From a virus (Duplodnaviria > Heunggongvirae > Uroviricota > Caudoviricetes): a stretch of 64,000 nucleotides of DNA. This document shows positions 1 through 64,000 of the stretch, piece after piece. Below the pieces are notes generated by a model. It was not told where the DNA came from. It did no database searches and saw only the letters and a program-made list of their open reading frames with translations. The translations under genes were made by a program, and so were the position numbers. The first letter of the stretch is position 1, and every line of letters begins with the position of its first letter. Where the stretch lies: the IMG/VR virus record IMGVR_UViG_3300013307_000673, one strand, 5' to 3'.

Positions 1-99
1 TATCTTGAAAGTTATCTACGCCAAAGCTTTGATTCTCATGGGTAATAATCGCAACTTTTTTGCCCTGCTCATTTTTTCCTACCAGAAACTTATTCATGC
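1..99 (-). CDS. Partial CDS, N-terminal 33 codons; the rest lies before the window start (MNKFLVGKNEQGKKVAIITHENQSFGVDNFQD...).
   Basis: Open minus-strand frame starting with ATG at 99 and running off the window edge. A TATAAT-like element is upstream on the minus strand. Confidence 0.3.
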
Positions 100-206
100 T
101 TTATCCTCAATGATGAGATACAGTTTTAGACTTACTATTTTTAGTATAATAGCAGGAATCATTATGATATTCAAAGGAAAATAATCTAAAAATTATCATA
201 TTTTAG

Positions 207-236
207 TGGCTTTTCACAGTCAAAATAAGGTATAAT
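207..236 (+). promoter_or_regulatory. Possible sigma70-like promoter (TATAAT at 231-236) for the 268..837 gene.
   Basis: TATAAT hexamer 31 nt upstream of the ATG. The -35 element is weak or ambiguous (TGGCTT with an 18-nt spacer). Confidence 0.3.
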
Positions 237-267
237 TACCTTGTAAAATCAACCATAAGAGGGTTTT

Positions 268-837
268 TTGATGAGCAGAACAAAGATTGTTTTAGGTAAT
301 AAATCTCATTTTAAAGGCGCACCTGAATGGGCTAACCATGTTGTCCAGTACAATAATAATAAATATTTTACTGAATACGCACAACCAAAGCCTTTCGATA
401 AATATGCTCGCTTTCATGAGCCTCATGTTCAGGGCAACCTTAATGAACACATGTTTAAATCCTCAGAGCATTCGTTTCAACTGATCGCCTCACGTGTTGA
501 TATTGAGGAAAAATCATGGGATGGCGAAGGTGAGCCTTCAGTAGGCCAGATTTGTAGCTTAGCCGCACCAAGCGAGCAATACGATGTTGGAACACCTGTG
601 ATTGTGAGTGGTATTCTTAACCTGTTTCATGGACGTATGATTGCCGTTCAGCCATTTAATGCCGACAAAGAGTTCATCGTTGTAGGACTTGATGATTTGG
701 CTGTTTTTGACTCAGAGAAAGAAAAGAAGAAAAAGAAATCCCTCGCAGCTATCGCTAATATTCTAAACACTGATATTGATGATAAATCTGTTCAGGATAT
801 TTATTACGCAATGAGACGCGGAGAGATTCAAGCCTAA
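268..837 (+). CDS. Hypothetical protein, 189 aa.
   Basis: Complete ORF. A bidirectional terminator hairpin follows at 917-946. No recognisable domain. Confidence 0.5.
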   Translation: MMSRTKIVLGNKSHFKGAPEWANHVVQYNNNKYFTEYAQPKPFDKYARFHEPHVQGNLNEHMFKSSEHSFQLIASRVDIEEKSWDGEGEPSVGQICSLAAPSEQYDVGTPVIVSGILNLFHGRMIAVQPFNADKEFIVVGLDDLAVFDSEKEKKKKKSLAAIANILNTDIDDKSVQDIYYAMRRGEIQA

Positions 838-916
838 CCTTCTCCAGCAAGGAAGCACGACGTGGCGTTTGGAAGCGCCGGGCGCATTTAATAATTAATC
901 AGGTTTACTCAAACAA

Positions 917-946
917 AAAGAGCGGCTAGCCGCTCTTTCTTTTTTA
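917..946. terminator. Bidirectional intrinsic terminator (GAGCGGC-TA-GCCGCTC flanked by A- and T-runs).
   Basis: Perfect 7-bp GC stem with a poly-T run on the plus strand and a poly-A run upstream. It sits between convergent genes. Confidence 0.75.
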
Positions 947-1687
947 TTAACTCACCTTATCATTCGGTAAAGTTACGCCGACGATTTTTTCAAATCTATC
1001 CATATCAACCTTATCATTCATCATATACCGGTTAATATTGAATATATCCACTTTCAACACGTCTACAGGCGCACCATATACACCAAAGGCCGCAATATAC
1101 CCATTACTCTTCAAAGCCTTTACAAGAGCTTTAGAGCGCTTTCCATAAGGATACACATAAATAGGCACAAACTTTCCAGTGCTTTTCATAATCTGTAGCT
1201 TACTTAATGCCACATCATAATCAGGACGCTTGATAAAATCCTTAATGAAATGCGTATGAGAGTGATTCACATATGTAAAGTTATTGGCTTTATACTTCTC
1301 AAAATCTTCCGGCTGAAGATAGGTTTTATTTTTAAACTGCTGATACTCCGTCACAAGCGCAAACATGCCGGGATATTTATATTTTTCAAGAATATCCATT
1401 GCCGACTTCTGAGAAGCCCAACCATCATCAAAGGTGATCACAACCGTTTTAGGCGCAACCTCTTTCTTATTCTGAATATCGGACACCAGCTCTTCACCTG
1501 TAATCACATTGTAGTTATTGCTATGAAGATACTCCATCTGTTGAGCAAATCGCTCTGGCGTGGTATTCATATCGTTTTCAACTTCTGCTATGCGGTGATA
1601 CATGAGAACAACGGCAACATTTTTGGAAAATGCTGCGGCTGGTAAAACACACATCAAAGAGAGGAGTGCCGCTTTTAATAGTTTCAT
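947..1687 (-). CDS. Secreted polysaccharide deacetylase (CE4/NodB domain).
   Basis: N-terminal signal peptide (MKLLKAALLSLMCVLPAAAFS). NodB motifs TFDDGW and HSHTHF, and the LMYHRI block typical of PgaB/IcaB-like CE4 enzymes. Confidence 0.75.
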   Translation of the reverse strand: MKLLKAALLSLMCVLPAAAFSKNVAVVLMYHRIAEVENDMNTTPERFAQQMEYLHSNNYNVITGEELVSDIQNKKEVAPKTVVITFDDGWASQKSAMDILEKYKYPGMFALVTEYQQFKNKTYLQPEDFEKYKANNFTYVNHSHTHFIKDFIKRPDYDVALSKLQIMKSTGKFVPIYVYPYGKRSKALVKALKSNGYIAAFGVYGAPVDVLKVDIFNINRYMMNDKVDMDRFEKIVGVTLPNDKVS

Positions 1688-1742
1688 TTTATCCCTGTTT
1701 ATTTAAATATAAAAAAGCCTCCCTTGTTCAGAGAGGCAACTC

Positions 1743-2921
1743 TTAATAGTTTCCACTGTAGCCTATATTGTTTTCACGACACCATATAGCCAAAATGTTT
1801 TTCTCATGACTTTTCAAATCACGGTTAGCAAAGCCACGCGCTTGAGCAACAATGTAATTACTCCTCACCTCAATCGTAGCTACACGTTTTTCTTCAAAAT
1901 GACCTGTAGGTGTATTAGGGCGAACACGCATTGACCAAATAGACACACTTCCCGAAATACACCTCGGTCTATAACTATAAACACAATGGTGCATCTTGTT
2001 ACCTTCTTCAGCCAAATCCTTTCCTTTTACAATCTGCGTAATGCTCCAGATCACTTCACGACCCTGCTCATCTTTCTTCATAAACTGCCTGTCAGGAATA
2101 TCAAAACCTGTCCATGTATAACCTGAATGCTCTTTAATACGACGCATATCGTAATGCCAGTTCTTCATGCGCTCAAGCAAAGTTTTAACAGTGAAGCCCT
2201 GACCAAAAATAGAAAACTCTCTGTTTTCCAATAAACGGCTTTCGAGATAGTCAACCAAATCGTTAATCTGATTAACACTCTCAGCATGGTTTACCGCAAA
2301 GAAACGCGCACAGTCACGCCAAAACGTATTTGTATAAGCCTTCTCTGCTATCTTAGATTTAGCAATACGAAAAGCCATACCGTCTGATGCCCCAGCACAC
2401 AAAGCCGTCGCGTAGTAAATAGCACGGTTGATGTTAAGCGGCTTATTGCAAGCCATAAATGCATGACTTTCTTTCTTTGTCATGAAATCTTTAAGATGTG
2501 CCTTATGAAGCGACCCGCCCGTTGCAGCACAGATATACCAATCATGGAAAAGGCTACGCACAACTTTCATTTCCTTGACTGGCTCACGTCTATAGAAATA
2601 ATCATTACGATTGATGTTACGTTCATTCTGTTCTTTATACCAGACCTGCTCCAAAATCTTAGGAACCGGATATTGAATATAGAGATGCTTAACCAACTCA
2701 ATACGTTGTTTAATACGATCAGATGATCGAGTTTTTAAGCGAAAATCACAGGCAGGACGAATACTCAGATTTAAAAGTTCTTGAGGAATATCATGCTCAA
2801 TCGGCACAACTATTTTTTCTTTCTCTTTTCGCTGCTTACCCGCAACACAAAGCATTGCCTGCTCTTTCTCAGCACGCAATAACTCCTCGCTACGGCTTTT
2901 CTTCGACTTCGATTTAGACAT
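1743..2921 (-). CDS. Hypothetical 392-aa protein, possibly PcfJ-like.
   Basis: Long ORF with a lysine-rich N-terminus. A C-terminal block (HHCVYSY...SIWSM) is reminiscent of PcfJ-like proteins common in phages and plasmids; this rests on memory only. Confidence 0.5.
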   Translation of the reverse strand: MSKSKSKKSRSEELLRAEKEQAMLCVAGKQRKEKEKIVVPIEHDIPQELLNLSIRPACDFRLKTRSSDRIKQRIELVKHLYIQYPVPKILEQVWYKEQNERNINRNDYFYRREPVKEMKVVRSLFHDWYICAATGGSLHKAHLKDFMTKKESHAFMACNKPLNINRAIYYATALCAGASDGMAFRIAKSKIAEKAYTNTFWRDCARFFAVNHAESVNQINDLVDYLESRLLENREFSIFGQGFTVKTLLERMKNWHYDMRRIKEHSGYTWTGFDIPDRQFMKKDEQGREVIWSITQIVKGKDLAEEGNKMHHCVYSYRPRCISGSVSIWSMRVRPNTPTGHFEEKRVATIEVRSNYIVAQARGFANRDLKSHEKNILAIWCRENNIGYSGNY

Positions 2922-3021
2922 TTAATGTCAACTCCATTAATAATAGGCATTTATCTTATCTTTATTCATTATCAGAATCAAGCTTTTATTGACACAAAAA
3001 AGGCCCCGAAGGACCTTTTGT

Positions 3022-3252
3022 TTATTTTAGTGCTTTCTCAAGAGCGGATCGCATAAAGGCATTGATATTCAAACCTTCCGATTTAGCTTGAGCCTCAAGC
3101 TTTTCTTTCAGATCATTACTTATTCTGAAAGAAACCTCACTTAAACCCAATGCCTTATCAATTGCCTCAGCCTCACCTGCTGATGCCACAGCCACATAAC
3201 GCCCATCACAACCTAACTCTCTTGATTCCCACGGACATGTTTCTTTTTTCAT
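3022..3252 (-). CDS. Small ribbon-helix-helix (CopG/Arc-like) DNA-binding protein, 76 aa.
   Basis: C-terminal SFRISNDLKEKLEAQAKSEGLNINAFMRSALEKAL is a classic RHH beta-alpha-alpha pattern. AGAGGA RBS upstream. Confidence 0.55.
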   Translation of the reverse strand: MKKETCPWESRELGCDGRYVAVASAGEAEAIDKALGLSEVSFRISNDLKEKLEAQAKSEGLNINAFMRSALEKALK

Positions 3253-3344
3253 GATATATCCTCTATTTGATTTTTGAGTAAGTAAAGCCAGTAAAACGTT
3301 ATCAAATAGATATCACTAAAACATCATATCACAAAACGACTTTG

Positions 3345-3569
3345 CTACTCAATAGTAGCAGCAAAGTTTTCTTCTACAAGCAGGCTGGAGTCGATGACTT
3401 CAGGAAACTCATACGTGGACACATTATTAGCAATGAACTTATTGGCGGATGCCAACGTTACAAACTCAAGCGCATCTTCTCTGGAAGCCGCAGGGATTGC
3501 CCGACCACTGTCAGATACATCCTCAAGCGCTATGCGGTTTCCATCAATCAACACAGTAATCGCATACAT
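3345..3569 (-). CDS. Hypothetical acidic protein, 74 aa, immediately upstream of the RHH gene.
   Basis: GAGAGG RBS upstream of the ATG. Conflicting plus-strand ORFs 3342..3632 and 3394..3600 lack RBS. A hairpin (TTGCTACT..AGTAGCAA) overlaps the 3' end. Confidence 0.35.
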   Translation of the reverse strand: MYAITVLIDGNRIALEDVSDSGRAIPAASREDALEFVTLASANKFIANNVSTYEFPEVIDSSLLVEENFAATIE

Positions 3570-3791
3570 TTTAAACCTCTCTCGTTATTTATGTGGTTAA
3601 ATGACAACCAAGCGAAGCCACTATACGGATAACCCTTATGACACTCAAGAAATTTTTGACTATTTTTTATACTTATTTCTTTATTTTGCTCTGAACTTAA
3701 CTCAGTCTCGGCTTGTTTTTATTTAGAGGATGATTTTGACTAGTAAATCATTACCTAACCATGATATGATTATACAAAACAGGAGATATCT

Positions 3792-4082
3792 ATGAAAAAA
3801 CTGATTAGTCTTGCACTTACCACGTTACTATTCTCTGGCGCTGCGTTATCACAATGTAACTCAACCTCTCCAGCAAGGAGCAATGCCAGAGATGCTGGTG
3901 TTCAGGTCAATACAATTCAAACCTGTGAGAATAACGGCAATATTACAACCACTATTACTTACACGAATGGAACAGTAAAAATCATCAATCCTGATCATAG
4001 CGTTCAGGAAATCCGTGTGAATAATGAGATTAAACTCATTCAACCTGACGGAAAAGCTGTAGTTCTACAGCAAGGCCAGTAA
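3792..4082 (+). CDS. Small secreted protein, 96 aa, with signal peptide.
   Basis: MKKLISLALTTLLFSGAALSQ signal peptide and GGAG RBS. Terminator hairpin directly downstream. Confidence 0.55.
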   Translation: MKKLISLALTTLLFSGAALSQCNSTSPARSNARDAGVQVNTIQTCENNGNITTTITYTNGTVKIINPDHSVQEIRVNNEIKLIQPDGKAVVLQQGQ

Positions 4083-4095
4083 TCACATTAGGCAA

Positions 4096-4123
4096 TAAAA
4101 AAGGCCACTTAGTGGCCTTATTA
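4096..4123. terminator. Bidirectional intrinsic terminator (GGCCACT-TA-GTGGCC).
   Basis: Perfect stem flanked by A- and T-runs, between convergent genes 3792..4082 (+) and 4126..6093 (-). Confidence 0.75.
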
Positions 4124-4125
4124 AC

Positions 4126-6093
4126 TTATACGAACTTAAGCAGATAATCTAACACTTCGCTTTCGTTGTATTCCTCATTGTATTGGCTCATAAGAAGGCC
4201 AGCAGGATAGGCTTTAGAAAGTATCTTTCTTGCTTGCTCCACTGATGTAAGACTATACAGCTTATTTCTTATCTCAACTTCTGACTTTATAGGAGTCACT
4301 GCCCAATACTGAATAGGTGAAAGGTTAAAGTTCAGCGGAAGGCTCATATCTCCATTTTTTGTGCTAAAATGACCTTCTATTCCAATCGTGTTCTGCTGAA
4401 TGTTTGACTGCATGAATAAGTTGCTTTTATTCTTAGAGACGATATTAAAAGAAGATGTTGAATACTGTTTAAGCTGCTCTAATTTATAGTCATCACAAAT
4501 AGAATCATTAAATAAAACAGTTAAATCTACTCCTTGCTTACGCCCCTCTCTCAATAAAACTGTTATAATACCGCGAAGCTCATCACGATTATGTTTTTTT
4601 GAAAAAGCAATCTCTGCGTCGTCTAACACTAGACGTTTATTACTATTTTTTACTTTACTAATATAACGTCTTATTAAAGGTTTACATTTTTCATTTATAC
4701 TGGAAATATCATCATAGAAATAATGTTCAAGTATAAACTGTTTTAAAAGATGACAACTTGCAAGAACATAGCCAAACTCTGCTTCTTTGCTATCTTTGGC
4801 GAGAGCCAAATGCGTTATATGCTCTCTATAGTCTATATTTACATTAGTCGCACTTGAGGCAAATACATTATTTCTGAGGATCTCATCTGCTTTTATTATA
4901 GCTCTCTGGAACTCTTTCTCAAATACACTTAGTTCTCCGCGTCTTTCTGTATCAAGCGCATCCCTAAAATCTTTCATTGTCGGCATAGCTTGTTTGTGAG
5001 CATACCATGCCCAATATTCATTTTTACCTGAATCCGCAATGATATTTCTTATTTCAATCCACGACATCTCATTGCGACTCTCTCCAGCTTCTAATAATGC
5101 TATTTTTATTTCTGGAACACTTTCTATATTTACGTATTTTTCTTTATATAGACCTTCAGTGATTCTCCACAATGCTCCTGCGTTGAGTTCATTGCCTGTT
5201 ATATATGAAAGCACACTTGTTATCGCAGATAGTTCATTGCCTAATGGTTTATCATGCCCAAAACTGATATCGAACGGATTAATGCAATGCTGGCTCTCAT
5301 TATTAATATTGTATTTTTTAACAATTACTTCATATTTCTTTTTCTGTTTTAAACCATAACTTATTGTATCAATAAAACCATCGCTGCTTTTATCTTTACT
5401 TATAACTGAGATGTAAGGGGTTCTTTCATTATCGTCTGAGCTATTAGAGAAAAAAGACAGATTTAACGTATTTAATAATACTTTGGCATACTGTTTTTGA
5501 TATGGTTCGCTATAGCTTATTACGTTAATCCATACCTGCTGGTCTTGGGAGTTTGATTCAAAATAAAAAGATTGTCCATTGCTTTGAGTAAATCTATGCC
5601 CTTTATTTGAACCAATATCGTTTCTCGCTTCAGGCTTGTTAATTTTATCTTCGAAAGGCATGAACATTAAGACATCAGAGCCATCAATGCATTTAGATTG
5701 GTATTTTTGCATCACCACCAATATATTTAAAAACTCTTGTTTTATTTTTTTCTCGCAGTCGCTTTTTAAAATCAAATAATACTTTTTGTTTTTCCCAATA
5801 TTATCAATACTTATCTTCTTATTTACTTCATCAACCAAGTCAGACATAGCATAAAAATCATGAGCGGGTTTTAAAACTTCTTTTTCTTTATTATCAGACT
5901 CAATAAATATAATCTGGCTGCGGATTTTTTGTTTTTTTAGAAGATTTATTGTTTGCTCATCTTGAACATTAAAGTTGTCAACTTCAAGGATAATATAATA
6001 ATTATCATCATCTCCGCGCATGATATATGAAATATCATTTGTTGGAGTTAGAGTCTTGGCGGTAATAAATAAATCCTGTAGTATATTTTTCAT
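4126..6093 (-). CDS. Large hypothetical protein, 655 aa.
   Basis: Long uninterrupted ORF immediately downstream of the five-paralog array on the same strand. No recognisable motifs (no Walker A). Confidence 0.6.
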   Translation of the reverse strand: MKNILQDLFITAKTLTPTNDISYIMRGDDDNYYIILEVDNFNVQDEQTINLLKKQKIRSQIIFIESDNKEKEVLKPAHDFYAMSDLVDEVNKKISIDNIGKNKKYYLILKSDCEKKIKQEFLNILVVMQKYQSKCIDGSDVLMFMPFEDKINKPEARNDIGSNKGHRFTQSNGQSFYFESNSQDQQVWINVISYSEPYQKQYAKVLLNTLNLSFFSNSSDDNERTPYISVISKDKSSDGFIDTISYGLKQKKKYEVIVKKYNINNESQHCINPFDISFGHDKPLGNELSAITSVLSYITGNELNAGALWRITEGLYKEKYVNIESVPEIKIALLEAGESRNEMSWIEIRNIIADSGKNEYWAWYAHKQAMPTMKDFRDALDTERRGELSVFEKEFQRAIIKADEILRNNVFASSATNVNIDYREHITHLALAKDSKEAEFGYVLASCHLLKQFILEHYFYDDISSINEKCKPLIRRYISKVKNSNKRLVLDDAEIAFSKKHNRDELRGIITVLLREGRKQGVDLTVLFNDSICDDYKLEQLKQYSTSSFNIVSKNKSNLFMQSNIQQNTIGIEGHFSTKNGDMSLPLNFNLSPIQYWAVTPIKSEVEIRNKLYSLTSVEQARKILSKAYPAGLLMSQYNEEYNESEVLDYLLKFV

Positions 6094-6227
6094 AGGAACT
6101 CCTAAATATTAATATTAATAAAATAAACCGTTATCTTTTAAAGCAAACAAAAGATACTCAGTGAAATCAATTTAGGAGACAAATAAAACCTTGTCAAATA
6201 ATCCAAAATTTCTCGACTTTTTTATTT

Positions 6228-7331
6228 TTAAAAAGCCACCAACCACCCGCGCAGACTGGATTCCTTGTCATCGCCGTATATCGTTCCGCTATGTTTTTCT
6301 TTTAGAATCCCCATAGCTTTATCGACATTATCTGTAATAACCCAATCCATTCTATCCTTTTCTGAAAGATAAATATTATTGGTCAGATACGTTTCCATTT
6401 TAGGACTATTGTTTTGAGGCCTGTCCTTAGAAATAATCGTATAAAAAGCATTAAAGGTCTTAAAAATTGTATAAAGTTTATCATAATCATGCTGTTTATA
6501 AGCCTCTAACATTTTTTTAAGCTCAGCATTCTTCGGCTCTACAACATCATCCATTTCCCCAACCGTTTTTTTAATAAACGTACTGTCTCTATTGTAGTTT
6601 GCAACTAAAAAATTCCTAATCTCAATATATTTTCTTGACTGCTCTGGTCTCAACATAAACAAATTAGAATCAACTCCATTTTCGCTTGAATATCTTATTA
6701 TATTGCTATACATTTTTTCAGGTAAGGATGGATCTTTTATATAATTATCTCTTGCTGAAAAAGAATACTGAGCATAATCAAGCGCCTCTTTTTTACTCAA
6801 ATTATTTTTTATCTTATCTTGATAAAGACGAATATTTTTCTGTAGCTTTTGTATATTTTCATTCCCTTCAGAAAAATATTCATCTTTTGAAAGCATTCCC
6901 ATAAGTGCTGCCAAATGTTTAGTATTATCTATTCCATTATATTTATATTTTGCTCGAACAAAGGCATCAAAAGTATTTGTTTCATTTAGATACGTAAATA
7001 ATGTATTGTTGCGGGAATCCACATAAATAAACTTGAATAACGCCATATCTTTCTCAAAATCACTCTTAGAATAAGGAACGGCATCAGCCTTATTTTTGAA
7101 TGCTGAATACGTTTCAACGCTTTCAAAGTAAGCAGCTCTACTATCAGCAAAGTTTGACATCTTTACACCATTAGATACAGATGTGCCTATATCTAAGGAT
7201 ACAGCAGTCAGACAAAGTAATGACAATGATATAAAGGACTTCTTGAAAAACCCTTTGGATTTGACTACTGAGTTGTTTTTATTTGTTATCTTTTGCTCAA
7301 AAACATTTTCTTGTCTTTTTAGTTCAATCAT
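6228..7331 (-). CDS. Paralog 5 of the N-anchored membrane-protein family, 367 aa.
   Basis: N-terminal basic segment plus one TM helix. Shares the AVPYS..F..D and YK.HDYDKL...F.TFNAF blocks with four upstream paralogs. Confidence 0.6.
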   Translation of the reverse strand: MIELKRQENVFEQKITNKNNSVVKSKGFFKKSFISLSLLCLTAVSLDIGTSVSNGVKMSNFADSRAAYFESVETYSAFKNKADAVPYSKSDFEKDMALFKFIYVDSRNNTLFTYLNETNTFDAFVRAKYKYNGIDNTKHLAALMGMLSKDEYFSEGNENIQKLQKNIRLYQDKIKNNLSKKEALDYAQYSFSARDNYIKDPSLPEKMYSNIIRYSSENGVDSNLFMLRPEQSRKYIEIRNFLVANYNRDSTFIKKTVGEMDDVVEPKNAELKKMLEAYKQHDYDKLYTIFKTFNAFYTIISKDRPQNNSPKMETYLTNNIYLSEKDRMDWVITDNVDKAMGILKEKHSGTIYGDDKESSLRGWLVAF

Positions 7332-7340
7332 TTTATTTCC

Positions 7341-8399
7341 TTAATAATAAAGAGCAAACATGTCGTCATAATAAACAGCATTCTCAGGGGTATATTCTCC
7401 TTTTGCCCTGGCAATAAAGCGAGCACTGTCAAATATCAATGAGCCATCATATATGCCATCAAATAATACAGAGGATATTAAATTGGTTGTTGGCGCATTT
7501 TTATTGGCATAACTCATTGGCTGCTCAACCATCACATAACTAAAAGCACGAGCCATCTGTAGCAGCTTTCTTAGTTTTTCTTTATCTCCTGATTTATAAT
7601 ACTTTTCTATTTCTGAGTTTGCTTTATTGGCAGACGATTCCACATCATGGAAATATTTATTAAGACCTTCGCTTGTTGAAGTTAGTTTTTTTCTATTATA
7701 AGCGATATTAGGATCTATAAGTAATATATTTTCACTGAAACCTTTCTCTTTTAAATAACTATTCATATTATTGTATATTTCTTGATTATCGCTATTCATA
7801 GGACCTAAACTACCGTATATGTTAGATAATCTTAAAGAGCCGGATATAAATTTTCTTGCCGTATCTGGATCATCTTCAGGCTTTATTGTTCTTTCCATCG
7901 TATTAGAAACACTTACAGGGATGTCTTTAAGCTCGCTATCAGGCAATCCTTTTGTCGCCTGCAGTAGCCGCTCATAATTTTCATTTTGGTCTTTATATTT
8001 AAAACCATTAATTATCATTGAATTAATATTATAGCCACGACCTCCTCCTCTACTATTAACTATTTTCCTATACATTACATTATCTTTATGTCCGTATAGA
8101 TAGTCTAATGTTTTTAGATCATAGTTAAACTGCGCATCAGAATAAGGCACAGAATCAATTTGCTTTTTAAAGCTTTCATATTCAGTTAAAACATTATGGT
8201 TATGCACTTTATATTCCGCAATATTACTTATTTTAATCGAATATGTATTTATCAAAGCAACATCCCATGAGGTGATTGCTGCAACAGTTAAACCTACACC
8301 TAAAGCAATACGCTTCAGCCATGAAGCCTTTGCGATTTTATTTTTTGATACCTTGGAATAGGTATATTTTTGTCCAAACAAGCTTTTTGTTTTTAACAT
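7341..8399 (-). CDS. Paralog 4 of the N-anchored membrane-protein family, 352 aa.
   Basis: Conserved blocks: SVPYSDAQF, EKGFSENILLIDP, YYKSGDKEKLRKLLQMARAF, and a C-terminal YTPEN..YYDD.F.LY. Confidence 0.65.
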   Translation of the reverse strand: MLKTKSLFGQKYTYSKVSKNKIAKASWLKRIALGVGLTVAAITSWDVALINTYSIKISNIAEYKVHNHNVLTEYESFKKQIDSVPYSDAQFNYDLKTLDYLYGHKDNVMYRKIVNSRGGGRGYNINSMIINGFKYKDQNENYERLLQATKGLPDSELKDIPVSVSNTMERTIKPEDDPDTARKFISGSLRLSNIYGSLGPMNSDNQEIYNNMNSYLKEKGFSENILLIDPNIAYNRKKLTSTSEGLNKYFHDVESSANKANSEIEKYYKSGDKEKLRKLLQMARAFSYVMVEQPMSYANKNAPTTNLISSVLFDGIYDGSLIFDSARFIARAKGEYTPENAVYYDDMFALYY

Positions 8400-8409
8400 A
8401 TTTTAGTCC

Positions 8410-9459
8410 CTAGAAATATAATGAAAAAAATGAATCATCATAATACAAAGAGTTATCAGGTGTATAATCACCATTTTTCTGAGCAATCCATTTTATAGTT
8501 TCCGCCACACCATAACCATTTTCAGCATCACCTATAAGCTTAAATGAAAGGGGAGGCTCAACTAATCCCACATTATACGTTTTCTGCGCTATCTCTCCCG
8601 CTATGCGATATTTGAATGCATACGCCATCTGGAGCAGCTCTTTCAGCTTCGCCTTATCACCAGAACGATAAACACTCTCAAGCTCAGCATTCGCTTTCTG
8701 AGTAGACTCTCGCACTTTTGTATAAAACTTTTCAATACCTTCAGATCTATCACCTCGTGAAAGAGCAAGATCAGGCGATATGAAAAGAATATTTTCACCA
8801 AATCCTTTTTCTTTGAAATAATGCTCCATGTTTTCATAAAGCCCTTTATTCAAAGATATTCCCTCACCAAAAGTGGCATAGCTTGCGCTCATTCTATATG
8901 AAGCTAATGAGTTCATTGCCCACTTTACTTTATCCTTTTTAACACCCTCATCCAAAGAAAATACTTTGTATATTTCAGGATTTAGATCTTTGAATTCCTT
9001 TTCAGGCATATCTTTTGTTAAGGTTAGTAGCTTATTATACGTTGCGACCTGATCGATATATTTACCACTTCCTAACGTCATCATGCCTAAAAAAGAACCA
9101 TAACCTCCACTGACGCCGCTCATTATTTTGTTATACATAACGTTCTCCTGATGATTATAGATAACATCAAGAACCTTTAAATCCTGATTAAACTGCGCAT
9201 CTGTATAAGGAACTGCATCTATTTGTGATTTAAATGTGCTATAGGATGATAACGATTTATAATGGTTTACTTTGTAGTTTGCTAATGTGTTTACCTTAGC
9301 AACATCACCACTTAATATAGCCACATCACATGCAGCAATACCTGCCACCGTAAACATTACACCTACTATAACTTTTTTAACAAAAGAGGTCTTACTGACC
9401 TTAGCCGATTTCTCTTTATAGGTTATATCGTTATTAAATACACTTTTAAATTTAAACAT
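8410..9459 (-). CDS. Paralog 3 of the N-anchored membrane-protein family, 349 aa.
   Basis: Conserved blocks: AVPYTDAQF, EKGFGENILFISP, YRSGDKAKLKELLQMAYAF, and a C-terminal YTPDN..YYDD. Confidence 0.65.
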   Translation of the reverse strand: MFKFKSVFNNDITYKEKSAKVSKTSFVKKVIVGVMFTVAGIAACDVAILSGDVAKVNTLANYKVNHYKSLSSYSTFKSQIDAVPYTDAQFNQDLKVLDVIYNHQENVMYNKIMSGVSGGYGSFLGMMTLGSGKYIDQVATYNKLLTLTKDMPEKEFKDLNPEIYKVFSLDEGVKKDKVKWAMNSLASYRMSASYATFGEGISLNKGLYENMEHYFKEKGFGENILFISPDLALSRGDRSEGIEKFYTKVRESTQKANAELESVYRSGDKAKLKELLQMAYAFKYRIAGEIAQKTYNVGLVEPPLSFKLIGDAENGYGVAETIKWIAQKNGDYTPDNSLYYDDSFFSLYF

Positions 9460-9474
9460 TTGCAGTATCCTTAT

Positions 9475-10548
9475 TTAGTGCCATAGAATAAAATCATCTT
9501 TATCGTAGAGCGATTCTTTTTCAGGTATTAGTGTTCCTGTCATCTTCTGATATGCCTTCGCGCCTTGTTGTATAGTTTCATAATAATCATAGTTATTATC
9601 AAAATACGTCATGAGCATAGCAGATATAGGGAAGCCTATATGCGCATTTTCTTTTAGAGATTGATCTACAGCAACAGAAGTAAAAGCATTACCGAGCCGG
9701 AACACCTCCCTTAACTTATCCAAATCTCCATGCTTATAGTATGCCTTCAATGTTTCAATATTTAATGCAACCTCTCTATCTATTTTATCTTGTTCACTCT
9801 GATATTCTTTTGAACTTATTTCCCCAAGCTTCATTTTGATATAAGCCGATTTCCATAAATACATATTTTTGCTTATACCATGTTCGCTTAATAATCTTTC
9901 AAAGTTACCATAAATAGGAGCATACGTATTATCAGCAGCAATATTTAAATCACTATTCATTACAACGAATATAGATTTAGCACGCTTCTTTGCCTGCAAA
10001 TCGTCAGAGTAAGAAAATCCATCGCTTTTTATTTTATATTTATCTGTAATACGCTGTATTTTTTCCGCGTTAAGTGTTGAACTTAGGTTATCACCATTCA
10101 CATCATCAACAGATTCTCGATTCAAAAAAGACATCTCTTTTAAATAACCAACAGGATCAGTGTAAGTGTATTTAAGCAGTAAAAGTGTATCAAGACCATC
10201 GCCATAGTTTATTGTATTTCTAAAAGATTTATTACCCTCAATATAGGTTAACTTAAATATGTTTAAATCTCGGTTAAAATCCGCATCTGAATAAGGAACT
10301 GCTTCCATTTTAGATTTAAACGTCGAATAATTATTTATTTGAGCGTTATTATAGGTTTTATAGTCAACCATATCAGCAACATGCTTAATATTGGTCAGGT
10401 TAACCGCCACATCCCATGAGGCTATAGAAGCAATAGAAAGCGCTACGCCTAAAGCAACTCTTTTGAATAGAGATGCCTTATTGATTTTACTTTTGCTTGT
10501 TTCCCTATAGCTAACATTTTTGTCAAAGATATTTTTAGTTTTTAACAT
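9475..10548 (-). CDS. Paralog 2 of the N-anchored membrane-protein family. Start moved to an internal ATG, giving 357 aa.
   Basis: An AAGGA RBS lies 9 nt before the ATG at 10548. The tabled start at 10578 would overlap paralog 1. Conserved blocks: AVPYSDADF and YYKHGDLDKLREVFRLGNAF. Confidence 0.6.
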   Translation of the reverse strand: MLKTKNIFDKNVSYRETSKSKINKASLFKRVALGVALSIASIASWDVAVNLTNIKHVADMVDYKTYNNAQINNYSTFKSKMEAVPYSDADFNRDLNIFKLTYIEGNKSFRNTINYGDGLDTLLLLKYTYTDPVGYLKEMSFLNRESVDDVNGDNLSSTLNAEKIQRITDKYKIKSDGFSYSDDLQAKKRAKSIFVVMNSDLNIAADNTYAPIYGNFERLLSEHGISKNMYLWKSAYIKMKLGEISSKEYQSEQDKIDREVALNIETLKAYYKHGDLDKLREVFRLGNAFTSVAVDQSLKENAHIGFPISAMLMTYFDNNYDYYETIQQGAKAYQKMTGTLIPEKESLYDKDDFILWH

Positions 10549-10558
10549 TATGAATTCC

Positions 10559-11650
10559 TTATGGCCTATACCAAACATCGAATATGCCTTTTTTATATAT
10601 TTTTTCTTTTTCTGGTGTTAACGAGCCAGTATATTTAGAATACAACTCAGCAGGCTTCAAGAAATTAGTTGTGCCTAACATTTCATCCTGATATAAATAA
10701 AATGAAAAAGAATATCCTAAACGGTAATCATTTTTGATGCCATCAATATAATCAGAAACGACTACTGTCGAAAAGCCGTTACCTATTTTGAATAGCTCCC
10801 TAATCTTTTTAAAATCGCCTTTTTCATAATAAGCACGTAATGCTTCATTATTCTTATTCATCTGATTGTCATAATTTTCATATATTGCTTTTGCTTCAGG
10901 ACTTCCCGATTTACCGATTACTGCATCTAGCTTTTTGACATCTTCTTTTTTGGGAAAATAAGCTTGAGCATTAAACCCTTTCTCCGTCAACAACTGACTA
11001 AGATTATCATAAATTTTACTTTCACTATGCATATAAGTATAAGAGGAGCCTAGCGACAGGTTTGCTCTTATTGACTTGATCATTCCAGGATCACTAAAAT
11101 CTTTCTTATAAGGTTTATGCTTGTCATTAATAGCGCTAATCTTGCCGTAAAAGTCTTTTTCTCTTTCACCTGTCATTTCTTTAACATCACGCCCTTTTGT
11201 GAAGTTATAGACATCTTTATAAAACTCTCCAGGATTATCAAGATTAAAATTCATCTGCAGCATCGTATTTAGCTCCACACCACTACCTACCGGGCCATCT
11301 CTCCACATGTATTTTTTGAAAGCCGCATTATCTGTGCCTCTATAGCCATATATATATTCAAAGGTATTCAGATCTTTTTTGAACTGCGCATCCGTGTAAG
11401 GCACCGCCATCACTCTCGCCTTAAAAGAACTGTAGTTATCAAGTGAGGCATTATCCGCTATCTTGTAATCAACCATTTTATTGATATGAGCAATATTTGA
11501 GGTGGTTACAGCAACATCGTAGGTAGCAAAACCTCCAAATAAACAGAAAGCACCTATAACGATAGGCTTCCACATCTTTCTTTTTATAACAGATTTATCT
11601 GCAGCTACAGTCCTTTGACCGAACAGTGTTTTATTGCCAAACTTTAACAT
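10559..11650 (-). CDS. Paralog 1 of the N-anchored membrane-protein family, 363 aa.
   Basis: GAGGA RBS. TM helix IVIGAFCLFGGFATY. Conserved blocks: AVPYTDAQF and YYEKGDFKKIRELFKIGNGF. Preceded by a sigma70-like promoter and by terminator 11722-11752. Confidence 0.65.
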   Translation of the reverse strand: MLKFGNKTLFGQRTVAADKSVIKRKMWKPIVIGAFCLFGGFATYDVAVTTSNIAHINKMVDYKIADNASLDNYSSFKARVMAVPYTDAQFKKDLNTFEYIYGYRGTDNAAFKKYMWRDGPVGSGVELNTMLQMNFNLDNPGEFYKDVYNFTKGRDVKEMTGEREKDFYGKISAINDKHKPYKKDFSDPGMIKSIRANLSLGSSYTYMHSESKIYDNLSQLLTEKGFNAQAYFPKKEDVKKLDAVIGKSGSPEAKAIYENYDNQMNKNNEALRAYYEKGDFKKIRELFKIGNGFSTVVVSDYIDGIKNDYRLGYSFSFYLYQDEMLGTTNFLKPAELYSKYTGSLTPEKEKIYKKGIFDVWYRP

Positions 11651-11721
11651 AAAAAATCCTCATTTTATCATAGTGTAATAATACTATTTTAGCAGAGGTT
11701 ATGCCAAATTTATTATGTAAA

Positions 11722-11752
11722 CAAAAAAGGCCGCACTGCGGCCTTTATATAA
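11722..11752 (-). terminator. Intrinsic terminator (GGCCGCACTGCGGCC) separating the upstream small gene from the paralog array.
   Basis: Perfect 6-bp GC stem with a T-run on the minus strand. Confidence 0.7.
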
Positions 11753-11764
11753 TTATTTTATTGA

Positions 11765-11956
11765 TTAAGCTGCTCGGACAAATACGGATTGCTCCGGCAC
11801 TTCTTTATTGTCGATAGAATCAATTTCTCCAGACATTAGCAGGCTATTGACAAGACGCCATGCATCTCGATAGGTAGTTTTCACAACGGTATTGCCATTG
11901 TATTTTACCTGATATCCATTACCTTCAGGTGCTCTGTCTAAAACTGCTTGCTTCAT
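11765..11956 (-). CDS. Hypothetical protein, 63 aa.
   Basis: Complete ORF with RBS, followed by a terminator. Confidence 0.45.
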   Translation of the reverse strand: MKQAVLDRAPEGNGYQVKYNGNTVVKTTYRDAWRLVNSLLMSGEIDSIDNKEVPEQSVFVRAA

Positions 11957-12017
11957 GATATATCCTCGTATTGATAGTATTAGGTTATTATATCAAGCTC
12001 TGCTTCAGAGAACAACC

Positions 12018-12233
12018 TTATTCTTCACAATACTCGTCGATGGCTTCAATAACCATTTCTTCAGAGACACGCCATTCACGCTCTCCATCATGGATTTTAT
12101 CCAGAGGCTCAAACATCCAGTTCAGCACACCAAACTCCTTGAGCGTTACATGCTTGACGATATAGCCGCGATACTCAAAAGAAACCGCAACGTCTTGTTC
12201 TGGATTTTCAACAATATTGGTTTTACGGTGCAT
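12018..12233 (-). CDS. Hypothetical acidic protein, 71 aa.
   Basis: Complete ORF. The terminator 12251-12280 lies upstream of it on the minus strand. Confidence 0.45.
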   Translation of the reverse strand: MHRKTNIVENPEQDVAVSFEYRGYIVKHVTLKEFGVLNWMFEPLDKIHDGEREWRVSEEMVIEAIDEYCEE

Positions 12234-12283
12234 ATTGATTTACCTTTTAGATAGAGTAAAAGCCCATTGAAGGGCTTTGGAGA

Positions 12284-12547
12284 TTATTCAGATACAAGCT
12301 CAAACATAGGCACAACCTCAATCGGATAGTTTCCGACGTTGGAGATATAGCCTGTGCGGTCGTCAGCAGGCTGCATGAGATCAGACAGTGGCGTGAACCG
12401 ATGCATTGTACGATGATCTTCTGACTTAAAAAAACCTAAACAAAACATATATTCTTCCAGCACAAATATGCCTTCTTCAGGATATAAACCATTATGCCAT
12501 TTTACAAGCACTTTATCGCCTACTTTTAACTTAGGAATCTCAACCAT
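12284..12547 (-). CDS. Hypothetical protein, 87 aa.
   Basis: Complete ORF, followed by an AAGCCC-TTGAA-GGGCTT terminator. Confidence 0.45.
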   Translation of the reverse strand: MVEIPKLKVGDKVLVKWHNGLYPEEGIFVLEEYMFCLGFFKSEDHRTMHRFTPLSDLMQPADDRTGYISNVGNYPIEVVPMFELVSE

Positions 12548-12634
12548 GATACACCTCTTTACTGTTTGTATGACAACATAATATCAGCTATTGAGATGAT
12601 GCACAAGCGTTAAGTTAAAAGTTCTATCGTGATT

Positions 12635-13264
12635 TTAGTAAAGCTCTGCTTTCTGAATGCAGTCCTCGTAGAGTAAATGAAACTCTGTATTCTCATGGCA
12701 ATCATATCCGCTATGTTTTTTATAGTAATCTAAGAGGTCTCCATTACTCAACTCAAGACCTTCATTTAGAAGATAGGCCTCTACCAATGCTTGTTTGCCC
12801 ATTTCTTTTTTAAAAGCAACTATTAGCTCAGGTGATGCTACACAAGACAAGAAACATTCATTTAAAAAATCATTTTTTCTTCCCAATTCAGCCTTTAGCT
12901 CTTCAATCCTACCTTTATTTTTGGCTTTTATTTTAACTCTTTCCAGCAAATCATCAACAAAAAACACCCCCAAAAAGGATACCGGCACCAATAAGCAAGA
13001 TGAGGCTAAAACTGAAAAATCCAGCAATAAATGTGATAAAAATGCCAAAATTAAACCAAATGACAATCCAATAATTATAATTATTGATGCTAATACAGAA
13101 TCAAAAAACCTGTCATACAAAAAATCGGAAATGCTTTGTTCTTGCTTGTTATTTTCTAAAAAATCTATGTTTTCTAACATTTCTTTTTCTTTCTTGCTAT
13201 TGTGATCAGCCCTTTCTTTTTCTAAAATTTTCTCAAAATCAAAAATAGCTGTAGAACTATTCAT
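12635..13264 (-). CDS. Hypothetical membrane protein, 209 aa, with two TM helices.
   Basis: Hydrophobic stretches IIIIIGLSFGLILAFLSHLLL and LVPVSFLGVFFV. The antisense ORF 12795..13205 is rejected. Confidence 0.5.
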   Translation of the reverse strand: MNSSTAIFDFEKILEKERADHNSKKEKEMLENIDFLENNKQEQSISDFLYDRFFDSVLASIIIIIGLSFGLILAFLSHLLLDFSVLASSCLLVPVSFLGVFFVDDLLERVKIKAKNKGRIEELKAELGRKNDFLNECFLSCVASPELIVAFKKEMGKQALVEAYLLNEGLELSNGDLLDYYKKHSGYDCHENTEFHLLYEDCIQKAELY

Positions 13265-13363
13265 ATTTCATCCTTTTATTTAAATTTACTTCTATTTTAT
13301 TTTATCGAGCCAAAGATAATCAAATTTTAAAAATAAAAAAAGCTGCCGAAGCAGCTTCTTTGC

Positions 13364-13488
13364 TATAATGTAAGACAAGCGCCTATCCCGATTATTACGC
13401 CCATCAATACGCCAACCATCATACCAAAGGCAAACGCCTTCTCATTAGCCGTAGCGGGACGGGAACAGGCCGCTAAAATCTTAGTCAT
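13364..13488 (-). CDS. Possible small hydrophobic membrane peptide (41 aa, MTKILAACSRPATANEKAFAFGMMVGVLMGVIIGIGACLTL). Its start overlaps the upstream stop codon (ATGACTAA).
   Basis: Not in the ORF table (under 60 aa). Found by reading the minus strand: the overlap suggests translational coupling, and a terminator hairpin follows immediately at 13334-13362. Confidence 0.3.
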
Positions 13489-14254
13489 TGTCAGACTCCT
13501 CTACATCGTGATAACCTGGAATATTGGCAAGCGTATAAATATCATCCTCTTTGCTGAACTCAAACAAAGAACAATCTTCTTCTGGCTTGATGTTGTATTC
13601 CTTTACGATATAATCCATCATGGCATTCCATTTAGCACGGTCATGCGTGTAATAGGTGTAGATATCCATATAACGATCGCTACGGTTATAATGACCAATC
13701 ACCTCACCATTAAATACAACTCGTGCCGTAATATCACCCCATTTTAAATCAGAGTCTGTCTTTTGATAGATAATTTCTAAAGAAATATTCTCAGGCTTGC
13801 GATGATACATTCCAGAGCCGAGGTCATGTTTATCTAAGCGCATATAGCTAGCTACAGCATCGATAAGACCTTCAATACCTTTCTCAACATGCAACACAGG
13901 CGCATCTAAAAGCTCCTGATAAGCGCCCTTTTTATACTCCCAATCAGGCATTTCTTCAGTATTTACTTTATAGAAACTCTCAGAAAACGTATTCTTTTCT
14001 TCCTGACTGATAGTAATAGCCCTAACGCCATTTCGGAAAGGATCTTCAACCATATCCAAGAAGTTGGCTTCTTCTATCACCTTGTCGCTGAAATGATAAG
14101 CAAAGAAATAGGCTGGATCGTCTCCTTCATGACTAATAACATTAGCATAGAAAAACTTTGAGTCTTTCTTTGCTTGTGTGAAATGCTGGCGCACTTCATT
14201 GCCTTGTTTATTAATATGGTCAAAAAAGAATGCTGCAGCTTGATTCTGAGTCAT
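13481..14254 (-). CDS. Hypothetical protein, 257 aa.
   Basis: Complete ORF. The antisense ORF 13508..13747 is rejected. Confidence 0.55.
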   Translation of the reverse strand: MTQNQAAAFFFDHINKQGNEVRQHFTQAKKDSKFFYANVISHEGDDPAYFFAYHFSDKVIEEANFLDMVEDPFRNGVRAITISQEEKNTFSESFYKVNTEEMPDWEYKKGAYQELLDAPVLHVEKGIEGLIDAVASYMRLDKHDLGSGMYHRKPENISLEIIYQKTDSDLKWGDITARVVFNGEVIGHYNRSDRYMDIYTYYTHDRAKWNAMMDYIVKEYNIKPEEDCSLFEFSKEDDIYTLANIPGYHDVEESDND

Positions 14255-14347
14255 GATTTTCCTTAAAAGATTTTTAATGTCGCTATTCTATAGACTTTTG
14301 AAATGATAAGCAATAAAAAAGACCAGTCGGACTGGCCTTTTTACTTT

Positions 14348-14698
14348 TTATACCACCCTCATCGCTCGACGATAGTTAATCACGGGATCAGCAAGTGGCT
14401 TGGCAATAACCTGAGCAAGAAGCTTATCCCAATTGTCTTTGATATGCATAATACCATGACCGGGAAACTCTTCCTGTTCATCAGTCGTAGTTTTGAGAGA
14501 ATCAATCACCGAACAAGGGACAGCTACCGTATGCTTTCCGTTATTATAGTAATCCTGTTGAGACATAATCTCTTCACGGGTATATTTCCCGGCACGCTCA
14601 AGACTATGCGTATAGCCACGCGCATCAGGCCCCCACAGCAAGATAAAATCACAGGTTTTCAGAGTGTGTTTTACACTAACCACATAAAACTGTTCCAT
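14348..14698 (-). CDS. Hypothetical protein, 116 aa.
   Basis: Complete ORF followed by the GACCAGTCGGACTGGCC terminator at 14314-14347. The overlapping plus-strand ORF 14303..14701 is rejected. Confidence 0.5.
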   Translation of the reverse strand: MEQFYVVSVKHTLKTCDFILLWGPDARGYTHSLERAGKYTREEIMSQQDYYNNGKHTVAVPCSVIDSLKTTTDEQEEFPGHGIMHIKDNWDKLLAQVIAKPLADPVINYRRAMRVV

Positions 14699-14706
14699 TA
14701 AAACTC

Positions 14707-15210
14707 CTAATTAAATAATAAAGGCTCGTTAGCATCTGCTGCTCTCTGGCAGCCATGTATGAACTTTTCGGCAATGTCACCGTAGTTCTCATTATGCCAT
14801 TGTTCGATGCTGTGTACAACACCTTTTATTGTCAAATCAGGTATTTTCTTTTTAGCTATAAAAGGATAATTCGTGGCTTTTATAACAGGCAGAAGTTTTA
14901 TTAAACTATTGGCTATCAGAAAGCACATATCTGGCGATATCTCACCCTCATAATCAGAGTGAAGCAAGAAGACAAATAGGCCTATGTTTTTTTCATCCTG
15001 TCTGATATCTTCCGGGAGATAAACCTCATGATCTTCGAGTGTATCATCAACAATAAGCTGACCTTCATCATCAAAATCAAACACACCTTTACCTTTGGAT
15101 TTATAGTGAGGAGGCATAGATCCGCCTGCAGCATTTGCCACAACCTGTCTGAATCGGTGGAACTCACCGTATGTTCCTCTAAAGGCTTGATGACTACATT
15201 TTAATCCCAT
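14707..15210 (-). CDS. Hypothetical protein, 167 aa.
   Basis: Complete ORF separated by 8 nt from the downstream gene, suggesting an operon. Confidence 0.5.
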   Translation of the reverse strand: MGLKCSHQAFRGTYGEFHRFRQVVANAAGGSMPPHYKSKGKGVFDFDDEGQLIVDDTLEDHEVYLPEDIRQDEKNIGLFVFLLHSDYEGEISPDMCFLIANSLIKLLPVIKATNYPFIAKKKIPDLTIKGVVHSIEQWHNENYGDIAEKFIHGCQRAADANEPLLFN

Positions 15211-15335
15211 TATCTTATTATTCCGTCCTCTTTTCTGCTTAATATTTACACTACATGCCTCATCTTAGCAAGTAAAATTGAATCTCACTTTGGATTATTA
15301 TAACATATCAGCTCATACAAAAAAGAGGTGTTCAA

Positions 15336-16097
15336 ATGGATAAAGATAATGTTTACACCAAGTCGGGAGCTAAAAATTCATTCCGCTTCCGCCTATCAGT
15401 TTTCGCTTGGCTTGGCCCGACTTTAACCTTTTTAGGATTAATTTGTTTTGCCATAGGAAATATTTATGACAGGCCTGCTAATCGATTTATTAACACCTCA
15501 TCATCTGACTACAGAAATGAGCAGACACTTTTTAATGAAGCTAAAGATCTTTTACAGACTCCTTGCCATAAGGAATGTGAAAAGTATTTCATTGAGAAGC
15601 CTATTCTGTCCAGAGACGTTAAGCTTGTTCGCCTTACACCTCTAATGACATCTTCCAGTCGTGATGATTATATTATCGCCACACAGCAAGATGTCGAAGA
15701 AGGTAAAGTTGTGGTAGACAACTACATCGCAATCGTTTCATTTAATGATGGCAAACCTGATTTGACCTTTATGCTTCCTAAAAACAGCCTTTTCCCTGTT
15801 TTCCCTGTTTTCGCACCAACTCAAAGAGAAGAAGATTATCAGAAAATTGTAACAACTCGATATGAAAAATATAATCGCTATCTTGACGTTCAATCCAACT
15901 TAAACGTGGCAAGCACTATTGTTTTAAAACCTTCTCGTGAAGGCGTTATTGTTGGCTCTGCTGATACAATAACATCTGTGCCTATGAAAACCTTTGAAAA
16001 TCTTTTGAACACGATTAATGATGAGATATTAGAAAAGACACCTGATCTAATAAAACAGCAAGCAGATCTAAAACTCTGGCAGGACGCCAAATCATAA
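15336..16097 (+). CDS. Hypothetical membrane-anchored protein, 253 aa.
   Basis: GAGGTG RBS and TM helix WLGPTLTFLGLICFAIGNI. Followed by bidirectional terminator 16101-16133. Confidence 0.55.
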   Translation: MDKDNVYTKSGAKNSFRFRLSVFAWLGPTLTFLGLICFAIGNIYDRPANRFINTSSSDYRNEQTLFNEAKDLLQTPCHKECEKYFIEKPILSRDVKLVRLTPLMTSSSRDDYIIATQQDVEEGKVVVDNYIAIVSFNDGKPDLTFMLPKNSLFPVFPVFAPTQREEDYQKIVTTRYEKYNRYLDVQSNLNVASTIVLKPSREGVIVGSADTITSVPMKTFENLLNTINDEILEKTPDLIKQQADLKLWQDAKS

Positions 16098-16100
16098 AAT

Positions 16101-16133
16101 AAAAGGCCACCCGGAGGTGGCCTTTTTATTTTA
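16101..16133. terminator. Bidirectional intrinsic terminator (GGCCACC-CGGA-GGTGGCC).
   Basis: Perfect 7-bp stem with flanking A- and T-runs, between convergent genes. Confidence 0.75.
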
Positions 16134-16139
16134 GTTAAG

Positions 16140-16862
16140 TTAAGCATACTTCAATACAAACTCGCGAAGCGTTATTTTATCTTTAAACTGCTCAGCATGT
16201 GAAGGCGTCTGCAGAGAGTCCAGATAGTCGTTAATAATCTTATCCTTGATCTTCGCATCCAAACCAATGCTTTCTTCCATATGGTTAAGATTTTTCACCA
16301 GATCGCGATATTTATCCAGCGCAGTTGTCCATACGCGAAAATAACTGTTGAATATGTTAACCAGGCGATCTTCCTGCTGACGAGACGTTTCATACTCATC
16401 GACTTCCGGTATTTCTTGAGTTATTCTAAAATAAAGCCCATCTTTTTCATATTCAATCTTAAATGGCAAGTCTTCATTGAACATCTGCGAATGATCACCG
16501 ATCTTAATTGCTTCAAAAATGAAATCTGCCACAGAAACGCCATCGCTTTTCTCCCGGAAAGACTTTAAGCTCTCTATGTTTTTTGAGGCTGGCGAATAAG
16601 TTGTGCTCCAGGCATTAACATTCACCTCCTTAAAATAAGGCTCACCATCAAAAAGATAACTAAGCATAACACGCTGAACTTGCTGAGCCGTAACGATAAT
16701 TTCGTTTTTAACTTTACGCTTAGTCAGCCATTTTTTATCAAAAGCTTTCATGCCCTGCTCAGGATAAACCTCATTAGCAAATCTCAGTAGTCCCATTTTA
16801 TTGATAGCAGGACGTGGGCCTATCGTATTAAAAAATGATAATTCTTGTGCGCTTAAACTCAT
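16140..16862 (-). CDS. Hypothetical protein, 240 aa.
   Basis: Complete ORF. The antisense ORF 16281..16568 is rejected. Confidence 0.55.
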   Translation of the reverse strand: MSLSAQELSFFNTIGPRPAINKMGLLRFANEVYPEQGMKAFDKKWLTKRKVKNEIIVTAQQVQRVMLSYLFDGEPYFKEVNVNAWSTTYSPASKNIESLKSFREKSDGVSVADFIFEAIKIGDHSQMFNEDLPFKIEYEKDGLYFRITQEIPEVDEYETSRQQEDRLVNIFNSYFRVWTTALDKYRDLVKNLNHMEESIGLDAKIKDKIINDYLDSLQTPSHAEQFKDKITLREFVLKYA

Positions 16863-16906
16863 AAAAACCTCTTTAAAAAAGAAGGCAGGTCTTCCTGCCT
16901 TGATTG

Positions 16907-17125
16907 TCAGTTAACTTGCAGGATGGTTTTTAACTGCTTCCCAAGCTCTATATAAACCTCATTCGTCTGGTCTTCCAGCTCGACCTGAGATCTTACAGCA
17001 GCCTCAATCTCATAGAAATCCAGTTCATCCATAATATCAAACGCTTCATCCACAGTCAGCTCTTTACCTAACCGATGAGCAACCAGAATGATATCATCCG
17101 TTCCAACCTCATACATCAAATTCAT
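16907..17125 (-). CDS. Hypothetical acidic protein, 72 aa.
   Basis: Complete ORF. The terminator 16875-16900 is downstream. Confidence 0.45.
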   Translation of the reverse strand: MNLMYEVGTDDIILVAHRLGKELTVDEAFDIMDELDFYEIEAAVRSQVELEDQTNEVYIELGKQLKTILQVN

Positions 17126-17202
17126 CGCCTTCCCCTTAAGTTAGCATTCAGTATCGACTCAATGACAACATTATACGTTAAGGCTTTATGCTTCACAAGG
17201 AA

Positions 17203-18387
17203 TTATTTATGCCTTAACGCTTCATATTGCTCAACAGATACGCGTTTTTCCTCATTGGTAACAGCACGCTGATGATAAATCGATGACCCTTCATGGTTGA
17301 TGAACACATATTCACGAATATCAATAACGACATCATCATTACTGTCGCCTTTACTTAGAAAACCATGCTCATAAAACACATTCTGATTCGGACGACAGTT
17401 TTGACGCACGCTGCTTCCTCGCTCTACAGAGCCTACCACGCCCCGGCGCACCTCAAAGTAATCATAATGCTCCGCTTCTTTACCTGTTTCATCACTGATC
17501 ATCACGTCTTTACGCTTAATAACGACTGTATTCTTTAAACCACTTCTGATCAGAAGCGACAGCATATATTCAATGTTTTCAAGGGAAATAGTCCTCTCCG
17601 CTTGCCACACCCCAAGCTCGGTCACCAAAAGTCCAACGTTTTTAGGAGAATCAATCACAACTGAATCTAATGAAAATAACTTTTCCGAATACGGTTTCAT
17701 AAAGTCGAAACCTAAACGATTCTCATACATTGCAATCGCTTTTAACAGATTGGTTGGCATAGGGGTTCCGCGCTCCACCATGAAAAGCAAAGTCTCAAAA
17801 TAATCCATACTCTGCTTTTTAGCCTTCACATTACCTTCCAGGCCTTTTTTAGCACGATCCCTTACACCTTCATCAACCAATTTCAGATTCCATAAAAGGC
17901 CAATTCCAATAGACTGTGCTTCTTCACGAGCCATTTTTATAGTGTAATCGATTCCGATCCTGCGAGCATCCTCATCGCTATTGGTTTTACTCAGCATAAA
18001 AACAAGTTCTTTAGACACTTTATCTTTTAAGCTTTTGCGGTCTATTTCCGCCATAAGTGTTTTAGCCGCCCACTCTCTTACTTGAGGATAATACTCTTTC
18101 TTCTCATTATCTTGTGTATAGTAAACTTCACATTTACCCAAAACTTCAAATAAGAACTTTTCTTTACTTATCCAACCCGATTGATAGACCAAATCCAAAA
18201 TCTCAGGGTTATCCTGATGAATAGCCTCATACATAGCCTCACCCGCAAGACGCTTATGAGGGCGACCATTCGCCAGCCAATGCCTTACTTTATTGACATC
18301 GTTATTCAAGACAAACGCCTTTACTTGTGTCCTGTTAAAACAAGGCACATTGGTTTCATATCTTGGATCATAAATATTTTGCGTCAT
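17203..18387 (-). CDS. Hypothetical protein, 394 aa.
   Basis: Long ORF. No recognisable motif. Confidence 0.55.
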   Translation of the reverse strand: MTQNIYDPRYETNVPCFNRTQVKAFVLNNDVNKVRHWLANGRPHKRLAGEAMYEAIHQDNPEILDLVYQSGWISKEKFLFEVLGKCEVYYTQDNEKKEYYPQVREWAAKTLMAEIDRKSLKDKVSKELVFMLSKTNSDEDARRIGIDYTIKMAREEAQSIGIGLLWNLKLVDEGVRDRAKKGLEGNVKAKKQSMDYFETLLFMVERGTPMPTNLLKAIAMYENRLGFDFMKPYSEKLFSLDSVVIDSPKNVGLLVTELGVWQAERTISLENIEYMLSLLIRSGLKNTVVIKRKDVMISDETGKEAEHYDYFEVRRGVVGSVERGSSVRQNCRPNQNVFYEHGFLSKGDSNDDVVIDIREYVFINHEGSSIYHQRAVTNEEKRVSVEQYEALRHK

Positions 18388-18485
18388 TGGCTTACCTCTT
18401 ATTTGTTTGCGCCATTATACCTTTTCCAGCGTTTCATTTCCAGCTTTATTTAGACGTAAAAAAAGGAGATTGCTCTCCTTTTCTT

Positions 18486-18674
18486 TTATTTTTCATTGTC
18501 TTCCAAAAATCTTAATCCTTTTCGCCTCATTAAATCCAACAACACAACTCTGCCAAGAGTCCCTTTAGCAGCATAAAAACCTGCTGGAAACACAACAGTG
18601 CCTGACTCATCGACAATCGCATTGCTATACTTAGACACACTTTTATCATCAAACTTCAAAGGACGTGCTGCCAT
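18486..18674 (-). CDS. Hypothetical protein, 62 aa.
   Basis: Complete ORF with AGGTGAGAG RBS. The terminator 18457-18490 is downstream. Confidence 0.4.
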   Translation of the reverse strand: MAARPLKFDDKSVSKYSNAIVDESGTVVFPAGFYAAKGTLGRVVLLDLMRRKGLRFLEDNEK

Positions 18675-18706
18675 ACTCTCACCTCTTTATTTTATTATTT
18701 TAAAAC

Positions 18707-19279
18707 TCACCACAAAGACTTGTCATTCATTATTTTGTAAGCGAGTAGACTCTTGTATTGTTTGACACCATTATACTGATAGGAATATTTAGCAAAAATA
18801 TCAGCCATATCTTTCTTATCCTGAAGCTTATCTTCTGGAATAGCATCAAGCATTTTCTCAAAGAAACCTTTACTCATTTCACTGTTTTCAAACTGAACCA
18901 GCAATGACAAAATACTCAGCCTTCTAAATCGTAGCGCTAAAAAAGTCTGAAGCCCAAGACCACTCACTACCGTCAGAAATCCATAAAGCCATCCACTTAC
19001 ATGAAAACCTAAAACTAAAGGGAAAATCGGCATAATAATAAGATTGGCGAGAATACAGGCCAATACAAAGACAACGATGCCGCCGAAGGCGTTCTTATCA
19101 ACGTAAAGCCAGGATTTCTTCACAAGAGATAAATACTCTGTGTCTTCTTTAAGCCATCGTTCTTTCTCTTCAGCAAGCAGTTTTTCCACTCTTAAGAATA
19201 ACGTAAAGTATCGTTGCGCCTCAACGTTGCCCGCGCAATTATCAAGTAAAATCTGCCTTACCTTTTCCTGATTTACCAT
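18707..19279 (-). CDS. Hypothetical membrane protein, 190 aa, with two TM helices.
   Basis: Hydrophobic segments GGIVVFVLACILANLIIMPIFPLVLGFHVSGWLYGFLTVV. Confidence 0.5.
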   Translation of the reverse strand: MVNQEKVRQILLDNCAGNVEAQRYFTLFLRVEKLLAEEKERWLKEDTEYLSLVKKSWLYVDKNAFGGIVVFVLACILANLIIMPIFPLVLGFHVSGWLYGFLTVVSGLGLQTFLALRFRRLSILSLLVQFENSEMSKGFFEKMLDAIPEDKLQDKKDMADIFAKYSYQYNGVKQYKSLLAYKIMNDKSLW

Positions 19280-19382
19280 TAAATACCTCTATCTATCCGA
19301 TTTTCTATTCTGAGATCTGCTTCAAAATATTTTGAAGCCTGCCCATTTTATGCTACGCTATGATAACAAAAAAAGGAGTGTT

Positions 19383-20843
19383 ATGCACGTTATTAAAAAT
19401 TATTATCTTGAACATTATCTTAACACAATGGAGTCCGCTTTCACTATTTATTCTCAGGATAATAAAAAAGACTTAACTAACCTGATTAAACTCTTTGGAG
19501 TTCGGGGATTTAATCTAGCTAAAACTCTTTTTGTTAAATCTTACTTTTTTGAATATAATCTTTTACCGCTGGCACATAGAAATCTCAGCCACAGTCATTT
19601 ATCAGAAGTTCAGAAAAAAGATGAAAAGTTAGCTCACCTGATAATACGGAGCCAATCTGTTAATGAAATGCTAACGCTGATTAAAGAACGAGAGTCTTCG
19701 TTCTATATCTTGTTTAAAGAGAGCTATAAAAATGCCCATTATTATCTGAAAAAATCGATTTTTGAAGCCAACACCTTACTGACTCAAACCGATCAGGATT
19801 ATAATGATACCTATCTCTGTCAGCAAACAAAGCGCGCCTCAGATTATTACACTCGCTTTTCCGATAATAGTCTTAGAGCCTATGCTTTACTCCAACGTTA
19901 TCAACTTGGCTCTATTCATGCGCCGGAGCATTATAATATAACCAATGAAGCACTTGATGATATTGAACGTGCTTTCAGTAGCCTTGCTGAGCGTTATCAA
20001 AGTCATCATCGTGTTGGCCTATATGGTAATATCCATCTTCACCTCAACACAGATAAAAACTTTCTTATTTATAATACATCTAAGAACTTTAATCAGGATT
20101 ATGGCGCATTCCAGTGCGGTAAAGTCGGGCTTAATCTTAAACGTATTACTCATTGCTTTAATGAAAAACAAGACTTTATTGAGCAACTCCAGAGAACCTA
20201 CCATCATGAGCGATTTCACGCTCTCGACTATTACTTACTTGAATCAATCCGACATGATCAAACGGTCCCTGATGATTTTATAATGGCATCCGACCACGCC
20301 AATCAGTTCGGCCTTAGCAAAGTCTTTAAAACGCTTATAGAGAGCACATTATCAAATAATAATACAAAGCCTTACGAGATGTTTAAGAAGCGCTTAGAGG
20401 AGCTTATAGCACGATTTTTACCTGAAGCATTAACTCTTAATGAAAGAGATAAGAACTCTCTTTATTTAAATCTCTCATCAATGGCGCTTAAGATATTACC
20501 TTCTAATATAGTAATGTATCGCCTGTATTTTTCTGCTATACAAAAACTACTTAATGCTAAAAGTGAACTCATGGGAAAAATACAAGCTTTAGTGCAGTAT
20601 GAGCCTTTTATCTCAGAAATACGCGACATTGATTTATCTTATTACCATTATTTTGATGTAGACATATCCTCATTTTCCAATCTTATAAAAAAAGAAATTG
20701 ATTGCCGTAACCATCGCCAATATAGCTATTTCATGACACCTCATGAGTTTTGCGCACGAATAGCTGATAGCATCTTCTCAGATCCTGAAGTTTCCGGTTA
20801 TTTAATCGAGATAGAAAATCTGCTTTTCTCTGCCAATAAGTAA
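19383..20843 (+). CDS. Hypothetical protein, 486 aa. Start moved to an internal ATG that has a GGAG RBS.
   Basis: AAAAAAGGAGTGTT ATG lies at 19383. The tabled start at 19332 lacks an RBS. This gene is part of a plus-strand island among minus-strand genes. Confidence 0.5.
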   Translation: MHVIKNYYLEHYLNTMESAFTIYSQDNKKDLTNLIKLFGVRGFNLAKTLFVKSYFFEYNLLPLAHRNLSHSHLSEVQKKDEKLAHLIIRSQSVNEMLTLIKERESSFYILFKESYKNAHYYLKKSIFEANTLLTQTDQDYNDTYLCQQTKRASDYYTRFSDNSLRAYALLQRYQLGSIHAPEHYNITNEALDDIERAFSSLAERYQSHHRVGLYGNIHLHLNTDKNFLIYNTSKNFNQDYGAFQCGKVGLNLKRITHCFNEKQDFIEQLQRTYHHERFHALDYYLLESIRHDQTVPDDFIMASDHANQFGLSKVFKTLIESTLSNNNTKPYEMFKKRLEELIARFLPEALTLNERDKNSLYLNLSSMALKILPSNIVMYRLYFSAIQKLLNAKSELMGKIQALVQYEPFISEIRDIDLSYYHYFDVDISSFSNLIKKEIDCRNHRQYSYFMTPHEFCARIADSIFSDPEVSGYLIEIENLLFSANK

Positions 20844-20899
20844 ATTTGTTTTTAACTGTTGTGTATTTTATACTCAACATACTTAACAGGAGATATTCT

Positions 20900-21469
20900 A
20901 TGAACACTATTTTATTTATAGTCAAAGACAATGATTTGCATGTGCTAAAATCCTTCGATCCAGAAGATTTCTTTAATGAATACCAAAAAGATCCTGAGCA
21001 ATTTCATCGTAGCGTTCTTTTTTCTTCAAAAATCTCTCATGATAGCCTTAGCAGCATGGTTATTAATGGTAATGGCTTCACGTATCTCCATCATAATGAT
21101 TTTGATCTCTTTGAGGCATTTAAAGAAGATTTACCTACTGATGAAAGTGCAACAGCTTTAATGGGGAGACCCTATAAAGATTACCCACAGAAAGCCAGTA
21201 GATCAGGCGTTCATTTGTTTGCATTCTCTGAGTCTGACATAGAAGATTATAAGAAAGACAAAAGCTTATTTAATCGGGTTGTAGCCCACGCTAAAAAACT
21301 TAAATCAGAAAGCACTATTGTTGATGATGATTTTATTAGTGCAAGAATACTGAATATAAAAGAAAGTCCGATTACTTATCTGGCTTATATACCAAAAGAG
21401 TATGCTTTATGGCTTCAGGTTAATAAACAACTTATTACTTTTTGCGCCAATAAGAACATCGATATTTAA
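20900..21469 (+). CDS. Hypothetical protein, 190 aa. Start moved to an internal ATG that has an AGGAG RBS.
   Basis: AACAGGAGATATTCT ATG lies at 20900. The tabled start at 20846 has no RBS. Followed by bidirectional terminator 21471-21502. Confidence 0.5.
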   Translation: MNTILFIVKDNDLHVLKSFDPEDFFNEYQKDPEQFHRSVLFSSKISHDSLSSMVINGNGFTYLHHNDFDLFEAFKEDLPTDESATALMGRPYKDYPQKASRSGVHLFAFSESDIEDYKKDKSLFNRVVAHAKKLKSESTIVDDDFISARILNIKESPITYLAYIPKEYALWLQVNKQLITFCANKNIDI

Positions 21470-21499
21470 AAAGAAAAAGGCGATCTCTCGCCTTTTTAG

Positions 21500-22123
21500 T
21501 TATTTTCCTGCCTGATATTCCTGCTGGAGCTTTCTTACACGCTCAAGCTCACTTTCTTCATGAACTACACCGCCTGTGTTAAGATCCAGATAGAACTGAA
21601 TCAAGTCACCGTAATCTTTCACATCATAGATCTGGAACAGGAGATGCTTACGGCGCGGCGAGAAGGCTGTTTTAAGCAGTGAAGCCTCATCATATCGCCC
21701 ACCGAAAATCTTAAACTTGCCATCCATGAAATCCACAACGGCAGTTAAACGCTGCAGGCCATCCACACAGAACATATCGTAGCCATGCATTCCCGTCGCC
21801 TCAGCACTGAAATCATGAAACTTGGCGCAGTTAAACTTGATTTCAAGTGGCGCGGTTCCGCGAAGCAAATTTTCAACATATCCAATCTGTTTTTCACGCG
21901 ACCACACATGCCCGCGCTGGAAATCAGGATTTAGGTTAAACACGCCACCATCCAGCTCCGCTTGCTCAGCCTGACGTGCAAGCTCACGTTTTACATTATG
22001 GAGATCGACAGACACACTGTAGTTGCAGGTGCGCATAGGCCGGATAATACGATAAAGCTCGCGCTCTTCTTCACTGAGTCCAGCCCAATGTGAAGGACTA
22101 ACACCAAATTGTTCTTTTTCCAT
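21500..22123 (-). CDS. DUF262 (ParB/sulfiredoxin-fold, GmrSD N-terminal-like) domain protein, about 207 aa.
   Basis: Motifs NPDFQRGHVW and VDGLQRLTAV (the DGQQR signature of DUF262). Start moved to MMEKEQ, which has a GGTGA RBS. The tabled start at 22186 overlaps a TTGCTT-17-TATAAT promoter. Confidence 0.55.
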   Translation of the reverse strand: MEKEQFGVSPSHWAGLSEEERELYRIIRPMRTCNYSVSVDLHNVKRELARQAEQAELDGGVFNLNPDFQRGHVWSREKQIGYVENLLRGTAPLEIKFNCAKFHDFSAEATGMHGYDMFCVDGLQRLTAVVDFMDGKFKIFGGRYDEASLLKTAFSPRRKHLLFQIYDVKDYGDLIQFYLDLNTGGVVHEESELERVRKLQQEYQAGK

Positions 22124-22157
22124 CATAATCACCATAGAGTTCATTAATATGGTTGTC

Positions 22158-22186
22158 ATTATACAGACATCAGAAATCCAAAGCAA
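22158..22186 (-). promoter_or_regulatory. Sigma70-like promoter (TTGCTT-N17-TATAAT) for the DUF262 gene.
   Basis: Hexamers with exact 17-nt spacing immediately downstream of terminator 22188-22212. This implies the real CDS start is downstream of the tabled one. Confidence 0.5.
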
Positions 22187-22214
22187 TAAAAAAGGCCGCT
22201 AAGCGACCTTTCTT

Positions 22215-22364
22215 TTAATAAACTTCCTCAAGCTCCAACTCTTCGCGACGACCTCGCACTGTCTTATTCATCTTTTTATTATCGCGCTTAGCCACCACTT
22301 CTTTACGAGCCATTTTCTTTGATTTCTCAAATTTTTCTACGCGGATAGAAGAAGAGTTTAACAT
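22215..22364 (-). CDS. Small basic protein (49 aa, MLNSSSIRVEKFEKSKKMARKEVVAKRDNKKMNKTVRGRREELELEEVY). Paralog of 27693..27842.
   Basis: Not in the ORF table. AAGGATG RBS. Shares the (I/V)RVEKF(E/G)K motif and K/R-rich composition with the second copy. Terminator downstream. Confidence 0.4.
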   Translation of the reverse strand: MLNSSSIRVEKFEKSKKMARKEVVAKRDNKKMNKTVRGRREELELEEVY

Positions 22365-22487
22365 TTTATCATCCTTATTTATCTATTTAAAAACATGGGC
22401 CTAAGCCCTAATCAGTGAAATAAGTATAGCAATCACCTTTTTGAGGTTCAAGCATTATTTGAAAGCGCCGTGTTCGTTTGCTTGTTT

Positions 22488-22916
22488 TTACGCCAACACT
22501 TTCTCAAAAAACTCAGACGCGCTTACTTTTACGGGCTTGCCTTTAATGTAATACGCAATGGGATCATCCGACAAGTCGCTTACACGCCTGTCTCCAAAGA
22601 GTGTGATAAATGTTTCCGACTCTGAGAGGTCTGAAAGAATCACTGATTCATCATAGCAGTCATCCACAAAAATACTTTTCAAGGATAAGGCTGCCTTAAT
22701 ATCATGAATGGTTCTTACCTCATGACGTGTATAAGGTGTCGCCCACAACATGGAATCTGGATTAATCATTGTATCATTATGATCGTGTTGTGTTATCAGC
22801 AGATTCCCATCAACCGAGAAGAAATCCCTGATATAGTCTTCGCCTTTATAGTCAGGCATATCAGGATCAACCAAAGTTAATGTATAGCTATATTTTTCTG
22901 GATTTTTTAGAAACAT
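22488..22916 (-). CDS. Hypothetical acidic protein, 142 aa.
   Basis: Complete ORF overlapping the upstream kinase gene by 29 nt (operon). Confidence 0.5.
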   Translation of the reverse strand: MFLKNPEKYSYTLTLVDPDMPDYKGEDYIRDFFSVDGNLLITQHDHNDTMINPDSMLWATPYTRHEVRTIHDIKAALSLKSIFVDDCYDESVILSDLSESETFITLFGDRRVSDLSDDPIAYYIKGKPVKVSASEFFEKVLA

Positions 22917-23334
22917 TTTGACTTCCTTTATAAACGGGAATTAACTCTTGCTTATTCAGATCATAGTTCTCAGCATAGCAGCGAGACAGATGCTTCACGA
23001 AATGAATATCGATTTTTCTTTGATCTTGACGCGCCTCAACATTTTTCCAGCACGCCTCTAAATCATTTTCAAAGAAGCGCCATTCAAATGACTCAACGGT
23101 AAAATCTGGCCCCAGCATCTTCCTCAAAGAAGCCTCAGCCCTCTCCTGAGTAGCCATACACAAAGTAGGATCGGCAATATACAGGACTGACTCTGGATTT
23201 TCTTTGAAATCAGCAAGTCTCTCCAAGTGGATGGAGAAATCATCAATACAAAAACCATCATTTATTTGCTCAAGTAAAGTTGTCTTCCCTGCTCCGGGTA
23301 AGCCAACAATGAAGACAACTTTGATATTCATCAT
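22888..23334 (-). CDS. P-loop NTPase / small nucleotide-kinase-like protein, 148 aa.
   Basis: Walker A motif VFIVGLPGAGKTTLLEQI at the N-terminus. Size and layout resemble small nucleoside or polynucleotide kinases. Confidence 0.55.
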   Translation of the reverse strand: MMNIKVVFIVGLPGAGKTTLLEQINDGFCIDDFSIHLERLADFKENPESVLYIADPTLCMATQERAEASLRKMLGPDFTVESFEWRFFENDLEACWKNVEARQDQRKIDIHFVKHLSRCYAENYDLNKQELIPVYKGSQNVSKKSRKI

Positions 23335-23338
23335 TTTC

Positions 23339-23692
23339 TCACTTGAATACTGATTTCAAAGCATCTAAAAGATATTGGGTATTCAGGCGTTTTACGCTAT
23401 AATATTCATAGCCGTAGTAATTATCTACATGATCAGTCCCATCATCCCACAGACCTTTACTCTCCAAACGTTTATACTGAAGGAATGTGATATCTGGGCA
23501 AATAACCTCAAGCACATCGATCCATTCTTCAGGATCATGCAAAGGCTCTGATTCAGCTTGAATTAGGGATGTACTGCCAACCATACCTCCAATAATCCAT
23601 TTCTTTTCAATAGGGAACACCTTACGCCCCAGCGCTTCCTCAACCAGTTTTTCCAACTCTTTAGCACTTTTAATGCCATGAATATCAATCAT
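23339..23692 (-). CDS. Hypothetical protein, 117 aa. Shorter paralog of 23773..24321.
   Basis: Shares KKW..GG......E.EP......DVLE...PD.T.....R block with the 182-aa neighbour. Confidence 0.5.
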   Translation of the reverse strand: MIDIHGIKSAKELEKLVEEALGRKVFPIEKKWIIGGMVGSTSLIQAESEPLHDPEEWIDVLEVICPDITFLQYKRLESKGLWDDGTDHVDNYYGYEYYSVKRLNTQYLLDALKSVFK

Positions 23693-23772
23693 GTTAACCT
23701 CAGTATGTTATGTGCAATAAAAAAAGCATACCAGAAACTGATATGCTTTTCTATTACTATCTTAGCAATGCT

Positions 23773-24321
23773 TTAACTGAATGTCTTTCTCAAAGATTCA
23801 AGTAAACTTTGCGTTTCATACTCATGAATCATGACATTGTAATTATCATAATAATAGCCCATTTCTGTATCGGTATACTCTGAATACTCCAGGCCTGATA
23901 ACACACGCTCTATCTGTATCGCCGTCATGTCAGGACGCAAAAACTCAAGCACATCTAACAGACCTTCCGCGTATTTAGGTTCACGCTCTGCTTCTAATAC
24001 AGTTTCTCCACCATAGCCATCAGCACCTGTTCCACCAGTTTTCCATTTTTTCTTCAGAGGGAACAAGCCGGGACGATCCAGCTCTTTTTCGATATAGCCT
24101 TCAAAATGCGCTTCAGAAATAAATGAATGAACATCAATCAAGCCGTCAGCATTTTTTCTCACTGGCAACTCGCGCTCATTTGGATGATTGCGCCCCATAC
24201 TGCTACGTTCAACACCTGCAGCCGACAGTTTTTCCATCTCCTCTACTAACAGCTCACCTTCAGATTTCGCATAAACAAACTCTTCAGTTATTTTAGGACG
24301 CTTTTTCGTTGTCGTATTCAT
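23773..24321 (-). CDS. Hypothetical protein, 182 aa. Paralog of 23339..23692 with an N-terminal extension.
   Basis: Shares the C-terminal 120-aa domain with the neighbouring gene. Terminator 23712-23750 lies between them. Confidence 0.5.
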   Translation of the reverse strand: MNTTTKKRPKITEEFVYAKSEGELLVEEMEKLSAAGVERSSMGRNHPNERELPVRKNADGLIDVHSFISEAHFEGYIEKELDRPGLFPLKKKWKTGGTGADGYGGETVLEAEREPKYAEGLLDVLEFLRPDMTAIQIERVLSGLEYSEYTDTEMGYYYDNYNVMIHEYETQSLLESLRKTFS

Positions 24322-24433
24322 TTTTATATCCTCTTATATAATAATAGCATAATAACATAAATAATATTCTAATCGCAAATAAAAAAGGCACACCGCGAAA
24401 GTATGCCTTTTAGAAATAATCATGATTAAGGAT

Positions 24434-24994
24434 TTAATAAAATGAAAAAACAATCGTTGAGCTTGTTCCCGCAGAGTTACATGCTGTCGCCGCATTTGCT
24501 ACACTCCAGTCAACATTAGATAAATCACTTTTAGCATAACTACCGCCTATGTTAACCATAGACATACTTGGAGCAACTGCTGTTACAAGCTTAACGCAAG
24601 CATCTTGAGGGACGTTGGCATAACTTATATTGAACACAACCTTACCATAGGAAGCATAATTTGTAGCAGACAACTTTACTTTACCTTTAAAACCATTAAC
24701 CACATCTGATACTGTTCCACCACTTTGAACTAACATATTATCAGGAAATATTTGCGCATTTATTCCTACTGTATTATTTACTGTTGTTATATTCGTTGTG
24801 GATGAATATAAAGCCAGTAATCCTGCTCTAATGGTCGCAATATTTTTAGATTCAGCGTCAACTATTTGCGAAGTTCTTACTTTAGGATAAACAATAAAAG
24901 CCGCCACTATTAGCGCCGCTATTATTCCTAAAACCAATAATAACTCTAACAAAGAAAATCCTTTTAACTTTCTATTCCTAATAAAAATCTTCAT
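24434..24994 (-). CDS. Type IV pilin / pseudopilin-like protein, 186 aa.
   Basis: Class III prepilin leader MKIFIRNRKLKG|FSLLELLLVLGIIAALIVAAF, with Gly at -1, Phe at +1 and Glu at +5. C-terminal Cys pair (DACVKL...ATACNS), typical of the pilin disulfide loop. Confidence 0.7.
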   Translation of the reverse strand: MKIFIRNRKLKGFSLLELLLVLGIIAALIVAAFIVYPKVRTSQIVDAESKNIATIRAGLLALYSSTTNITTVNNTVGINAQIFPDNMLVQSGGTVSDVVNGFKGKVKLSATNYASYGKVVFNISYANVPQDACVKLVTAVAPSMSMVNIGGSYAKSDLSNVDWSVANAATACNSAGTSSTIVFSFY

Positions 24995-25102
24995 TTATAC
25001 TTTCTTCCTTATTGTTAATGAAATACAATTCGAAAGTAATAAAAAAAATACAATATAACAATAGCTATACATAATTATTTTTAATGTATTTGAATAATAC
25101 AA

Positions 25103-25130
25103 ATAAAAAAGCACCCGAAGGTGCTTAATA
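25103..25130 (-). terminator. Intrinsic terminator (AGCACC-CGAA-GGTGCT).
   Basis: GC stem with a T-run on the minus strand, downstream of 25156..25341. Confidence 0.65.
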
Positions 25131-25155
25131 TAAACTAATGTTTCATTTTTTATGT

Positions 25156-25341
25156 TTACGGCATGAAAGCCATGATCACACAGCAGATCACAAAAGAAAT
25201 AGAACCTCCTTGAAGAAAGCGAATAACATTATCAGCAACGTTAATTACCGGATCATCTATAGCCATGAAGCCACCTATTAAAAACGATGCAAACAACAAC
25301 ATTATTTTGAACCACGAACACTCCAAGTTTCCAAATGTCAT
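25156..25341 (-). CDS. Small membrane protein, 61 aa.
   Basis: Two hydrophobic helices (IMLLFASFLIGGFMAI, SISFVICCVIMAF). The overlapping plus-strand ORF 25265..25468 is rejected. Confidence 0.4.
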   Translation of the reverse strand: MTFGNLECSWFKIMLLFASFLIGGFMAIDDPVINVADNVIRFLQGGSISFVICCVIMAFMP

Positions 25342-25428
25342 TTTTATCCTTGCCTTATCACTTGATTTTAAAAGCTATTCTAGCATCACTAACTATGATT
25401 GCATAGCGAAATCTTTTTTATTTTGGTT

Positions 25429-25456
25429 TTTAGTTGGCTGGAAAGCGTGTTATACT
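25429..25456 (+). promoter_or_regulatory. Sigma70-like promoter (TTTAGT-N16-TATACT) for the ferredoxin gene.
   Basis: Hexamers 25429-25434 and 25451-25456. A GAGGAG RBS lies 8 nt before the ATG at 25481. Confidence 0.45.
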
Positions 25457-25480
25457 ATGAACACTTAATGAGGAGTACGT

Positions 25481-25720
25481 ATGAGAAACATTCATGTCAA
25501 AATAACCGACTTTAATCACACATCGTTGCTTCACTATCTTTTAGCTAAAGAAATCATTGTAGAGTTTAATTGCATGGATGGATTTTGTGGCGCTTGCCAC
25601 AGCAAACTGATCTCAGGAGAGATTATGATGGTCAAAGATGACTTGGCTTATAAACCATCAGGGGATTTCCTGCTATGTTGCGCTGTGCCTAAAACCGATA
25701 TTGAGATCGCTATATATTAA
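25481..25720 (+). CDS. yfaE: YfaE-like 2Fe-2S ferredoxin, 79 aa (class Ia RNR maintenance ferredoxin family).
   Basis: Cys pattern C-x4-C-x2-C...CC. Block-wise similarity to E. coli YfaE (VEYQCREGYCGSCRTRLVAGQV vs VEFNCMDGFCGACHSKLISGEI; ILPCCCRAKGDIEIE vs LLCCAVPKTDIEIA). Confidence 0.6.
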   Translation: MRNIHVKITDFNHTSLLHYLLAKEIIVEFNCMDGFCGACHSKLISGEIMMVKDDLAYKPSGDFLLCCAVPKTDIEIAIY

Positions 25721-25738
25721 AAAAGCCTCCGAAGAGGC

Positions 25739-26011
25739 TTAGATTTGACCAATAAGCTCAGCACTCTCTGCCTCGCCTAAGTTATGTTTTAACATGGCCT
25801 TAAACACATCAGCATCTGACATATTTCTCAAAAACTGGTTTAGATAACGAACTACCTGCTCGCCTTTTTCTGATACTGACAAAGAAATTGTGTTTAATGT
25901 TTCGCCGTATTCCAACACCATTTCATATTTCTTATTACCTGACTCTACACACTTTACCTTTTTCATATTAAAAACCTGATCTGACTTAAAGGTTTTCAGT
26001 ATATCAGGCAT
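25739..26011 (-). CDS. Hypothetical protein, 90 aa from the internal ATG, translationally coupled to the upstream small gene.
   Basis: The tabled ORF starts with GTG at 26059. The ATG at 26011 overlaps the TGA of the upstream 49-aa ORF (ATGCCTGA). Confidence 0.45.
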   Translation of the reverse strand: MPDILKTFKSDQVFNMKKVKCVESGNKKYEMVLEYGETLNTISLSVSEKGEQVVRYLNQFLRNMSDADVFKAMLKHNLGEAESAELIGQI

Positions 26012-26153
26012 CTTTTTTAGCTTCAAGCTCTTTTTTTGACCACTCACGTCTTTCTTCACGATTTAGACCATGAGGAACTTCTACAGAAGGCTCCTGAGCA
26101 ATCTCTGTCAGGCGCTCAAGTTCTTCTTGTGTTAGCACATATTGCTCAGACAT
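26004..26153 (-). CDS. Small acidic protein (49 aa, MSEQYVLTQEELERLTEIAQEPSVEVPHGLNREERREWSKKELEAKKDA).
   Basis: Not in the ORF table. Strong AGGAGA RBS. Its stop overlaps the start of the downstream gene. Confidence 0.45.
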   Translation of the reverse strand: MSEQYVLTQEELERLTEIAQEPSVEVPHGLNREERREWSKKELEAKKDA

Positions 26154-26222
26154 ATCTTTCTCCTATTATTAACACAGGTATTTTATCACATGAAATATAA
26201 AAAAAAAGCCCCGCAGGGCCTT

Positions 26223-26582
26223 TTACAACATCTTAACTGTAAGCACGTAAAACGTGTCATACTCAGCAGAAACATAGTTGCCAAATTTGTTAGGCTGACC
26301 TGTATAATCCTGCAGTTCTTCTTCCTGTTTCATCTCAACAGAGAATCCTGATCCATGATAAGCATCCTGAAGTTCCTTCAGATCATTTTCACGCAGCGGT
26401 TTGGTCATTTTTACTTTAGCTACAACCTCGCCGGAAGCAATCGCCTGCTTCATTTGATCCATTTTGTTTTTAAGTTTCGTCTCGATATTATTAAACGCCG
26501 CATTGAGACTGCCAAATTTTTCATTCTCGATAGCTTCATTTTTTACTTTCAGATCATTTGCAGAAACAGATGGTTTTAACAT
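26223..26582 (-). CDS. Hypothetical coiled-coil protein, 119 aa.
   Basis: Complete ORF. Antisense ORFs 26142..26351 and 26355..26579 are rejected. Confidence 0.5.
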   Translation of the reverse strand: MLKPSVSANDLKVKNEAIENEKFGSLNAAFNNIETKLKNKMDQMKQAIASGEVVAKVKMTKPLRENDLKELQDAYHGSGFSVEMKQEEELQDYTGQPNKFGNYVSAEYDTFYVLTVKML

Positions 26583-26676
26583 AGTTGTATCCTCATTGAT
26601 TGTTTAGTATATTATACTATTATAAAAAATGATAAGCAAAATATCTTTACCTGTTTAGTATAATTAACACGGCTTT

Positions 26677-27147
26677 TTAAGCAACATTCGTAAGGCATCG
26701 ACCGATATGTCTTTCAACAAAGAACACATGATCACGCCATGAGACAGGTTTAAACCTGATCAGATCTTCATCAACCTCGCTCTGATGAAACTCTGCAATA
26801 TGCATTCTTATTTGATCCATCTTATCAGAGGTGGTAAATATTTTGAAGCTCGCCGCCTCAATATCATAGATCAGTTCATTTTTCTTCAAAAAATCAAAAA
26901 AGACATTGAGATCTTTTGTCGCTTTGAAATGAACGATAATAACATTCAGGTTTTGCGTATCCCATAAGAAACCATGTTCTTTTAGAGCACACTGCGCCTC
27001 TTTGATTAGACTAATACGCTCTGGCTCATAAAGAGCTGCCATTTCTTGAACACCTTTACTTTTTTCAGATATTCGCAAGCGGGCCTCTTGATCCTTTTTC
27101 TCGATTTCCGCATAAATACGTTTAATACTTGTCATTTCCTCAAACAT
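26677..27147 (-). CDS. Hypothetical protein, 156 aa.
   Basis: Complete ORF. Terminator 27161-27195 lies upstream on the minus strand. Confidence 0.5.
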   Translation of the reverse strand: MFEEMTSIKRIYAEIEKKDQEARLRISEKSKGVQEMAALYEPERISLIKEAQCALKEHGFLWDTQNLNVIIVHFKATKDLNVFFDFLKKNELIYDIEAASFKIFTTSDKMDQIRMHIAEFHQSEVDEDLIRFKPVSWRDHVFFVERHIGRCLTNVA

Positions 27148-27192
27148 TTTTTCTCTCCTGATATGAAAAAAGCACCTTTCGGTGCTTTCTTT

Positions 27193-27618
27193 TTATACTG
27201 AACCTTGCTCGATAATAACTTTATCATCACTTAATGCTTTATTGGCGTGAGCATCTTTGCAAGCACCAAAGAAAAAATCGTGCGCATACATGCCATTGCC
27301 TACATTAAATAAAAACAAGAACTTTTCTTGATCTTCTTTGATAATACGAAATACTACGGCATCAACACAGGTAAATGTTTTTGTATCATAGTCTTTCCAT
27401 TCACAGTAAGAAGTGTCGAATACCCACCCTTCCATGTCAAAGTCAATCTTACTCACAACATCTTCATCTTCTGATAACGCTTCAGCATCATCAATACAGT
27501 CGTTATCTTTAAAATACCAACCGAAGTTTTCACAGCATTGGAACTCTGTATTAAAACCAACGAAGATGTCATTTTCGTCAATAAAGTTCTCAGAGTGCTC
27601 GTAATCTACTTTAATCAT
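27193..27618 (-). CDS. Hypothetical acidic protein, 141 aa (D/E-rich, several Cys).
   Basis: Complete ORF with GGAGAG RBS. Confidence 0.5.
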   Translation of the reverse strand: MIKVDYEHSENFIDENDIFVGFNTEFQCCENFGWYFKDNDCIDDAEALSEDEDVVSKIDFDMEGWVFDTSYCEWKDYDTKTFTCVDAVVFRIIKEDQEKFLFLFNVGNGMYAHDFFFGACKDAHANKALSDDKVIIEQGSV

Positions 27619-27692
27619 TTTTTCTCTCCTAATAGTTTAAATATACCAATTCAGACTATTTAAGAGAAGGCTGCCGGAGCAGCCCTTACATC

Positions 27693-27842
27693 TTAGAAAC
27701 CGCTTTGCTCGTCATCACGACGTTTGCCACGTTTAACTTTACCTTTCTTACGTGAGTCCTGCTTACCGCCAAACTCACCACCACGACTATCACGTTTATC
27801 TTTACCGAACTTTTCTACACGAACGCCAGCAGAGCCTTGCAT
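27693..27842 (-). CDS. Small basic protein (49 aa, MQGSAGVRVEKFGKDKRDSRGGEFGGKQDSRKKGKVKRGKRRDDEQSGF). Paralog of 22215..22364.
   Basis: Not in the ORF table. GAGG RBS. Shares the RVEKF(G/E)K motif with the first copy. Terminator 27660-27690 downstream. Confidence 0.4.
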   Translation of the reverse strand: MQGSAGVRVEKFGKDKRDSRGGEFGGKQDSRKKGKVKRGKRRDDEQSGF

Positions 27843-27938
27843 TTTACTAACCTCATTTAATTAAATTTACTTTCATGTTCCGGCTAACCTCACCGTGACA
27901 ACAGTATAGCAGGCCAGAACATGACATTCAACTATTTT

Positions 27939-28145
27939 TTAATCTGAAGAACCACACGAGCCGCCTGAATCACTGTTTGACGAAGAACTATTGCTACAAC
28001 CGTCATCACGACTACCATAGTCATTCGAGTCGTAGCCACTGTTATAACTGTTATAACCGCTATAGCGTGAATTTGAAGAGGAACTCGAACGATTAGACTG
28101 CGATTGACGCTGCTTTTGATTCTGTGGTTTATTAGGATATGCCAT
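27939..28145 (-). CDS. Low-complexity Ser/Asn/Gly/Tyr-rich small protein, 68 aa.
   Basis: AAGAGGTG RBS. The composition is extremely biased. Confidence 0.35.
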   Translation of the reverse strand: MAYPNKPQNQKQRQSQSNRSSSSSNSRYSGYNSYNSGYDSNDYGSRDDGCSNSSSSNSDSGGSCGSSD

Positions 28146-28461
28146 ATTACACCTCTTAGTTAGTTGAAAAACTTATGCCAAAAAGATACACGTTTATTTT
28201 CAGATAATACCTGCTCGATAGGCTGCATTGAGTAGGACATGAAACAGTAAGACCACATAGCTTTACTCTCCTTCAAATCAGTAAGCTCACTATATCAACT
28301 TCTATTCTCAAAGTATAGCATTATTTGATCATTGGACTTCAATTTTTTTGACCATCTCCATCAAAGATAACCTCTTGATTATTTTATAACCATGACGTAT
28401 TCTTACTTTATAAATGTGATGCGCATCACATAAAACTTTAACTTAATAGAAGGAAAATAAA

Positions 28462-28662
28462 ATGAAAAACACTAAACTTGCAGTTTCCGCTTTAGCTATC
28501 GCTTTACTTACAGGTTCATTTGCTGCTCAGGCAAGACAGGGTAACGGTGATGAGAATGTTCAAACTACTCAGAGTTATCAGGCTTTTGTTCAGCATCAAG
28601 AGCAACGTGGTGAAGTTCAGGGCGACTCAAGCCTGTTTGTAAATCACGACAGCAATCGTTAA
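28462..28662 (+). CDS. Small secreted protein, 66 aa, with signal peptide.
   Basis: MKNTKLAVSALAIALLTGSFAAQA signal peptide and AGGAAAATAAA RBS. Terminator 28664-28700. Confidence 0.5.
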   Translation: MKNTKLAVSALAIALLTGSFAAQARQGNGDENVQTTQSYQAFVQHQEQRGEVQGDSSLFVNHDSNR

Positions 28663-28702
28663 TCAGTAAAAAGGGAGCGCGGCTCCCTTTCCTTATTCAG
28701 TT

Positions 28703-29329
28703 TTACTCAACTTCTTCTACAATCGCCACATTTGAAAACAGAACATCGTTAATCGCATACCAGAACACTTCCGCGATAGCCACATTATAACGTTCAGCTT
28801 CCGGGCCACGCGGCGCAAAGTAAATCAAACCTTTTTTATTAAAGCGATTAAATGCAGCCATGACCTTTTGAGTGAGATCCTTTTCATCAATATAGCCGCC
28901 ATTCATAACCGCAGAGCAAAGCTTGAAAATCGCAGTCATTTCATCGCGATCAATCTCACGACCAACCAGCTCCTGATAAGAGCCTTTCAGCTCAGGCTGC
29001 TCTTTGACTTTAGCTGCATAGGTGTCATATAACATTTTTACAATGACATCCCATGACTCTTGACTCATCTTCACATCGTAGAAGCCAACCAGACGACGAG
29101 CGCGACCAAAAGTAATAAAACCAGATTCGGTCATTTGCTTCAGAACATCACGCTCTTCCTGATTGATACGATCCCCATTTACCGGATCAGTCGTCATATA
29201 CATGTGGTGAAGCAAAGGCAATAGTCGAAGCTCCGTTTTAGCGATATCGCGGCCTGTCTTTTCTTTATAAAAAACGGCATCAGCATCATCGACACGACCA
29301 CGATTTACAGGCAGCATTTCTTTAATCAT
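28703..29329 (-). CDS. Hypothetical protein, 208 aa.
   Basis: Complete ORF with AAGAGGA RBS. Confidence 0.55.
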   Translation of the reverse strand: MIKEMLPVNRGRVDDADAVFYKEKTGRDIAKTELRLLPLLHHMYMTTDPVNGDRINQEERDVLKQMTESGFITFGRARRLVGFYDVKMSQESWDVIVKMLYDTYAAKVKEQPELKGSYQELVGREIDRDEMTAIFKLCSAVMNGGYIDEKDLTQKVMAAFNRFNKKGLIYFAPRGPEAERYNVAIAEVFWYAINDVLFSNVAIVEEVE

Positions 29330-29371
29330 CTTAAATCCTCTTATTTAGTAGTGTAACTTACCAAAAGTATT

Positions 29372-30265
29372 TTAAAAAATACTTGTCTCAATAAACTTAG
29401 ACAGCCGTTTATTCTCATCGTAGAAATAAAGGTCAACATCTTCCAATGGGCGACCTTCATACTTTTTAATAAACTCAGCCATTACAGCGGTTGTTACCAT
29501 TTTAAACTCGCGTGAACCATCATGACCTTCTTTTACAAAGTAGGCTTTCTCAAACGGTTTCACCAGATCAAAACGCTCCACACGGACTTCATAGCCTAAC
29601 GTTGAGGCTGTATCTTTAATGTCTTCGAGGTTATAGCCTGCGTCTTCAAAAATCATTTCATCAGAAGACAAACTGTAAATGCCTTCTTTATTAAAGCCTT
29701 TAGTTATCAAATCAACGATAATGTTTTCCATCATAAACTGTTGAATGCTTTGCTGACGCGCCGGAGAAAGACCGCCAAAAATAACCTGACGCGTGATCTT
29801 ACTATTCAACAACACATCATCAAAGCCACGACTTACTGCAAAATCATTGAAGGTTGTATGACCATCAAATAATGTTGGCTCAACAAGTTTTAAAGATTGG
29901 AAGTTCGCCTTTACCAGATCAATGCTAATATAAACACGACCTTCATTACCTGTGGTATAGAGTTCTTTTTTAGGAATGGACAGCTTTTTCTGAAAAGGCT
30001 TCATATCCATTTTAGCAAAGCGGGCATACTCTGGCTTTTGGCTCAGATATTTGAGTGTTTCATTGAGTTTATTCGCGTTATGCTTGAACATCAACTCACC
30101 ATGAACATCATACGCCTTTTTGAACAGGTCAAACTTACGCAGAGTATCGTAATAGGGATCAAGAAGGTTAAGAAAATAAGAGAAATAAGGCTCACGATCA
30201 ACCGCAATCGGAAGCTTGAACGTCCGAATGAAGTTCTTATTCATTGTTTGATTGATGTCTCTCAT
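29372..30265 (-). CDS. Hypothetical protein, 297 aa.
   Basis: Complete ORF with AAGGAAGG RBS. The antisense ORF 29897..30283 is rejected. Confidence 0.55.
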   Translation of the reverse strand: MRDINQTMNKNFIRTFKLPIAVDREPYFSYFLNLLDPYYDTLRKFDLFKKAYDVHGELMFKHNANKLNETLKYLSQKPEYARFAKMDMKPFQKKLSIPKKELYTTGNEGRVYISIDLVKANFQSLKLVEPTLFDGHTTFNDFAVSRGFDDVLLNSKITRQVIFGGLSPARQQSIQQFMMENIIVDLITKGFNKEGIYSLSSDEMIFEDAGYNLEDIKDTASTLGYEVRVERFDLVKPFEKAYFVKEGHDGSREFKMVTTAVMAEFIKKYEGRPLEDVDLYFYDENKRLSKFIETSIF

Positions 30266-30396
30266 TATAGCCTTCCTTTTTAAACTTAACGGTTGTCATT
30301 ATAAAGGAATCAAGAATGATACTCAAGCGCTTTGTTGTTTGACTCCTTTTTTCCCCTGCTATATAATCAGATTAACCAACTTAAAAAGGATTTTTT

Positions 30397-30810
30397 ATGA
30401 CAAAGCCATCAAACCAAAGCCTTAATAACAGGAGCTTGCCACCTTTACATGTTGACAAGCCTGAAGAAAACGCCTCCCTACTTACTCCTGACGTGATCAT
30501 GCGACAGAAAAACACTGAGGTTATTCACACACAATCTGATAAGATTCATACTTATCAACCTAACAATGATGCCATCTTAGCCAAAGATATTTTGGATGCT
30601 CAGAAAAAACCTTATACTCAGCAAGGAAAAACGGTTAGCAAGGCAGATTTAAGCTCAAAAGATACCGCTAAACATTCAGGTAAAGCTAGTTCTATACCTG
30701 AAGCTGCGCAGTCATCTTTTTCAGCAAGACTTAAGCAGGCAAGAGAGCTTTACAACCATCCATCGGCTACTATCAGTACACCTTATTCAAACGGACCTAA
30801 AATCCGTTAA
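30397..30810 (+). CDS. Hypothetical low-complexity protein, 137 aa.
   Basis: AAAAAGGA RBS. Terminator 30811-30840. Confidence 0.45.
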   Translation: MTKPSNQSLNNRSLPPLHVDKPEENASLLTPDVIMRQKNTEVIHTQSDKIHTYQPNNDAILAKDILDAQKKPYTQQGKTVSKADLSSKDTAKHSGKASSIPEAAQSSFSARLKQARELYNHPSATISTPYSNGPKIR

Positions 30811-30836
30811 AAGAAAGGCCCATCACGGCCTTTTTA

Positions 30837-31139
30837 TTATCCTTTATGATTTTTTATCAGATCTTGAAATTTTTCACTTTCAGCCGGATTACGCCAGCCT
30901 AGAATCAATCCAGTTTCAATATCGATTTCCATCATAATATAATCAGATCCATCGTTAGGAACAAAAGACGGAACATAACCATCATAATCAGCAATTACCT
31001 GACCATTCTCATCTTTTATCGTCATGAAAAAGAGGTCGCTCACTTTTCCACTGATAATCATTGTCTTAGGCACTTTCTTTTGTGTCATAAAAATCTCCTC
31101 TATTGATTTAACAAAAAGGCCGCCCGAAGGCAGCCTCAA
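30837..31139 (-). CDS. Hypothetical protein, 100 aa.
   Basis: Complete ORF. Its start is adjacent to the upstream stop (31141), suggesting an operon. Confidence 0.5.
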   Translation of the reverse strand: MRLPSGGLFVKSIEEIFMTQKKVPKTMIISGKVSDLFFMTIKDENGQVIADYDGYVPSFVPNDGSDYIMMEIDIETGLILGWRNPAESEKFQDLIKNHKG

Positions 31140-31140
31140 C

Positions 31141-31593
31141 TTACATCTCTACGTTAAACATATTGCCATTTTCATCGTAGAAAACCGCACTGACAAACTT
31201 CATTCCCGCGAAATATCGCGCATCTTCAGTAGGCATCCCCATATCGAAATCATAACCGATGAAATAATCTTTTCCGTCTTTTGAGAAACGAATGAAATTA
31301 TCTGAAGCATCATGCTCAATATCATCAAACTCATCTTCGAACTCTTCCACCTCAAAATCTACCGAGTCATAAGGCTCACCATAACGTGTGCGCGATCCAT
31401 TGAACTTCTCAATACAAATCTGCAGGCAGCGCAGGAAAACCCCTGCTTCTTCTTTTGTTGAGACTTCATCTGCGACGTAAACAACAGGTCCTGTCCAGTG
31501 GTCATGTTCGTTCACATTCGTATGACATTCCTGAAGCGTATACTCAAGTTTATTCTTGATAACCGGACGCTCAATCGGTGTAAATGTAGCCAT
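31141..31593 (-). CDS. Hypothetical acidic protein, 150 aa.
   Basis: Complete ORF with GAGGAAATATC RBS. Confidence 0.5.
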   Translation of the reverse strand: MATFTPIERPVIKNKLEYTLQECHTNVNEHDHWTGPVVYVADEVSTKEEAGVFLRCLQICIEKFNGSRTRYGEPYDSVDFEVEEFEDEFDDIEHDASDNFIRFSKDGKDYFIGYDFDMGMPTEDARYFAGMKFVSAVFYDENGNMFNVEM

Positions 31594-31649
31594 GATATTT
31601 CCTCAAACATAAAGTGATACAAAAGGAGGCGAGCCTCCTTTATGATTAG

Positions 31650-31949
31650 TTAATCTGCTTTTTTCTCAGCTTTTTCTTTTTCCATCTGAGCAATTTCTTC
31701 TTTTGTTGCCAGACGGTAATAACAAGGCCGAATCTGGATTCTTACAGGTTCCTTTTCTTTCCACTTATTCACAGCCGCCAGACCAAAACGACGAGGCGTA
31801 TTGCCATTCCATGAAGCAATAACATGTGTCTCATGAACTTCTTTAATAGATACGCGGAATACTGAAACGGTTTTAAGCGTAGTATTACCCATCTTTGTCT
31901 TTTCAACAGAGAAAACAACATCACCAGGTTTCAGCTTAGAGATTTTCAT
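31650..31949 (-). CDS. Hypothetical protein, 99 aa.
   Basis: Complete ORF. Terminator 31621-31650 downstream. Confidence 0.5.
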   Translation of the reverse strand: MKISKLKPGDVVFSVEKTKMGNTTLKTVSVFRVSIKEVHETHVIASWNGNTPRRFGLAAVNKWKEKEPVRIQIRPCYYRLATKEEIAQMEKEKAEKKAD

Positions 31950-32071
31950 TTTTACCTCGATAAGTTATTAGAGTTCGTCATTTCAATAAGAAGCATTATA
32001 CATCCCCAGCGCATAACAATCAAGCAATGAATATATGTTTTTAAAGTTTTAAACTCTTTATATTCAAAGAC

Positions 32072-32314
32072 TTAATTAATCTTTGATGCCGTCATATTTG
32101 CTTTTATGTCGCTTATAAAAGCATTAAAAAATGCCTGAAAAACCAATACTATACCGAAAGATGTTGCACCCAAAGCCACGCCAGCAATACTCATTAAGAG
32201 CGTTGCCAAAACGTCATTTACCTGCTTAAATGTTTCAGGAAATATCTGAAAACTTACGATCACTCCACCGATTAAACACATCAGGCCTAGCGCTAACATG
32301 ATTTTCTCTTTCAC
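32072..32314 (-). CDS. Small membrane protein, 80 aa, with two TM helices.
   Basis: Hydrophobic stretches IMLALGLMCLIGGVIVSF and LMSIAGVALGATSFGIVLVF. Confidence 0.45.
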   Translation of the reverse strand: MKEKIMLALGLMCLIGGVIVSFQIFPETFKQVNDVLATLLMSIAGVALGATSFGIVLVFQAFFNAFISDIKANMTASKIN

Positions 32315-32688
32315 GATAATTCCTTTTTTAAATTAAAGTAGAGTATGATTTTAACACAATGATAGTTTATGCACAACAAAAAAGACGCCGAAGCGTCTTG
32401 TTTGTTCTGAGATAACTTTAGGTTTGCCCGTGATTACTCGTACACTCTCTCGCTTCCTATAGCGATTGTGGCGAATGACATCCACTCTTCCAGATCTATG
32501 TCTGACGTGCTTTTTAGGCCTCATTCTCGGCACTGGCAAAATAAAGCTATCTCAAATCTGGCCTGCTCTTTTAATATCCCGCTCACTGGCTGGGAGGTTC
32601 TCACCCGACATTGATGCCCGTTTAACACGTTCCAGTCTGCATCAACATAGCTATATTATACCAACAAGATATCAATAGCAAGCACTTT

Positions 32689-33183
32689 TTAAATATGACA
32701 GTCAAAAACTGCTAACTCGGTTTCAGGAGTAAGGTCTTCAAATATTTTTTGAAAATCTTCTATCCACTTCTCATGTGAGCCTGAGCGTTTAGCATCATAC
32801 CATTCTCCGTCATGAAGAAAAGCATAAGGTGTTATGAACTCTCTTGAACGCTGGCTAACATACTCGTCTTCTGTCATGTAAGAGCCTAACATATTGATAA
32901 TACCTTCTCGCTTTTTCTCCTCGCTTTCAAAGTTTATTACCTCAAAAATCCCATACTCTTTCTTAGCGACTTCTATTATTTCCGCCTTCATTTTTTCTAT
33001 GTCGATCTCACAAACTTTTGAGACACAGAAACTTGTGCCATCTTTTTTGGAGAAGTAGCTTCTGAAACGGCGACCTAATCCATAGTTATCCCATTTTGAT
33101 TCAGGATTACCATCAGCTTCTTTGAACTTTTCCATTTGTTTTACAATATCTTTTTCCAAAACCACCATTAGAGCATAATGCAT
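32689..33183 (-). CDS. Hypothetical protein, 164 aa. Its C-terminal domain is shared with 35717..36712.
   Basis: C-terminal block FITPYAFLHDGEWYD...LTPETELAVFDCHI matches IITPFAFLKDGVWSE...LPEDTLLTAVDCHI of the larger paralog. Confidence 0.5.
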   Translation of the reverse strand: MHYALMVVLEKDIVKQMEKFKEADGNPESKWDNYGLGRRFRSYFSKKDGTSFCVSKVCEIDIEKMKAEIIEVAKKEYGIFEVINFESEEKKREGIINMLGSYMTEDEYVSQRSREFITPYAFLHDGEWYDAKRSGSHEKWIEDFQKIFEDLTPETELAVFDCHI

Positions 33184-33321
33184 ATCGTTTTCCTTTTTAT
33201 TTTATTTTATTTTTATGCATTTTCTTCACTTTATCAAGTTTCTTAGTCATATTTACATTGAAAAGCACGATAAGAGCCGCTATAATGCTGTCTCTATTTA
33301 CTAATCAGGAGCTTTACCATA

Positions 33322-34233
33322 ATGAATATTTTGAAAGATGAGAAAACTAACTTGGGCGCAGCATATCTTGGTGTAATTCTTACGCTTGTTTTCCTTGCTG
33401 TAGCTGTTTATGCAGGCATGAACTGTAAAGTTTTAGTTCAGGAAGCAGGATTCTATGATAGTAAAATCGTAGAAGATTTTTCTGTACCGTATGCTTGCGC
33501 AGCTTTCATTGCGGCATTCTTCTCAGTTATTTCATTCTTAAATAGCTTTATTATCATCTCTCCCAACCAAAAAGTGGTCGCAAGTTTCTTAGGAAAATAC
33601 CGGGGTACACTTACAGGAGAAGGATTCACATTGGTTAACCCTTTCTTCTCCTTTGAAAAAATCAGCACTAAGATTGGCACCTTTGAGACGCAAGAAACCA
33701 AAATCAATGACAAAGAAGGGATTCCTTTGAATGTTTCGATGGTTGTTAACTATCGTGTTGATCAGGCCGCGCCTTTTCATTATAACGCAGAAAAGCCGGA
33801 CGATATTATTCGCAACGCCAGTGAGAGCGAACTGAGAACTATCGTTACACAACACGCTTTTGATAGTGACAAAAATGAAGATGAAACACTCAGTAAAAAT
33901 CTGGATATATTCTCAAGAAACTTGGTTGAACGTATCAACGTGCGCCTGAAAGAGATTGGCGTGATCGTAACCAGCGCTAATATTACTAAAATTTCTTATG
34001 CACCAGAAATCGCTCAATCAATGCTGCAGCGTCAGCAAGCCAAAAAATTGGCTGAAAGTCGTCGTGAAATCGTAGATGCTGCAGTATTAACAGTGAAGGA
34101 CGCTGTTCAAGACATTCAAACTAAGATTGGTGTCACTTTTGATGACACTGAAAAGAAACGCCTTGTAGAAAAACTGATGGTGGTTATCGTTTCCGACAGG
34201 CCTACCACACCTGTTATCTCCCTCGATAACTAA
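33322..34233 (+). CDS. SPFH (stomatin/prohibitin/flotillin/HflKC, band 7) domain membrane protein, 303 aa.
   Basis: N-terminal TM helices, then ISPNQKVVASFLGKYRGTL..GFTLVNPFF..EKISTKIGTFETQ...IPLNVSMVVNYRV, typical of an SPFH core. Coiled-coil C-terminus. Confidence 0.6.
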   Translation: MNILKDEKTNLGAAYLGVILTLVFLAVAVYAGMNCKVLVQEAGFYDSKIVEDFSVPYACAAFIAAFFSVISFLNSFIIISPNQKVVASFLGKYRGTLTGEGFTLVNPFFSFEKISTKIGTFETQETKINDKEGIPLNVSMVVNYRVDQAAPFHYNAEKPDDIIRNASESELRTIVTQHAFDSDKNEDETLSKNLDIFSRNLVERINVRLKEIGVIVTSANITKISYAPEIAQSMLQRQQAKKLAESRREIVDAAVLTVKDAVQDIQTKIGVTFDDTEKKRLVEKLMVVIVSDRPTTPVISLDN

Positions 34234-34247
34234 TCCTTATCAAAACA

Positions 34248-34278
34248 AATAAAGGCCTCCATAGGAGGCCTTTTTATT
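34248..34278. terminator. Bidirectional intrinsic terminator (AGGCCTCC-ATAG-GAGGCCT).
   Basis: 8-bp stem with a T-run, downstream of the SPFH gene. Confidence 0.7.
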
Positions 34279-34380
34279 GCACGACTTTGCTGATTATAGT
34301 TGCCATAATCCTTACTTTTACCTGACTGTTTCACCACGTGAAAGAAAAAACCATGATACTTAATGTATAAAGATAATAAA

Positions 34381-35574
34381 TTACTGGTTTAAGATATGAA
34401 GCTCAATGCTGGTATCAAGACTTTCACCTATTACATCAGCAAGCACATTATAGAAAGATTCGCCATTATCCCATTCTTCTGGAGAGATAATCAGCTTATC
34501 TTTGCCTTCAATAATCTCACAAAGGTAGGCGTATTCTTCATCTTCAATGTCTGAAGTTTCTTCCCATTCAGTTTTAATGTTTGATAGTTTAACTTGCTGC
34601 CATTCTTTAGATTCTTTGCAAAACTCAACGTTTACACCAACATCATCATCTTCCCAATTCACTTTGATACTCTCAACAGCATCAGCAAGGTGGCGTAGAA
34701 AGCTTGCAGTATCCTTAGCTTGACCACCTTGCCCTGAAGTCATAATAGGCCGAATCATAACGTTCTCTACAAGCATTGTCTCAAGTAACCGTTCTGTTTC
34801 GGCTAGGGCGCGGAACACTTCTTCTTCAGCTTTTTCAAAGCCATTATTTTTAGCAAAAGTAATGACTTCTTTATGAACTTTTGATCCGCTTACATTTGAT
34901 ACAGCTTGACCAATAAAGCTAAACTTAATCTTGTTCAAGTTAGTTTTCGCTATACTTTCAAAAGCTATCTTATTAGCAATATCAGTTTGTTGCTCGAAAG
35001 TGATTTTACCAGACTCAACATCTGCTTCCAGTCTTGCTTTATTGATGTCAGCCGCTTCTTTAAATCCCATCATGTTATTATAACAGCTTAACACTTCCTT
35101 GATTTTGGCATCAATTGTTTCTTTTGAGTGAATCATTACCTGATAAACGGATTCATGGATAGCAAAGGCCGCAACAAAACACTTCTCCCCTTGAAAATCC
35201 TTAAGGAACAATCTCCCACTGCGAACCATATCCTGAATCTTCTGCCATGTTAAATCTTTTACATTTACATCCATATGATCATGACAATCGTTATATTCTT
35301 CGCCCTCTATAGAGATATTCTCTGAATATTCTTGTTTAATATAATTTTGAATATACTTGGCAAACAAAGAATCTTCGTCAAAATCATAATTATTGAAATC
35401 AGCATATTCTGCAGGAATAGCTCCACCGCCAATAATCTTAAAGTTATCCCAGGGATAGCATTCACCACCTTTACCAATTACCTGACCTTCAGATACAACA
35501 TAAAATAAGCGCACCTTATTTCCTTCACGGATTGGCGCACGGCTGACAGCACACGTTGTATTAAACGATCCCAT
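34381..35574 (-). CDS. Hypothetical protein, about 397 aa, starting at MGSFNTT.
   Basis: A GAGGGT RBS precedes the ATG at 35574. The tabled start at 35586 lies inside that RBS. Confidence 0.5.
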   Translation of the reverse strand: MGSFNTTCAVSRAPIREGNKVRLFYVVSEGQVIGKGGECYPWDNFKIIGGGAIPAEYADFNNYDFDEDSLFAKYIQNYIKQEYSENISIEGEEYNDCHDHMDVNVKDLTWQKIQDMVRSGRLFLKDFQGEKCFVAAFAIHESVYQVMIHSKETIDAKIKEVLSCYNNMMGFKEAADINKARLEADVESGKITFEQQTDIANKIAFESIAKTNLNKIKFSFIGQAVSNVSGSKVHKEVITFAKNNGFEKAEEEVFRALAETERLLETMLVENVMIRPIMTSGQGGQAKDTASFLRHLADAVESIKVNWEDDDVGVNVEFCKESKEWQQVKLSNIKTEWEETSDIEDEEYAYLCEIIEGKDKLIISPEEWDNGESFYNVLADVIGESLDTSIELHILNQ

Positions 35575-35716
35575 TTTTACCCTCATTAGTTATAAAATAT
35601 CACCGTCATTTTACGCTAAAGGCATTTTATAAGCAAGAAAAATCAATTTTACTCGTTTTTTATGTATAAAAAAAGCGCCATGAAAGGCGCTTATTATTTC
35701 TAAAACATTTATTGAT

Positions 35717-36712
35717 TTAAATGTGACAGTCAACCGCTGTTAACAGCGTATCTTCAGGAAGACCACGCAGCATCTCGTAGAACTCATCGTTCCAGTCGTT
35801 CTGAGCTTTTTCATCCATCGCCATACCAAACCAGCCCATTTGTCCCTTTTCAGACCATACACCATCCTTCAGGAAAGCAAACGGCGTGATGATTGATTTA
35901 CGCTGTCTCTCAACATATTCCTCACGGCTATTGCCAAAGATTTCATAAAAATCACCCCAAAAATCAAAACGAGCTTCATTAAAATCCTTAACAACCGGAT
36001 GATTATGATATTCATTTCTTGCTGCATCAATATCCGCACCATGCTTTTCCCTGATCTCTGTCCATGACGGATATTGACGGCCTTTCAAAATAGACTCAAT
36101 CTTATCATAGGTTGCGTTTGCCTCAGCAATAGCCTCAGCCTCCATACCTTCAAAGTCAATATCTTTCAAACGGATAACATCATAGCGACCTGCCTCAGCA
36201 GCTTCCGTCATCAGACCAGGACGGCCTTGTTCTCCACCCACACCCGGTTTACCTTTAAAATATCCTGTCCAGCGACCGCCTACCTGATACCAATCCCATT
36301 TTGCGTTAGGGTTATGCCAATATCCATAAGCATTAAGTTCTTCTGAATATCCATAGCCACAATAATCTCTAAGATAGCTTTCAAATGTTGGATAGAGTTC
36401 TGAAACCGCACCCTCATAAAGTCTAGCACCTTCAGGAAGTTCAAGCACTGTCTCACCGAAAGGTGAACTCTCGCTTTTGATAGACTTTTCAAATCTGCGA
36501 ACAACATCATCAGAACGATGGTATTTTACACCATCCAGCTCAACGATTTGCGTAGTTTTGTTTTTGTAATCCTTTTGCTCTTGAGAAGACTCACTCTTAT
36601 TTTCGAATTCAAAATAAGGCGAGCTTTCGGGATGAGATGACTGCTCCTCGAAAGGCGCTAAAGCCTCTTCAAGATTAACATCACCAGCAACAATAACGGT
36701 AAAATGCGACAT
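35717..36712 (-). CDS. Hypothetical protein, 331 aa. Larger paralog sharing its C-terminal domain with 32689..33183.
   Basis: Shared C-terminal about 60 aa ending ...AVDCHI. Antisense ORFs are rejected. Confidence 0.5.
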   Translation of the reverse strand: MSHFTVIVAGDVNLEEALAPFEEQSSHPESSPYFEFENKSESSQEQKDYKNKTTQIVELDGVKYHRSDDVVRRFEKSIKSESSPFGETVLELPEGARLYEGAVSELYPTFESYLRDYCGYGYSEELNAYGYWHNPNAKWDWYQVGGRWTGYFKGKPGVGGEQGRPGLMTEAAEAGRYDVIRLKDIDFEGMEAEAIAEANATYDKIESILKGRQYPSWTEIREKHGADIDAARNEYHNHPVVKDFNEARFDFWGDFYEIFGNSREEYVERQRKSIITPFAFLKDGVWSEKGQMGWFGMAMDEKAQNDWNDEFYEMLRGLPEDTLLTAVDCHI

Positions 36713-36853
36713 AGAAACTCCTGTTTTTAAAAGGTAGATAGAGATTATACCACGCTATAACTGTAGAACTCAATCGTTTTTTACGACATTAATATATTGA
36801 ATATGATAAGCGCTGAAGCTATAATGCTATTTCTTTTAAACATCGAGGTGTCT

Positions 36854-37534
36854 ATGTCTTATCATGATTGTAACCGCGCAACCAGAGTCAGTATCGTTGT
36901 CTTACTGATTACCATTTTTGCTTTTGCCTTGTTCTTATGGCTGAGTCCATCACACAAAAGTTATGCTTTTGTTAACTATAATTCATACATCTACTCTTAT
37001 GATGCAGGTGGAAACTTTGAGAAAGATGCCGAAAAGGTTTTTATCAACATTTGCTCGAAAGATTGTGATCGCTATACCTTTAAAGTCAGCGATGATTTTA
37101 AAACTTGCCCAGCAGTAAAATCTATCAAGATTTCTACTATTTGGGACTCGTATGATATGGATTACCGCTATGGAAAAGTCGTTAAGAAAGATGATTCCCT
37201 TGAGAAGGAAGCTGCCGGTTATATCGCAAAAATCAACTTTAAAGACAAAAATATTAATCCTCAATATAGAATTCATAATACCGAGAAAGCAAAAGATGAA
37301 GCGGCTAATGAATACGTTTCCAAACTTCATCGTAATATCCTGATTGAACAAACAGAAAGCACCGTCTCCTTCAAAATGGACATTTCAGGCATTAAAGACG
37401 CTCCTAATCCTGAAACTATCTTGATGCTGGTTTCTGAAATGAATAAAGATGCCTGCGATTATTATAAAGACATACGAGACTCAACCAGCCTCACTGAAGA
37501 AAATCAAAAACTATGGGAAGCTGCTAAACAATAA
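36854..37534 (+). CDS. Hypothetical secreted or membrane-anchored protein, about 226 aa, starting at MSYHDC.
   Basis: GAGGTG RBS before the ATG at 36854. Signal anchor VSIVVLLITIFAFALFLWL. Terminator 37534-37560. Confidence 0.5.
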   Translation: MSYHDCNRATRVSIVVLLITIFAFALFLWLSPSHKSYAFVNYNSYIYSYDAGGNFEKDAEKVFINICSKDCDRYTFKVSDDFKTCPAVKSIKISTIWDSYDMDYRYGKVVKKDDSLEKEAAGYIAKINFKDKNINPQYRIHNTEKAKDEAANEYVSKLHRNILIEQTESTVSFKMDISGIKDAPNPETILMLVSEMNKDACDYYKDIRDSTSLTEENQKLWEAAKQ

Positions 37535-37684
37535 AAAAAGGGCTACGGCCCTTTTTTATTTTTATCTGTCTTTCGCTTTCCATTAAGCTCATCTGCAGGC
37601 GCTCTATATTGTTCAGACACCAATACTTTCGCATTAGCTAACATTATTCTTCTGACATCTTCCCCACTTAGTCTTTTGCTCATA

Positions 37685-37990
37685 TCATACCTCCCAAGAA
37701 CACAAAAAGATGAAAAACCACAAGACAAAGATACCAACTAACCACGCTGTGGTTTGCCATGAGAACTTGCGCATCATTTTAGAAACATTCTCTCGCTGAT
37801 CGGAAAACTTCTTCTCTATTGCCTCATAATGCCTGTCAAATGAAGCCGACATGCTCTCACCATGATTTATAAGCATTCTATCCATTTCAATAGTGTGATT
37901 ATCAAACTTCATGCTCATTTCTTGAAAAGAGCTTTCTATATCAGCCACAAGCTCATTTTTATGCTTCTTCATTTCAGCAAATTCATTCAT
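37685..37990 (-). CDS. Hypothetical tail-anchored membrane protein, 101 aa.
   Basis: GGAGG RBS. C-terminal TM helix TTAWLVGIFVLWFFIFL. The overlapping ORF 37543..37737 is uncertain. Confidence 0.45.
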   Translation of the reverse strand: MNEFAEMKKHKNELVADIESSFQEMSMKFDNHTIEMDRMLINHGESMSASFDRHYEAIEKKFSDQRENVSKMMRKFSWQTTAWLVGIFVLWFFIFLCSWEV

Positions 37991-38326
37991 AAGGCCTCCT
38001 GTTAATATTGCGTCACTATACCATATGCCAATATTGATTTCAATATTGGGAATTATCCTAGAAATACAGTGATTTTATTAATCTATTTTCTCTGTGATTA
38101 TCATGCTTTCGATTATCCGATCTGTATCTATTAATGTCCTATTACTAGGCTAAATAATAAGCTAAACATAAAAATATAAATCTTTGCCAGCTAGATATTC
38201 TATTTATTTGATTTATTCCGATTTATGTATTTGTATTTTAAGTAAAGTAATCAGATCACTAGGTGGTGAGTTTATTAATTATTTTTTATATGTTATTGAT
38301 TATAAAACTTCTATAAGGATATTAAT
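37991..38326. other. AT-rich 336-bp intergenic region with short direct repeats (GATTATC x2, TCTATT x3, GATTTAT x2). Divergent regulatory region upstream of the MCP-like gene.
   Basis: No ORF. About 80% AT. Contains TATAAAT- and TATAAT-like elements. Flanked by divergent genes. Confidence 0.4.
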
Positions 38327-39391
38327 ATGAAACACATAAGAGATATTTCTGTTAGGGCTGTTGCTTCATCGGTATTATTTATTTTTTCATTTTATGCATT
38401 TATTCCTTTTGTATTTTATTTAACCGGAGATATATCAACATCTCTGATATTATTTTCCGCTATTCCTTTTCTGCTATTACCTGCATCACTTTTTATTCGG
38501 CATTACATTACGGTTAATCTGATTAACCCATTATCCTTATTACGTAAAGATATTCATAACCTCAGCAACAAAGACTTCTGTAAGAGCGCATTTTGCTCTC
38601 CTGATCTTGATGTAGTCAGAGAAATGTTAAGCCAATGGGCAACTCAGCAGCAGGAAGCCTCACAGCGTCTTAATGACAGTCTTATCTCACTGGATAAAGG
38701 TAATCTCGCGCTACTCTCCAGAAATGAAACACAGAGCCGCGCTGTTGAGAAAACCGCATATAATGTCAATGAGCTTTATCAGGTCGCCTCACACAACGAA
38801 CAGGAGTCCAATCAGGCCTTTTCATTGGCTTCTATGACACTTGCTGGTGTTCAGGAGGCCATAGAGAATGTTTCACTTATGACAAACTCTACAAGCACTA
38901 TAAAGGACCAGTCTTTGGAGATTAAAAAGATATCAGACTTTATCAGTGAGATGGCCTTTAAAACAAACTTACTTTCATTGAACGCCTCAATTGAAGCCGC
39001 AAGAGCGGGCGATCATGGCAGAGGCTTTTCTGTTGTAGCCAATGAAGTGAGATTGCTGGCTAAAAGTTGTGCTGATTCCGCTCAGGAAATCAAGGCGCTT
39101 GTGAATGATACCTCCTCTCAAATAGAAGATACATTCAAACTGAATAATAAAAACGCGGCTTATATCCATGAAATGCTTACGATGATAGAGAGAACTAATG
39201 TGGCGCTTTCTACGATTAGCACATCATCCAAAGAACAACGCATGAAAATAGAATGTATGAAGAACTCTATTGATAATATTATTATGGCGGTTTACGAAAA
39301 TACAACTTACTCCGAGGAAACTGCTAAGATATTAAACAATATTCGACATGATCTTGATGATATTGAAAAGGAGCATAAAAAGGCCGCATAA
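38327..39391 (+). CDS. Methyl-accepting chemotaxis protein (MCP) signalling-domain protein, 354 aa, with an N-terminal two-helix membrane hairpin and no periplasmic sensor.
   Basis: Near-perfect MCP highly-conserved-domain signature FKTNLLSLNASIEAARAGDHGRGFSVVANEVRLLA. Two adjacent TM helices at residues 10-58. Confidence 0.75.
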   Translation: MKHIRDISVRAVASSVLFIFSFYAFIPFVFYLTGDISTSLILFSAIPFLLLPASLFIRHYITVNLINPLSLLRKDIHNLSNKDFCKSAFCSPDLDVVREMLSQWATQQQEASQRLNDSLISLDKGNLALLSRNETQSRAVEKTAYNVNELYQVASHNEQESNQAFSLASMTLAGVQEAIENVSLMTNSTSTIKDQSLEIKKISDFISEMAFKTNLLSLNASIEAARAGDHGRGFSVVANEVRLLAKSCADSAQEIKALVNDTSSQIEDTFKLNNKNAAYIHEMLTMIERTNVALSTISTSSKEQRMKIECMKNSIDNIIMAVYENTTYSEETAKILNNIRHDLDDIEKEHKKAA

Positions 39392-39422
39392 AAAAAGCCT
39401 CGTCAGAGGCTTTTGTTTTTAT
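39391..39422. terminator. Bidirectional intrinsic terminator (AGCCTC-GTCA-GAGGCT).
   Basis: GC stem with a T-run, between convergent genes. Confidence 0.7.
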
Positions 39423-39889
39423 TAAATATCTTCCAGCATATCCGGCGAAACAAATCCCATATAGTCTTCAATGTCGCTGATCGAGATGACAGACCACACC
39501 TTTCCGAACATGGTAATATCACCACCATAAGATACGTGCTCACCTTTAAGGTAATCAATCTTTCCGCCTGCGGTATTTACAGAGACATCCTCTTTTATCT
39601 TCTTATAACGATCCTTCTCTTGAGGCTCAACGGGGAGAAAAGTTGGCTCAGCCACATTCAGCTTTACACGTTCTGCGCTGATGAAGTTTCGATAGCCATA
39701 GTCGCCATCAAAATCGCGCTCAGGACCAAACTGGTCTTTAACCATACGTTTGCCGTCAATATCACCGATCCACGCTACAAACGCTTCCCGCAGCTTCTGA
39801 GGGCCTACCTTATCGGTACATAGCTTTTGTGTTGCCCAGGCTGGCGAACCAACAAAATCTTTTTCAGTGCCTGAAATATATTTCCACAT
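39422..39889 (-). CDS. Hypothetical protein, 155 aa.
   Basis: Complete ORF. The overlapping plus-strand ORF 39413..39823 is rejected. Confidence 0.5.
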   Translation of the reverse strand: MWKYISGTEKDFVGSPAWATQKLCTDKVGPQKLREAFVAWIGDIDGKRMVKDQFGPERDFDGDYGYRNFISAERVKLNVAEPTFLPVEPQEKDRYKKIKEDVSVNTAGGKIDYLKGEHVSYGGDITMFGKVWSVISISDIEDYMGFVSPDMLEDI

Positions 39890-39906
39890 AGATAACTCCT
39901 TATTTG

Positions 39907-40548
39907 TTAGGAAAAACGCTCAACAGTAAAACCATTTACCTGCTTGCCTGTAGCCAGCATCTCACTCATACGGCGACGAGGAATGCGAAGCTGAGCGGCA
40001 CATACTGAAACACTTTCAAAGGCGGCATAAAACTTTCCGTTCCTCATCACTTTTACAGATTTCTTTATGGCGGCTCCCATGCTACCCTTTTTAACTAACT
40101 CAAGGTTTTCAAGCTTACAGTTCCACCAGTTGCCATCTTTAAGGCGAACAGTGTATGCTTTCATTGAATCACCTTCGGGAAGCAGAAAAACTTTCGCCAT
40201 CAATACTGCTAATGCGATAGAAGACGATTTGTGGAAACGGGTACAGCAGCTAAACGTCTTTACCTTACGAACAGAATCGCCTCTTACACCCCAAGAATGA
40301 GTAATTTTATCCGCTTTGACAATCATGCCATCTTGAGTGGCCCAATATTCAGTCAGCACACCTTTCATAAACACGCGGCCCATAGCTTTTGAACGGCAAT
40401 CAAGAATCCCCTGACGCATTTCATTCGTATAGGTATTATGAGTTTTGAGAGCGGAAATACGGTTTTCTTCTTTTTCAGCCAAAACCTGACCAAAAGATTC
40501 AGCTTTCTCGCAGAACTGAGTAAAGTCTTTTTTCTCAAAATAACGCAT
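39907..40548 (-). CDS. Homing-endonuclease-like protein: HNH(AP2-type)-like core, apparently degenerate, plus a C-terminal NUMOD1 DNA-binding motif. About 213 aa.
   Basis: C-terminus GKFYAAFESVSVCAAQLRIPRRRMSEMLATGKQVNGFTVERF fits the NUMOD1 pattern (F.S..AA..LGI......L.GK...GF). Upstream block ...AYTVRLKDGNWWNCKLENLEL resembles the VNHIDGNK.NN..NLE motif of HNH_3, with the His replaced. Start moved to the ATG at 40548 (AGAGATAAGACG RBS). Confidence 0.4.
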   Translation of the reverse strand: MRYFEKKDFTQFCEKAESFGQVLAEKEENRISALKTHNTYTNEMRQGILDCRSKAMGRVFMKGVLTEYWATQDGMIVKADKITHSWGVRGDSVRKVKTFSCCTRFHKSSSIALAVLMAKVFLLPEGDSMKAYTVRLKDGNWWNCKLENLELVKKGSMGAAIKKSVKVMRNGKFYAAFESVSVCAAQLRIPRRRMSEMLATGKQVNGFTVERFS

Positions 40549-40653
40549 CGTCTTATCTCTTAGTTGTTCATCACAATATGAGAACATCATAACAAACAAT
40601 GACAACATGCGCAAGGGTTTTTACTAAAAAACCGCCCGAAGGCGGCTTATCTT

Positions 40654-40902
40654 TTACTCATCCCATTCCTGACTTTTCAGTTGCGCCTCTGCTTTTTGAC
40701 GCTCTTTGCGATCTTCAGCTTCGATAAACTCCTTGCCATAAACAGGGAGCTTAACTTGGAGGTTTTTACGTAGCTTTTCTACTCCACATGAAAAACTCAC
40801 CAGACCTTCGCCAACATAGTGGCAGACACGCTCAGTAAGGTAAAGTGGCACCAGAATAACACCACGATGCATATTCTTTACGACAATCCAAAACCAATTC
40901 AT
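40654..40902 (-). CDS. Hypothetical protein, 82 aa.
   Basis: Complete ORF with RBS. Terminator 40621-40650 downstream. Confidence 0.45.
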   Translation of the reverse strand: MNWFWIVVKNMHRGVILVPLYLTERVCHYVGEGLVSFSCGVEKLRKNLQVKLPVYGKEFIEAEDRKERQKAEAQLKSQEWDE

Positions 40903-40949
40903 TTGAAACGCTCCTTATAAAACAAGGCGGTTTTTAGCCGCCCTGTAGA

Positions 40950-41282
40950 TCAATAACTGTAGTCGTCGTTGCACTCTTTAACAGTGACGTTGTGCAAGCT
41001 ACCGTCTTCCATCGTCTCGATTGAGTTTTTCAACACGCAGCCATCAGAGGTTTTTTGCTGCTGTTGCGCGTTGTAATCCTGATTCTGACGAACTGGCTCA
41101 AGTGGTTCTGTGCTGCTACCAGAAGAACGCCCCATCATATAACCTACGGCTGCAGCACCGCCAGCGATAGCCAGATGCTTAGTCCATGACGAGGATTTAG
41201 AACGTGAGCGAGATTTCGCATCAGCCGCTACTGAAGTCAGAGCCAACACAGCCGCTAGAGCAACAACAATCATTTTTTTCAT
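40950..41282 (-). CDS. Small secreted Gly/Ser-rich protein, 110 aa. Start moved to MKKMIVVALAAV.
   Basis: AAGGAAAAAC RBS before the ATG at 41282. Signal peptide MKKMIVVALAAVLALTSVAADA. The tabled N-terminal extension would overlap the upstream gene. Confidence 0.5.
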   Translation of the reverse strand: MKKMIVVALAAVLALTSVAADAKSRSRSKSSSWTKHLAIAGGAAAVGYMMGRSSGSSTEPLEPVRQNQDYNAQQQQKTSDGCVLKNSIETMEDGSLHNVTVKECNDDYSY

Positions 41283-41359
41283 GTTTTTCCTTAGAGAAGA
41301 AAGAAGTATTATCAGAGACGTAGTATAGTTGAACTTACGCCTCTGCACAAGAGATTTTA

Positions 41360-41698
41360 TTAGTTTTGACGACGGCACTCGTTAACCAGAACAACGCGAG
41401 AGCTACCATTCCAGTCAGTTTGCTGATAGCGGCGCACGGGGCAACCATCATTCGTGAAATACGCAATAGACGGATCCTGATTCATTTGCATCTGCTGCTG
41501 GCGTTGACGCTGCTCATAGCGATAGTTATCATTACGGCGGCTGTCATTGCGATTATCATTATTATCTGACATCTTAGAGCCAATCACATATCCAGCAATC
41601 GCACCGATAGCGCCATAAATAACCGCTTCTTTAGTAGAAGCCTGAGCAGAAGATACACACAGAACAGCACCAACAACGATAGCAATCAGTTTTTTCAT
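41360..41698 (-). CDS. Small secreted protein, about 112 aa. Start moved to MKKLIAIVVGAVL.
   Basis: Signal peptide ending AQAS. AGGA RBS 9 nt before the ATG at 41698. N/R/Q-rich middle region. Confidence 0.5.
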   Translation of the reverse strand: MKKLIAIVVGAVLCVSSAQASTKEAVIYGAIGAIAGYVIGSKMSDNNDNRNDSRRNDNYRYEQRQRQQQMQMNQDPSIAYFTNDGCPVRRYQQTDWNGSSRVVLVNECRRQN

Positions 41699-41835
41699 TT
41701 TCGTCATTCCTGCGAGAGTTTTTAGGTAAGGTTCACTTCAATAAAGACAGTATACTCTTAACACCGATCATGCACAAGCTATTTATTGTCATTTTAAAAT
41801 AAAAAAAAGACCGCTCGAAGCGGCCCTTTTATTTA

Positions 41836-42108
41836 TTACATAAGTTTGTGTCCATTGACATCTACAGAGACGATGCCTTTTCCACCTTGCTTTTTACTTT
41901 CAGAAACAGCCGCAATCAGCTCGTTGATACTGGCTTTTTTACAGATGGTATTGGTTTTACCCAATGAGCCATCCGCATTCTTTTCCTGAACAACGTTACA
42001 CTGGTTTACACCGATCAGTGCATTGTCGATCTTTTTATCGCAGCCCGATACAGCAACAGTAGCAGCCAGAGTAAACAGGATAGCAGCAAAAGTAGAGTTT
42101 TTCATGTT
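41836..42108 (-). CDS. Small lipoprotein, about 90 aa. Start moved to MKNSTFAAILFTLAATVAVSGC.
   Basis: Lipobox VSGC after a hydrophobic signal sequence. Terminator 41801-41830 downstream. Confidence 0.5.
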   Translation of the reverse strand, partial: NMKNSTFAAILFTLAATVAVSGCDKKIDNALIGVNQCNVVQEKNADGSLGKTNTICKKASINELIAAVSESKKQGGKGIVSVDVNGHKLM

Positions 42109-42191
42109 ATTCCTTGATATAGGTGATTTCGTTTCAGTGAGAAGAGTATAGCGATTATTGATATTATGCACAAGCTTTTTCTTTATTTATT

Positions 42192-42281
42192 TGGCGGTGA
42201 AGGAGGGATTCGAACCCTCGGCGCGGTTGTCCACGCTCCGTCTTAGCAGGACGGTGTATTAAGCCTCTCTACCACTTCACC
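42192..42281 (-). tRNA. tRNA-Ser (anticodon GCT), type II with long variable arm, CCA encoded.
   Basis: Manual fold: acceptor GGTGAAG/CTTCACC, anticodon stem CCGTC/GACGG with loop CTGCTAA, T-arm GAGGGTTCGAATCCCTC. Confidence 0.7.
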
Positions 42282-42353
42282 ATTAATCGATCAGTAAGAG
42301 AATACGTTGGCATGACATATCTCTTACTCAATTTACGCAGAGCGTATATTGTT

Positions 42354-42439
42354 TGGTGCCTCAGATCAGACTCGAACTGGTATAGCCATAAGCTGAGGGA
42401 TTTTAAATCCCTTGTGTCTACCGATTTCACCACTGAGGC
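42354..42439 (-). tRNA. tRNA-Leu (anticodon TAA), type II.
   Basis: Acceptor GCCTCAG/CTGAGGC, D-arm GGTGAAATCGGTAGACAC, anticodon stem AGGGA/TCCCT with loop TTTAAAA. One C-A mismatch in the T-stem. Confidence 0.65.
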
Positions 42440-42652
42440 ATTAAAAGGAAGTTGCAGCTTCCTTTTTAGGTTAACTTGTTCCGCCGACTATACAAGTTTA
42501 AATAGTGAATGATAAAGGCTTATCAATTATTTCAAACTCAGCTTAGAAAGCGATATTAGGCCTCTTTCTTAAAACAGCTCAGTCCCGATTGATTACGGTT
42601 TCAAACGCAGTAAATTACTTGTTGTCATACAGCGCTGTAGGCTCGCATAACT

Positions 42653-42728
42653 GGCGCATCCTATAGGATTCGAACCTATGACCTACGGCTTAGAAGGCCG
42701 TTGCTCTATCCTGCTGAGCTAAGGAAGC
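42653..42728 (-). tRNA. tRNA-Arg (anticodon TCT), copy 1.
   Basis: Canonical cloverleaf: GCTTCCTTAGCTCAGCAGGATAGAGCAACGGCCTTCTAAGCCGTAGGTCATAGGTTCGAATCCTATAGGATGCGCCA. Confidence 0.75.
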
Positions 42729-42767
42729 AATATTATCTTACGCTCTATACCGCGTTTCGATGTAGTA

Positions 42768-42796
42768 ATAATAGCAAAGACGACCTTTCAGTACAA
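42768..42796 (-). promoter_or_regulatory. Conserved tRNA promoter (TTGTAC-N17-TATTAT) upstream of tRNA-Arg copy 1.
   Basis: Hexamers with 17-nt spacing about 40 nt upstream of the tRNA 5' end. The same -35 octamer GTTGTACT recurs at five other tRNA loci. Confidence 0.55.
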
Positions 42797-42878
42797 CACT
42801 TTTCTCACTATTTTTAACTGACTGCAGACTTTTTGATCAATATGCAACAAAAAAGGAGGCTTGGCCTCCTTTCTCATT

Positions 42879-43199
42879 TTAATACCATGAATCATGTTGC
42901 TCTTTCGATCTATCGTAGACTTTGCCTATGAAAATTTTGAAGATTTTTTCTTCTTCTTCATCCATTTCTCTTGATTGTCTGCCTATTACCACTCGACTTT
43001 TTCCTTTCTCTGAAAGCAAAAAGCAAATCTCTGGCTCTATGCGGACATTTATCTGTATAGAAAAAGGACAGAACTCCATTATACACAAATACTTTGACTC
43101 ATATCCTTCAAAATCAAAAATTACAGGATCATAGTTATTTCTCAGCAAATCAGCACTTTCTTCAATGAACATTAACTCTTTTTTGATTAACTCTTTCAT
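42879..43199 (-). CDS. Hypothetical protein, 106 aa.
   Basis: Complete ORF with GGAGAAAGATATG RBS. Terminator 42850-42875 downstream. Confidence 0.45.
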   Translation of the reverse strand: MKELIKKELMFIEESADLLRNNYDPVIFDFEGYESKYLCIMEFCPFSIQINVRIEPEICFLLSEKGKSRVVIGRQSREMDEEEEKIFKIFIGKVYDRSKEQHDSWY

Positions 43200-43450
43200 A
43201 TCTTTCTCCTATTTAGTTTATATTAAAACAGGATTTTGATTTGCTTTTATATTAAACCTTACAGCATTTCTTTTGTCAAAACTTTCTCTTTAAAACAAGA
43301 AAAGCCACCCGAAGGTGGCTCTCTGCTATTCTTTGTGGCTTCATATCCACCTCAATCCGCCTAATAGCATCAGCAAGACGAGTTCAAATACTGCTTTCCA
43401 CTTTACGGCTGTAGACGCCTATTCCTCAATATTCATCATATAAAATTATC

Positions 43451-43577
43451 AATAAGTTTTTAAATATCTAGTGCTCTACCAGCAATCAGACACACTTTTA
43501 CGTGTCCGGCTACATTCGACTTAACGGTATGCGAATGGTCTTAGCTACTATCACTGAGAACTGGACACCAACCAGTC
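43451..43577. repeat. Copy 1 of a roughly 127-bp direct repeat in a 690-bp non-coding stretch. It contains an imperfect hairpin closed by GTGTCC...GGACAC with inner CATTCG/CGAATG.
   Basis: About 88% identical to 43671..43796. No ORF. Segments resemble tRNA D-arm (GCTGGTAGAGCAC) and acceptor sequences, but no cloverleaf can be folded. Confidence 0.55.
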
Positions 43578-43670
43578 CAAATATCTGCTCTCCCCCTTTG
43601 TTAGTTAAATTCACTCTATGATTTACGGCTCATAGCAGCCTTAAACTCGTTATCAATATAAGATCATCTA

Positions 43671-43796
43671 TAGGTTTTTCAAATATCTAGTGCTCTACCA
43701 ATAATCAGATACACTTTTACGTATCCGGCTACATTCGACTTAAGGGTATGCGAATGATCTTAGCTACTATTATCGAGAACTGGACACCAACCAGCT
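43671..43796. repeat. Copy 2 of the roughly 127-bp direct repeat (period 220 bp).
   Basis: Aligned by eye with copy 1. Substitutions break the outer stem without compensation. Confidence 0.55.
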
Positions 43797-43892
43797 CTTT
43801 TATCTAACCTCCTCTTTCTCATTAATATTCATCGCTTTGCTCAGCTTAGGCACTCATTATATCCAGTTCTCTCTTGCTGCACAAGCACTTTT

Positions 43893-44285
43893 TTATAAAA
43901 TTTTATTTTTTTTGAAATCAGCCAGCATTTCCCTGATTTCTTTAATCTTCTGCTCAATCTTTTTATTGAAAAGATCCGCAGAAACATTACCATGACCTGC
44001 TACACTTATCATCTGACGCGCTTCAATCTCCCTGATTACAAAGTTCATCATTCCAATAAGCAGGACGCGCTCACGGCCTTCAAACTCAGGCTTCTTGCTA
44101 TTTTCAAACGCGATATTCACTTTTTGAGCAATTACCTTAAGAGTTCTTTGATTCTGCTCCGCACGCCCTTTTAGCTCTGCAGAATCGTCAATCATGACGC
44201 TAACAATATCAGATTCCAGCTTTACCTTTTCAGCATATAAAGGAATCGCTTTATGAATCAATGCTACATTTTCTTGCGTTAACAT
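43893..44285 (-). CDS. Hypothetical protein, about 130 aa. Start moved to MLTQENV so that it does not overlap tRNA-Leu(CAA).
   Basis: AGAGGGAAATACT RBS before the ATG at 44285. The tabled start at 44384 lies inside the tRNA gene. Confidence 0.5.
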   Translation of the reverse strand: MLTQENVALIHKAIPLYAEKVKLESDIVSVMIDDSAELKGRAEQNQRTLKVIAQKVNIAFENSKKPEFEGRERVLLIGMMNFVIREIEARQMISVAGHGNVSADLFNKKIEQKIKEIREMLADFKKNKIL

Positions 44286-44303
44286 AGTATTTCCCTCTTT
44301 TAT

Positions 44304-44390
44304 TGGTGCCTCAGACCAGAATCGAACTGGTACGCCCGTGAAGGCGAGAGATTTTGAATCTCTTGTGTCTACCGATTTCACCACTGAGGC
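44304..44390 (-). tRNA. tRNA-Leu (anticodon CAA), type II.
   Basis: Acceptor GCCTCAG/CTGAGGC, anticodon stem AGAGA/TCTCT with loop TTCAAAA, T-arm ACCAGTTCGATTCTGGT. Confidence 0.75.
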
Positions 44391-44473
44391 AGTATAAAGA
44401 GTGTTTGGGGCACTCTTTAACTTATTACTTTACATCTTTAACCATAAACTAAGCAAAGGGATCAAGCTTTGCT

Positions 44474-44549
44474 GGTGGCCCCTGCTGGACTCGAACCAGC
44501 GACCAAGCGATTATGAGTCGCGTGCTCTAACCAACTGAGCTAAGGGGCC
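44474..44549 (-). tRNA. ileX: tRNA-Ile2/Met (anticodon CAT), near-identical to E. coli ileX.
   Basis: GGCCCCTTAGCTCAGTTGGTTAGAGCACGCGACTCATAATCGCTTGGTCGCTGGTTCGAGTCCAGCAGGGGCCACCA, about three differences from the E. coli tRNA-Ile2(LAU) as I recall it. Confidence 0.75.
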
Positions 44550-44562
44550 GTTTAATAAAGCC

Positions 44563-44591
44563 ATTATACCTATTCTTTTCTTTCAGTACAA
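44563..44591 (-). promoter_or_regulatory. Conserved tRNA promoter (TTGTAC-N17-TATAAT) upstream of tRNA-Ile/Leu(CAA).
   Basis: The -10 element ends about 13 nt before the tRNA 5' end. The -35 element lies within the conserved GTTGTACTGAAAG block. Confidence 0.6.
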
Positions 44592-44607
44592 CAGCTTTTT
44601 TGACTTT

Positions 44608-44946
44608 TTAACGCTCAATAAAAACTTTACCTTGATACCACGTGCCACAAAAACCTACCGAACCATTAGAAATATCGCATTCACGATAACTACCGTCACT
44701 CTGCTTTACCGGAAAACGTTGCCTTTGACTCCATGAACCACAAAAACCTACGGACCCATTAGAAATATCACAATCGTGATAACTACCGTCTGATCCTTGA
44801 ATTGGATATGCGTTTGCTTGCGCCCATGAACCACAAAAACCTACCGATCCATTAGAAATATCACATTCATATAAGGCAGCCATGCTTGAAAAGCTACATG
44901 TCATCAATGCTGCTATCAAAACTTGTTTCAGTAATTTCATTTTCAC
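44608..44946 (-). CDS. Small secreted Cys-rich protein, 112 aa, with three tandem 28-aa repeats (CDISNGSVGFCGSW).
   Basis: Signal peptide MKMKLLKQVLIAALMTCSFSSMAA. Three copies of (Y/H/R)(E/D)CDISNGSVGFCG(S/T)W.Q...(P/F)..(G/S)DGSY. Embedded between tRNA genes. Confidence 0.55.
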   Translation of the reverse strand: MKMKLLKQVLIAALMTCSFSSMAALYECDISNGSVGFCGSWAQANAYPIQGSDGSYHDCDISNGSVGFCGSWSQRQRFPVKQSDGSYRECDISNGSVGFCGTWYQGKVFIER

Positions 44947-44965
44947 CTCATGAGATTTATTGTTA

Positions 44966-45042
44966 TGGCGCGTCCTATAGGATTCGAACCTATGACCTAC
45001 GGCTTAGAAGGCCGTTGCTCTATCCTGCTGAGCTAAGGACGC
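44966..45042 (-). tRNA. tRNA-Arg (anticodon TCT), copy 2.
   Basis: Identical to copy 1 except for two acceptor-stem positions (compensated). Confidence 0.75.
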
Positions 45043-45069
45043 AGTATGTTGTTCTCTCTCGATAAAACA

Positions 45070-45098
45070 ATCATAGCAAAGCAGATATTTAAGTACAA
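45070..45098 (-). promoter_or_regulatory. Conserved tRNA promoter (TTGTAC-N17-TATGAT) upstream of tRNA-Arg copy 2.
   Basis: Same architecture and flanking sequence (AGCAAAG...AGTACAAC) as the copy-1 locus, indicating a duplicated module. Confidence 0.55.
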
Positions 45099-45197
45099 CT
45101 GTTTTTTTGCTACTTTCGTTTAACCGCGTGTTTTTTGCTCAGGCATTATCTATATTCAGCACGCGTATGGTGTTCATACTGATATTTAAACACAATC

Positions 45198-45746
45198 TTA
45201 CTTCGCTTTAACCGCAAACTTTTCAGACAGTTTATCCGCCATAGATTTTTTGCTTAAGGAAGCGCGAACCACAGAAATATCTGTTGTGATTTTTCCTTCG
45301 TGTCGGAGGTTTTCAGCTATATCCAGGACATCAGAGAGATAAACATCACCGGATAAAAAGCGAGAAAACTCCTGCTCCAGATAAACCTCAAGCGTTGCAT
45401 GTGCATTAACATGCGAAGCTTTCATATAAAAGTTATAGACGCGATCAAAGTTGCTATGAAGGTAACCACGAAGCCCTCTCATATTTAGAGAAGAATCCTT
45501 TTTACTGGATAGTGAAAAAATATCAAATTCGCCATCATGAGATACTGAAAGCTTTTCAAAATCAAAATAATTCCAAGAACCAGACTCAGGATGATGAAGC
45601 TCAACACAGTCAATCACATCATTAAGATGATCAACTTCTTTCTCAATAGCCTCTTTCGTACAATGACGAGTAGCTATAATTGTTTTGGTCTCACCCTCAC
45701 AATCGAAGCCGACAATATGCTGAATAATAAATAAAGATTTTTCCAT
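45198..45746 (-). CDS. Hypothetical protein, 182 aa.
   Basis: Complete ORF with RBS. Confidence 0.5.
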   Translation of the reverse strand: MEKSLFIIQHIVGFDCEGETKTIIATRHCTKEAIEKEVDHLNDVIDCVELHHPESGSWNYFDFEKLSVSHDGEFDIFSLSSKKDSSLNMRGLRGYLHSNFDRVYNFYMKASHVNAHATLEVYLEQEFSRFLSGDVYLSDVLDIAENLRHEGKITTDISVVRASLSKKSMADKLSEKFAVKAK

Positions 45747-45781
45747 AATTCCTCTGAGAAAAAGTGGTTATCAAAAAAAGC

Positions 45782-46123
45782 TTAAACTTCGAATACGCCT
45801 TTAAAATCTGGATGAGACAAGCCCGGAACCTGCTCTTCAGTTAAGCCCACAGCTTTCGCAAGCACAACGCAGGCATGAGCTACATCAACCATATCTGATG
45901 ACCAGAACTCTACCAAAAGCCAATCATTGGAATCGCCTTGAATGTATGGCTTTGCATTCTCACAATCTGATGAAGCAACCGCCGCTTTCACAGCAAGCTT
46001 TTGATCTTCATTCAGACCTTGAAACTGAATATTGGTTGCTTTATCGCAGAACTCACCACGGGCAAATACCGCAGCATGAGGTTGACCAATGACAACTTTT
46101 GATGGAGATACAAACTTATCCAT
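45782..46123 (-). CDS. Hypothetical protein, 113 aa.
   Basis: Complete ORF. The antisense ORF 45898..46092 is rejected. Confidence 0.5.
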   Translation of the reverse strand: MDKFVSPSKVVIGQPHAAVFARGEFCDKATNIQFQGLNEDQKLAVKAAVASSDCENAKPYIQGDSNDWLLVEFWSSDMVDVAHACVVLAKAVGLTEEQVPGLSHPDFKGVFEV

Positions 46124-46133
46124 TTAAGGCCTC

Positions 46134-46346
46134 TTAATAATCGTCTTCAAAACGTGAACGCGCAGGGAACGCGAAAAAAGAAATCACAGCATAGCTAATC
46201 ATATAAACAAAGCTCAGCACGTAAAGCGCAAATGCCAGTGTCTCAGCTCCTTTATGATCTACAGAAGGAACAAAAGGAAAACTAACGGTCTTCAAAAAAC
46301 CTATTACATAGGCCAGACAAATGAGGAAAAGGATAAATTTTTTCAT
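46134..46346 (-). CDS. Small membrane protein, 70 aa, with two TM helices.
   Basis: Hydrophobic stretches FILFLICLAYVIGFL and LAFALYVLSFVYMISYAVISFFAF. Confidence 0.45.
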   Translation of the reverse strand: MKKFILFLICLAYVIGFLKTVSFPFVPSVDHKGAETLAFALYVLSFVYMISYAVISFFAFPARSRFEDDY

Positions 46347-46449
46347 TACAACCTCTTAACCATGCTCGTTTTCAATAAGTTAAGTATAGCAAAAGACAAT
46401 ATCTTACACAAGCAAAATGTTGTCTTTATTTTAGATAATAATGGAACTT

Positions 46450-46707
46450 TTACTCATGACTTCCAAGCAGTAGTTGCTTCTGACCATAAAACTGAGAGTT
46501 CTTAAAACCATCTCCACTAAAGTCATCCAGTTCAAATGTAGGGTCATACTTGCCCGGCGCTGATTCTTCAGGATTAAAAGCAACGACCTGAATATTGCCA
46601 CCTTGATCATAATAACCAGAACCACTGGTATGACTAATAACCATTACCTCAGCGTCTTGAGGTTGTGTTTTCAACCACTCAATGAACTCAGAAACTTTCA
46701 TAGTCAT
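46450..46707 (-). CDS. Hypothetical protein, 85 aa.
   Basis: Complete ORF with RBS. The overlapping ORF 46431..46625 is rejected. Confidence 0.45.
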   Translation of the reverse strand: MTMKVSEFIEWLKTQPQDAEVMVISHTSGSGYYDQGGNIQVVAFNPEESAPGKYDPTFELDDFSGDGFKNSQFYGQKQLLLGSHE

Positions 46708-46733
46708 ATCAGTTTTTCCTTTTTTGAAATATT

Positions 46734-46950
46734 GGTGTCTTCTACTGGATTTGAACCAGTGCGCATTGCTTATTGAAACGAGAATCTACACGACCACGGA
46801 CAACTCCGCCACGGCTCTGTCATTGAGCTAAAGGTTTCCTACTGGAACCTTATCAGACTTTAACTGATACGCATCGCTTAAGTAGATATTTTCTCATCCC
46901 GCAACCACCGTAATCTACGGCCTCGGCTCTAACCACTGAGCTAAGAAGAC
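46734..46950 (-). tRNA. Split or interrupted tRNA-like gene. The 5' acceptor and D-arm (GTCTTCTTAGCTCAGTGGTTAGAGC) and the 3' T-arm and acceptor (ACTGGTTCAAATCCAGTAGAAGACACCA) are separated by about 140 nt.
   Basis: Perfect 7-bp acceptor pairing between the two ends. A tight hairpin (CCGTA-GAT-TACGG) sits where the anticodon arm should be. A TTGTGC-17-TATAGT promoter lies upstream at 46960-46988. Confidence 0.35.
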
Positions 46951-46959
46951 AATGAAGCC

Positions 46960-46988
46960 ACTATAGCAGCTTCTTTTATCATGCACAA
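46960..46988 (-). promoter_or_regulatory. Sigma70-like promoter (TTGTGC-N17-TATAGT) upstream of the split tRNA-like gene.
   Basis: Same GTATTGTGC/GTTGTAC -35 family with 17-nt spacing as the other tRNA promoters. Confidence 0.5.
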
Positions 46989-46993
46989 TACTT

Positions 46994-47713
46994 TTACTGA
47001 TTGTTATCTTTTTTCCACTGAGCGAGATTATAGCCCCAGCGTGTCTCTCCATTCTCATGAATCGTTCCACACATTTCATCCGGTTCTGGCTCTGTAAAAT
47101 AGCCCAACAGTTTATCAATGTATTCCTGCTTCATGTAAAGACGCAGCAATGCTTTATTCTTACGATACAGCTCTGCCATCTCACGAATATCGTTATCCAT
47201 CAGGCAAACCAGAGGCATTTGTTCCAAAATGAATACGCCAAGCATATCGATCATTACACGTTCAGGAGTATCCTCTGACAGTAAATCATCTTTATCAAGA
47301 CTATCAATAAAGCTTACCCATGACTGTAAAGGCCATTGATTAGTATCCATACTCCAACTACCACGAATAGCATCGAATAGCGGATTCTCAATACCATAAG
47401 AATACTTATCATGAAGCTTCTCGTTTTTCTTAAAGAAAGCGACCACATCAGGAACATGACCATCCCATGATTCTGGCGTATTAAACAATGAGTCATAAAT
47501 CAGTGTCTGAAGCACTACCGCATCACTGTAAATAACAAGCGCCGAATGTTCACCCGCACCACCACCAAGCAGAATATGCTCAGGTGTTAATGTTTTGCTC
47601 CCAGCATTGCGCACAACTTTATCCATTGACACATTCTCCATAGGCCAATACATATTAATATTGCCTTTGAATTTCGCCACATGAACATTTTGAACCGCAT
47701 CAATATCAGACAT
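46994..47713 (-). CDS. Hypothetical protein, 239 aa.
   Basis: Complete ORF. Overlapping ORFs 46915..47118, 47057..47278 and 47314..47496 are rejected. Confidence 0.55.
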   Translation of the reverse strand: MSDIDAVQNVHVAKFKGNINMYWPMENVSMDKVVRNAGSKTLTPEHILLGGGAGEHSALVIYSDAVVLQTLIYDSLFNTPESWDGHVPDVVAFFKKNEKLHDKYSYGIENPLFDAIRGSWSMDTNQWPLQSWVSFIDSLDKDDLLSEDTPERVMIDMLGVFILEQMPLVCLMDNDIREMAELYRKNKALLRLYMKQEYIDKLLGYFTEPEPDEMCGTIHENGETRWGYNLAQWKKDNNQ

Positions 47714-47722
47714 TATTTTTCC

Positions 47723-47905
47723 TTATTTAGAACGTTGATGGGCTGGAAGACGAGACAGAGCCTGATCGCGACGGTCTTTAGCCCAATACTCTTCACCATA
47801 CGTTTTCGCCTTTACAGACTCTTCTGAATAGCGATCATAGATTTTCTGCTCTTCTACCGTGCGGCGAGGACCATAATCTCCAGTTCCTTCATAAAACATA
47901 CACAC
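47723..47905 (-). CDS. Hypothetical protein, 60 aa.
   Basis: Complete ORF immediately upstream of 46994..47713 (9-nt gap). Confidence 0.4.
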   Translation of the reverse strand: MCMFYEGTGDYGPRRTVEEQKIYDRYSEESVKAKTYGEEYWAKDRRDQALSRLPAHQRSK

Positions 47906-47930
47906 CTCGGCTGGGAATATTCAGTTTATA

Positions 47931-48071
47931 TTATTTTGAGCGCAGTTTCTCAAGTGCTGTATCACGACGAACTTGCGCACGGATTTCGTCTCCGTAGCTT
48001 TTAGAATCAGCAACATCTTTCTGATATTGCTCGTTCACTTCTTTTTCAGTCATTACTTTATTATCCGACAT
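47931..48071 (-). CDS. Small protein (46 aa, MSDNKVMTEKEVNEQYQKDVADSKSYGDEIRAQVRRDTALEKLRSK).
   Basis: Not in the ORF table. Strong AAGAGGA RBS 8 nt before the ATG. Confidence 0.4.
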   Translation of the reverse strand: MSDNKVMTEKEVNEQYQKDVADSKSYGDEIRAQVRRDTALEKLRSK

Positions 48072-48108
48072 GTTAAATCCTCTTTTATTTGGTTTCACCC
48101 TACAGGGC

Positions 48109-48231
48109 TTATGATTTTAAAAATTCCTGAGCTTCTTCAATGCGCTTAGCCGTTCCCGCATTAGGCTCAACTTCCTGCAGACGTTTTGCGTCTTCTAACA
48201 ACTTAGCCACTAACTCTTTTACGTCAGTCAT
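48109..48231 (-). CDS. Small protein (40 aa, MTDVKELVAKLLEDAKRLQEVEPNAGTAKRIEEAQEFLKS).
   Basis: Not in the ORF table. Strong AAGAGGA RBS. Confidence 0.35.
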   Translation of the reverse strand: MTDVKELVAKLLEDAKRLQEVEPNAGTAKRIEEAQEFLKS

Positions 48232-48334
48232 TGCTTTAATCCTCTTAAGGTAAGGTAGTTATCATATCATTTCATGACAACAATAACAACTGTTTTTCAA
48301 GCAAAGAGCCTCTGAAGAGACTCTTTCTTCTGCT

Positions 48335-48835
48335 TCAGATAAGCTTTTCATCTAATATATTATAAACATCTGAAATGTTTATAGTATATCGCTTAGTTAT
48401 TTCGTAATTCCCATAATAACCGCTATCAGTGCGTGTGTTACGCTCCATTTTTTCAAAAACATACTGAACCAACTCATCTATCTGCTTATCATTCCTTTTA
48501 GGAAGCATCGCTGATAATAATATACGAATGGCTTTTTTTACCAGTGAGATTTTTTCTTCGTAATACTTTGGCTCATCCATATCGTCAGACCAGCAAGAAC
48601 CCGACCATTGCTCTTCAATCAACATAGACACACATAAATACTCATCATTCATAAAAAATGAGTAATGATTTTTACGAAAGAAGTTATCACTGTCTGAGCC
48701 TCTCAGATAGTCAGCCTGTTTCTGCACAATCGCTTTAACTTTCGACACGTCTTTATTGATTAACAACATGATTTTCATTCCTAAAAGTAAGATTGCAGTG
48801 ATTATACCGACAATATTGATGTAAAGCAAGCACAA
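48335..48835 (-). CDS. Hypothetical protein, 166 aa, with an N-terminal TM helix.
   Basis: Complete ORF. N-terminal hydrophobic segment VGIITAILLLGMKIMLLI. Confidence 0.5.
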   Translation of the reverse strand: MCLLYINIVGIITAILLLGMKIMLLINKDVSKVKAIVQKQADYLRGSDSDNFFRKNHYSFFMNDEYLCVSMLIEEQWSGSCWSDDMDEPKYYEEKISLVKKAIRILLSAMLPKRNDKQIDELVQYVFEKMERNTRTDSGYYGNYEITKRYTINISDVYNILDEKLI

Positions 48836-48858
48836 AAAAGCCTCCGAAGAGGCTTAGT
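48833..48858 (-). terminator. Intrinsic terminator (AGCCTC-CGAA-GAGGCT) downstream of the peptidase gene. The same sequence occurs at 25722-25740.
   Basis: 6-bp GC stem with a T-run on the minus strand. Confidence 0.65.
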
Positions 48859-48865
48859 CTATATC

Positions 48866-50770
48866 TTATCTCTTCAGGAAATACTTCTCAAACAACTCAA
48901 TCTGCTGAGTCAGGAAGTCTTCCTGATATTCAATCACCACATCATCACCTTTTGGCGTCAGAATCGGCGTCATGAAGCCTACCACTGTAGCCAATCCTAA
49001 GCCACTCACACGCTCTAACACCTCTTTATGAACCAACTGATTAACTTTGGTGCCATAGGTCTCTACGAGGGCTTTAGCTGCGTTAAAATCGCCTTCTGAT
49101 TTAATACGCTGAATCTCTGCCAGCAACTGACCGACCAGAGCGCGAACACCATCAAGATCATTAACCTCAATGAAATACTGACCCTCTTTCACAACCATCG
49201 CCATCTGCTCAGGCTTTGCTTTCTCAAGCAACCATGTAGAGATAATCTGGCGGTTTCTGAAGTGAGCTTGCGTCAGATCAGCACCCAAACGCACCCGGCG
49301 CAACTGACCAATAGCACCATTAGTGAAATATGCCACGTATTTAGCCATTGCTGCATCGCGAACATTGACATCCTCAGCAAAAATACCAATCTCTTTTAGC
49401 TTCTCATCAGGGATATAATAAAGCGCAACCAGATCAGCACGACATTCCTCAATTACTGAGTAATACGTGGACAGAACATCACTGTTAACGCCGTCCAGCA
49501 CCTTGCCTGATCCATGACCAGCAATCTCATGTAAGTCCGTATGAAGAACGCCTGTCTCATTGCCATAACGCTTAATCAGATCCTGATATTTATCCAGATA
49601 CAAGGCTTTGGTTAATGGCACATCATAGCTACTACGTGAGGAATCCACGTTAGACAACGTAACGGATTTAGAACCAAACTTTTTACGAATCCAGTCGCTG
49701 TTAGGCAAGTTAATCCCTAAAGGCAGCACAGGAGAGGTTTCTCCAGCCATAGAAATAACATTGATAGAACTCGCAGATAGCCCTACAGCCTTATCTTTCT
49801 TAAAGCGCTTATCAAACGGGAGATTATCCTCAAACCACTGGATATTATCAATGATACGCTTCACTTTAGCTGTCTGTGCTGGATTTTTAAACGCAACCAA
49901 ACTCTCAAAGTTACACGCCACACCTAGCGGATCTTTATAAGATTCAATCAAGCCATTTACGAAATAAATCGAACTATCCTGATCTTGCGTCCACGCTACA
50001 CAGTGCTTATCAAAATCAGCAGCATCACCCGTCTCATAGAAGGTAATCAGTGTCTCAATAGAGGCATGTTGTTTTTCATTTTCAGTGTAGTTCAGAGCAA
50101 GCTTAAGCTCTTTAATGATTTCTTTAACATAGCGACCATAAAGACCATCAGCGAAGATGACTTCTCGTTTAATCTCACCCGTGAGATGATTTTTTAGGAG
50201 TTTCTCGTTAAATCCGTAAGGTGGAATCTCATCATTATCATGTTTCGGGTAGGCTTCTTTGCGAAAAGCAATTACTTCCTCGGTGGTAAGGCCAGCATAG
50301 AAGTTAACACCAGACTGCTTAACCACATCTACGCCGTCTTTTTGAACGGTGCGGTATAAAGGTAGATTATAGGTATCGTTCTCAAAAAGAAATATTTCAA
50401 TCGATAAGGCAGCTAATGAACAGTAAACATTAGAACACAATACATCAAATTGCTCACTATCCAGAGGCAGTGTCAGTTTTTCACCTGTTGTGGTATGATA
50501 AAGACCACCGTGCGCAAAGAGCATAAATAAACTATCACGAACCTGCTTAAAAGCTTCAGTTTCTTTATCAAGATGTTTATACATATGGATTAGTGCAGGA
50601 ATAACGATAAGGTTAGCGCTTGATCCCTGAGTCAGCCCGATCACTTTCCCCCACATACCCGCTTCTGACAGATGATAAGCCAGACGTTTAGTGCGGCTAT
50701 CGAGTGATGAGAAGCCTTCAGTGTCCAGCTTTACGATTGCAATATCATTAAGACGTTCAGAATATGTCAT
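48866..50770 (-). CDS. Dipeptidyl-peptidase III-like zinc metallopeptidase (M49 family), 634 aa.
   Basis: M49 signature motifs HEIAGHGSGK (HExxGH) and IEECRADLVALYY (EECRAE/D) at the expected spacing. Full-length, comparable to cellular DPP III. Confidence 0.7.
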   Translation of the reverse strand: MTYSERLNDIAIVKLDTEGFSSLDSRTKRLAYHLSEAGMWGKVIGLTQGSSANLIVIPALIHMYKHLDKETEAFKQVRDSLFMLFAHGGLYHTTTGEKLTLPLDSEQFDVLCSNVYCSLAALSIEIFLFENDTYNLPLYRTVQKDGVDVVKQSGVNFYAGLTTEEVIAFRKEAYPKHDNDEIPPYGFNEKLLKNHLTGEIKREVIFADGLYGRYVKEIIKELKLALNYTENEKQHASIETLITFYETGDAADFDKHCVAWTQDQDSSIYFVNGLIESYKDPLGVACNFESLVAFKNPAQTAKVKRIIDNIQWFEDNLPFDKRFKKDKAVGLSASSINVISMAGETSPVLPLGINLPNSDWIRKKFGSKSVTLSNVDSSRSSYDVPLTKALYLDKYQDLIKRYGNETGVLHTDLHEIAGHGSGKVLDGVNSDVLSTYYSVIEECRADLVALYYIPDEKLKEIGIFAEDVNVRDAAMAKYVAYFTNGAIGQLRRVRLGADLTQAHFRNRQIISTWLLEKAKPEQMAMVVKEGQYFIEVNDLDGVRALVGQLLAEIQRIKSEGDFNAAKALVETYGTKVNQLVHKEVLERVSGLGLATVVGFMTPILTPKGDDVVIEYQEDFLTQQIELFEKYFLKR

Positions 50771-50976
50771 AGTATCTCCTTTAAAAGTGCGTATACTTTA
50801 TCATGTTTTCCAATGGATTAAAACATTTTTCATCAAACTAATCTTGTTTAAGTTTACCTTATAGGACTTGTCTTAAATCATTATCAAATCTTAACATTAC
50901 TCTTTTAAATGCATTTACATTTTTCATAAATTTGATACTATTTTTATACACTTAAACTACTTTTAAAAGGACAAAT

Positions 50977-51444
50977 ATGAATAGAATTATATTAACCAGT
51001 TTATTGTTATCCGCATCATTATTTTCTTCCACTGTATTATCAGCAACACCTGTTTATGAAAGAATAAATTTAAGCATTGTGCCTGACGTGGGAATTGGAT
51101 ATAGCCATACTTTTTACGTTCCTTACGATAATAAAAAACATTATTTTTATTTTGATCAAAAAGACTCAAGTTTAAAAGAAACAACCGATGGATCTTTTTT
51201 TGATAAAAACACAGACTCTGATAGCACATATTTCACCTTCACACAGGTCCGCAACCCAAACACACCTGAGAAAGACAATACTTATTTCAATATTCACTAT
51301 AAAGATTACAATAATAATAACTGTTTAGTTGAGTCCACCGCAGGCACTGTATTTTATAATAATCCATATAAAACTATTAGCATCTTAAAAAGCTGCACAA
51401 AAGATAAAAAGACTACATATAAAATATCTTTATCTTTAAGTTAA
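50977..51444 (+). CDS. Secreted hypothetical protein, 155 aa.
   Basis: Signal peptide MNRIILTSLLLSASLFSSTVLSA. Followed by bidirectional terminator 51442-51470. The antisense ORF 50987..51229 is rejected. Confidence 0.5.
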   Translation: MNRIILTSLLLSASLFSSTVLSATPVYERINLSIVPDVGIGYSHTFYVPYDNKKHYFYFDQKDSSLKETTDGSFFDKNTDSDSTYFTFTQVRNPNTPEKDNTYFNIHYKDYNNNNCLVESTAGTVFYNNPYKTISILKSCTKDKKTTYKISLSLS

Positions 51445-51486
51445 AAAAAGCGGCTAGGCCGCTTTTATTTAATAACTTATTAAGAT

Positions 51487-51693
51487 TTACCAACCATCCA
51501 ACTCATCTGAGGCATAATCTTCAATCATAGCTTGCGTTGCGTTTGAGTCTGCGCCTTTACCTGACATACCATATCCCGGCGAACTAACAAGATCAAGAGA
51601 GACATTACTCAAATCATCTTGGCGCTTCTTGCGTTTATCTTTACTTTTTTCATCAGCCAACACGCTCTCACATTCTCCCCACAGATCTAACAT
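51487..51693 (-). CDS. Hypothetical acidic protein, 68 aa.
   Basis: Complete ORF. Confidence 0.4.
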   Translation of the reverse strand: MLDLWGECESVLADEKSKDKRKKRQDDLSNVSLDLVSSPGYGMSGKGADSNATQAMIEDYASDELDGW

Positions 51694-51761
51694 ATCAACC
51701 TCGTCTATTGTGTTTTATGGCTCTATACTATACACCTTTGGGCTATCGCAATCAATGACTA

Positions 51762-52148
51762 TTACATGATTGTCAGCACAGCCATCAATGATAACGCATC
51801 GCTATCGGCTTTAAACTCATCTTTGCTTTTAATGATGCGATAAGCTATAGTGCCGTCTTCTTTCTTGTTAAAAATGTAATACTGGCCTTCTTTGAAGAAA
51901 CGCTCATCTTTTTCCGTCAGAAGATTTTCTGATTTTAATGAGCTGAAGTTTGCCAGACATTCTTGTTTATTACACGCCAGACTATCGGTTGATTTTTGGT
52001 TTAGTATCTGACCCTTATGAGTCTCAATATAAGCGCTCATCACTTTATTCTCCGACTCTTTTTGTTTTCCATTCCAATATACATTACTACCAACAAAACA
52101 CACCAATGAGGCTATTCCTAATACTGAAACAAGTTTAAAAAGGCTCAT
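51762..52148 (-). CDS. Signal-anchored hypothetical protein, 128 aa.
   Basis: N-terminal hydrophobic helix LFKLVSVLGIASLVCFVGS. RBS present. Confidence 0.5.
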   Translation of the reverse strand: MSLFKLVSVLGIASLVCFVGSNVYWNGKQKESENKVMSAYIETHKGQILNQKSTDSLACNKQECLANFSSLKSENLLTEKDERFFKEGQYYIFNKKEDGTIAYRIIKSKDEFKADSDALSLMAVLTIM

Positions 52149-52273
52149 ATTTATTCTCCATCGATTATTTACGCTCTATATCATTATGCTTTTCAAATAG
52201 CAAATCTATATAGTTGTCAATTTGATTTACCCCCTGCTAAATGATACAGTTTAGAAAAATAAAGGAGATTACA

Positions 52274-53233
52274 ATGTTTAGTCTAACTGATGTTATGCGT
52301 GTATTCGATAACCGCGCCAGAGAGTTTGCTGGTCTGAGAGAAGATCAGATTTTTATGTTTGATGCGAGCGCTGAAGAAATCATTAAAAGAAGCCAAAAAA
52401 GAACGCTATGGGGATTGGGAAAGCCCGAAACTCTTGATTTTAAAGTGAGAACAACCAGTGGGTTTACACCGTTTTCTAAAACCGATGAGTTAGCCAAAAT
52501 CAAACTCTTTATAGAAAATGGCGCTGATATTAATAAAGTTGACATCTATGGCGAAAATGCTCTTTTCAACCAAAGCTACAGCATTGAAAACACTATTTAT
52601 TTATTAGAAAAAGGCATTAACGTTAATCAGCGGAATACAAAAGGCGAAAATGTTCTTGATAATCTTCACTTTCACCATGATTATGATGAAGCTATAGCTG
52701 AGCTTTATATAAAATATGGCATCGACTACCATCATGTTAATCCCAAGACTCAACGTAATGGTTTATTTACTTTAGACCATCAAAAAGGCTTATTTTTAGT
52801 TAAAAATGGAATCAATATTCATCAGATTGATTCGTATGGTCGCAATATGCTTTTTTATTTAGATAGCAACGAAAAAGACGGAAGCCTTCAGCTATTAACT
52901 GAGCTTATCAAACAAGGGATTAATATTAATCAAGTCGATCAATGGGGGCGCAATGCTTTATTTGAATCAGGCTCTGATATTAAAAAAGCCCGATTACTTC
53001 TTGAGGCAGGAATAAATGTTAATCAAGTTGATGAAAAAGGGAATAGTGCATTAGAATATACTTATTGGGAAGATAATGAAAAACTTTTATTCTCTTATGG
53101 CATTAAAGATAGAGAATATAAAAAGGAAGGCATGTTCACAAAAGAAAGAATGAGATTTGCAATGAGAAATCACAGACAGGACAACTGGAGTGCTCTTTTT
53201 AAGTCATCTCCAAAATTAAGTTATGAAGTGTAA
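52274..53233 (+). CDS. Ankyrin-repeat protein, about 319 aa, with at least five ANK repeats.
   Basis: Repeated G(A/I)(D/N)(I/V)N..(D/N)..G.NALF/LxYL blocks (GADINKVDIYGENALF, GINVNQRNTKGENVL, GINIHQIDSYGRNMLFY, GININQVDQWGRNALFE, GINVNQVDEKGNSALEY). Start moved to the ATG at 52274 (AAGGAG RBS). Confidence 0.65.
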   Translation: MFSLTDVMRVFDNRAREFAGLREDQIFMFDASAEEIIKRSQKRTLWGLGKPETLDFKVRTTSGFTPFSKTDELAKIKLFIENGADINKVDIYGENALFNQSYSIENTIYLLEKGINVNQRNTKGENVLDNLHFHHDYDEAIAELYIKYGIDYHHVNPKTQRNGLFTLDHQKGLFLVKNGINIHQIDSYGRNMLFYLDSNEKDGSLQLLTELIKQGININQVDQWGRNALFESGSDIKKARLLLEAGINVNQVDEKGNSALEYTYWEDNEKLLFSYGIKDREYKKEGMFTKERMRFAMRNHRQDNWSALFKSSPKLSYEV

Positions 53234-53276
53234 ACTGAAATGGCTTATTGGAATAAGCCATTTTTTATAGTTTAAG

Positions 53277-53495
53277 TTATTTCTCTACGTCTTTTTCAAC
53301 ACATTCAATCTTACGTGGCTTAAAAATATATTTGCCCCAATCTTCACCACGCAGTTTCTCTGGCTGATAGCTGACATCATTAACCAACTCTTTCGCCGTA
53401 TTACATGTTGCCATATCAGGCATAACCTGAACGTTTGTAATAGTGCTTCCATGAACACCAAAAACAGAAATAAGAAATATAGTTTTTACGATCAT
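53277..53495 (-). CDS. Small secreted protein, 72 aa.
   Basis: Signal peptide MIVKTIFLISVFGVHG and RBS. Confidence 0.45.
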   Translation of the reverse strand: MIVKTIFLISVFGVHGSTITNVQVMPDMATCNTAKELVNDVSYQPEKLRGEDWGKYIFKPRKIECVEKDVEK

Positions 53496-53622
53496 ATTTG
53501 TTTCGCCTATTTAATGATTATTTAAAAATAGCTTACAATATTGAATATTTTTTATCAAATTGTTATCGTAAAGACTTTTCAGATTAGATTGGTATTTTTG
53601 AAATGATAAGAGGAAGAGAAAA

Positions 53623-53698
53623 TGGTGCACTCGGAGGGATTCGAACCCCCGACACCCGGATCTTCAATCCAGTGCTCTACCAACTGAGCTACAAGTGC
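53623..53698 (-). tRNA. tRNA-Phe (anticodon GAA), copy 1 (anticodon loop TTGAAGA).
   Basis: GCACTTGTAGCTCAGTTGGTAGAGCACTGGATTGAAGATCCGGGTGTCGGGGGTTCGAATCCCTCCGAGTGCACCA. Canonical cloverleaf. Confidence 0.75.
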
Positions 53699-53828
53699 AT
53701 AGTCTTATCAGGTTAGGTGTTGTATCGGCCCACCTCTTAAACGATAATAGGAAAGTCTGGTTTCGCTCCAAACGTGCTATTACCTTTCACATCCACTCAC
53801 GTTGTCGGACGCAACCTAATAAAACAGG

Positions 53829-53903
53829 TGATTTCTGCAGGACTCGAACCTACGTCGTCAGCGGATTCTCCCGCCAATGCTCTACCCGTTGAGCTAAAAA
53901 ATC
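53829..53903 (-). tRNA. Aberrant tRNA-like gene. Acceptor, D-arm and T-arm are canonical, but the anticodon arm is a tight GCGGG-AGAA-TCCGC hairpin (or an 8-nt loop GGAGAATC). No CCA encoded.
   Basis: GATTTTTTAGCTCAACGGGTAGAGCATTGGCGGGAGAATCCGCTGACGACGTAGGTTCGAGTCCTGCAGAAATCACC. No 7-nt anticodon loop can be drawn. Confidence 0.4.
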
Positions 53904-54146
53904 ATTGACTAGCCACTTTAACCCACACACCGCGTCATACGATGCTGGCTGATCTGCTAATCCAGTAGGTAATCACGCTTCACAGAGTTAATACAGCCTC
54001 TCCACGCTTCTTACTGACGCCTCTACCAAGACGATATCTCTAACGGTTATATGCCGGGCAAACAACTTGCTTGCCAGAAGCCTCTTGAGACAATCACGTC
54101 TCTTCTCTTCATCCGAGGAGGATTAGTGGCTGATTAGACCACTCGG

Positions 54147-54221
54147 TGGTGTCCCGTGCAGGAATCGAACCTGCAACTCCCTCTTAGGAGGAGGGGATTA
54201 TATCCGTTTAACTAACAGGAC
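54147..54221 (-). tRNA. tRNA-Arg (anticodon CCT).
   Basis: GTCCTGTTAGTTAAACGGATATAATCCCCTCCTCCTAAGAGGGAGTTGCAGGTTCGATTCCTGCACGGGACACCA. Anticodon stem CCCTC/GAGGG with loop CTCCTAA. Confidence 0.65.
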
Positions 54222-54385
54222 GCTATACAAAACATTCTATCCAATCAGAAACTCGATTGCAAGCACTTTTTAAGCCATACTTCATTTTCTCGCTCAGAAT
54301 TACTCTTTTTTCATTCAGCTATGGCTTTACTTTATATTGTAATGCTCTTAAATTGTAACTATACACTACATTAAGGAAATAAAAA

Positions 54386-54820
54386 ATGAGCTTTTCAGAA
54401 AGATTAAAAAGTTTCAAAAAAAACTTAGAAAAAACCGAGCTTGAGCAACAAGTAAAATTATTCAAGAAGGAAGCGATTCCTATTGAAAATCTTGGCGATT
54501 TACTAAAAGATTATATAGACAGTAAAGGCGAAAAATATGACTGCTTTAAGCTTGCCTATATTTTAAATAAGCCGGGAGATCATGGCACGCCTTATGCGCC
54601 TTCTGAGCAGAAATACCCTGAACAGTTTGAAAATATGATGCGCAATGTTGATAAACTTTTAGCGCAACCAAAGTATGCTGAAGTAATGAAAGATTTGGTT
54701 GTTACAAATGATGCTATCGGTTCTATGGGAGACTGGATTGTTCCAACTAACTCTGTAATCAGTGATATTAAAAGAAGCCTGAATCAAAAAGAAGAGTTCC
54801 AGCGTAAATTCAAAATGTAA
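54386..54820 (+). CDS. Hypothetical protein, 144 aa.
   Basis: AAGGAAATAAAAA RBS. Terminator 54824-54856. The antisense ORF 54659..54859 is rejected. Confidence 0.5.
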   Translation: MSFSERLKSFKKNLEKTELEQQVKLFKKEAIPIENLGDLLKDYIDSKGEKYDCFKLAYILNKPGDHGTPYAPSEQKYPEQFENMMRNVDKLLAQPKYAEVMKDLVVTNDAIGSMGDWIVPTNSVISDIKRSLNQKEEFQRKFKM

Positions 54821-54875
54821 TAATGAAAAACTCCTCACCAAGAGGAGTTCTTTATACACTAAACGTCATCAACCT

Positions 54876-55193
54876 TTAACTGATAAAAATACAATCTTCC
54901 TTATCAATTTTAGCAAAAATCATAGACGTTGCTTCATGCACCATCGTCAGCTCAACCAATTCACCTGAAATATCCAGGACAATCACCGATTTAAAATCCA
55001 CGGCGTTTATAGGAAGGCTAAGATTGATATTTGACAGCTCATCTGTAATTCTCTGGCTTTCTTTTCTCAGATCATCATCGCTTTCACCTGCATCTTCAGT
55101 GAATGAAACGTAGGCAGCCTTAACCGCACCCGCAAAGAAGTTCTTGAAGAACTGTGTCAGCTTTTCGTTATAGATTAACTTTTGAACAATCAT
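54876..55193 (-). CDS. Hypothetical protein, 105 aa.
   Basis: Complete ORF overlapping the upstream gene by 4 nt (operon). Confidence 0.5.
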   Translation of the reverse strand: MIVQKLIYNEKLTQFFKNFFAGAVKAAYVSFTEDAGESDDDLRKESQRITDELSNINLSLPINAVDFKSVIVLDISGELVELTMVHEATSMIFAKIDKEDCIFIS

Positions 55194-55585
55194 GCCTGAG
55201 CCTCTTTTTTAGTCAGTGATTCTTTCCATGCTTTGTGATTTGCTTCAATAATAGCAATACCGCGATTCAATGCATTTTCCATATGCGAAATAACATCTGC
55301 AGGAATACCAGACTCTCTCATTTCAGCAATAAACGCATTGGTATGCGCTTTCAGATCGAGAGCGTCCTCACGTGAGGCCATAGCATTGTCATTCACTTCA
55401 AACGATTTAGCTTCAGCTTTATTGTAAAGCTCCATAACTCTTACCGCAAGCCATGACATAAAGCCAGCATGACGATAGCTCACATTGCGGCACAGCATAC
55501 CTGATACATAGCTATCTTTTCTAAACTTAATGCGGTCAATCACATCCACATCAACGTTAATGTCACTGATTTCAATCATATCCAT
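55190..55585 (-). CDS. Hypothetical protein, 131 aa.
   Basis: Complete ORF. Terminator 55660-55700 follows on the minus strand. Confidence 0.5.
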   Translation of the reverse strand: MDMIEISDINVDVDVIDRIKFRKDSYVSGMLCRNVSYRHAGFMSWLAVRVMELYNKAEAKSFEVNDNAMASREDALDLKAHTNAFIAEMRESGIPADVISHMENALNRGIAIIEANHKAWKESLTKKEAQA

Positions 55586-55704
55586 TTAGCTTTCGCCTTC
55601 TTTTCTGATTAGAGTAGATAGCCATTATACAACAAAGCACGATCATGCACAACCTTTTCATAGCCATAGAAAATCCCCGCCGAGGCGAGGAGTTATTTTA
55701 GGTA

Positions 55705-56028
55705 TTAAATACAGTAGTGGTCAGCAAGGGCCACTCCCCACACAGTAGAGCAGACATCACAATCCAGACACTTCATCTTAGGTGCTATATTCTGACTGTC
55801 TCCCTGGTAATGGCCTCTTATTTTGATTCGATACACTTCAATATTTTTACCCTGGCATAATGGACAGGAAAGACTTGAGGCTTTTATGCGAATCTTAAGA
55901 TTTTTGGGATTGAGCGAAAAGTTTGTCATATTAAACTTTTTCGCAAAAGCAAGCGCCTCTTCATCGGTCAGGGTTTTCTTAGCTGCTTCAAGATATTTTT
56001 CAGAAATCAAATCATCGTTATCGTTCAT
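55705..56028 (-). CDS. Small zinc-finger protein, about 107 aa (CPLCQG...CLDCDVC).
   Basis: Two CxxC pairs. Start moved to the ATG at 56028 (MNDNDD). The tabled start has no ATG or RBS. Confidence 0.45.
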   Translation of the reverse strand: MNDNDDLISEKYLEAAKKTLTDEEALAFAKKFNMTNFSLNPKNLKIRIKASSLSCPLCQGKNIEVYRIKIRGHYQGDSQNIAPKMKCLDCDVCSTVWGVALADHYCI

Positions 56029-56048
56029 ATTATTCTCGCACCTTTTTA

Positions 56049-56267
56049 TTAATGCATCACATTCATACCCACTGTATGACAAATACAGGAGCACAGCTTT
56101 ATTTTTTGAAATCCCTTCTGGATTACCTTTTTACTTTCTGTGTCCTCAATGATCTTATAGGCATTCTTACCATAAATCGCATCAAGACCTTCTTTATTTA
56201 AAGTCCCGTCTACATTGAGATACTTTTGATAACACATACTGCAGCACGGCATAACCATTTTAACCAC
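56049..56267 (-). CDS. Cys-rich zinc-ribbon family protein, paralog 3 (72 aa, GTG start).
   Basis: N-terminal CC, EGLDAIYGKNAY, and C-terminal CSCICHTVGMNVMH, shared with the two upstream paralogs. Confidence 0.5.
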   Translation of the reverse strand: MVKMVMPCCSMCYQKYLNVDGTLNKEGLDAIYGKNAYKIIEDTESKKVIQKGFQKIKLCSCICHTVGMNVMH

Positions 56268-56271
56268 CTAT

Positions 56272-56607
56272 TTAATGAATAATATTTAAGCCGATAACAT
56301 GACAATCGCAACCGCAAAGCTCATGCTCAACGTTATCTACGATCACCTTATAAATATAATCAAACTCTCTATCAATATCTTTGATTAAATGAATGGCATT
56401 TCCTTGTAGCGTTTTGATGCCACCATCAACAAAAATATATTTTCCTTCACCAAAGATGAAATCCATTGCTTCTTTTTTGGAGTAAGGCACTTTCTCAGTT
56501 AAGGCCTGATAGTTTCCTTTTCCAAAAATTTTATCCAGCCCTTCTTCAGAAAGCTCTTTATTTTCAGCTATATATTTCATACCTGATAAATCACAACATT
56601 CTCTCAT
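56272..56607 (-). CDS. Cys-rich zinc-ribbon family protein, paralog 2 (111 aa).
   Basis: N-terminal CC, EGLDKIFGKGNY, and C-terminal CGCDCHVIGLNIIH. Confidence 0.55.
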   Translation of the reverse strand: MRECCDLSGMKYIAENKELSEEGLDKIFGKGNYQALTEKVPYSKKEAMDFIFGEGKYIFVDGGIKTLQGNAIHLIKDIDREFDYIYKVIVDNVEHELCGCDCHVIGLNIIH

Positions 56608-56622
56608 TCTTATTTTCTCTTC

Positions 56623-57000
56623 TTAGTGATCCATATTACAGCCTATAACATGACAATCGCAATCGCAAAGTGTAATTTCTTTATCCTGAGTTTTAACTTT
56701 GTAAGTATAGATATACTTTCTTTCAAAAATCTCTCTTTGAAAATGTTTTATATCCACCATTAAAACCTCACCTTGCCGCATTACAACCTGTCTCACCAGA
56801 ATTCCATTTGGTGTTTTTCTTAAATATTCAAAACCTTCACCGAACCATTTATCCACAGTCTCTTTATAGTTCTGAAATTTTTTTTCGATAGTTAACTCGT
56901 AGTTATCTTCTCCAAAGATTTTATCTAACGCTTCTCTGGAGAGATCGCCTTCTTCAATAATATAATGACCGTAATTTTTTTCACAACAAGAATCAACCAT
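56623..57000 (-). CDS. Cys-rich zinc-ribbon family protein, paralog 1 (about 125 aa, start at MVDSCCEKNY).
   Basis: AAGGA RBS before the ATG at 57000. Contains CC, EALDKIFGEDNY, and C-terminal CDCDCHVIGCNMDH. Confidence 0.55.
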   Translation of the reverse strand: MVDSCCEKNYGHYIIEEGDLSREALDKIFGEDNYELTIEKKFQNYKETVDKWFGEGFEYLRKTPNGILVRQVVMRQGEVLMVDIKHFQREIFERKYIYTYKVKTQDKEITLCDCDCHVIGCNMDH

Positions 57001-57100
57001 AATAAAATCCTTATCCAATAATAAGTTTTCATTATAACCTGCAAAAACCACAAAAACAAAAAAAAGCACTCTTGCGAATGCTTCTTTTTTAACTCACATC

Positions 57101-57907
57101 TTAACTATTATGGACAGCAAACGCCCGGTTGAAAAGCTCATCATGCTCAGCACTTAGTTCCTCATCTAACCAGAAAGGACGATAGCCTTTTCCTTCCTCT
57201 TCAAGCACCACATTCAGGGCGCGGATGTGGTCAAGATACTCTTCCATACAATGAGCAAAGACTTTACGAATATTTGGATTGTTCTCTTGTGTCGGATCAG
57301 AAAGCATACGTTTATACTTATCCATGCCTTCCAGATAGAATTTTGATGTAGTGCAGCTCATCTTCATTTTACGACCAAAGCCAAACGCATAGTTGCGGCT
57401 CGTCGCATAGCCGATATGATCACCTGTCCGGTGAGGAGCAACACCACCCGTTTTGATTTCTCCTTTCTCAGTATAGAACACTACTGATGGATTCGCTTTT
57501 ACCAGAGGATTATTCACATCCGCAAAGCCAAAGAATAAATAAGAACGCAGACCCTCAATCAGAGCTGGGACCTCAAGGAACATGACCTCTGAAATGATAT
57601 TGCTATTCGAGAGATCACTGAAAACGCGAAGCTGATTGTTTCTCATTAAATCGTTCAGACTTTGTGAGTTTAAAAACGCCAGTTCTGGCTCGCCGTAGAA
57701 GCGATCTGATTCTGGTAAAATAATCTCTTCGGAAAAATGAATGCTTTTGATGCTATCATCACTGTTTCCAGTAATCGTTAAAAATCCTTTCGCACAATCA
57801 GGAATAGACAGCGCCGAAGTAAAATGGCCTATAATAACCGTTTTGCTCTGTTTTAACACAGCAGGATCAACAAAGAATAGCTCAACTTGCTTTTCGATTT
57901 TCATCAT
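57101..57907 (-). CDS. Hypothetical protein, 268 aa.
   Basis: Complete ORF. Terminator 57060-57090 downstream. Confidence 0.55.
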   Translation of the reverse strand: MMKIEKQVELFFVDPAVLKQSKTVIIGHFTSALSIPDCAKGFLTITGNSDDSIKSIHFSEEIILPESDRFYGEPELAFLNSQSLNDLMRNNQLRVFSDLSNSNIISEVMFLEVPALIEGLRSYLFFGFADVNNPLVKANPSVVFYTEKGEIKTGGVAPHRTGDHIGYATSRNYAFGFGRKMKMSCTTSKFYLEGMDKYKRMLSDPTQENNPNIRKVFAHCMEEYLDHIRALNVVLEEEGKGYRPFWLDEELSAEHDELFNRAFAVHNS

Positions 57908-57968
57908 AGATATCCAGTAGTAGAGTAGAAGGCTATTTTACTTCAATAGCCTTTCATGCACAACACTT

Positions 57969-58286
57969 TTAAACTGTTTTTTCTTCATCAATCCAGCTTA
58001 GCCCATCCTCAGCATTCACGCCATCAATAAGAGCTTTGAGGAACTTATCTTCCTTCTCCTTTGAATCCGCATTGCAAGGCCATTCCATTCCAGTCAGCTT
58101 CTGTGCAAGAATCTCCTGGAACATCTCACGTTCAGCAGTATCAATACCATTGATTTCAATCATGCTTTGCTTCACGTATGTTCCATCCAGAAGCGTGTTT
58201 AAAAAACCTTCGGTCGCACGAACACCAATTTTAGCAAGACGGTTATTCAGATCAGCAATCAGTTTGGCAGGCAGTTTTTCGCTCAT
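57969..58286 (-). CDS. Hypothetical protein, 105 aa. Paralog of 58364..58669.
   Basis: Shares ...(L/I)TGM(E/K)WP...D(S/T)KEK...F(L/F)(K/T)ALI..V.(A/E)(E/D) with its neighbour. Confidence 0.5.
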   Translation of the reverse strand: MSEKLPAKLIADLNNRLAKIGVRATEGFLNTLLDGTYVKQSMIEINGIDTAEREMFQEILAQKLTGMEWPCNADSKEKEDKFLKALIDGVNAEDGLSWIDEEKTV

Positions 58287-58363
58287 TGTTTACTCTCTTA
58301 TTGGTAGCTTTTAAAATTAAACTGAAAGTATCTTTCAGTCATAAGAACGACTCATTATTATGC

Positions 58364-58669
58364 TTAGTTAATCCAGATCAAGTCTTTATCTTCATCTACA
58401 GCCTTAATTAAAGCAGTGAAGAACACTTCCGCTTTTTCTTTGGTATCTTTATCGGAAGGCCATTTCATCCCGGTAATCTTTTCAGCAATCGCATTACAGA
58501 ACACACCTGCGCTATACGCATCCATCATGGTTTTCTTAACACCTTCTTCAGAAAACAGGCCGTTAATGTAATCTGGTGTGGCGCGAAAATGCAATACTTT
58601 AAGCTGACTATTAAGATTATCAATCAGTTCGTTAGACAGGGCAGCATTCATCATCGATTCTCTTTTCAT
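58364..58669 (-). CDS. Hypothetical protein, 101 aa. Paralog of 57969..58286.
   Basis: Tandem paralog pair. The antisense ORF 58036..58314 is rejected. Confidence 0.5.
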   Translation of the reverse strand: MKRESMMNAALSNELIDNLNSQLKVLHFRATPDYINGLFSEEGVKKTMMDAYSAGVFCNAIAEKITGMKWPSDKDTKEKAEVFFTALIKAVDEDKDLIWIN

Positions 58670-58796
58670 TGGAGCGGATTAAGCCTTACACTTTCTGCAT
58701 CGCTCAGCAATTCAGGATAATATGACAACATTGTAGCATAGACAAAAATAAAAAGGCACCTTTTAAAGTGCCTTTATGGTGATATTTTATGTTTTA

Positions 58797-59213
58797 TTAC
58801 TCATTTTCGTCATCATCAGGAGAATCGATAGCTTCTTTTGCCCCTTCTGGCACATTGTTTTCAATTACTTGGAAGCAAGACAGTGGAGGAACAACATAGG
58901 TTCTGCTTCCTTCTGCTATTCTTGGATCTATAAGTGAACACATACCACCCAGCGTAGAGAACGCATAGCCACCTTTATCCAGCTTAAAGATATCAATATC
59001 ACCAATCGCATCACCAGAGCGCTTAATCACGCTCAGCAGCGCATAGGCTTCTTCAGAGATAGCCACATGACCAGTATCGCCAATAACGTAGCCAAGATTG
59101 CCGGGCTTATCGTAAGGACTGGTAACCATATCATTACTGTCTTCCGTTTTATATTCCACCACGAGAATATCGTTATAGGCTGTTACTTCCGCGTAAATCT
59201 CTTTATTTGTCAT
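58797..59213 (-). CDS. Hypothetical protein, 138 aa.
   Basis: Complete ORF. Terminator 58745-58790 downstream. Confidence 0.5.
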   Translation of the reverse strand: MTNKEIYAEVTAYNDILVVEYKTEDSNDMVTSPYDKPGNLGYVIGDTGHVAISEEAYALLSVIKRSGDAIGDIDIFKLDKGGYAFSTLGGMCSLIDPRIAEGSRTYVVPPLSCFQVIENNVPEGAKEAIDSPDDDENE

Positions 59214-59322
59214 TTCTTTTCCTCAGTTAATATTGCATTTATTTTATCACATCCCGCATACCACGTACAAGGAAATCATTATTCTAAACATAAAAAAAGA
59301 GCGCCCGGAGGCACTCTCATTT

Positions 59323-59574
59323 TTAACTACTGCTTATATCGTATTCTTCTTGTGTATGGATCACATCACCTTGATAACGCACCTCAAGTGTTGCCGTTAA
59401 TATTCGATCAGTGAAAGAACCATAACCATGTGTCATTTCTGATTCAAAACGCAACCTAACATCGATATCACTTAAAACACTTTCCAGATCAGCATCTTCG
59501 GAAAGGAATGGCTGAACTATATCTAATAAACGCATAATATTTTCCTCATAGAATTGAATTTTAATGGGATTCAT
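59323..59574 (-). CDS. Hypothetical protein, 83 aa.
   Basis: Complete ORF. Terminator 59291-59320 downstream. Confidence 0.45.
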   Translation of the reverse strand: MNPIKIQFYEENIMRLLDIVQPFLSEDADLESVLSDIDVRLRFESEMTHGYGSFTDRILTATLEVRYQGDVIHTQEEYDISSS

Positions 59575-59595
59575 TCATATGAAAAAATACTACTT

Positions 59596-59683
59596 TGGTG
59601 TCTCAAGAGGGATTTGAACCCTCACGCCCATTACAGGCACTGGCATCTTAAACCAGCGTGTCTACCTATTCCACCATCAAGAC
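59596..59683 (-). tRNA. tRNA-Leu-like type II tRNA with a non-canonical anticodon loop (TTAAGAT, anticodon AAG; or a 9-nt loop).
   Basis: GTCTTGATGGTGGAATAGGTAGACACGCTGGTTTAAGATGCCAGTGCC...GAGGGTTCAAATCCCTCTTGAGACACCA. The D-arm is nearly identical to tRNA-Leu(TAA). A34 is unusual. Confidence 0.45.
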
Positions 59684-59859
59684 ATAATGGCAATTTTCGC
59701 CACATCCAAGCCGCTTTACAACGACCGGAACAGGCTAGCTGCGTGGAGAGTGTGTCTACCATAATATCAGTAGCAGTGACCTCAGTTTAGCTCGCCAAGC
59801 CAAACTCCAGAATACGCCGCAGACTTCCAGTATTACCTGCAGATAATAACTGGCATTCT

Positions 59860-59936
59860 TGGTGTTCAGTACTGGATTCGAACCAGTGTCGATAGAAATG
59901 CGATCCTACCCGATATACCACTAATCTCAACTAAAC
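59860..59936 (-). tRNA. Aberrant tRNA-like gene. Acceptor and T-arm are good, but the anticodon stem GGTAG/CTATC encloses a 10-nt loop (GATCGCATTT) and the D-stem is weak.
   Basis: GTTTAGTTGAGATTAGTGGTATATCGGGTAGGATCGCATTTCTATCGACACTGGTTCGAATCCAGTACTGAACACCA. Confidence 0.35.
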
Positions 59937-60004
59937 AGTAGCCTGCTAGTTCCCGCTCATCTGGAACTCTTCTCCCGAAGGCTGAGAGCACTATTTAACA
60001 GGCT

Positions 60005-60080
60005 TGGTGGAAGTTATCGGATTCGAACCGATCCAGATGCTTGAGTTACAAACAGAGCTGTCAAACCAGAGTTGACTCCC
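60005..60080 (-). tRNA. Aberrant tRNA-like gene. Acceptor and T-arm are good, the D-stem has 3 bp, and the anticodon arm TGTTT/AAGCA has loop GTAACTC (or a 6-bp stem with a 5-nt loop).
   Basis: GGGAGTCAACTCTGGTTTGACAGCTCTGTTTGTAACTCAAGCATCTGGATCGGTTCGAATCCGATAACTTCCACCA. Confidence 0.35.
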
Positions 60081-60128
60081 ATATTACAGCATTGAGGCTG
60101 TATTTTTCATTTAACAGCTTACAAACTG

Positions 60129-60317
60129 TTAACGGCAAATAACCTGAATAATGCCATTACCGTTTTCTCTCAGTGTATCCGTTGGCTCTCCGCCATGCTT
60201 GATACAACGACCATGATACTCTGAGATTTCATTTTGAGACAGAGGCTCTTGCCTCATAACTACACACATCAGCAAAGCCAGAATAATAATAAAAACAGGA
60301 ACACTATATTTTGCCAT
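60129..60317 (-). CDS. Small secreted protein, 62 aa, with signal peptide.
   Basis: MAKYSVPVFIIILALLMCVV hydrophobic N-terminus. GAGGCGAATAAAA RBS. Confidence 0.4.
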   Translation of the reverse strand: MAKYSVPVFIIILALLMCVVMRQEPLSQNEISEYHGRCIKHGGEPTDTLRENGNGIIQVICR

Positions 60318-60347
60318 TTTTATTCGCCTCTTTGCTTATTAAATTAG

Positions 60348-60422
60348 CACCGCTGCAGGGACTCGAACCCTATCCGTCAACATCGCCGCCGGGCGACAAA
60401 TCACGGGATTACTCCCACCGAT
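60348..60422 (-). tRNA. Possible degenerate tRNA-like element. It has a T-arm, an acceptor with one G-G mismatch, and a tight TCGCC-CGGC-GGCGA hairpin at the anticodon position.
   Basis: ATCGGTGGGAGTAATCCCGTGATTTGTCGCCCGGCGGCGATGTTGACGGATAGGGTTCGAGTCCCTGCAGCGGTG. Weakest of the tRNA-like calls. Confidence 0.2.
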
Positions 60423-60552
60423 TATAGTAGATGCCTCTACTTGACTTTAACGCTTGCTTTTCAGCAAATCCAATCCATACTCATTGGTTACTTATGTACA
60501 ATTTTCGCCAATTTTCTTTTGCGTCTTACTCGGAGTCGAACCGAGAAGCGGT

Positions 60553-60628
60553 TGGTGCATTCAGCAGGACTTGAACCTGCGACACCCGGATTTTCAATCC
60601 AGTGCTCTACCAACTGAGCTACAAATGC
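60553..60628 (-). tRNA. tRNA-Phe (anticodon GAA), copy 2 (anticodon loop TTGAAAA).
   Basis: GCATTTGTAGCTCAGTTGGTAGAGCACTGGATTGAAAATCCGGGTGTCGCAGGTTCAAGTCCTGCTGAATGCACCA. Confidence 0.75.
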
Positions 60629-60637
60629 ATTAAAACA

Positions 60638-60666
60638 ATCATACCCTATTCAAACCTGAAGTACAA
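60638..60666 (-). promoter_or_regulatory. Conserved tRNA promoter (TTGTAC-N17-TATGAT) upstream of tRNA-Phe copy 2.
   Basis: The -35 element lies within GGTTGTACTTCAGG with 17-nt spacing. The -10 element ends 10 nt before the tRNA 5' end. Confidence 0.55.
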
Positions 60667-60815
60667 CCATTTTTTATTGGTTCACGCGACGGGTCTTGCT
60701 CCCGCAGCCTACTTTACAGATACTCAGCCGTATACAGCCTTTTTCCAACCTGACGTGTTTTGCGGGGCGTTTCCCCTTCATAGTCAGGTGACGTTCTACT
60801 ATTGAACTACGCGTG

Positions 60816-60897
60816 TGGTGCATAAGAAAGGACTCGAACCTTTACACAATTTCATGGTCAAACCATGTATCCGCTCTACCAACTGAGCTACTTATGC
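60816..60897 (-). tRNA. Aberrant tRNA-like gene. Acceptor, D-arm and T-arm are canonical, but the anticodon region is a CATGG-TTTGA-CCATG hairpin plus 11 extra nt (possible TTG/Gln-like loop GTTTGAC).
   Basis: GCATAAGTAGCTCAGTTGGTAGAGCGGATACATGGTTTGACCATGAAATTGTGTAAAGGTTCGAGTCCTTTCTTATGCACCA. Confidence 0.35.
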
Positions 60898-60906
60898 AGT
60901 AAAAAG

Positions 60907-60935
60907 AGTATACCTAACTTCTTTCTTAAGTACAA
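60907..60935 (-). promoter_or_regulatory. Conserved tRNA promoter (TTGTAC-N17-TATACT) upstream of the 60816..60897 tRNA-like gene.
   Basis: GAGTTGTACTTAAG -35 block with 17-nt spacing. Confidence 0.5.
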
Positions 60936-60957
60936 CTCTTTTTTTACTTTTTATTTC

Positions 60958-61248
60958 TTACTTTTCCTGAACATAAATAATACGTCTCTCACTTTCAGGC
61001 ACGTTCAAATATACACCACGATCCACATCCGCCCAATACTCAAGTTCCTTTTTGCCAATAAACTGATAGCGGCGCTCCTGAAAAACAGGCTTACTCATCA
61101 GGTTAATTGAAGCTAGCGCAATCTCGTAAAGACGTAAGGATGCCAAAGCTGAAACATCATCAGGATTATTTTCGACCAAACGCTTTGCTGGCTCAATATA
61201 TTTTTGCGCCCACTCAAGCAAGAACTCTTTACCATCAACTTTTACCAT
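60958..61248 (-). CDS. Hypothetical protein, 96 aa.
   Basis: Complete ORF with AAGGAG RBS. The overlapping plus-strand ORF 60865..61110 is rejected. Confidence 0.5.
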   Translation of the reverse strand: MVKVDGKEFLLEWAQKYIEPAKRLVENNPDDVSALASLRLYEIALASINLMSKPVFQERRYQFIGKKELEYWADVDRGVYLNVPESERRIIYVQEK

Positions 61249-61341
61249 AACTTACTCCTTATGTGTCTCATTAGTTGAAAACAACAGCGATGCTTTTACT
61301 TTATAATTTACAACACCAGCCCGAAGACTGGTGTCATAACA

Positions 61342-61524
61342 CTACGAATCACCATAGTTGGAAACAACCAGACCTTGCGTTATCTCTAACATTTCCACTT
61401 CCTCTGCAGGATCATAGTTATAATACTGCTCCATTAACTTCCTTGCAGCAACCTCATCCTTTTCAACAACCATGATTACACCAAAATGACCCAAATCCAT
61501 AACAAACATCTTTAACTCGTTCAT
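61342..61524 (-). CDS. Hypothetical acidic protein, 60 aa.
   Basis: Complete ORF with RBS. The opposing His/Pro/Gln-rich ORF 61275..61475 looks spurious. Confidence 0.4.
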   Translation of the reverse strand: MNELKMFVMDLGHFGVIMVVEKDEVAARKLMEQYYNYDPAEEVEMLEITQGLVVSNYGDS

Positions 61525-61603
61525 GAATATCCCCTATGTTAACATTAACTTGCCGCCATAGGATGATTCAACGAAGCCATCATATCAAAGACCAAAATGA
61601 CAT

Positions 61604-62011
61604 TCAAGTATTAGGACGAATCATTTTACCAATACATTGATCTTCTTCAATATATTCTACAATATCACGACTATCAGACAGCGCCGATACAGAACTTCCC
61701 GGATATTTATTGAAATCCTCAAAGTCCAAATCCATATAGCCTTTAAGACAGCAGTCATAATCAGAGTTCTCAACTGATGCGAAAAACATCTGAATATCCA
61801 TTTCATTTGCCATTTCCTGAACGATTTCACGACCTTCGCTTAGGCGAATCTCTTCAGATCTATAAACCTCAAAATAAGGAATCCCATCCTCAAGAGGCAG
61901 ATGACCAACATTAAGGCCTGTCATTATTTTCAGACCGTGCTTTTCTAGGACTTTCTTGAAACTTTTTTCAAGCTGCTCTGCGTTTTGAGTATACATAAAT
62001 TTCTCTTTCAT
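61604..62011 (-). CDS. Hypothetical protein, 135 aa.
   Basis: Complete ORF. Confidence 0.5.
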   Translation of the reverse strand: MKEKFMYTQNAEQLEKSFKKVLEKHGLKIMTGLNVGHLPLEDGIPYFEVYRSEEIRLSEGREIVQEMANEMDIQMFFASVENSDYDCCLKGYMDLDFEDFNKYPGSSVSALSDSRDIVEYIEEDQCIGKMIRPNT

Positions 62012-62068
62012 TAAAGTTAGAGCACATTATACCTTTTTGCTCAGAGCAATACAAGAAATAAAGACAAC

Positions 62069-62668
62069 TTACAAGCCTATATTACAGTTAACATGGTTCC
62101 GCCATGACTGATTTAACAGGAACGCACCTACAGAAACAAATCGTGTTTGTTGCTTATAATAAAACTTGGAATAATCACCATGCCTGTCATACTCATGACC
62201 TTCAAAATACGTTAAGCCACTCCATATCTTTTTATGATTATCCAAACAGTATTCATCCTCAATGTATTTACACCTGTAGCCAAACTCCTTCGACCTCTCC
62301 CGATAACTTTGAGCCTGAACTGCTTTTAGCTCACCCGCTATCCATTGACGCAATAAACCTTTCTCACTAAGAAAAGCGGTCCATGCATCGAACGGCTTAA
62401 ACTGATCAGACATAATCGCCCCATAGATATCCAGCTCATAGAGATTACCTATGTGATTTATACGCAGTGCTTCACGTTCACCTATCATAGCGTCAATAAT
62501 TGATGCCGTTGACCCATTTTCAATCAAACGAACAGATGAACCATTATAACCTACGTCTTTAAGGGTGTCTTTTTTGGCAGAAAGAATGTCATAGGAGCGA
62601 GAAACTAAAGAGAAAGCATCATCAGCTTTACTGATAAATAAACAGAAGTAAGAATAGTTTTTTGACAT
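62069..62668 (-). CDS. Hypothetical protein, 199 aa.
   Basis: Complete ORF. The antisense ORF 62104..62370 is rejected. Confidence 0.5.
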   Translation of the reverse strand: MSKNYSYFCLFISKADDAFSLVSRSYDILSAKKDTLKDVGYNGSSVRLIENGSTASIIDAMIGEREALRINHIGNLYELDIYGAIMSDQFKPFDAWTAFLSEKGLLRQWIAGELKAVQAQSYRERSKEFGYRCKYIEDEYCLDNHKKIWSGLTYFEGHEYDRHGDYSKFYYKQQTRFVSVGAFLLNQSWRNHVNCNIGL

Positions 62669-62843
62669 AATAATACCCCAAGTTGATAGTTAATAAAAAG
62701 ATGTTGCCTCTTTTAACGACTTGGCGTATTTAACAGTATACTAATAATCTGAACAAGCCTGATCATCTGCCTTATAATAACATAACAAATATTTGATTGC
62801 TATTAAATTATAGAATATTGTTAAAGCTAAAAGGAGGGCATTA

Positions 62844-64000
62844 TGGCAGAAAAAACAAAACAACTCAAAACGTTTTCACTTCATGAAAAAAATATGAAGT
62901 TTGTTGCCATAATGAAAAAAGCTGTTCTGCGATACAAGCACCTCGAAAATATGTTGAACATTATCCTTGGCAAAGAGGCTGAAAGCATCTTTGCCTTACC
63001 TAAAGAAAAAAGAGACTTCTCTTTCTTCAACCTTCTCACCAACAGTATCATCATGAAGGCAGTTATCTCCGACAACAGCGGCGGCGAGAAAACTCAAGGA
63101 TCTATTCTGAAATGTAAAGCCTTCCTGATCGAAAACCATAATGAGATCTATCAGCAGTTGCTGTCCGAAGGGCAGCAGCTTAATGACAAAAATATTTCTC
63201 AGATTGTAACGCGCTTAGGTAAGGACTGGAAAAACAGCTTTAAAAACCTCGGCAAATACTATGCTAATCCCAGCAAGTTTACAGGAAAACCAGAAACACC
63301 TAAAACCAAAAAGTTAAGTAAGGTGTTTAACTATTCGGTTCCGCTTGAGGTAAGCAAGTTTTCCCTGAAGAAAAAAGACCGTTTGGGTATTAATATCTGG
63401 AAAAAGATGGAATATGTATTTTTCCGGGACAATGATTACATCAAAGATAAAAGAATAAATAATGTTACCGTGGCGCTGTCTCACGGTCATATCTATTATA
63501 AGATTTCTTATGAGAACAAGGTCGAATCTGAGAGAAAAGAGCTTCAGGAAAATGCTGACCAACAGGTTTTAGAAAGAAAAGAAAAAGTGGCTGGCTTGGA
63601 TATTGGCTTGCATCATTTGTTTTCATTGTTTGTTAATGATAGCGATACCGACTCCGTGGTTTATCGTAATGCTAAGATGATTCATTATAACTGCTCCTTT
63701 AATAAACACATGGCTAAGTTAAACAACGAGCTGTCAAGGCACGTGGCTGAATACAGGGAGATTACTAAAAAAGACGGCTCGGTTTCTCAGGTTCCTGAGA
63801 AATATACGTCTTATGGGCAGCATATAAGAAAGCAAATGAGCAATATGTTTAACGCACGCAACCAGTTCTTTGACGGAGAGATGAATAAGCTGTCTTCGGC
63901 ATTACTTTCTTATCTGAAAACCAATGCGGTTTCTGATTTGGTGATTTCTAAAAATCTGTCTTTTGTAAAGACCAGTGGAAACATCAAGCAGCATAAGAAA
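62844..64000 (+). CDS. TnpB-like (IS200/IS605 OrfB, RuvC-fold) protein, partial. At least 385 aa, with the C-terminus beyond the window.
   Basis: Not in the ORF table (no stop in window). AAAAGGAGGG RBS before the ATG at 62844. RuvC-I motif VAGLDIGLHHLFSLFVNDSDTDSVVY. OrfB-like N-terminus (KTFSLHEKNMKF...VLRYKHLENMLN). RuvC-II-like block NARNQFFDGEMNKLSSALLSYLKTNAVSDLVISKNLSF, in which the usual catalytic Glu appears to be Ser. Confidence 0.55.

Follow-up and report, generated by a model that had tools for sequence, protein, structure and literature searches.

The stretch of DNA analysed here (the window, 64,000 nucleotides) was derived from an uncultured jumbo phage. All tRNA genes in the window are encoded by the minus strand and fall in the interval from 42 to 61 kb, and among them is a gene whose RNA has the shape of a tRNA and an abnormal anticodon arm (Table 1). 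The gene is real and this combination of features lies far above chance. A canonical tRNA-Arg(CCU) gene is found upstream, and downstream a conserved structured RNA (hereafter the spacer RNA) starts about 10 nt 3' of the tRNA-like fold and ends at a canonical tRNA-Phe(GAA) gene. Both flanking tRNA genes were called as canonical by ARAGORN as well as by Rfam. The statement of an earlier, sequence-only reading that the odd fold was not an artefact of the reading procedure is supported.

Table 1. Positions in the window of the tRNA-like gene, its structural elements and the associated RNA and promoter features.
Feature	Position	Strand	Basis and remarks
tRNA-like gene, very probably non-decoding	53827..53903	-	75 nt plus encoded CC; ARAGORN, Rfam, fold, orthologues and covariation
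3' acceptor strand AGAAAUC and discriminator A	53829..53836	-	followed here by CCU
T arm GUAGG-UUCGAGU-CCUGC	53837..53853	-	equivalents of U54 U55 C56 and A58 invariant
Elongated 'anticodon' arm	53858..53877	-	7-bp stem, RNA positions 27-33 with 40-46
D arm GCUC-AACGGGUA-GAGC	53879..53894	-	A14, A15, G18 and G19 invariant in the alignment of 8 orthologues
Spacer RNA, conserved and structured	53699..53826	-	four helices, cloverleaf-like; between the tRNA-like gene and tRNA-Phe
tRNA-Phe(GAA), canonical	53623..53698	-	downstream of the tRNA-like gene; its closest canonical relative
tRNA-Arg(CCU), canonical	54147..54221	-	243 nt upstream of the tRNA-like gene; ARAGORN/Rfam
Sigma-70-like match TTGCAA-17-TAGAAT	54234..54262	-	upstream of tRNA-Arg; candidate cluster promoter, consensus scan only
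Second tRNA-like gene, closed anticodon arm	60816..60897	-	GAU(A)CAUGG-UUUGA-CCAUG(AA)AUU; CCA encoded; promoter motif 60905-60935
Third, aberrant tRNA-like gene	59863..59936	-	Rfam 35.5 bits; alignment
Composite RNA of 217 nt ('split' gene)	46734..46950	-	RNAalifold

Divided into its structural elements, the RNA reads GAUUUUU UA GCUC AACGGGUA GAGC A UUGGCGG GAGAAU CCGCUGA CGAC GUAGG UUCGAGU CCUGC AGAAAUC A CC, with the D arm and T arm as described in the earlier reading and an acceptor stem (GAUUUUU/AGAAAUC) of six Watson-Crick pairs and one U.G pair. ARAGORN reported the gene on the minus strand as "tRNA-???" with an 8-nt loop that contains the 4-base 'anticodon' AGAA, and the Rfam tRNA model RF00005 matched 53829-53903 on the same strand with 47.2 bits (E = 6e-7 over the whole window), above the gathering score of 29. 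Alignment to this covariance model, which had been suggested as a check, showed no normal 7-nt anticodon loop, since the loop was bypassed by a local end with 10 nt in place of the 7 of the model. The minimum-free-energy fold is a cloverleaf in which the 'anticodon' stem has 7 bp and is capped by the 6-nt loop GAGAAU (53865-53870), with neither U33 nor purine 37. By its acceptor stem, its D arm with G18 G19 and its UUCRANY T loop the RNA agrees with canonical tRNAs; the canonical anticodon arm (5-bp stem, 7-nt loop, U33 and purine 37) is missing, which places it outside RF00005 in a functional sense. An additional G.U pair that shrinks the loop to an AGAA tetraloop can be drawn for this sequence, though it is not needed.

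No match to the locus was found among the INPHARED phages using megablast, and the window thus has no near match among cultured phages. A 259-kb IMG/VR contig is 93-96% identical to the window and is identical to it across 53.4-55.9 and 56.6-60.8 kb, and since the tRNA-like gene lies within the identical part this contig is uninformative on selection. Close variants were recovered via the neighbouring 144-aa protein from short SRA-derived contigs, and these show the D-loop change G17A, an A-to-G change of the discriminator and tails ACCU or ACUU; in one close relative (L012) the change G33A opened the innermost pair of the anticodon stem. A distant relative, a 341-kb IMG/VR contig (L020), was identified in a protein-profile search with 52% identity on a 268-aa protein, and three further contigs of this second lineage, together with one of the first, were recovered from metagenomes by a scan that used the conserved downstream spacer as its anchor. 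The two phage lineages share only about 50% protein identity on a neighbouring gene. The orthologue was found in all 10 of the 10 loci that cover the position, each time between tRNA-Arg(CCU) and tRNA-Phe, and this gene order is retained in L018, L020 and L022-L025. A search of IMG/VR with a pattern of the D arm and T loop gave only six unrelated canonical tRNAs. A pattern that was agnostic to the anticodon arm (D arm, 18-32 nt, T arm and 3' acceptor strand) retrieved from IMG/VR only the two contigs already described and had no match in the GTDB genomes, so that with this pattern neither collection yielded a relative whose anticodon loop is normal. Distant blastn searches with the locus found homologues of the spacer RNA and none of the tRNA-like gene.

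Conservation was examined in an alignment of eight distinct orthologues from the two lineages. When a cloverleaf whose anticodon stem has 7 bp was imposed on these, pairing was seen in 98.9% of the stem cells (100% in the acceptor, D and T helices and 96.4% in the anticodon helix), compared to only 39-59% in a control where the 3' partner was slid by 1-3 columns and 57.5% for the canonical 5-bp/7-nt register. The claim of the sequence-only reading that the RNA is tRNA-shaped and that a standard anticodon cannot be drawn is thus borne out by the ARAGORN loop, the Rfam local end and the poor pairing in the canonical register. Both sides had changed in pairs 2-71 (A-U to G-C), 27-46 (U-A to G.U) and 31-42 (C-G to U-A), and changes on one side with pairing kept were seen at several pairs, among them 28-45 and 29-44. 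The window and L020 differ at 21 of 78 alignment columns, including 8 stem positions; for the window and L024 the differences number 22, with 10 in stems, and no pair is broken in either comparison. Both lineages have a 7-bp stem, although its outermost pair, 27-46, is a U.U mismatch in L022/L023. The nucleotides expected to form the tertiary contacts (U8, A14, G18, G19, U54 U55 C56 and A58) are invariant, as is A15, and the loops (GAGAAU, CAGGGU and CAGGGUU, 6-7 nt) vary freely between the lineages, as does the 4-nt variable region (CGAC or GAGU). As the loops of the orthologues cannot close to 4 nt, and the minimum-free-energy loop has 6 nt, the tight hairpin with a 4-nt loop that had been described before is confined to one sequence and does not describe the family. 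What characterises the family is an anticodon stem lengthened to 7 bp with a short, unconstrained loop. The covariation derives from few independent events, as no more than two diverged lineages could be compared.

A CCA end is encoded in none of the orthologues (the tails are CCU, CUU or CAU), whereas the canonical tRNAs of the same phages listed in a T-arm scan all have an encoded CCA. The discriminator is A in 7/8 orthologues and G in L013/L015. A covariance model built for the family scored the orthologues at 93-101 bits, with one hit per genome, and the next best hits were the tRNA-Phe genes at 53-62 bits, which suggests that the gene probably arose from a duplicate of tRNA-Phe. These results indicate with high, though not complete, confidence that the gene encodes a real, conserved and non-decoding RNA of tRNA shape. 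Since it is the tRNA shape that evolution has preserved, imitation of a tRNA is more probable than reading of codons.

The spacer RNA was folded by RNAalifold with 38 pairs, 3 of them compensatory. The region that comprises the tRNA-like gene, the spacer RNA and tRNA-Phe is 83.8% identical between the lineages, with a P3-P4 core that is nearly invariant. The spacer RNA has homologues in phages of Klebsiella and Erwinia: in Klebsiella phage KP13-26 a member of the family lies between canonical tRNA-Ala and tRNA-Leu genes, and in another jumbo-phage contig (L033) one follows a promoter of its own with no tRNA gene next to it, in both cases without the tRNA-like gene, so the downstream RNA is independent of it. 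Loose matches to the spacer-RNA pattern (e.g. L028) were located inside coding sequence and were discarded. Inspection by eye for complementarity of the variable loop to the downstream RNA, and for a Shine-Dalgarno-like character of the loop, gave nothing that was consistent in both lineages.

The sequence-only reading had stated that the genes of this type retain promoters. This is true for the second tRNA-like gene, where the motif TTGTACT-N17-TATNAT is present upstream as it is upstream of four canonical tRNAs (6 matches versus 1.3 expected). It does not hold for the gene studied here, for which consensus and motif scans detected no promoter of its own in this window. The sigma-70-like match upstream of tRNA-Arg is a candidate promoter for the cluster, and the consensus scan of the region that produced it gave 2 matches against 4.5 expected from shuffled sequences, which is not beyond chance. 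In the L020 lineage the orthologue is preceded by a promoter-like sequence of its own, TTGTTT-17-TATTAT.

The same architecture had also been proposed at three other sites in the window, but the four sites do not share one common architecture. The second tRNA-like gene is the same kind of RNA as the one described above. It matched the Rfam tRNA model with 50.9 bits and a local end, with 18 nt replacing 11 model positions, and its anticodon stem is two-part, 8-9 bp long with a bulge, and capped by a loop of 5-6 nt that is not conserved. Its orthologue in L020 retains the long stem with the loop GCAAAG instead of UUUGA and has compensatory changes in the acceptor stem at 6-67 and 7-66. ARAGORN called both as tRNA-Pro (UGG in the window and GGG in L020), and these calls were rejected as the registers differ, U33 is lacking and Infernal skips the arm. 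The 'split' gene was likewise rejected as an interrupted tRNA and is a conserved composite RNA, for which RNAalifold gave 68 pairs with 9 compensatory from the window, L002 and a paralogue (L019:1053-1272). Its outer tRNA shell consists of an acceptor stem, a D arm, the small hairpin CCGUA-GAU-UACGG (which was recognised earlier and is supported by compensatory change), a T arm and ACCA, and encloses a long helix that bears a module with T arm, hairpin and D arm in permuted order. At 60348-60422 neither ARAGORN nor Rfam called a tRNA and there is no 75-nt cloverleaf. The hairpin UCGCC-CGGC-GGCGA seen there is an insertion that is missing from L020 and L010, and the 3' acceptor-like strand pairs with a segment directly after tRNA-Phe (ACCGCU/AGCGGU) and covaries in L020 and L010. 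This pattern suggests an RNA of about 204 nt spanning 60349-60552, in which the hairpin would be a lineage-specific insertion.

Further elements that were not among the sites listed before are present at 59863-59936, 60005-60080 and about 60678-60815. The first of these, the third tRNA-like gene, conserves its acceptor stem and T arm with two compensatory pairs, and its anticodon arm varies in length and sequence among relatives; the gene is deleted in L009. In the same phage, 6 kb from the tRNA-like gene, a 76-nt element matches only the tRNA-like domain of tmRNA and has an invariant G3.U70 pair. Conserved RNAs with tRNA-like or other structures are unusually numerous in this phage lineage.

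How might such an RNA act? The gene would be transcribed on the minus strand together with tRNA-Arg(CCU) upstream and the spacer RNA and tRNA-Phe downstream, and the RNA would be excised by the ordinary enzymes of tRNA maturation, with RNase P cleaving at the 5' end and RNase BN/Z-type cleavage followed by CCA addition at the 3' end; CCA addition is proposed as CCA is not encoded. For RNase P, RNase Z/BN and the CCA-adding enzyme the acceptor/T-arm half of the substrate is sufficient, and in phage T4, tRNAs without CCA mature by means of the RNase BN and nucleotidyltransferase of the host, which makes release and CCA addition plausible here. The mature RNA would then adopt the usual L-shape of a tRNA, in which acceptor end and elbow are intact and the anticodon arm forms a closed 7-bp helix with a small variable loop; it would therefore neither pair with a codon nor offer a standard anticodon loop for cleavage. 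In the mechanism that we tentatively favour, this RNA, presumably not aminoacylated, works in trans and harmlessly engages, as a competitor or decoy, a protein that reads tRNA by shape, elbow and acceptor end. The most plausible partner would be a host tRNA-directed defence or toxin, or a tRNA-handling enzyme, and translation would be left unperturbed.

The fact that the anticodon arm has been kept at 7 bp by compensation, while the arm of the third tRNA-like gene is variable, indicates that the whole L-shape matters and favours a mimic that works in trans. The presence in the same phages of what appear to be further mimics (the second tRNA-like gene and the 76-nt tmRNA-type element) provides supporting context, and phage tRNA genes have been tied to the evasion of tRNA-targeting defences (PMC10264068; bioRxiv 10.1101/2023.03.15.532788). 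Several considerations speak against a decoy. Catalytic enzymes are hard to titrate, the conservation of the anticodon stem could simply reflect the need for a stable fold, and in L012 the innermost stem pair is opened by G33A. Moreover, a decoy for enzymes or nucleases that read the anticodon loop is less likely, as binding of the closed arm is not expected. A search of the larger window ORFs against Pfam and PHROGs gave no match to a tRNA-modifying enzyme, ligase, nucleotidyltransferase, Ro60 or reverse transcriptase, and thus no partner protein.

The main alternative is that the gene is a cis-acting processing or punctuation module, in which the fold has been kept only for the cuts made by RNase P and RNase Z/BN. 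By analogy with the TMER elements and mascRNA discussed below, these cuts would separate tRNA-Arg, the structured RNA and tRNA-Phe and set the 5' end of the downstream RNA, and the tRNA-like RNA would be a by-product. As would be expected for such a module, the gene is placed inside an array of tRNAs and non-coding RNAs without a promoter of its own in the window, and its fold adjoins a very conserved four-helix RNA. The consistent lack of an encoded CCA, though the canonical tRNAs do encode it, implies endonucleolytic 3' cleavage, and the conservation of the third tRNA-like gene is confined to its acceptor stem and T arm. A precedent is found in the TMERs, where a tRNA-like element followed by hairpins is processed by tRNase Z (PMC4838037). 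However, members of the spacer RNA family exist in KP13-26 and L033 where there is no tRNA-like gene to release them, and in the L020 lineage the gene has a promoter-like sequence of its own. Processing would also not explain why a 7-bp anticodon stem is maintained by compensation, though the processing enzymes need only the acceptor/T-arm half. We consider this explanation possible but unlikely.

The RNA could also be a carrier that is aminoacylated independently of the anticodon and either donates its amino acid to a non-ribosomal transferase or sequesters EF-Tu. A73 and the A14-A15 D loop are tRNA-Leu-like, LeuRS does not read the anticodon, and the D loop of the L020 lineage (AAUUGGUA) presumably resembles that of tRNA-Leu, which we take as a lead only. 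The conservation of the acceptor stem, discriminator and tertiary nucleotides in the D and T loops is compatible with charging, and the tmRNA-like tRNA domain in the same phage carries an invariant G3.U70, the identity pair for alanine. However, the long variable arm is missing from the RNA, no transferase gene was found among the scanned ORFs of the window, and the closest relatives are tRNA-Phe genes, for which the cognate PheRS depends on the anticodon. This role therefore appears improbable.

Even less probable is an unusual decoder, i.e. a +1 frameshift-suppressor or quadruplet tRNA with an expanded loop, which the sequence-only reading had listed as an option. ARAGORN draws an 8-nt loop and a 4-base anticodon for every orthologue, and natural suppressors with one extra loop nucleotide such as SufJ and SufB2 are known (PMC4238358; bioRxiv 10.1101/2020.12.31.424971). 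The likeness to SufD, SufJ and SufB2 consists of this 8-nt loop and the four 'anticodon' bases in the ARAGORN drawing. In the suppressor tRNAs the stem remains at 5 bp, and U33 as well as a purine on the 3' side of the anticodon are retained, whereas the RNA described here has a 7-bp stem, neither of these nucleotides and an unconserved loop. U33 or purine 37 is present in 0 of the orthologues: position 33 is G or C, and a U follows the putative anticodon. The two bases left unpaired by ARAGORN form the conserved G-C pair that extends the stem to 7 bp, the putative anticodon is AGAA in the lineage of the window and AGGG in L022-L024, the loop of L020 differs in length, and Infernal is unable to align the loop. 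The missing U33 and purine 37, the conserved G-C pair and the lineage-specific anticodon thus disfavour a quadruplet decoder, and given the stem and the unconserved anticodon as well, the gene is not a frameshift suppressor.

A functionless, decaying tRNA pseudogene, which had also been suggested, is equally improbable: the derivation from a tRNA with loss of the anticodon loop and the encoded CCA, the apparently dispensable neighbour at 59863-59936 (deleted in L009) and the stem-opening G33A in one relative would fit decay, but the pattern of substitutions (no broken pair among 8-10 stem substitutions, three pairs changed on both sides, stems almost completely paired and tertiary nucleotides invariant, at a position kept in two lineages at about 50% protein identity) disfavours it.

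By analogy, the tRNA-like RNA would work most like the non-decoding mimics, i.e. the TMER elements of murine gammaherpesvirus 68 (MHV68), mascRNA from the 3' end of MALAT1, and the tRNA-like domains of YrlA and tmRNA. Like TMERs and mascRNA it is a cloverleaf that is very probably not a decoder and would be recognised by tRNA-processing enzymes, its CCA is not encoded, and it adjoins another structured non-coding RNA that processing would release (PMC4838037; PMC11693755). These systems are eukaryotic, the TMERs are RNA polymerase III units and the anticodon arm of mascRNA is reduced, whereas the present gene is part of a phage tRNA operon, its arm has been lengthened to 7 bp and is under selection, and the RNA downstream belongs to a family that also occurs without it. 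The YrlA class of Y RNA (RF02553) likewise combines tRNA mimicry and conserved D- and T-loop nucleotides with the absence of anticodon function. RNAs of this type are known in 22 bacteriophages, and Deinococcus Yrn1 has been modelled with a 6-nt 'anticodon loop' (PMC4201824). YrlA is, however, circularly permuted (T arm, stem, D arm), has a Ro60-binding helix and adjoins rsr. Given its normal order of D, anticodon and T arms and the lack of a Ro60-binding helix, the tRNA-like RNA is not a YrlA RNA, and no Rfam match to YrlA was found at the gene. There was also no Pfam match to the TROVE domain among 36 larger ORFs of the window, which represents 64 kb of a genome of about 260 kb. It is the composite RNA that shows the permuted order of YrlA (PMC4201824), with a weak YrlA match at 46791-46904 inside it.

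The tRNA-like domain of tmRNA is also an anticodon-less tRNA mimic. The gene studied here differs from it by an invariant U3-A70 pair in place of G3.U70, by a full D arm and an anticodon-arm helix, and by having tRNA as its best Rfam match, and on account of U3-A70 it is not such a domain. Phage tRNA arrays have been known to contain other small structured RNAs. Species 1 and 2 of the phage T4 tRNA cluster are stable structured RNAs that are released by tRNA-processing enzymes, longer than the present RNA and not simple 75-nt cloverleaves, and their likeness to it, as small structured RNAs in a phage tRNA array, is by description only. 'Pseudo-tRNAs' have also been annotated in large phages. 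In the literature, of which our coverage is incomplete, we found no published example of a phage tRNA mimic that is free-standing and whose elongated anticodon stem is maintained by selection.

Returning to the proposal of a mimic that acts in trans, it may be extended to the lineage as a whole, which could encode a set of purpose-built anticodon-less mimics (the gene described here, the second tRNA-like gene and the 76-nt tmRNA-type element) directed at the tRNA-recognising machinery of the host. This extension is somewhat more doubtful than the trans-acting role of the single RNA. Such mimics, invisible to the decoding centre of the ribosome, might for example sequester defence or toxin enzymes whose targets are the bodies or 3' ends of tRNAs, or alternatively they might block trans-translation.

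Phage tRNA genes are now partly understood as countermeasures against host enzymes that destroy tRNA. If the proposed role is true, a phage RNA that is complete in shape and closed at its anticodon end would represent another tactic, imitation without decoding. If the RNA binds a host factor, this would mark the factor as one over which phage and host are in conflict and would provide a natural design for inert tRNA decoys. On a more modest reading, conserved non-coding RNAs are densely packed in the tRNA arrays of large phages, and in standard annotation they are labelled 'tRNA-???', mislabelled (as for the second tRNA-like gene, which ARAGORN called tRNA-Pro) or missed.

The spacer between the non-decoding tRNA-like gene at 53827-53903 (the odd gene) and tRNA-Phe encodes a structured RNA for which 38 base pairs were predicted, three of them compensatory. 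Almost no variation was seen in its P3-P4 core, in which the motif CGUUUAAGA-stem-GGCCGAUACAA-stem is found, and the RNA was without a match in Rfam. Homologues occupy the tRNA-Ala/tRNA-Leu spacer of Klebsiella phages of the Stephanstirmvirinae and are also carried by Erwinia phages, and in a 290-kb IMG/VR contig the homologue is preceded by its own promoter. When the bacterial genomes of GTDB were scanned for the core motif, there were no matches.

The RNA at 46734-46950 is composite: an outer tRNA shell ending in ACCA encloses a long helix, which bears a permuted module of T-arm, hairpin and D-arm similar in arrangement to that of the YrlA Y RNAs. The fold is backed by nine compensatory pairs. 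A gene for Ro60 was not observed within the window.

Further tRNA-like RNAs, or candidates for them, lie between 59863 and 60815. The one at 60005-60080 matched the tmRNA model in the tRNA-like domain only (23 bits), with 21 nt replacing 318. Its G3.U70 pair and central segment are both invariant, ACCA is encoded, and in the relatives L010 and L020 the acceptor stem shows compensatory changes at pairs 4-69 and 6-67. Such an RNA may represent a 'mini-tmRNA' of the phage that lacks the message part. The RNA following the gene at 60816-60897 has a 7-bp anticodon stem (ACCUGAC/GUCAGGU, with U-A replaced by A-U in L020), a large loop within which a GGGG-AAACG-CCCC hairpin sits, and a variable arm that is long; its T loop, AGCAAGA, is atypical. 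This RNA is highly similar to L020:4742-4876, with identity in most aligned columns. For 60349-60552, the acceptor-like pairing of the two ends (ACCGCU/AGCGGU in the window, GCCGUG/UGCGGC in L020 and GCCGCGA/UUGCGGC in L010) suggests a single RNA that would include the 'orphan' T-arm hairpin at 60522-60545. However, a conserved promoter-like element, TTGTACA...TATGGA, falls within this interval and is hard to reconcile with such an RNA. In the gene at 59863-59936 the T arm and acceptor stem are conserved, with two compensatory pairs, and the anticodon arm differs among relatives, its extremes being a 6-bp stem with a loop of 8 nt and a stem of about 4 bp with a loop of 4 nt. L010 and L020 have lost the CCA, and L009 lacks the gene altogether, the deletion lying between CACCAAG repeats.

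The recurrent promoter-like motif TTGTACT-N17-TATNAT stands immediately upstream of tRNA and tRNA-like genes, usually with an A-tract before it; six matches were found compared with 1.3 expected.

Features of the window and of other contigs (L019, with a paralogue of the composite RNA; L020 and L022-L024, a second lineage)
Feature	Position	Strand	Remark
Four-helix spacer RNA, strongly conserved	53699-53826	-	odd gene/tRNA-Phe spacer
Composite RNA, 217 nt	46734-46950	-	paralogue at L019:1053-1272
RNA like tRNA-like domain of tmRNA, 76 nt	60005-60080	-	tmRNA model match
tRNA-like RNA, ~140 nt	~60678-60815	-	adjoins CCA of gene at 60816-60897
Candidate RNA, ~204 nt	60349-60552	-	acceptor-stem-like pairing of both ends
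tRNA-like gene	59863-59936	-	Rfam 35.5 bits
TTGTACT-N17-TATNAT	42768-42796, 44563-44591, 45070-45098, 60638-60666, 60905-60935	-	motif matches
ORF, N terminus pilin-like in L020	L020:15018-15576; window homologue 24434-24994	- (window)	
Methyl-accepting chemotaxis signalling-domain protein	38327-39391	+	
M49 (DPP III-like) peptidase	48866-50770	-	
Ankyrin-repeat protein	52241-53233	+	
GmrSD N-terminal-domain protein	21500-22186	-	
tRNA with CUA anticodon	L020:12019-12093; L022:4138-4212; L023:4429-4503; L024:342-416		ARAGORN label 'Pyl'

One L020 ORF resembles a type IV pilin at its N terminus (KGFSLLELLLVLGIIAAL...), and in the L020 lineage it is flanked by the odd gene and tRNA-Arg(CCU). Given that its homologue in the window lies 30 kb away, this indicated rearrangement around the tRNA cluster. 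The window also carries cargo unusual for a phage (the last four window ORFs of the table), and five successive ORFs of 349-367 aa at 6228-11650 (-) resemble a tandem array of paralogues. Two of these five, 6228-7331 and 7341-8399, were scanned: neither matched Pfam, and the former was also without a match in PHROGs.

A borderline Rfam match to sraL, an enterobacterial Hfq-binding sRNA, was obtained at 32538-32646 (-), where the score is 39.3 bits and the gathering score 39. Combined with the spacer-RNA homologues in Klebsiella and Erwinia phages, this match is a hint that the host belongs to the Enterobacterales. The CUA-anticodon tRNA of the second lineage, for which no counterpart was found in the window, could act as an amber suppressor and is a hint that stop codons are recoded.

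What the first reader, a model, noticed from the sequence alone, without database searches (positions are those of the whole stretch)
62844..64000. TnpB-like RuvC protein, possibly with a substituted catalytic Glu, without a visible transposase
A plus-strand ORF that the ORF table omits (no stop before the window edge) encodes an IS200/IS605 OrfB/TnpB-like protein. It has an OrfB-type N-terminus, the RuvC-I motif AGLDIGLHHLFSLFVND, and an RuvC-II-like block in which the usual I(E)DL glutamate appears as Ser (LVISKNLSF). There is no TnpA or Y1 transposase in the 170 nt upstream. TnpB proteins are RNA-guided nucleases and ancestors of Cas12, and inactivated versions act as RNA-guided regulators. 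A phage-resident, possibly catalytically altered TnpB with its guide RNA in the unseen downstream region would be noteworthy.
Basis: partly seen in the sequence, partly recalled or inferred. Interest (0 to 1): 0.65.

Follow-up and report, generated by a model that had tools for sequence, protein, structure and literature searches.

The report
Transposase-less IS607 TnpB element in jumbo phage
The ORF is a real TnpB RNA-guided nuclease gene in a 1.8-kb transposase-less IS607-type insertion sequence within a jumbo-phage-like genome, and its "missing" catalytic glutamate has moved about 49 residues downstream, an arrangement already described, so the nuclease is probably active and the element is an ordinary member of a known kind.

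Summary
The ORF starts at ATG 62843, not 62844. It runs open to the window end (386 codons) and passes Pfam's OrfB_IS605 threshold.

The 3' end lies beyond the window. A copy 99.9% identical over the shared 1275 nt, with an identical left flank (L002, IMG/VR 259-kb contig), supplies it. That copy gives a 547-aa protein.

The canonical RuvC-II glutamate position is Lys/Arg in most of the clade and never Glu (0 of 198 relatives). A glutamate six residues before the former zinc-finger position (E419) is invariant, as are D253 and D478. This is the published "alternative Glu" (Ealt, RuvC-II-rearranged) TnpB configuration, so the protein is not predicted to be dead.

The zinc-finger cysteines are lost.

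The element is about 1.78 kb. It has sharp ends in six different insertion contexts, sits at or within 1-2 nt downstream of a GG, and ends in GG. Relatives at 35-73% identity carry a MerR-HTH/serine-recombinase TnpA immediately upstream, which is the IS607 organisation. This copy is therefore a non-autonomous IS607 derivative.

A conserved three-helix RNA with strong covariation overlaps the gene's 3' end and runs to the right end. It looks like an ωRNA scaffold.

Copies are under purifying selection (dN/dS about 0.1).

Verdict: a new member of a known kind, of modest interest.

The parts
62723..62724 (+). GG dinucleotide in the left flank, 1 nt before the element. This is the candidate IS607 crossover/target dinucleotide and part of the presumed TAM.
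   Evidence: Left flanks of six independent insertions end in GG 0-2 nt before GTATTTAAC. The IS607 family inserts at or downstream of GG and terminates in GG (PMC13565253, PMC10711439).
62726..62842 (+). Left end (LE) of the element, 117 nt. It starts GTATTTAACAG and contains CCTGATCAT, an inverted copy of the right-end (RE) ATGATCAGG.
   Evidence: Similarity to copies in other contexts (L001, L003, L010, L011, L015) begins abruptly here. It resembles the LE of the TnpA-bearing relatives L017/L018.
62750..62778 (+). Promoter-like site inside the LE (TGAACA, 17-nt spacer, TATAAT). An AAAGGAGG ribosome-binding site follows at about 62830-62837.
   Evidence: Consensus scan on the 99.9%-identical copy, L002 2908-2936, matches 10 of 12 positions. 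Coordinates were transferred with an offset of +59842. This is a consensus match only.
62843..64000 (+). tnpB ORF, codons 1-386 of 547, cut by the window end.
   Evidence: The ORF is 93-94% identical to the 547-aa proteins P0001/P0002. Nucleotides are 99.9% identical to L002.
63599..63601 (+). RuvC-I catalytic Asp D253 (AGLDIG, a D-hydrophobic-G motif).
   Evidence: Invariant in alignments A2/A8 and present in 197 of 198 family members.
63947..63952 (+). S369-K370, the canonical RuvC-II Glu position occupied by a non-acidic residue (VISKNL).
   Evidence: Position 370 is K in 118, R in 52 and E in 0 of 198 members. K370 aligns to the E of LVAMENI in Cas12j19/Cas12X (weak, E about 0.2). It follows strand beta4 (365-369) in the AF2 model.

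Best explanation
The window ends inside a 1.78-kb non-autonomous IS607-family insertion sequence. Its only gene is a 547-aa TnpB.

The protein keeps a complete RuvC triad, but in the rearranged "alternative glutamate" layout:
- D253 is the RuvC-I Asp.
- E419 follows strand beta5, six residues before the former zinc-finger position.
- D478 is the RuvC-III Asp (NADxN motif).
- The canonical Glu position holds Lys/Arg in 170 of 198 members and never Glu.
- The CxxC zinc finger is lost.

The last 127 nt or more of the element overlap the gene's 3' end and run to the ...GAACGG terminus. They encode a conserved three-helix RNA that most likely forms the ωRNA (reRNA) scaffold. Transcription reading through into the flank would supply the guide.

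Inferred mechanism: the TnpB-ωRNA complex recognises a G-rich TAM ending in (A)GG plus the flank-derived guide. It cleaves alleles that lack the element, either after excision or in co-infecting related phage genomes. Recombinational repair from an element-bearing copy then restores or spreads the element (homing). Transposition to new GG sites needs a serine-recombinase TnpA supplied in trans, as encoded by autonomous relatives.

What is shown:
- family membership and fold
- conserved triad positions
- element ends and multiple insertion contexts
- TnpA in relatives
- RNA covariation
- purifying selection

What is inferred:
- nuclease activity
- TAM identity and guide use
- homing in phages
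For: Family membership and fold:
- Pfam hits are above threshold.
- The AF2 model (pLDDT 79) matches Cas12f, APMV Fanzor2 (9b0l) and ISFba1 IS607 TnpB (8iaz) at E 1e-12 to 1e-10.

Catalytic residues:
- D253 is present in 197 of 198, E419 in 198 of 198 and D478 in 195 of 198 members. No member has Glu at position 370, and S426 replaces the first Cys in 190 of 198 (alignments).
- The E-x6-(Cys position) spacing equals the published Ealt definition (PMC10711439). RuvC-II-rearranged clades, some virus-enriched, and loss of the zinc finger are described in PMC10691335.

Element ends and mobility:
- Element ends are sharp in six different insertion contexts. Left flanks end in GG and the RE ends in ...AACGG.
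- Immediately upstream, MerR-HTH plus Resolvase TnpA ORFs are confirmed by Pfam in nine relatives at 35-73% TnpB identity. tblastn adds further full or remnant TnpAs in other loci.

RNA:
- Covariance model R1 recovers the 3'-end RNA in 27 loci. 93.9% of cells are paired against 39-52% for slid controls, and 23 of 32 pairs carry compensatory changes.
- The RNA is conserved even where the ORF stops earlier.

Selection:
- dN/dS is 0.08-0.13 between copies. dS is lower in the last 141 nt in all ten pairs, though the margin is small in some.
Against: - No experiment was done. Nuclease activity, the ωRNA ends and the TAM are all inferred.
- The 3' third of this exact copy is not in the window. It is taken from a copy 99.9% identical over the shared 1275 nt with an identical left flank.
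- The alignment of K370 to the canonical Glu rests on a weak hit (E about 0.2) plus predicted secondary structure.
- The RNA alignment was fitted to the model, which inflates pairing counts.
- No empty site with the same flanks was found.
- Copies within one contig differ by dS 0.37-0.49, so no recent transposition is documented.
- Two of the six left flanks have 1-2 extra bases between GG and the LE.
Confidence: 0.8

Rival explanations
1. [quoted passage not shown]
For: The canonical RuvC-II Glu is replaced by Lys/Arg and the zinc-finger cysteines are lost. This copy has no transposase. Phage-encoded TldR regulators exist (PMC10705468, PMC13418256).
Against: An alternative Glu (E419) and both Asp residues are essentially invariant across 198 members, in the position shown to be catalytic in Fanzors (PMC10711439, PMC13565253). 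The gene sits inside an element with conserved IS ends in many contexts. It is not at a fixed locus next to a regulated gene. The protein is full length or longer, not C-terminally truncated.
Confidence: 0.05
2. An immobilised, phage-domesticated RNA-guided nuclease. It would be kept by the jumbo phage as a weapon against competing phages or host elements, not as a selfish IS.
For: Copies in one contig are old (dS 0.37-0.49) yet intact, with dN/dS about 0.1. No TnpA occurs in the window or in the flanks of close copies. The family has no close relative in 50,697 GenBank phage records.
Against: LE and RE are conserved to the base in six unrelated contexts, with IS607-type GG junctions. A 73%-identical relative is still autonomous. 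The guide-equivalent flank matches nothing else in the window or in IMG/VR except its own locus. The homing and weapon readings are not mutually exclusive.
Confidence: 0.1
3. An IS200/IS605 (Y1 HUH transposase, IS1341-type) TnpB-only element, as the finding's title implies.
For: The Pfam family name is OrfB_IS605. The RE contains a 7-bp hairpin (ATGATCA GGTT TGATCAT) reminiscent of the subterminal hairpins of that family.
Against: Every transposase found next to relatives is a MerR-HTH plus Resolvase serine recombinase, and none is a Y1. The GG junctions are IS607-type. Left flanks are G-rich, not AT-rich.
Confidence: 0.03
4. A decaying relic of an insertion sequence with no present function.
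For: No transposase is present. The canonical motifs (Glu, zinc finger) are degenerate.
Against: All five compared copies have intact 547-codon ORFs with dN/dS 0.08-0.13. The triad is invariant, and the RNA helices keep pairing through compensatory changes.
Confidence: 0.02

Closest known systems
IS607-family TnpB/ωRNA elements (e.g. ISXfa1 of Xylella; ISFba1 TnpB-reRNA, PDB 8IAZ)
   Same: TnpB sits downstream of a MerR-HTH/serine-recombinase TnpA in relatives. The element ends in GG and inserts at GG. There are no terminal inverted repeats or target duplications. A structured RNA covers the 3' end plus the RE. The fold matches 8iaz_A (E 5e-10, TM 0.63 normalised to the target).
   Different: This copy has lost tnpA. 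The protein is about 150 aa longer than the roughly 390-aa RAGATH-18-type IS607 TnpBs. Rfam finds no RAGATH-18 or any other family. The Glu is relocated and the zinc finger is lost.
Ealt (alternative-glutamate) TnpBs with a D-hydrophobic-G RuvC-I motif (Yoon et al. 2023, PMC10711439); RuvC-II-rearranged 'RIIr' clades (Altae-Tran et al. 2023, PMC10691335)
   Same: The Glu lies six residues upstream of the first zinc-finger position, after beta5 instead of beta4. The RuvC-I motif is DIG/DVG/DLG. RuvC-III has the NADxN motif. Association with IS607 and presence in viruses are both noted for some RIIr branches.
   Different: The canonical position holds Lys/Arg here, whereas RIIr-5 is reported to have Gly. 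All four zinc-finger cysteines are gone. Which named RIIr branch this belongs to was not determined.
Fanzor2 / pro-Fanzor (APMV Fanzor2, PDB 9B0L)
   Same: Ealt catalytic layout, IS607 ancestry, residence in a giant virus, and a fold match (E 2.7e-10).
   Different: Fanzors and pro-Fanzors have DPG in RuvC-I and keep the CxxC...CxxC zinc finger. This family has D-I/L/V-G in 187 of 198 members (P in 4) and no zinc finger. The host context is prokaryotic.
TldR and other inactivated TnpB-derived RNA-guided regulators
   Same: TnpB descent, phage residence and absence of a transposase.
   Different: TldRs lack catalytic residues, are truncated, and sit at fixed loci next to the genes they regulate. 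Here the triad is conserved and the gene lies in a mobile element.
Free-standing homing endonuclease genes of T-even phages (Seg, Mob)
   Same: The proposed role is the same: a nuclease in a large lytic phage genome cuts the allele lacking it in a co-infecting relative and spreads by repair. Both are found in tRNA-gene regions (SegB).
   Different: Target recognition here would be RNA-guided, and the nuclease is of RuvC type. The analogy is functional only and was not tested.

Membership tests
TnpB (OMEGA RNA-guided nuclease, Pfam OrfB_IS605 + Cas12f1-like_TNB) | Significant match to the family profiles | tested here: met
   PF01385 scores 34 bits (GA 30.5) on the window fragment. PF07282 scores 43 bits (GA 26.3) and PF01385 32.8 bits on the full-length proxy.
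TnpB (OMEGA RNA-guided nuclease, Pfam OrfB_IS605 + Cas12f1-like_TNB) | WED/REC/RuvC fold of TnpB/Cas12f | tested here: met
   The AF2 model (pLDDT 79.4) has Foldseek hits to Cas12f, Fanzor2 and ISFba1 TnpB at E 1e-12 to 5e-10.
TnpB (OMEGA RNA-guided nuclease, Pfam OrfB_IS605 + Cas12f1-like_TNB) | D-E-D RuvC catalytic triad | tested here: met
   D253, E419 and D478 are invariant or nearly so in 198 members. The Glu is at the alternative (Ealt) position, not the canonical one. Three-dimensional geometry was not measured.
TnpB (OMEGA RNA-guided nuclease, Pfam OrfB_IS605 + Cas12f1-like_TNB) | C4 zinc finger between RuvC-II and RuvC-III | tested here: not met
   The first Cys position is Ser in 190 of 198 members and there is no CxxC pair. 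Loss of the zinc finger is documented for some TnpB branches (PMC10691335), so it is not strictly defining.
TnpB (OMEGA RNA-guided nuclease, Pfam OrfB_IS605 + Cas12f1-like_TNB) | Structured ωRNA/reRNA overlapping the 3' end of the gene and the right end | tested here: met
   The covariance model finds it in 27 loci, with 23 of 32 pairs showing compensatory changes and 93.9% pairing against 39-52% in controls. Expression and processing were not tested.
TnpB (OMEGA RNA-guided nuclease, Pfam OrfB_IS605 + Cas12f1-like_TNB) | RNA-guided, TAM-dependent DNA cleavage | not testable with these tools
   This needs biochemistry or a plasmid interference assay.
IS607 family insertion sequence | Serine-recombinase TnpA (MerR-like HTH + resolvase catalytic domain) upstream of tnpB | tested here: not met
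   It is absent from this copy, from the 64-kb window and from the flanks of close copies. It is present immediately upstream in relatives at 73%, 47-53% and 35-46% TnpB identity. This copy therefore qualifies only as a non-autonomous derivative.
IS607 family insertion sequence | Element terminates in GG and is inserted at or downstream of a GG, with no TIR and no TSD | tested here: met
   The RE ends in ...GAACGG in all copies and in distant relatives. Left flanks end in GG in four of six contexts exactly and in two with 1-2 extra bases. No flanking duplication is seen.
IS200/IS605 family (Y1 HUH transposase) | Y1 TnpA association and insertion 3' of an AT-rich tetra- or pentanucleotide | tested here: not met
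   Only serine recombinases occur next to relatives, and left flanks are (A)AGG-type. No Y1 profile search of the whole window was run. A PHROG scan of 74 ORFs returned no family annotated as a transposase among its 15 hits.
Fanzor / pro-Fanzor | DPG in RuvC-I together with Ealt | tested here: not met
   Ealt is present, but RuvC-I is D-I/L/V-G in 187 of 198 members and P in only 4.
TldR-type inactivated TnpB regulators | Loss of RuvC catalytic residues or C-terminal truncation, with a fixed genomic partner gene | tested here: not met
   The triad is conserved, the protein is full length at 547 aa, and flanks vary.
Type V CRISPR-Cas (Cas12) | Adjacent CRISPR array | tested here: not met
   No array lies within about 4 kb either side of the proxy locus. 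The repeats found there are tRNA genes.

The most novel reading that the evidence does not exclude
These TnpA-less IS607-type TnpB/ωRNA cassettes may persist in jumbo phages as RNA-guided homing endonucleases, that is, gene-drive or marker-exclusion elements acting between co-infecting phage genomes. They would be maintained for long periods without any transposase. That would explain several intact copies per genome that are old (dS 0.35-0.5) yet under strong purifying selection. A basic residue at the old Glu site and a zinc-finger-less RuvC insertion may tune cleavage for this lifestyle.
Probability: 0.3. Interest if true: 0.55.

Novelty: new member of a known kind. Interest (0 to 1): 0.3.

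Why it matters
The main value is in clearing up the finding. The apparent loss of the catalytic glutamate is the documented relocation (Ealt), not an inactivation. The missing transposase reflects an ordinary non-autonomous IS607 derivative.

What remains of some interest is a compact clade of about 120 clusters at 50% identity. It combines Ealt, Lys/Arg at the old Glu position, no zinc finger, an enlarged N-terminal half and a distinct ωRNA. Several intact, selected copies sit in jumbo-phage-like genomes.

If it is active, this clade would add a zinc-finger-free Ealt nuclease for mechanistic comparison with Fanzors. It would also offer a natural system for testing whether TnpB elements home between co-infecting phages without a transposase.

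Tried and rejected
- **Frame as given.** Translating from 62844 gives many stops. The correct frame starts at 62843.
- **Other protein libraries.** NCBIfam and PHROGs gave no significant hit for the ORF.
- **GenBank phages.** Megablast of the last 4 kb found no match. tblastn with the protein found only hits at 27% identity or less.
- **Genome contigs.** A scan for close relatives found none.
- **PDB by sequence.** A single-sequence search gave only noise. A profile search gave only a weak Cas12j19/Cas12X hit, so fold search was used instead.
- **Rfam.** The scan of the element found no RAGATH-18 or other ωRNA family, only two sub-threshold chance hits.
- **Empty sites.** Left flank joined to right flank was searched for two insertion sites in IMG/VR, with no hits. 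The guide-equivalent 23-mer occurs only next to the element and has no near-match in the window.
- **Partial insertion polymorphism.** Copy L015 is inserted in a diverged homologue of window ORF 50977-51444, where the window has no element. The region is too diverged to define the junction.
- **CRISPR array.** None is present nearby.
- **Inverted 19-mer.** An inverted copy of an LE segment lies 428 nt downstream of the RE. It has no extended similarity and about 0.3 such matches are expected by chance, so it was rejected.
- **Other copies in the window.** There are no other TnpB or ωRNA copies, apart from one R1 hit at E=0.19 judged to be chance.
- **Triad geometry.** Model coordinates are not exposed, so distances within the triad could not be measured.

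Full report
**1. Observation**

Reading 62400-64000 shows a ribosome-binding site (AAAGGAGG) followed by ATG at 62843. Translation from 62844, the coordinate given, is full of stops. Translation from 62843 gives 386 open codons to the window edge.

Pfam OrfB_IS605 matches aa 238-371 at 34 bits, against a gathering cut-off of 30.5, with E=3.8e-8. NCBIfam and PHROGs give nothing significant.

**2. Recovering the unseen 3' part**

A protein search found 220 relatives. The closest are 547 aa long and 93-94% identical, and they carry both PF01385 and PF07282. Several sit on the same contig as one another.

Locus L002 comes from IMG/VR UViG_3300031087_000527, a 259 kb contig. Its left flank is identical to the window's. 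Its element is 99.9% identical over the shared 1275 nt, with one mismatch. I use L002:2884-4662 as a proxy for the missing sequence. The full-length protein hits PF07282 at 43 bits and PF01385 at 32.8 bits.

**3. The glutamate question**

In a 30-sequence alignment and a 70-sequence alignment, D253 (RuvC-I), E419 and D478 (RuvC-III, NADxNAAxNH) are invariant. In V(I/L)SKNLSF, S369 and L372 are invariant and K370/N371 nearly so.

I aligned 198 members of at least 440 aa to the family profile. These include representatives from an exhaustive search of 1.84 billion proteins, which returned 121 clusters at E≤1e-30 and 1302 at E≤1e-10. The counts are as follows.

| Position | Residue counts among 198 members |
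|---|---|
| D253 | D in 197 |
| 370 (canonical Glu position) | K in 118, R in 52, E in 0 |
| E419 | E in 198 |
| 426 (first zinc-finger Cys position) | S in 190 |
| D478 | D in 195 |

A weak profile hit to Cas12j19/Cas12X (E about 0.2) aligns LvlsKnLs with LVAMENIQ, so K370 matches the canonical Glu. It also aligns ideaYtsktS with VDPRHTSQTS.

The AlphaFold2 model has pLDDT 79.4. It places K370 right after strand 365-369 (beta4) and E419 right after strand 413-417 (beta5).

Yoon et al. (PMC10711439) define the "alternative E" (Ealt) as a Glu six residues upstream of the first CxxC, compared with about 50 residues for the canonical Glu. They describe one Ealt clade with a D-hydrophobic-G RuvC-I motif and another with DPG (Fanzors and pro-Fanzors). 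Altae-Tran et al. (PMC10691335) describe RuvC-II-rearranged clades in which an alternative Glu compensates, note the beta5-versus-beta4 analogy with RuvX, report that some such branches are virus-enriched, and record zinc-finger loss in some branches.

Here the spacing E419-SYTSKT-S426 is exactly E-x6-(Cys position), and RuvC-I is DIG. The Glu is therefore relocated, not lost. A dead, regulator-type protein is not supported.

Foldseek against the PDB confirms the fold. Cas12f matches at E about 1e-12, APMV Fanzor2 (9b0l) at 2.7e-10, and the IS607 ISFba1 TnpB (8iaz) at 5.4e-10.

**4. The element and its family**

I compared copies in different contexts (L001, L002/window, L003, L010, L011, L015, L060). 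Similarity starts abruptly at GTATTTAACAG, which is window 62726, 117 nt before the ATG. It ends 21 nt after the stop codon (24 nt counting the stop) at ...TTTAAAAGAACGG. The element is 1779 bp and has one ORF.

Left flanks end in GG. The six contexts read acaagg|, aaaagg|, gaaagg|, aacagg|, cttggC| and aagggA|, with 1-2 extra bases after the GG in the last two. The right end always ends in GG.

Many relatives have an ORF of about 190-205 aa immediately upstream on the same strand. Nine of the ten upstream ORFs tested are MerR-HTH plus Resolvase proteins. These include L017/L018, whose TnpB is 73% identical. tblastn finds full or remnant TnpAs in about 35 loci, but none in the window or next to the close copies.

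The LE of L017/L018 (GG|GGCTTTGACAGTTAATT...AAAAATCTGATCAC) resembles the window's LE. Their RE ends in ...TTAGAACGG. According to PMC13565253 and PMC10711439, IS607 elements terminate in GG, insert at or downstream of GG by crossover between GG dinucleotides, and have G-rich TAMs.

The window's element is therefore a non-autonomous IS607-family derivative that has lost tnpA. The LE also carries a promoter-like TGAACA-17-TATAAT, a consensus match only.

**5. ωRNA**

The last 120 nt or so are much better conserved at the nucleotide level than the rest of the gene. dS falls from 0.37-0.51 in the first 1500 nt to 0.04-0.31 in the last 141 nt.

RNAalifold predicts three hairpins. A covariance model built from ten close sequences finds the same RNA at the 3' end of tnpB in 27 loci, down to about 37% protein identity, with E from 1e-39 to 3e-4.

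On that alignment, 93.9% of cells pair, against 39-52% when partners are slid by 1-3 columns. Compensatory changes occur in 23 of 32 pairs. One caveat is that the alignment was fitted to the model. Helix 2 is nonetheless visibly compensatory by eye: AAAGAGGUUG/CAACCUGCUUU, GUGGGCUUUG/CAAAACGCCAC and GAGGAAGAAG/CUUCUUUCCUC.

The RNA persists where the ORF ends earlier (L019-L021, L024-L025). All versions down to about 47% protein identity end in ...ACGG. Rfam has no matching family, and RAGATH-18 in particular is not hit. This fits an ωRNA/reRNA scaffold whose guide would be the adjacent flank, TTGTCTGTAATAAAC... at this locus.

The base before the flank GG is A or T in nine insertion sites, but C in the RE (AACGG). 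That difference could spare the occupied site from self-cleavage. This is inference only.

**6. Selection and mobility**

Five copies have intact 547-codon ORFs. Pairwise dN/dS is 0.08-0.13 and dS is 0.34-0.49, including between the three copies on the 866-kb contig. The genes are functional but the copies are old.

No empty site with matching flanks was found. Copy L015 lies in a diverged homologue of window ORF 50977-51444, where the window has no element. That is a partial insertion polymorphism.

No CRISPR array is nearby. The local repeats are tRNA genes.

**7. Context**

The window has 38% GC and 12 tRNA genes, and few ORFs with Pfam or PHROG hits. One ORF (phrog_5960) is about 33% identical to proteins of 350-380-kb Rak2/GAP32/CBB/Serratia-phage-BF-type jumbo phages.

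IMG/VR lists the syntenic region as viral. That "virus" is the terminal 259 kb of an 866-kb metagenome contig, and a third element copy lies outside it. "Phage-resident" is therefore plausible but not proven for the whole contig. TnpB genes in phages and huge phages are already reported (PMC12607003, PMC10691335).

**8. Verdict**

The finding is real and the homology call is right. Both features flagged as noteworthy have ordinary explanations within the published TnpB literature: an Ealt-rearranged active site, and a non-autonomous IS607 derivative.

The specific clade combines Ealt with Lys/Arg at the old Glu site, no zinc finger, a length of about 550 aa, its own ωRNA, and multiple copies in jumbo-phage-like genomes. 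That makes it a new member of a known kind. The most interesting open possibility is transposase-independent homing between co-infecting phages, which is untested.

Noticed in passing
window 53827-53903 (-): ARAGORN calls a tRNA with a four-base anticodon (agaa) among the window's 12 tRNA genes. It could be a frameshift-suppressor-type or aberrant tRNA.
   Followed up: no
window 6228-11650 (-): Five tandem paralogous ORFs of 349-367 aa with no Pfam or PHROG match.
   Followed up: no
window 48866-50770 (-), 38327-39391 (+), 52241-53233 (+): Unusual cargo for a phage: a Peptidase_M49 (DPP3-like) protein at E 4e-56, a protein with a methyl-accepting chemotaxis signalling domain, and an ankyrin-repeat protein.
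   Followed up: no
L009/L011/L016 (contig Ga0308161_1000008, 866,249 bp): The IMG/VR 259-kb "virus" syntenic with the window is only the last 259 kb of an 866-kb contig. That contig carries three diverged copies of the element, one of them outside the part called viral. The true nature and size of the replicon are unclear.
   Followed up: partly
L001:19522-20982 (+): A second, unrelated TnpB-like ORF (486 aa, 22% identical) lies on the phage-like contig L001. It has ALDPGSRT (DPG) in RuvC-I, VNESYTSKTQS (Glu at the Ealt position, no Cys) and DRDINGARN. PF07282 scores 47.5 bits. This resembles the DPG+Ealt fingerprint reported as Fanzor/pro-Fanzor-specific.
   Followed up: partly
window 59596-60897 and L005 754-2055, 8162-9038: The element sits inside a tRNA-gene cluster. 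The autonomous relative L018 is also inserted next to tRNA genes similar to those of the window.
   Followed up: no
L005 6090-6108: A 19-nt inverted copy (17 of 19 matches) of the LE segment GCCTGATCATCTGCCTTAT lies 428 nt downstream of the right end, inside a coding region. There is no extended similarity, so it is probably chance.
   Followed up: yes
window 50805-51444 vs L015 2597-2885: In a related genome (L015, 89% identical over window 48183-50804), a copy of the element interrupts the diverged homologue of the window's signal-peptide ORF 50977-51444. The window has no insertion there.
   Followed up: partly
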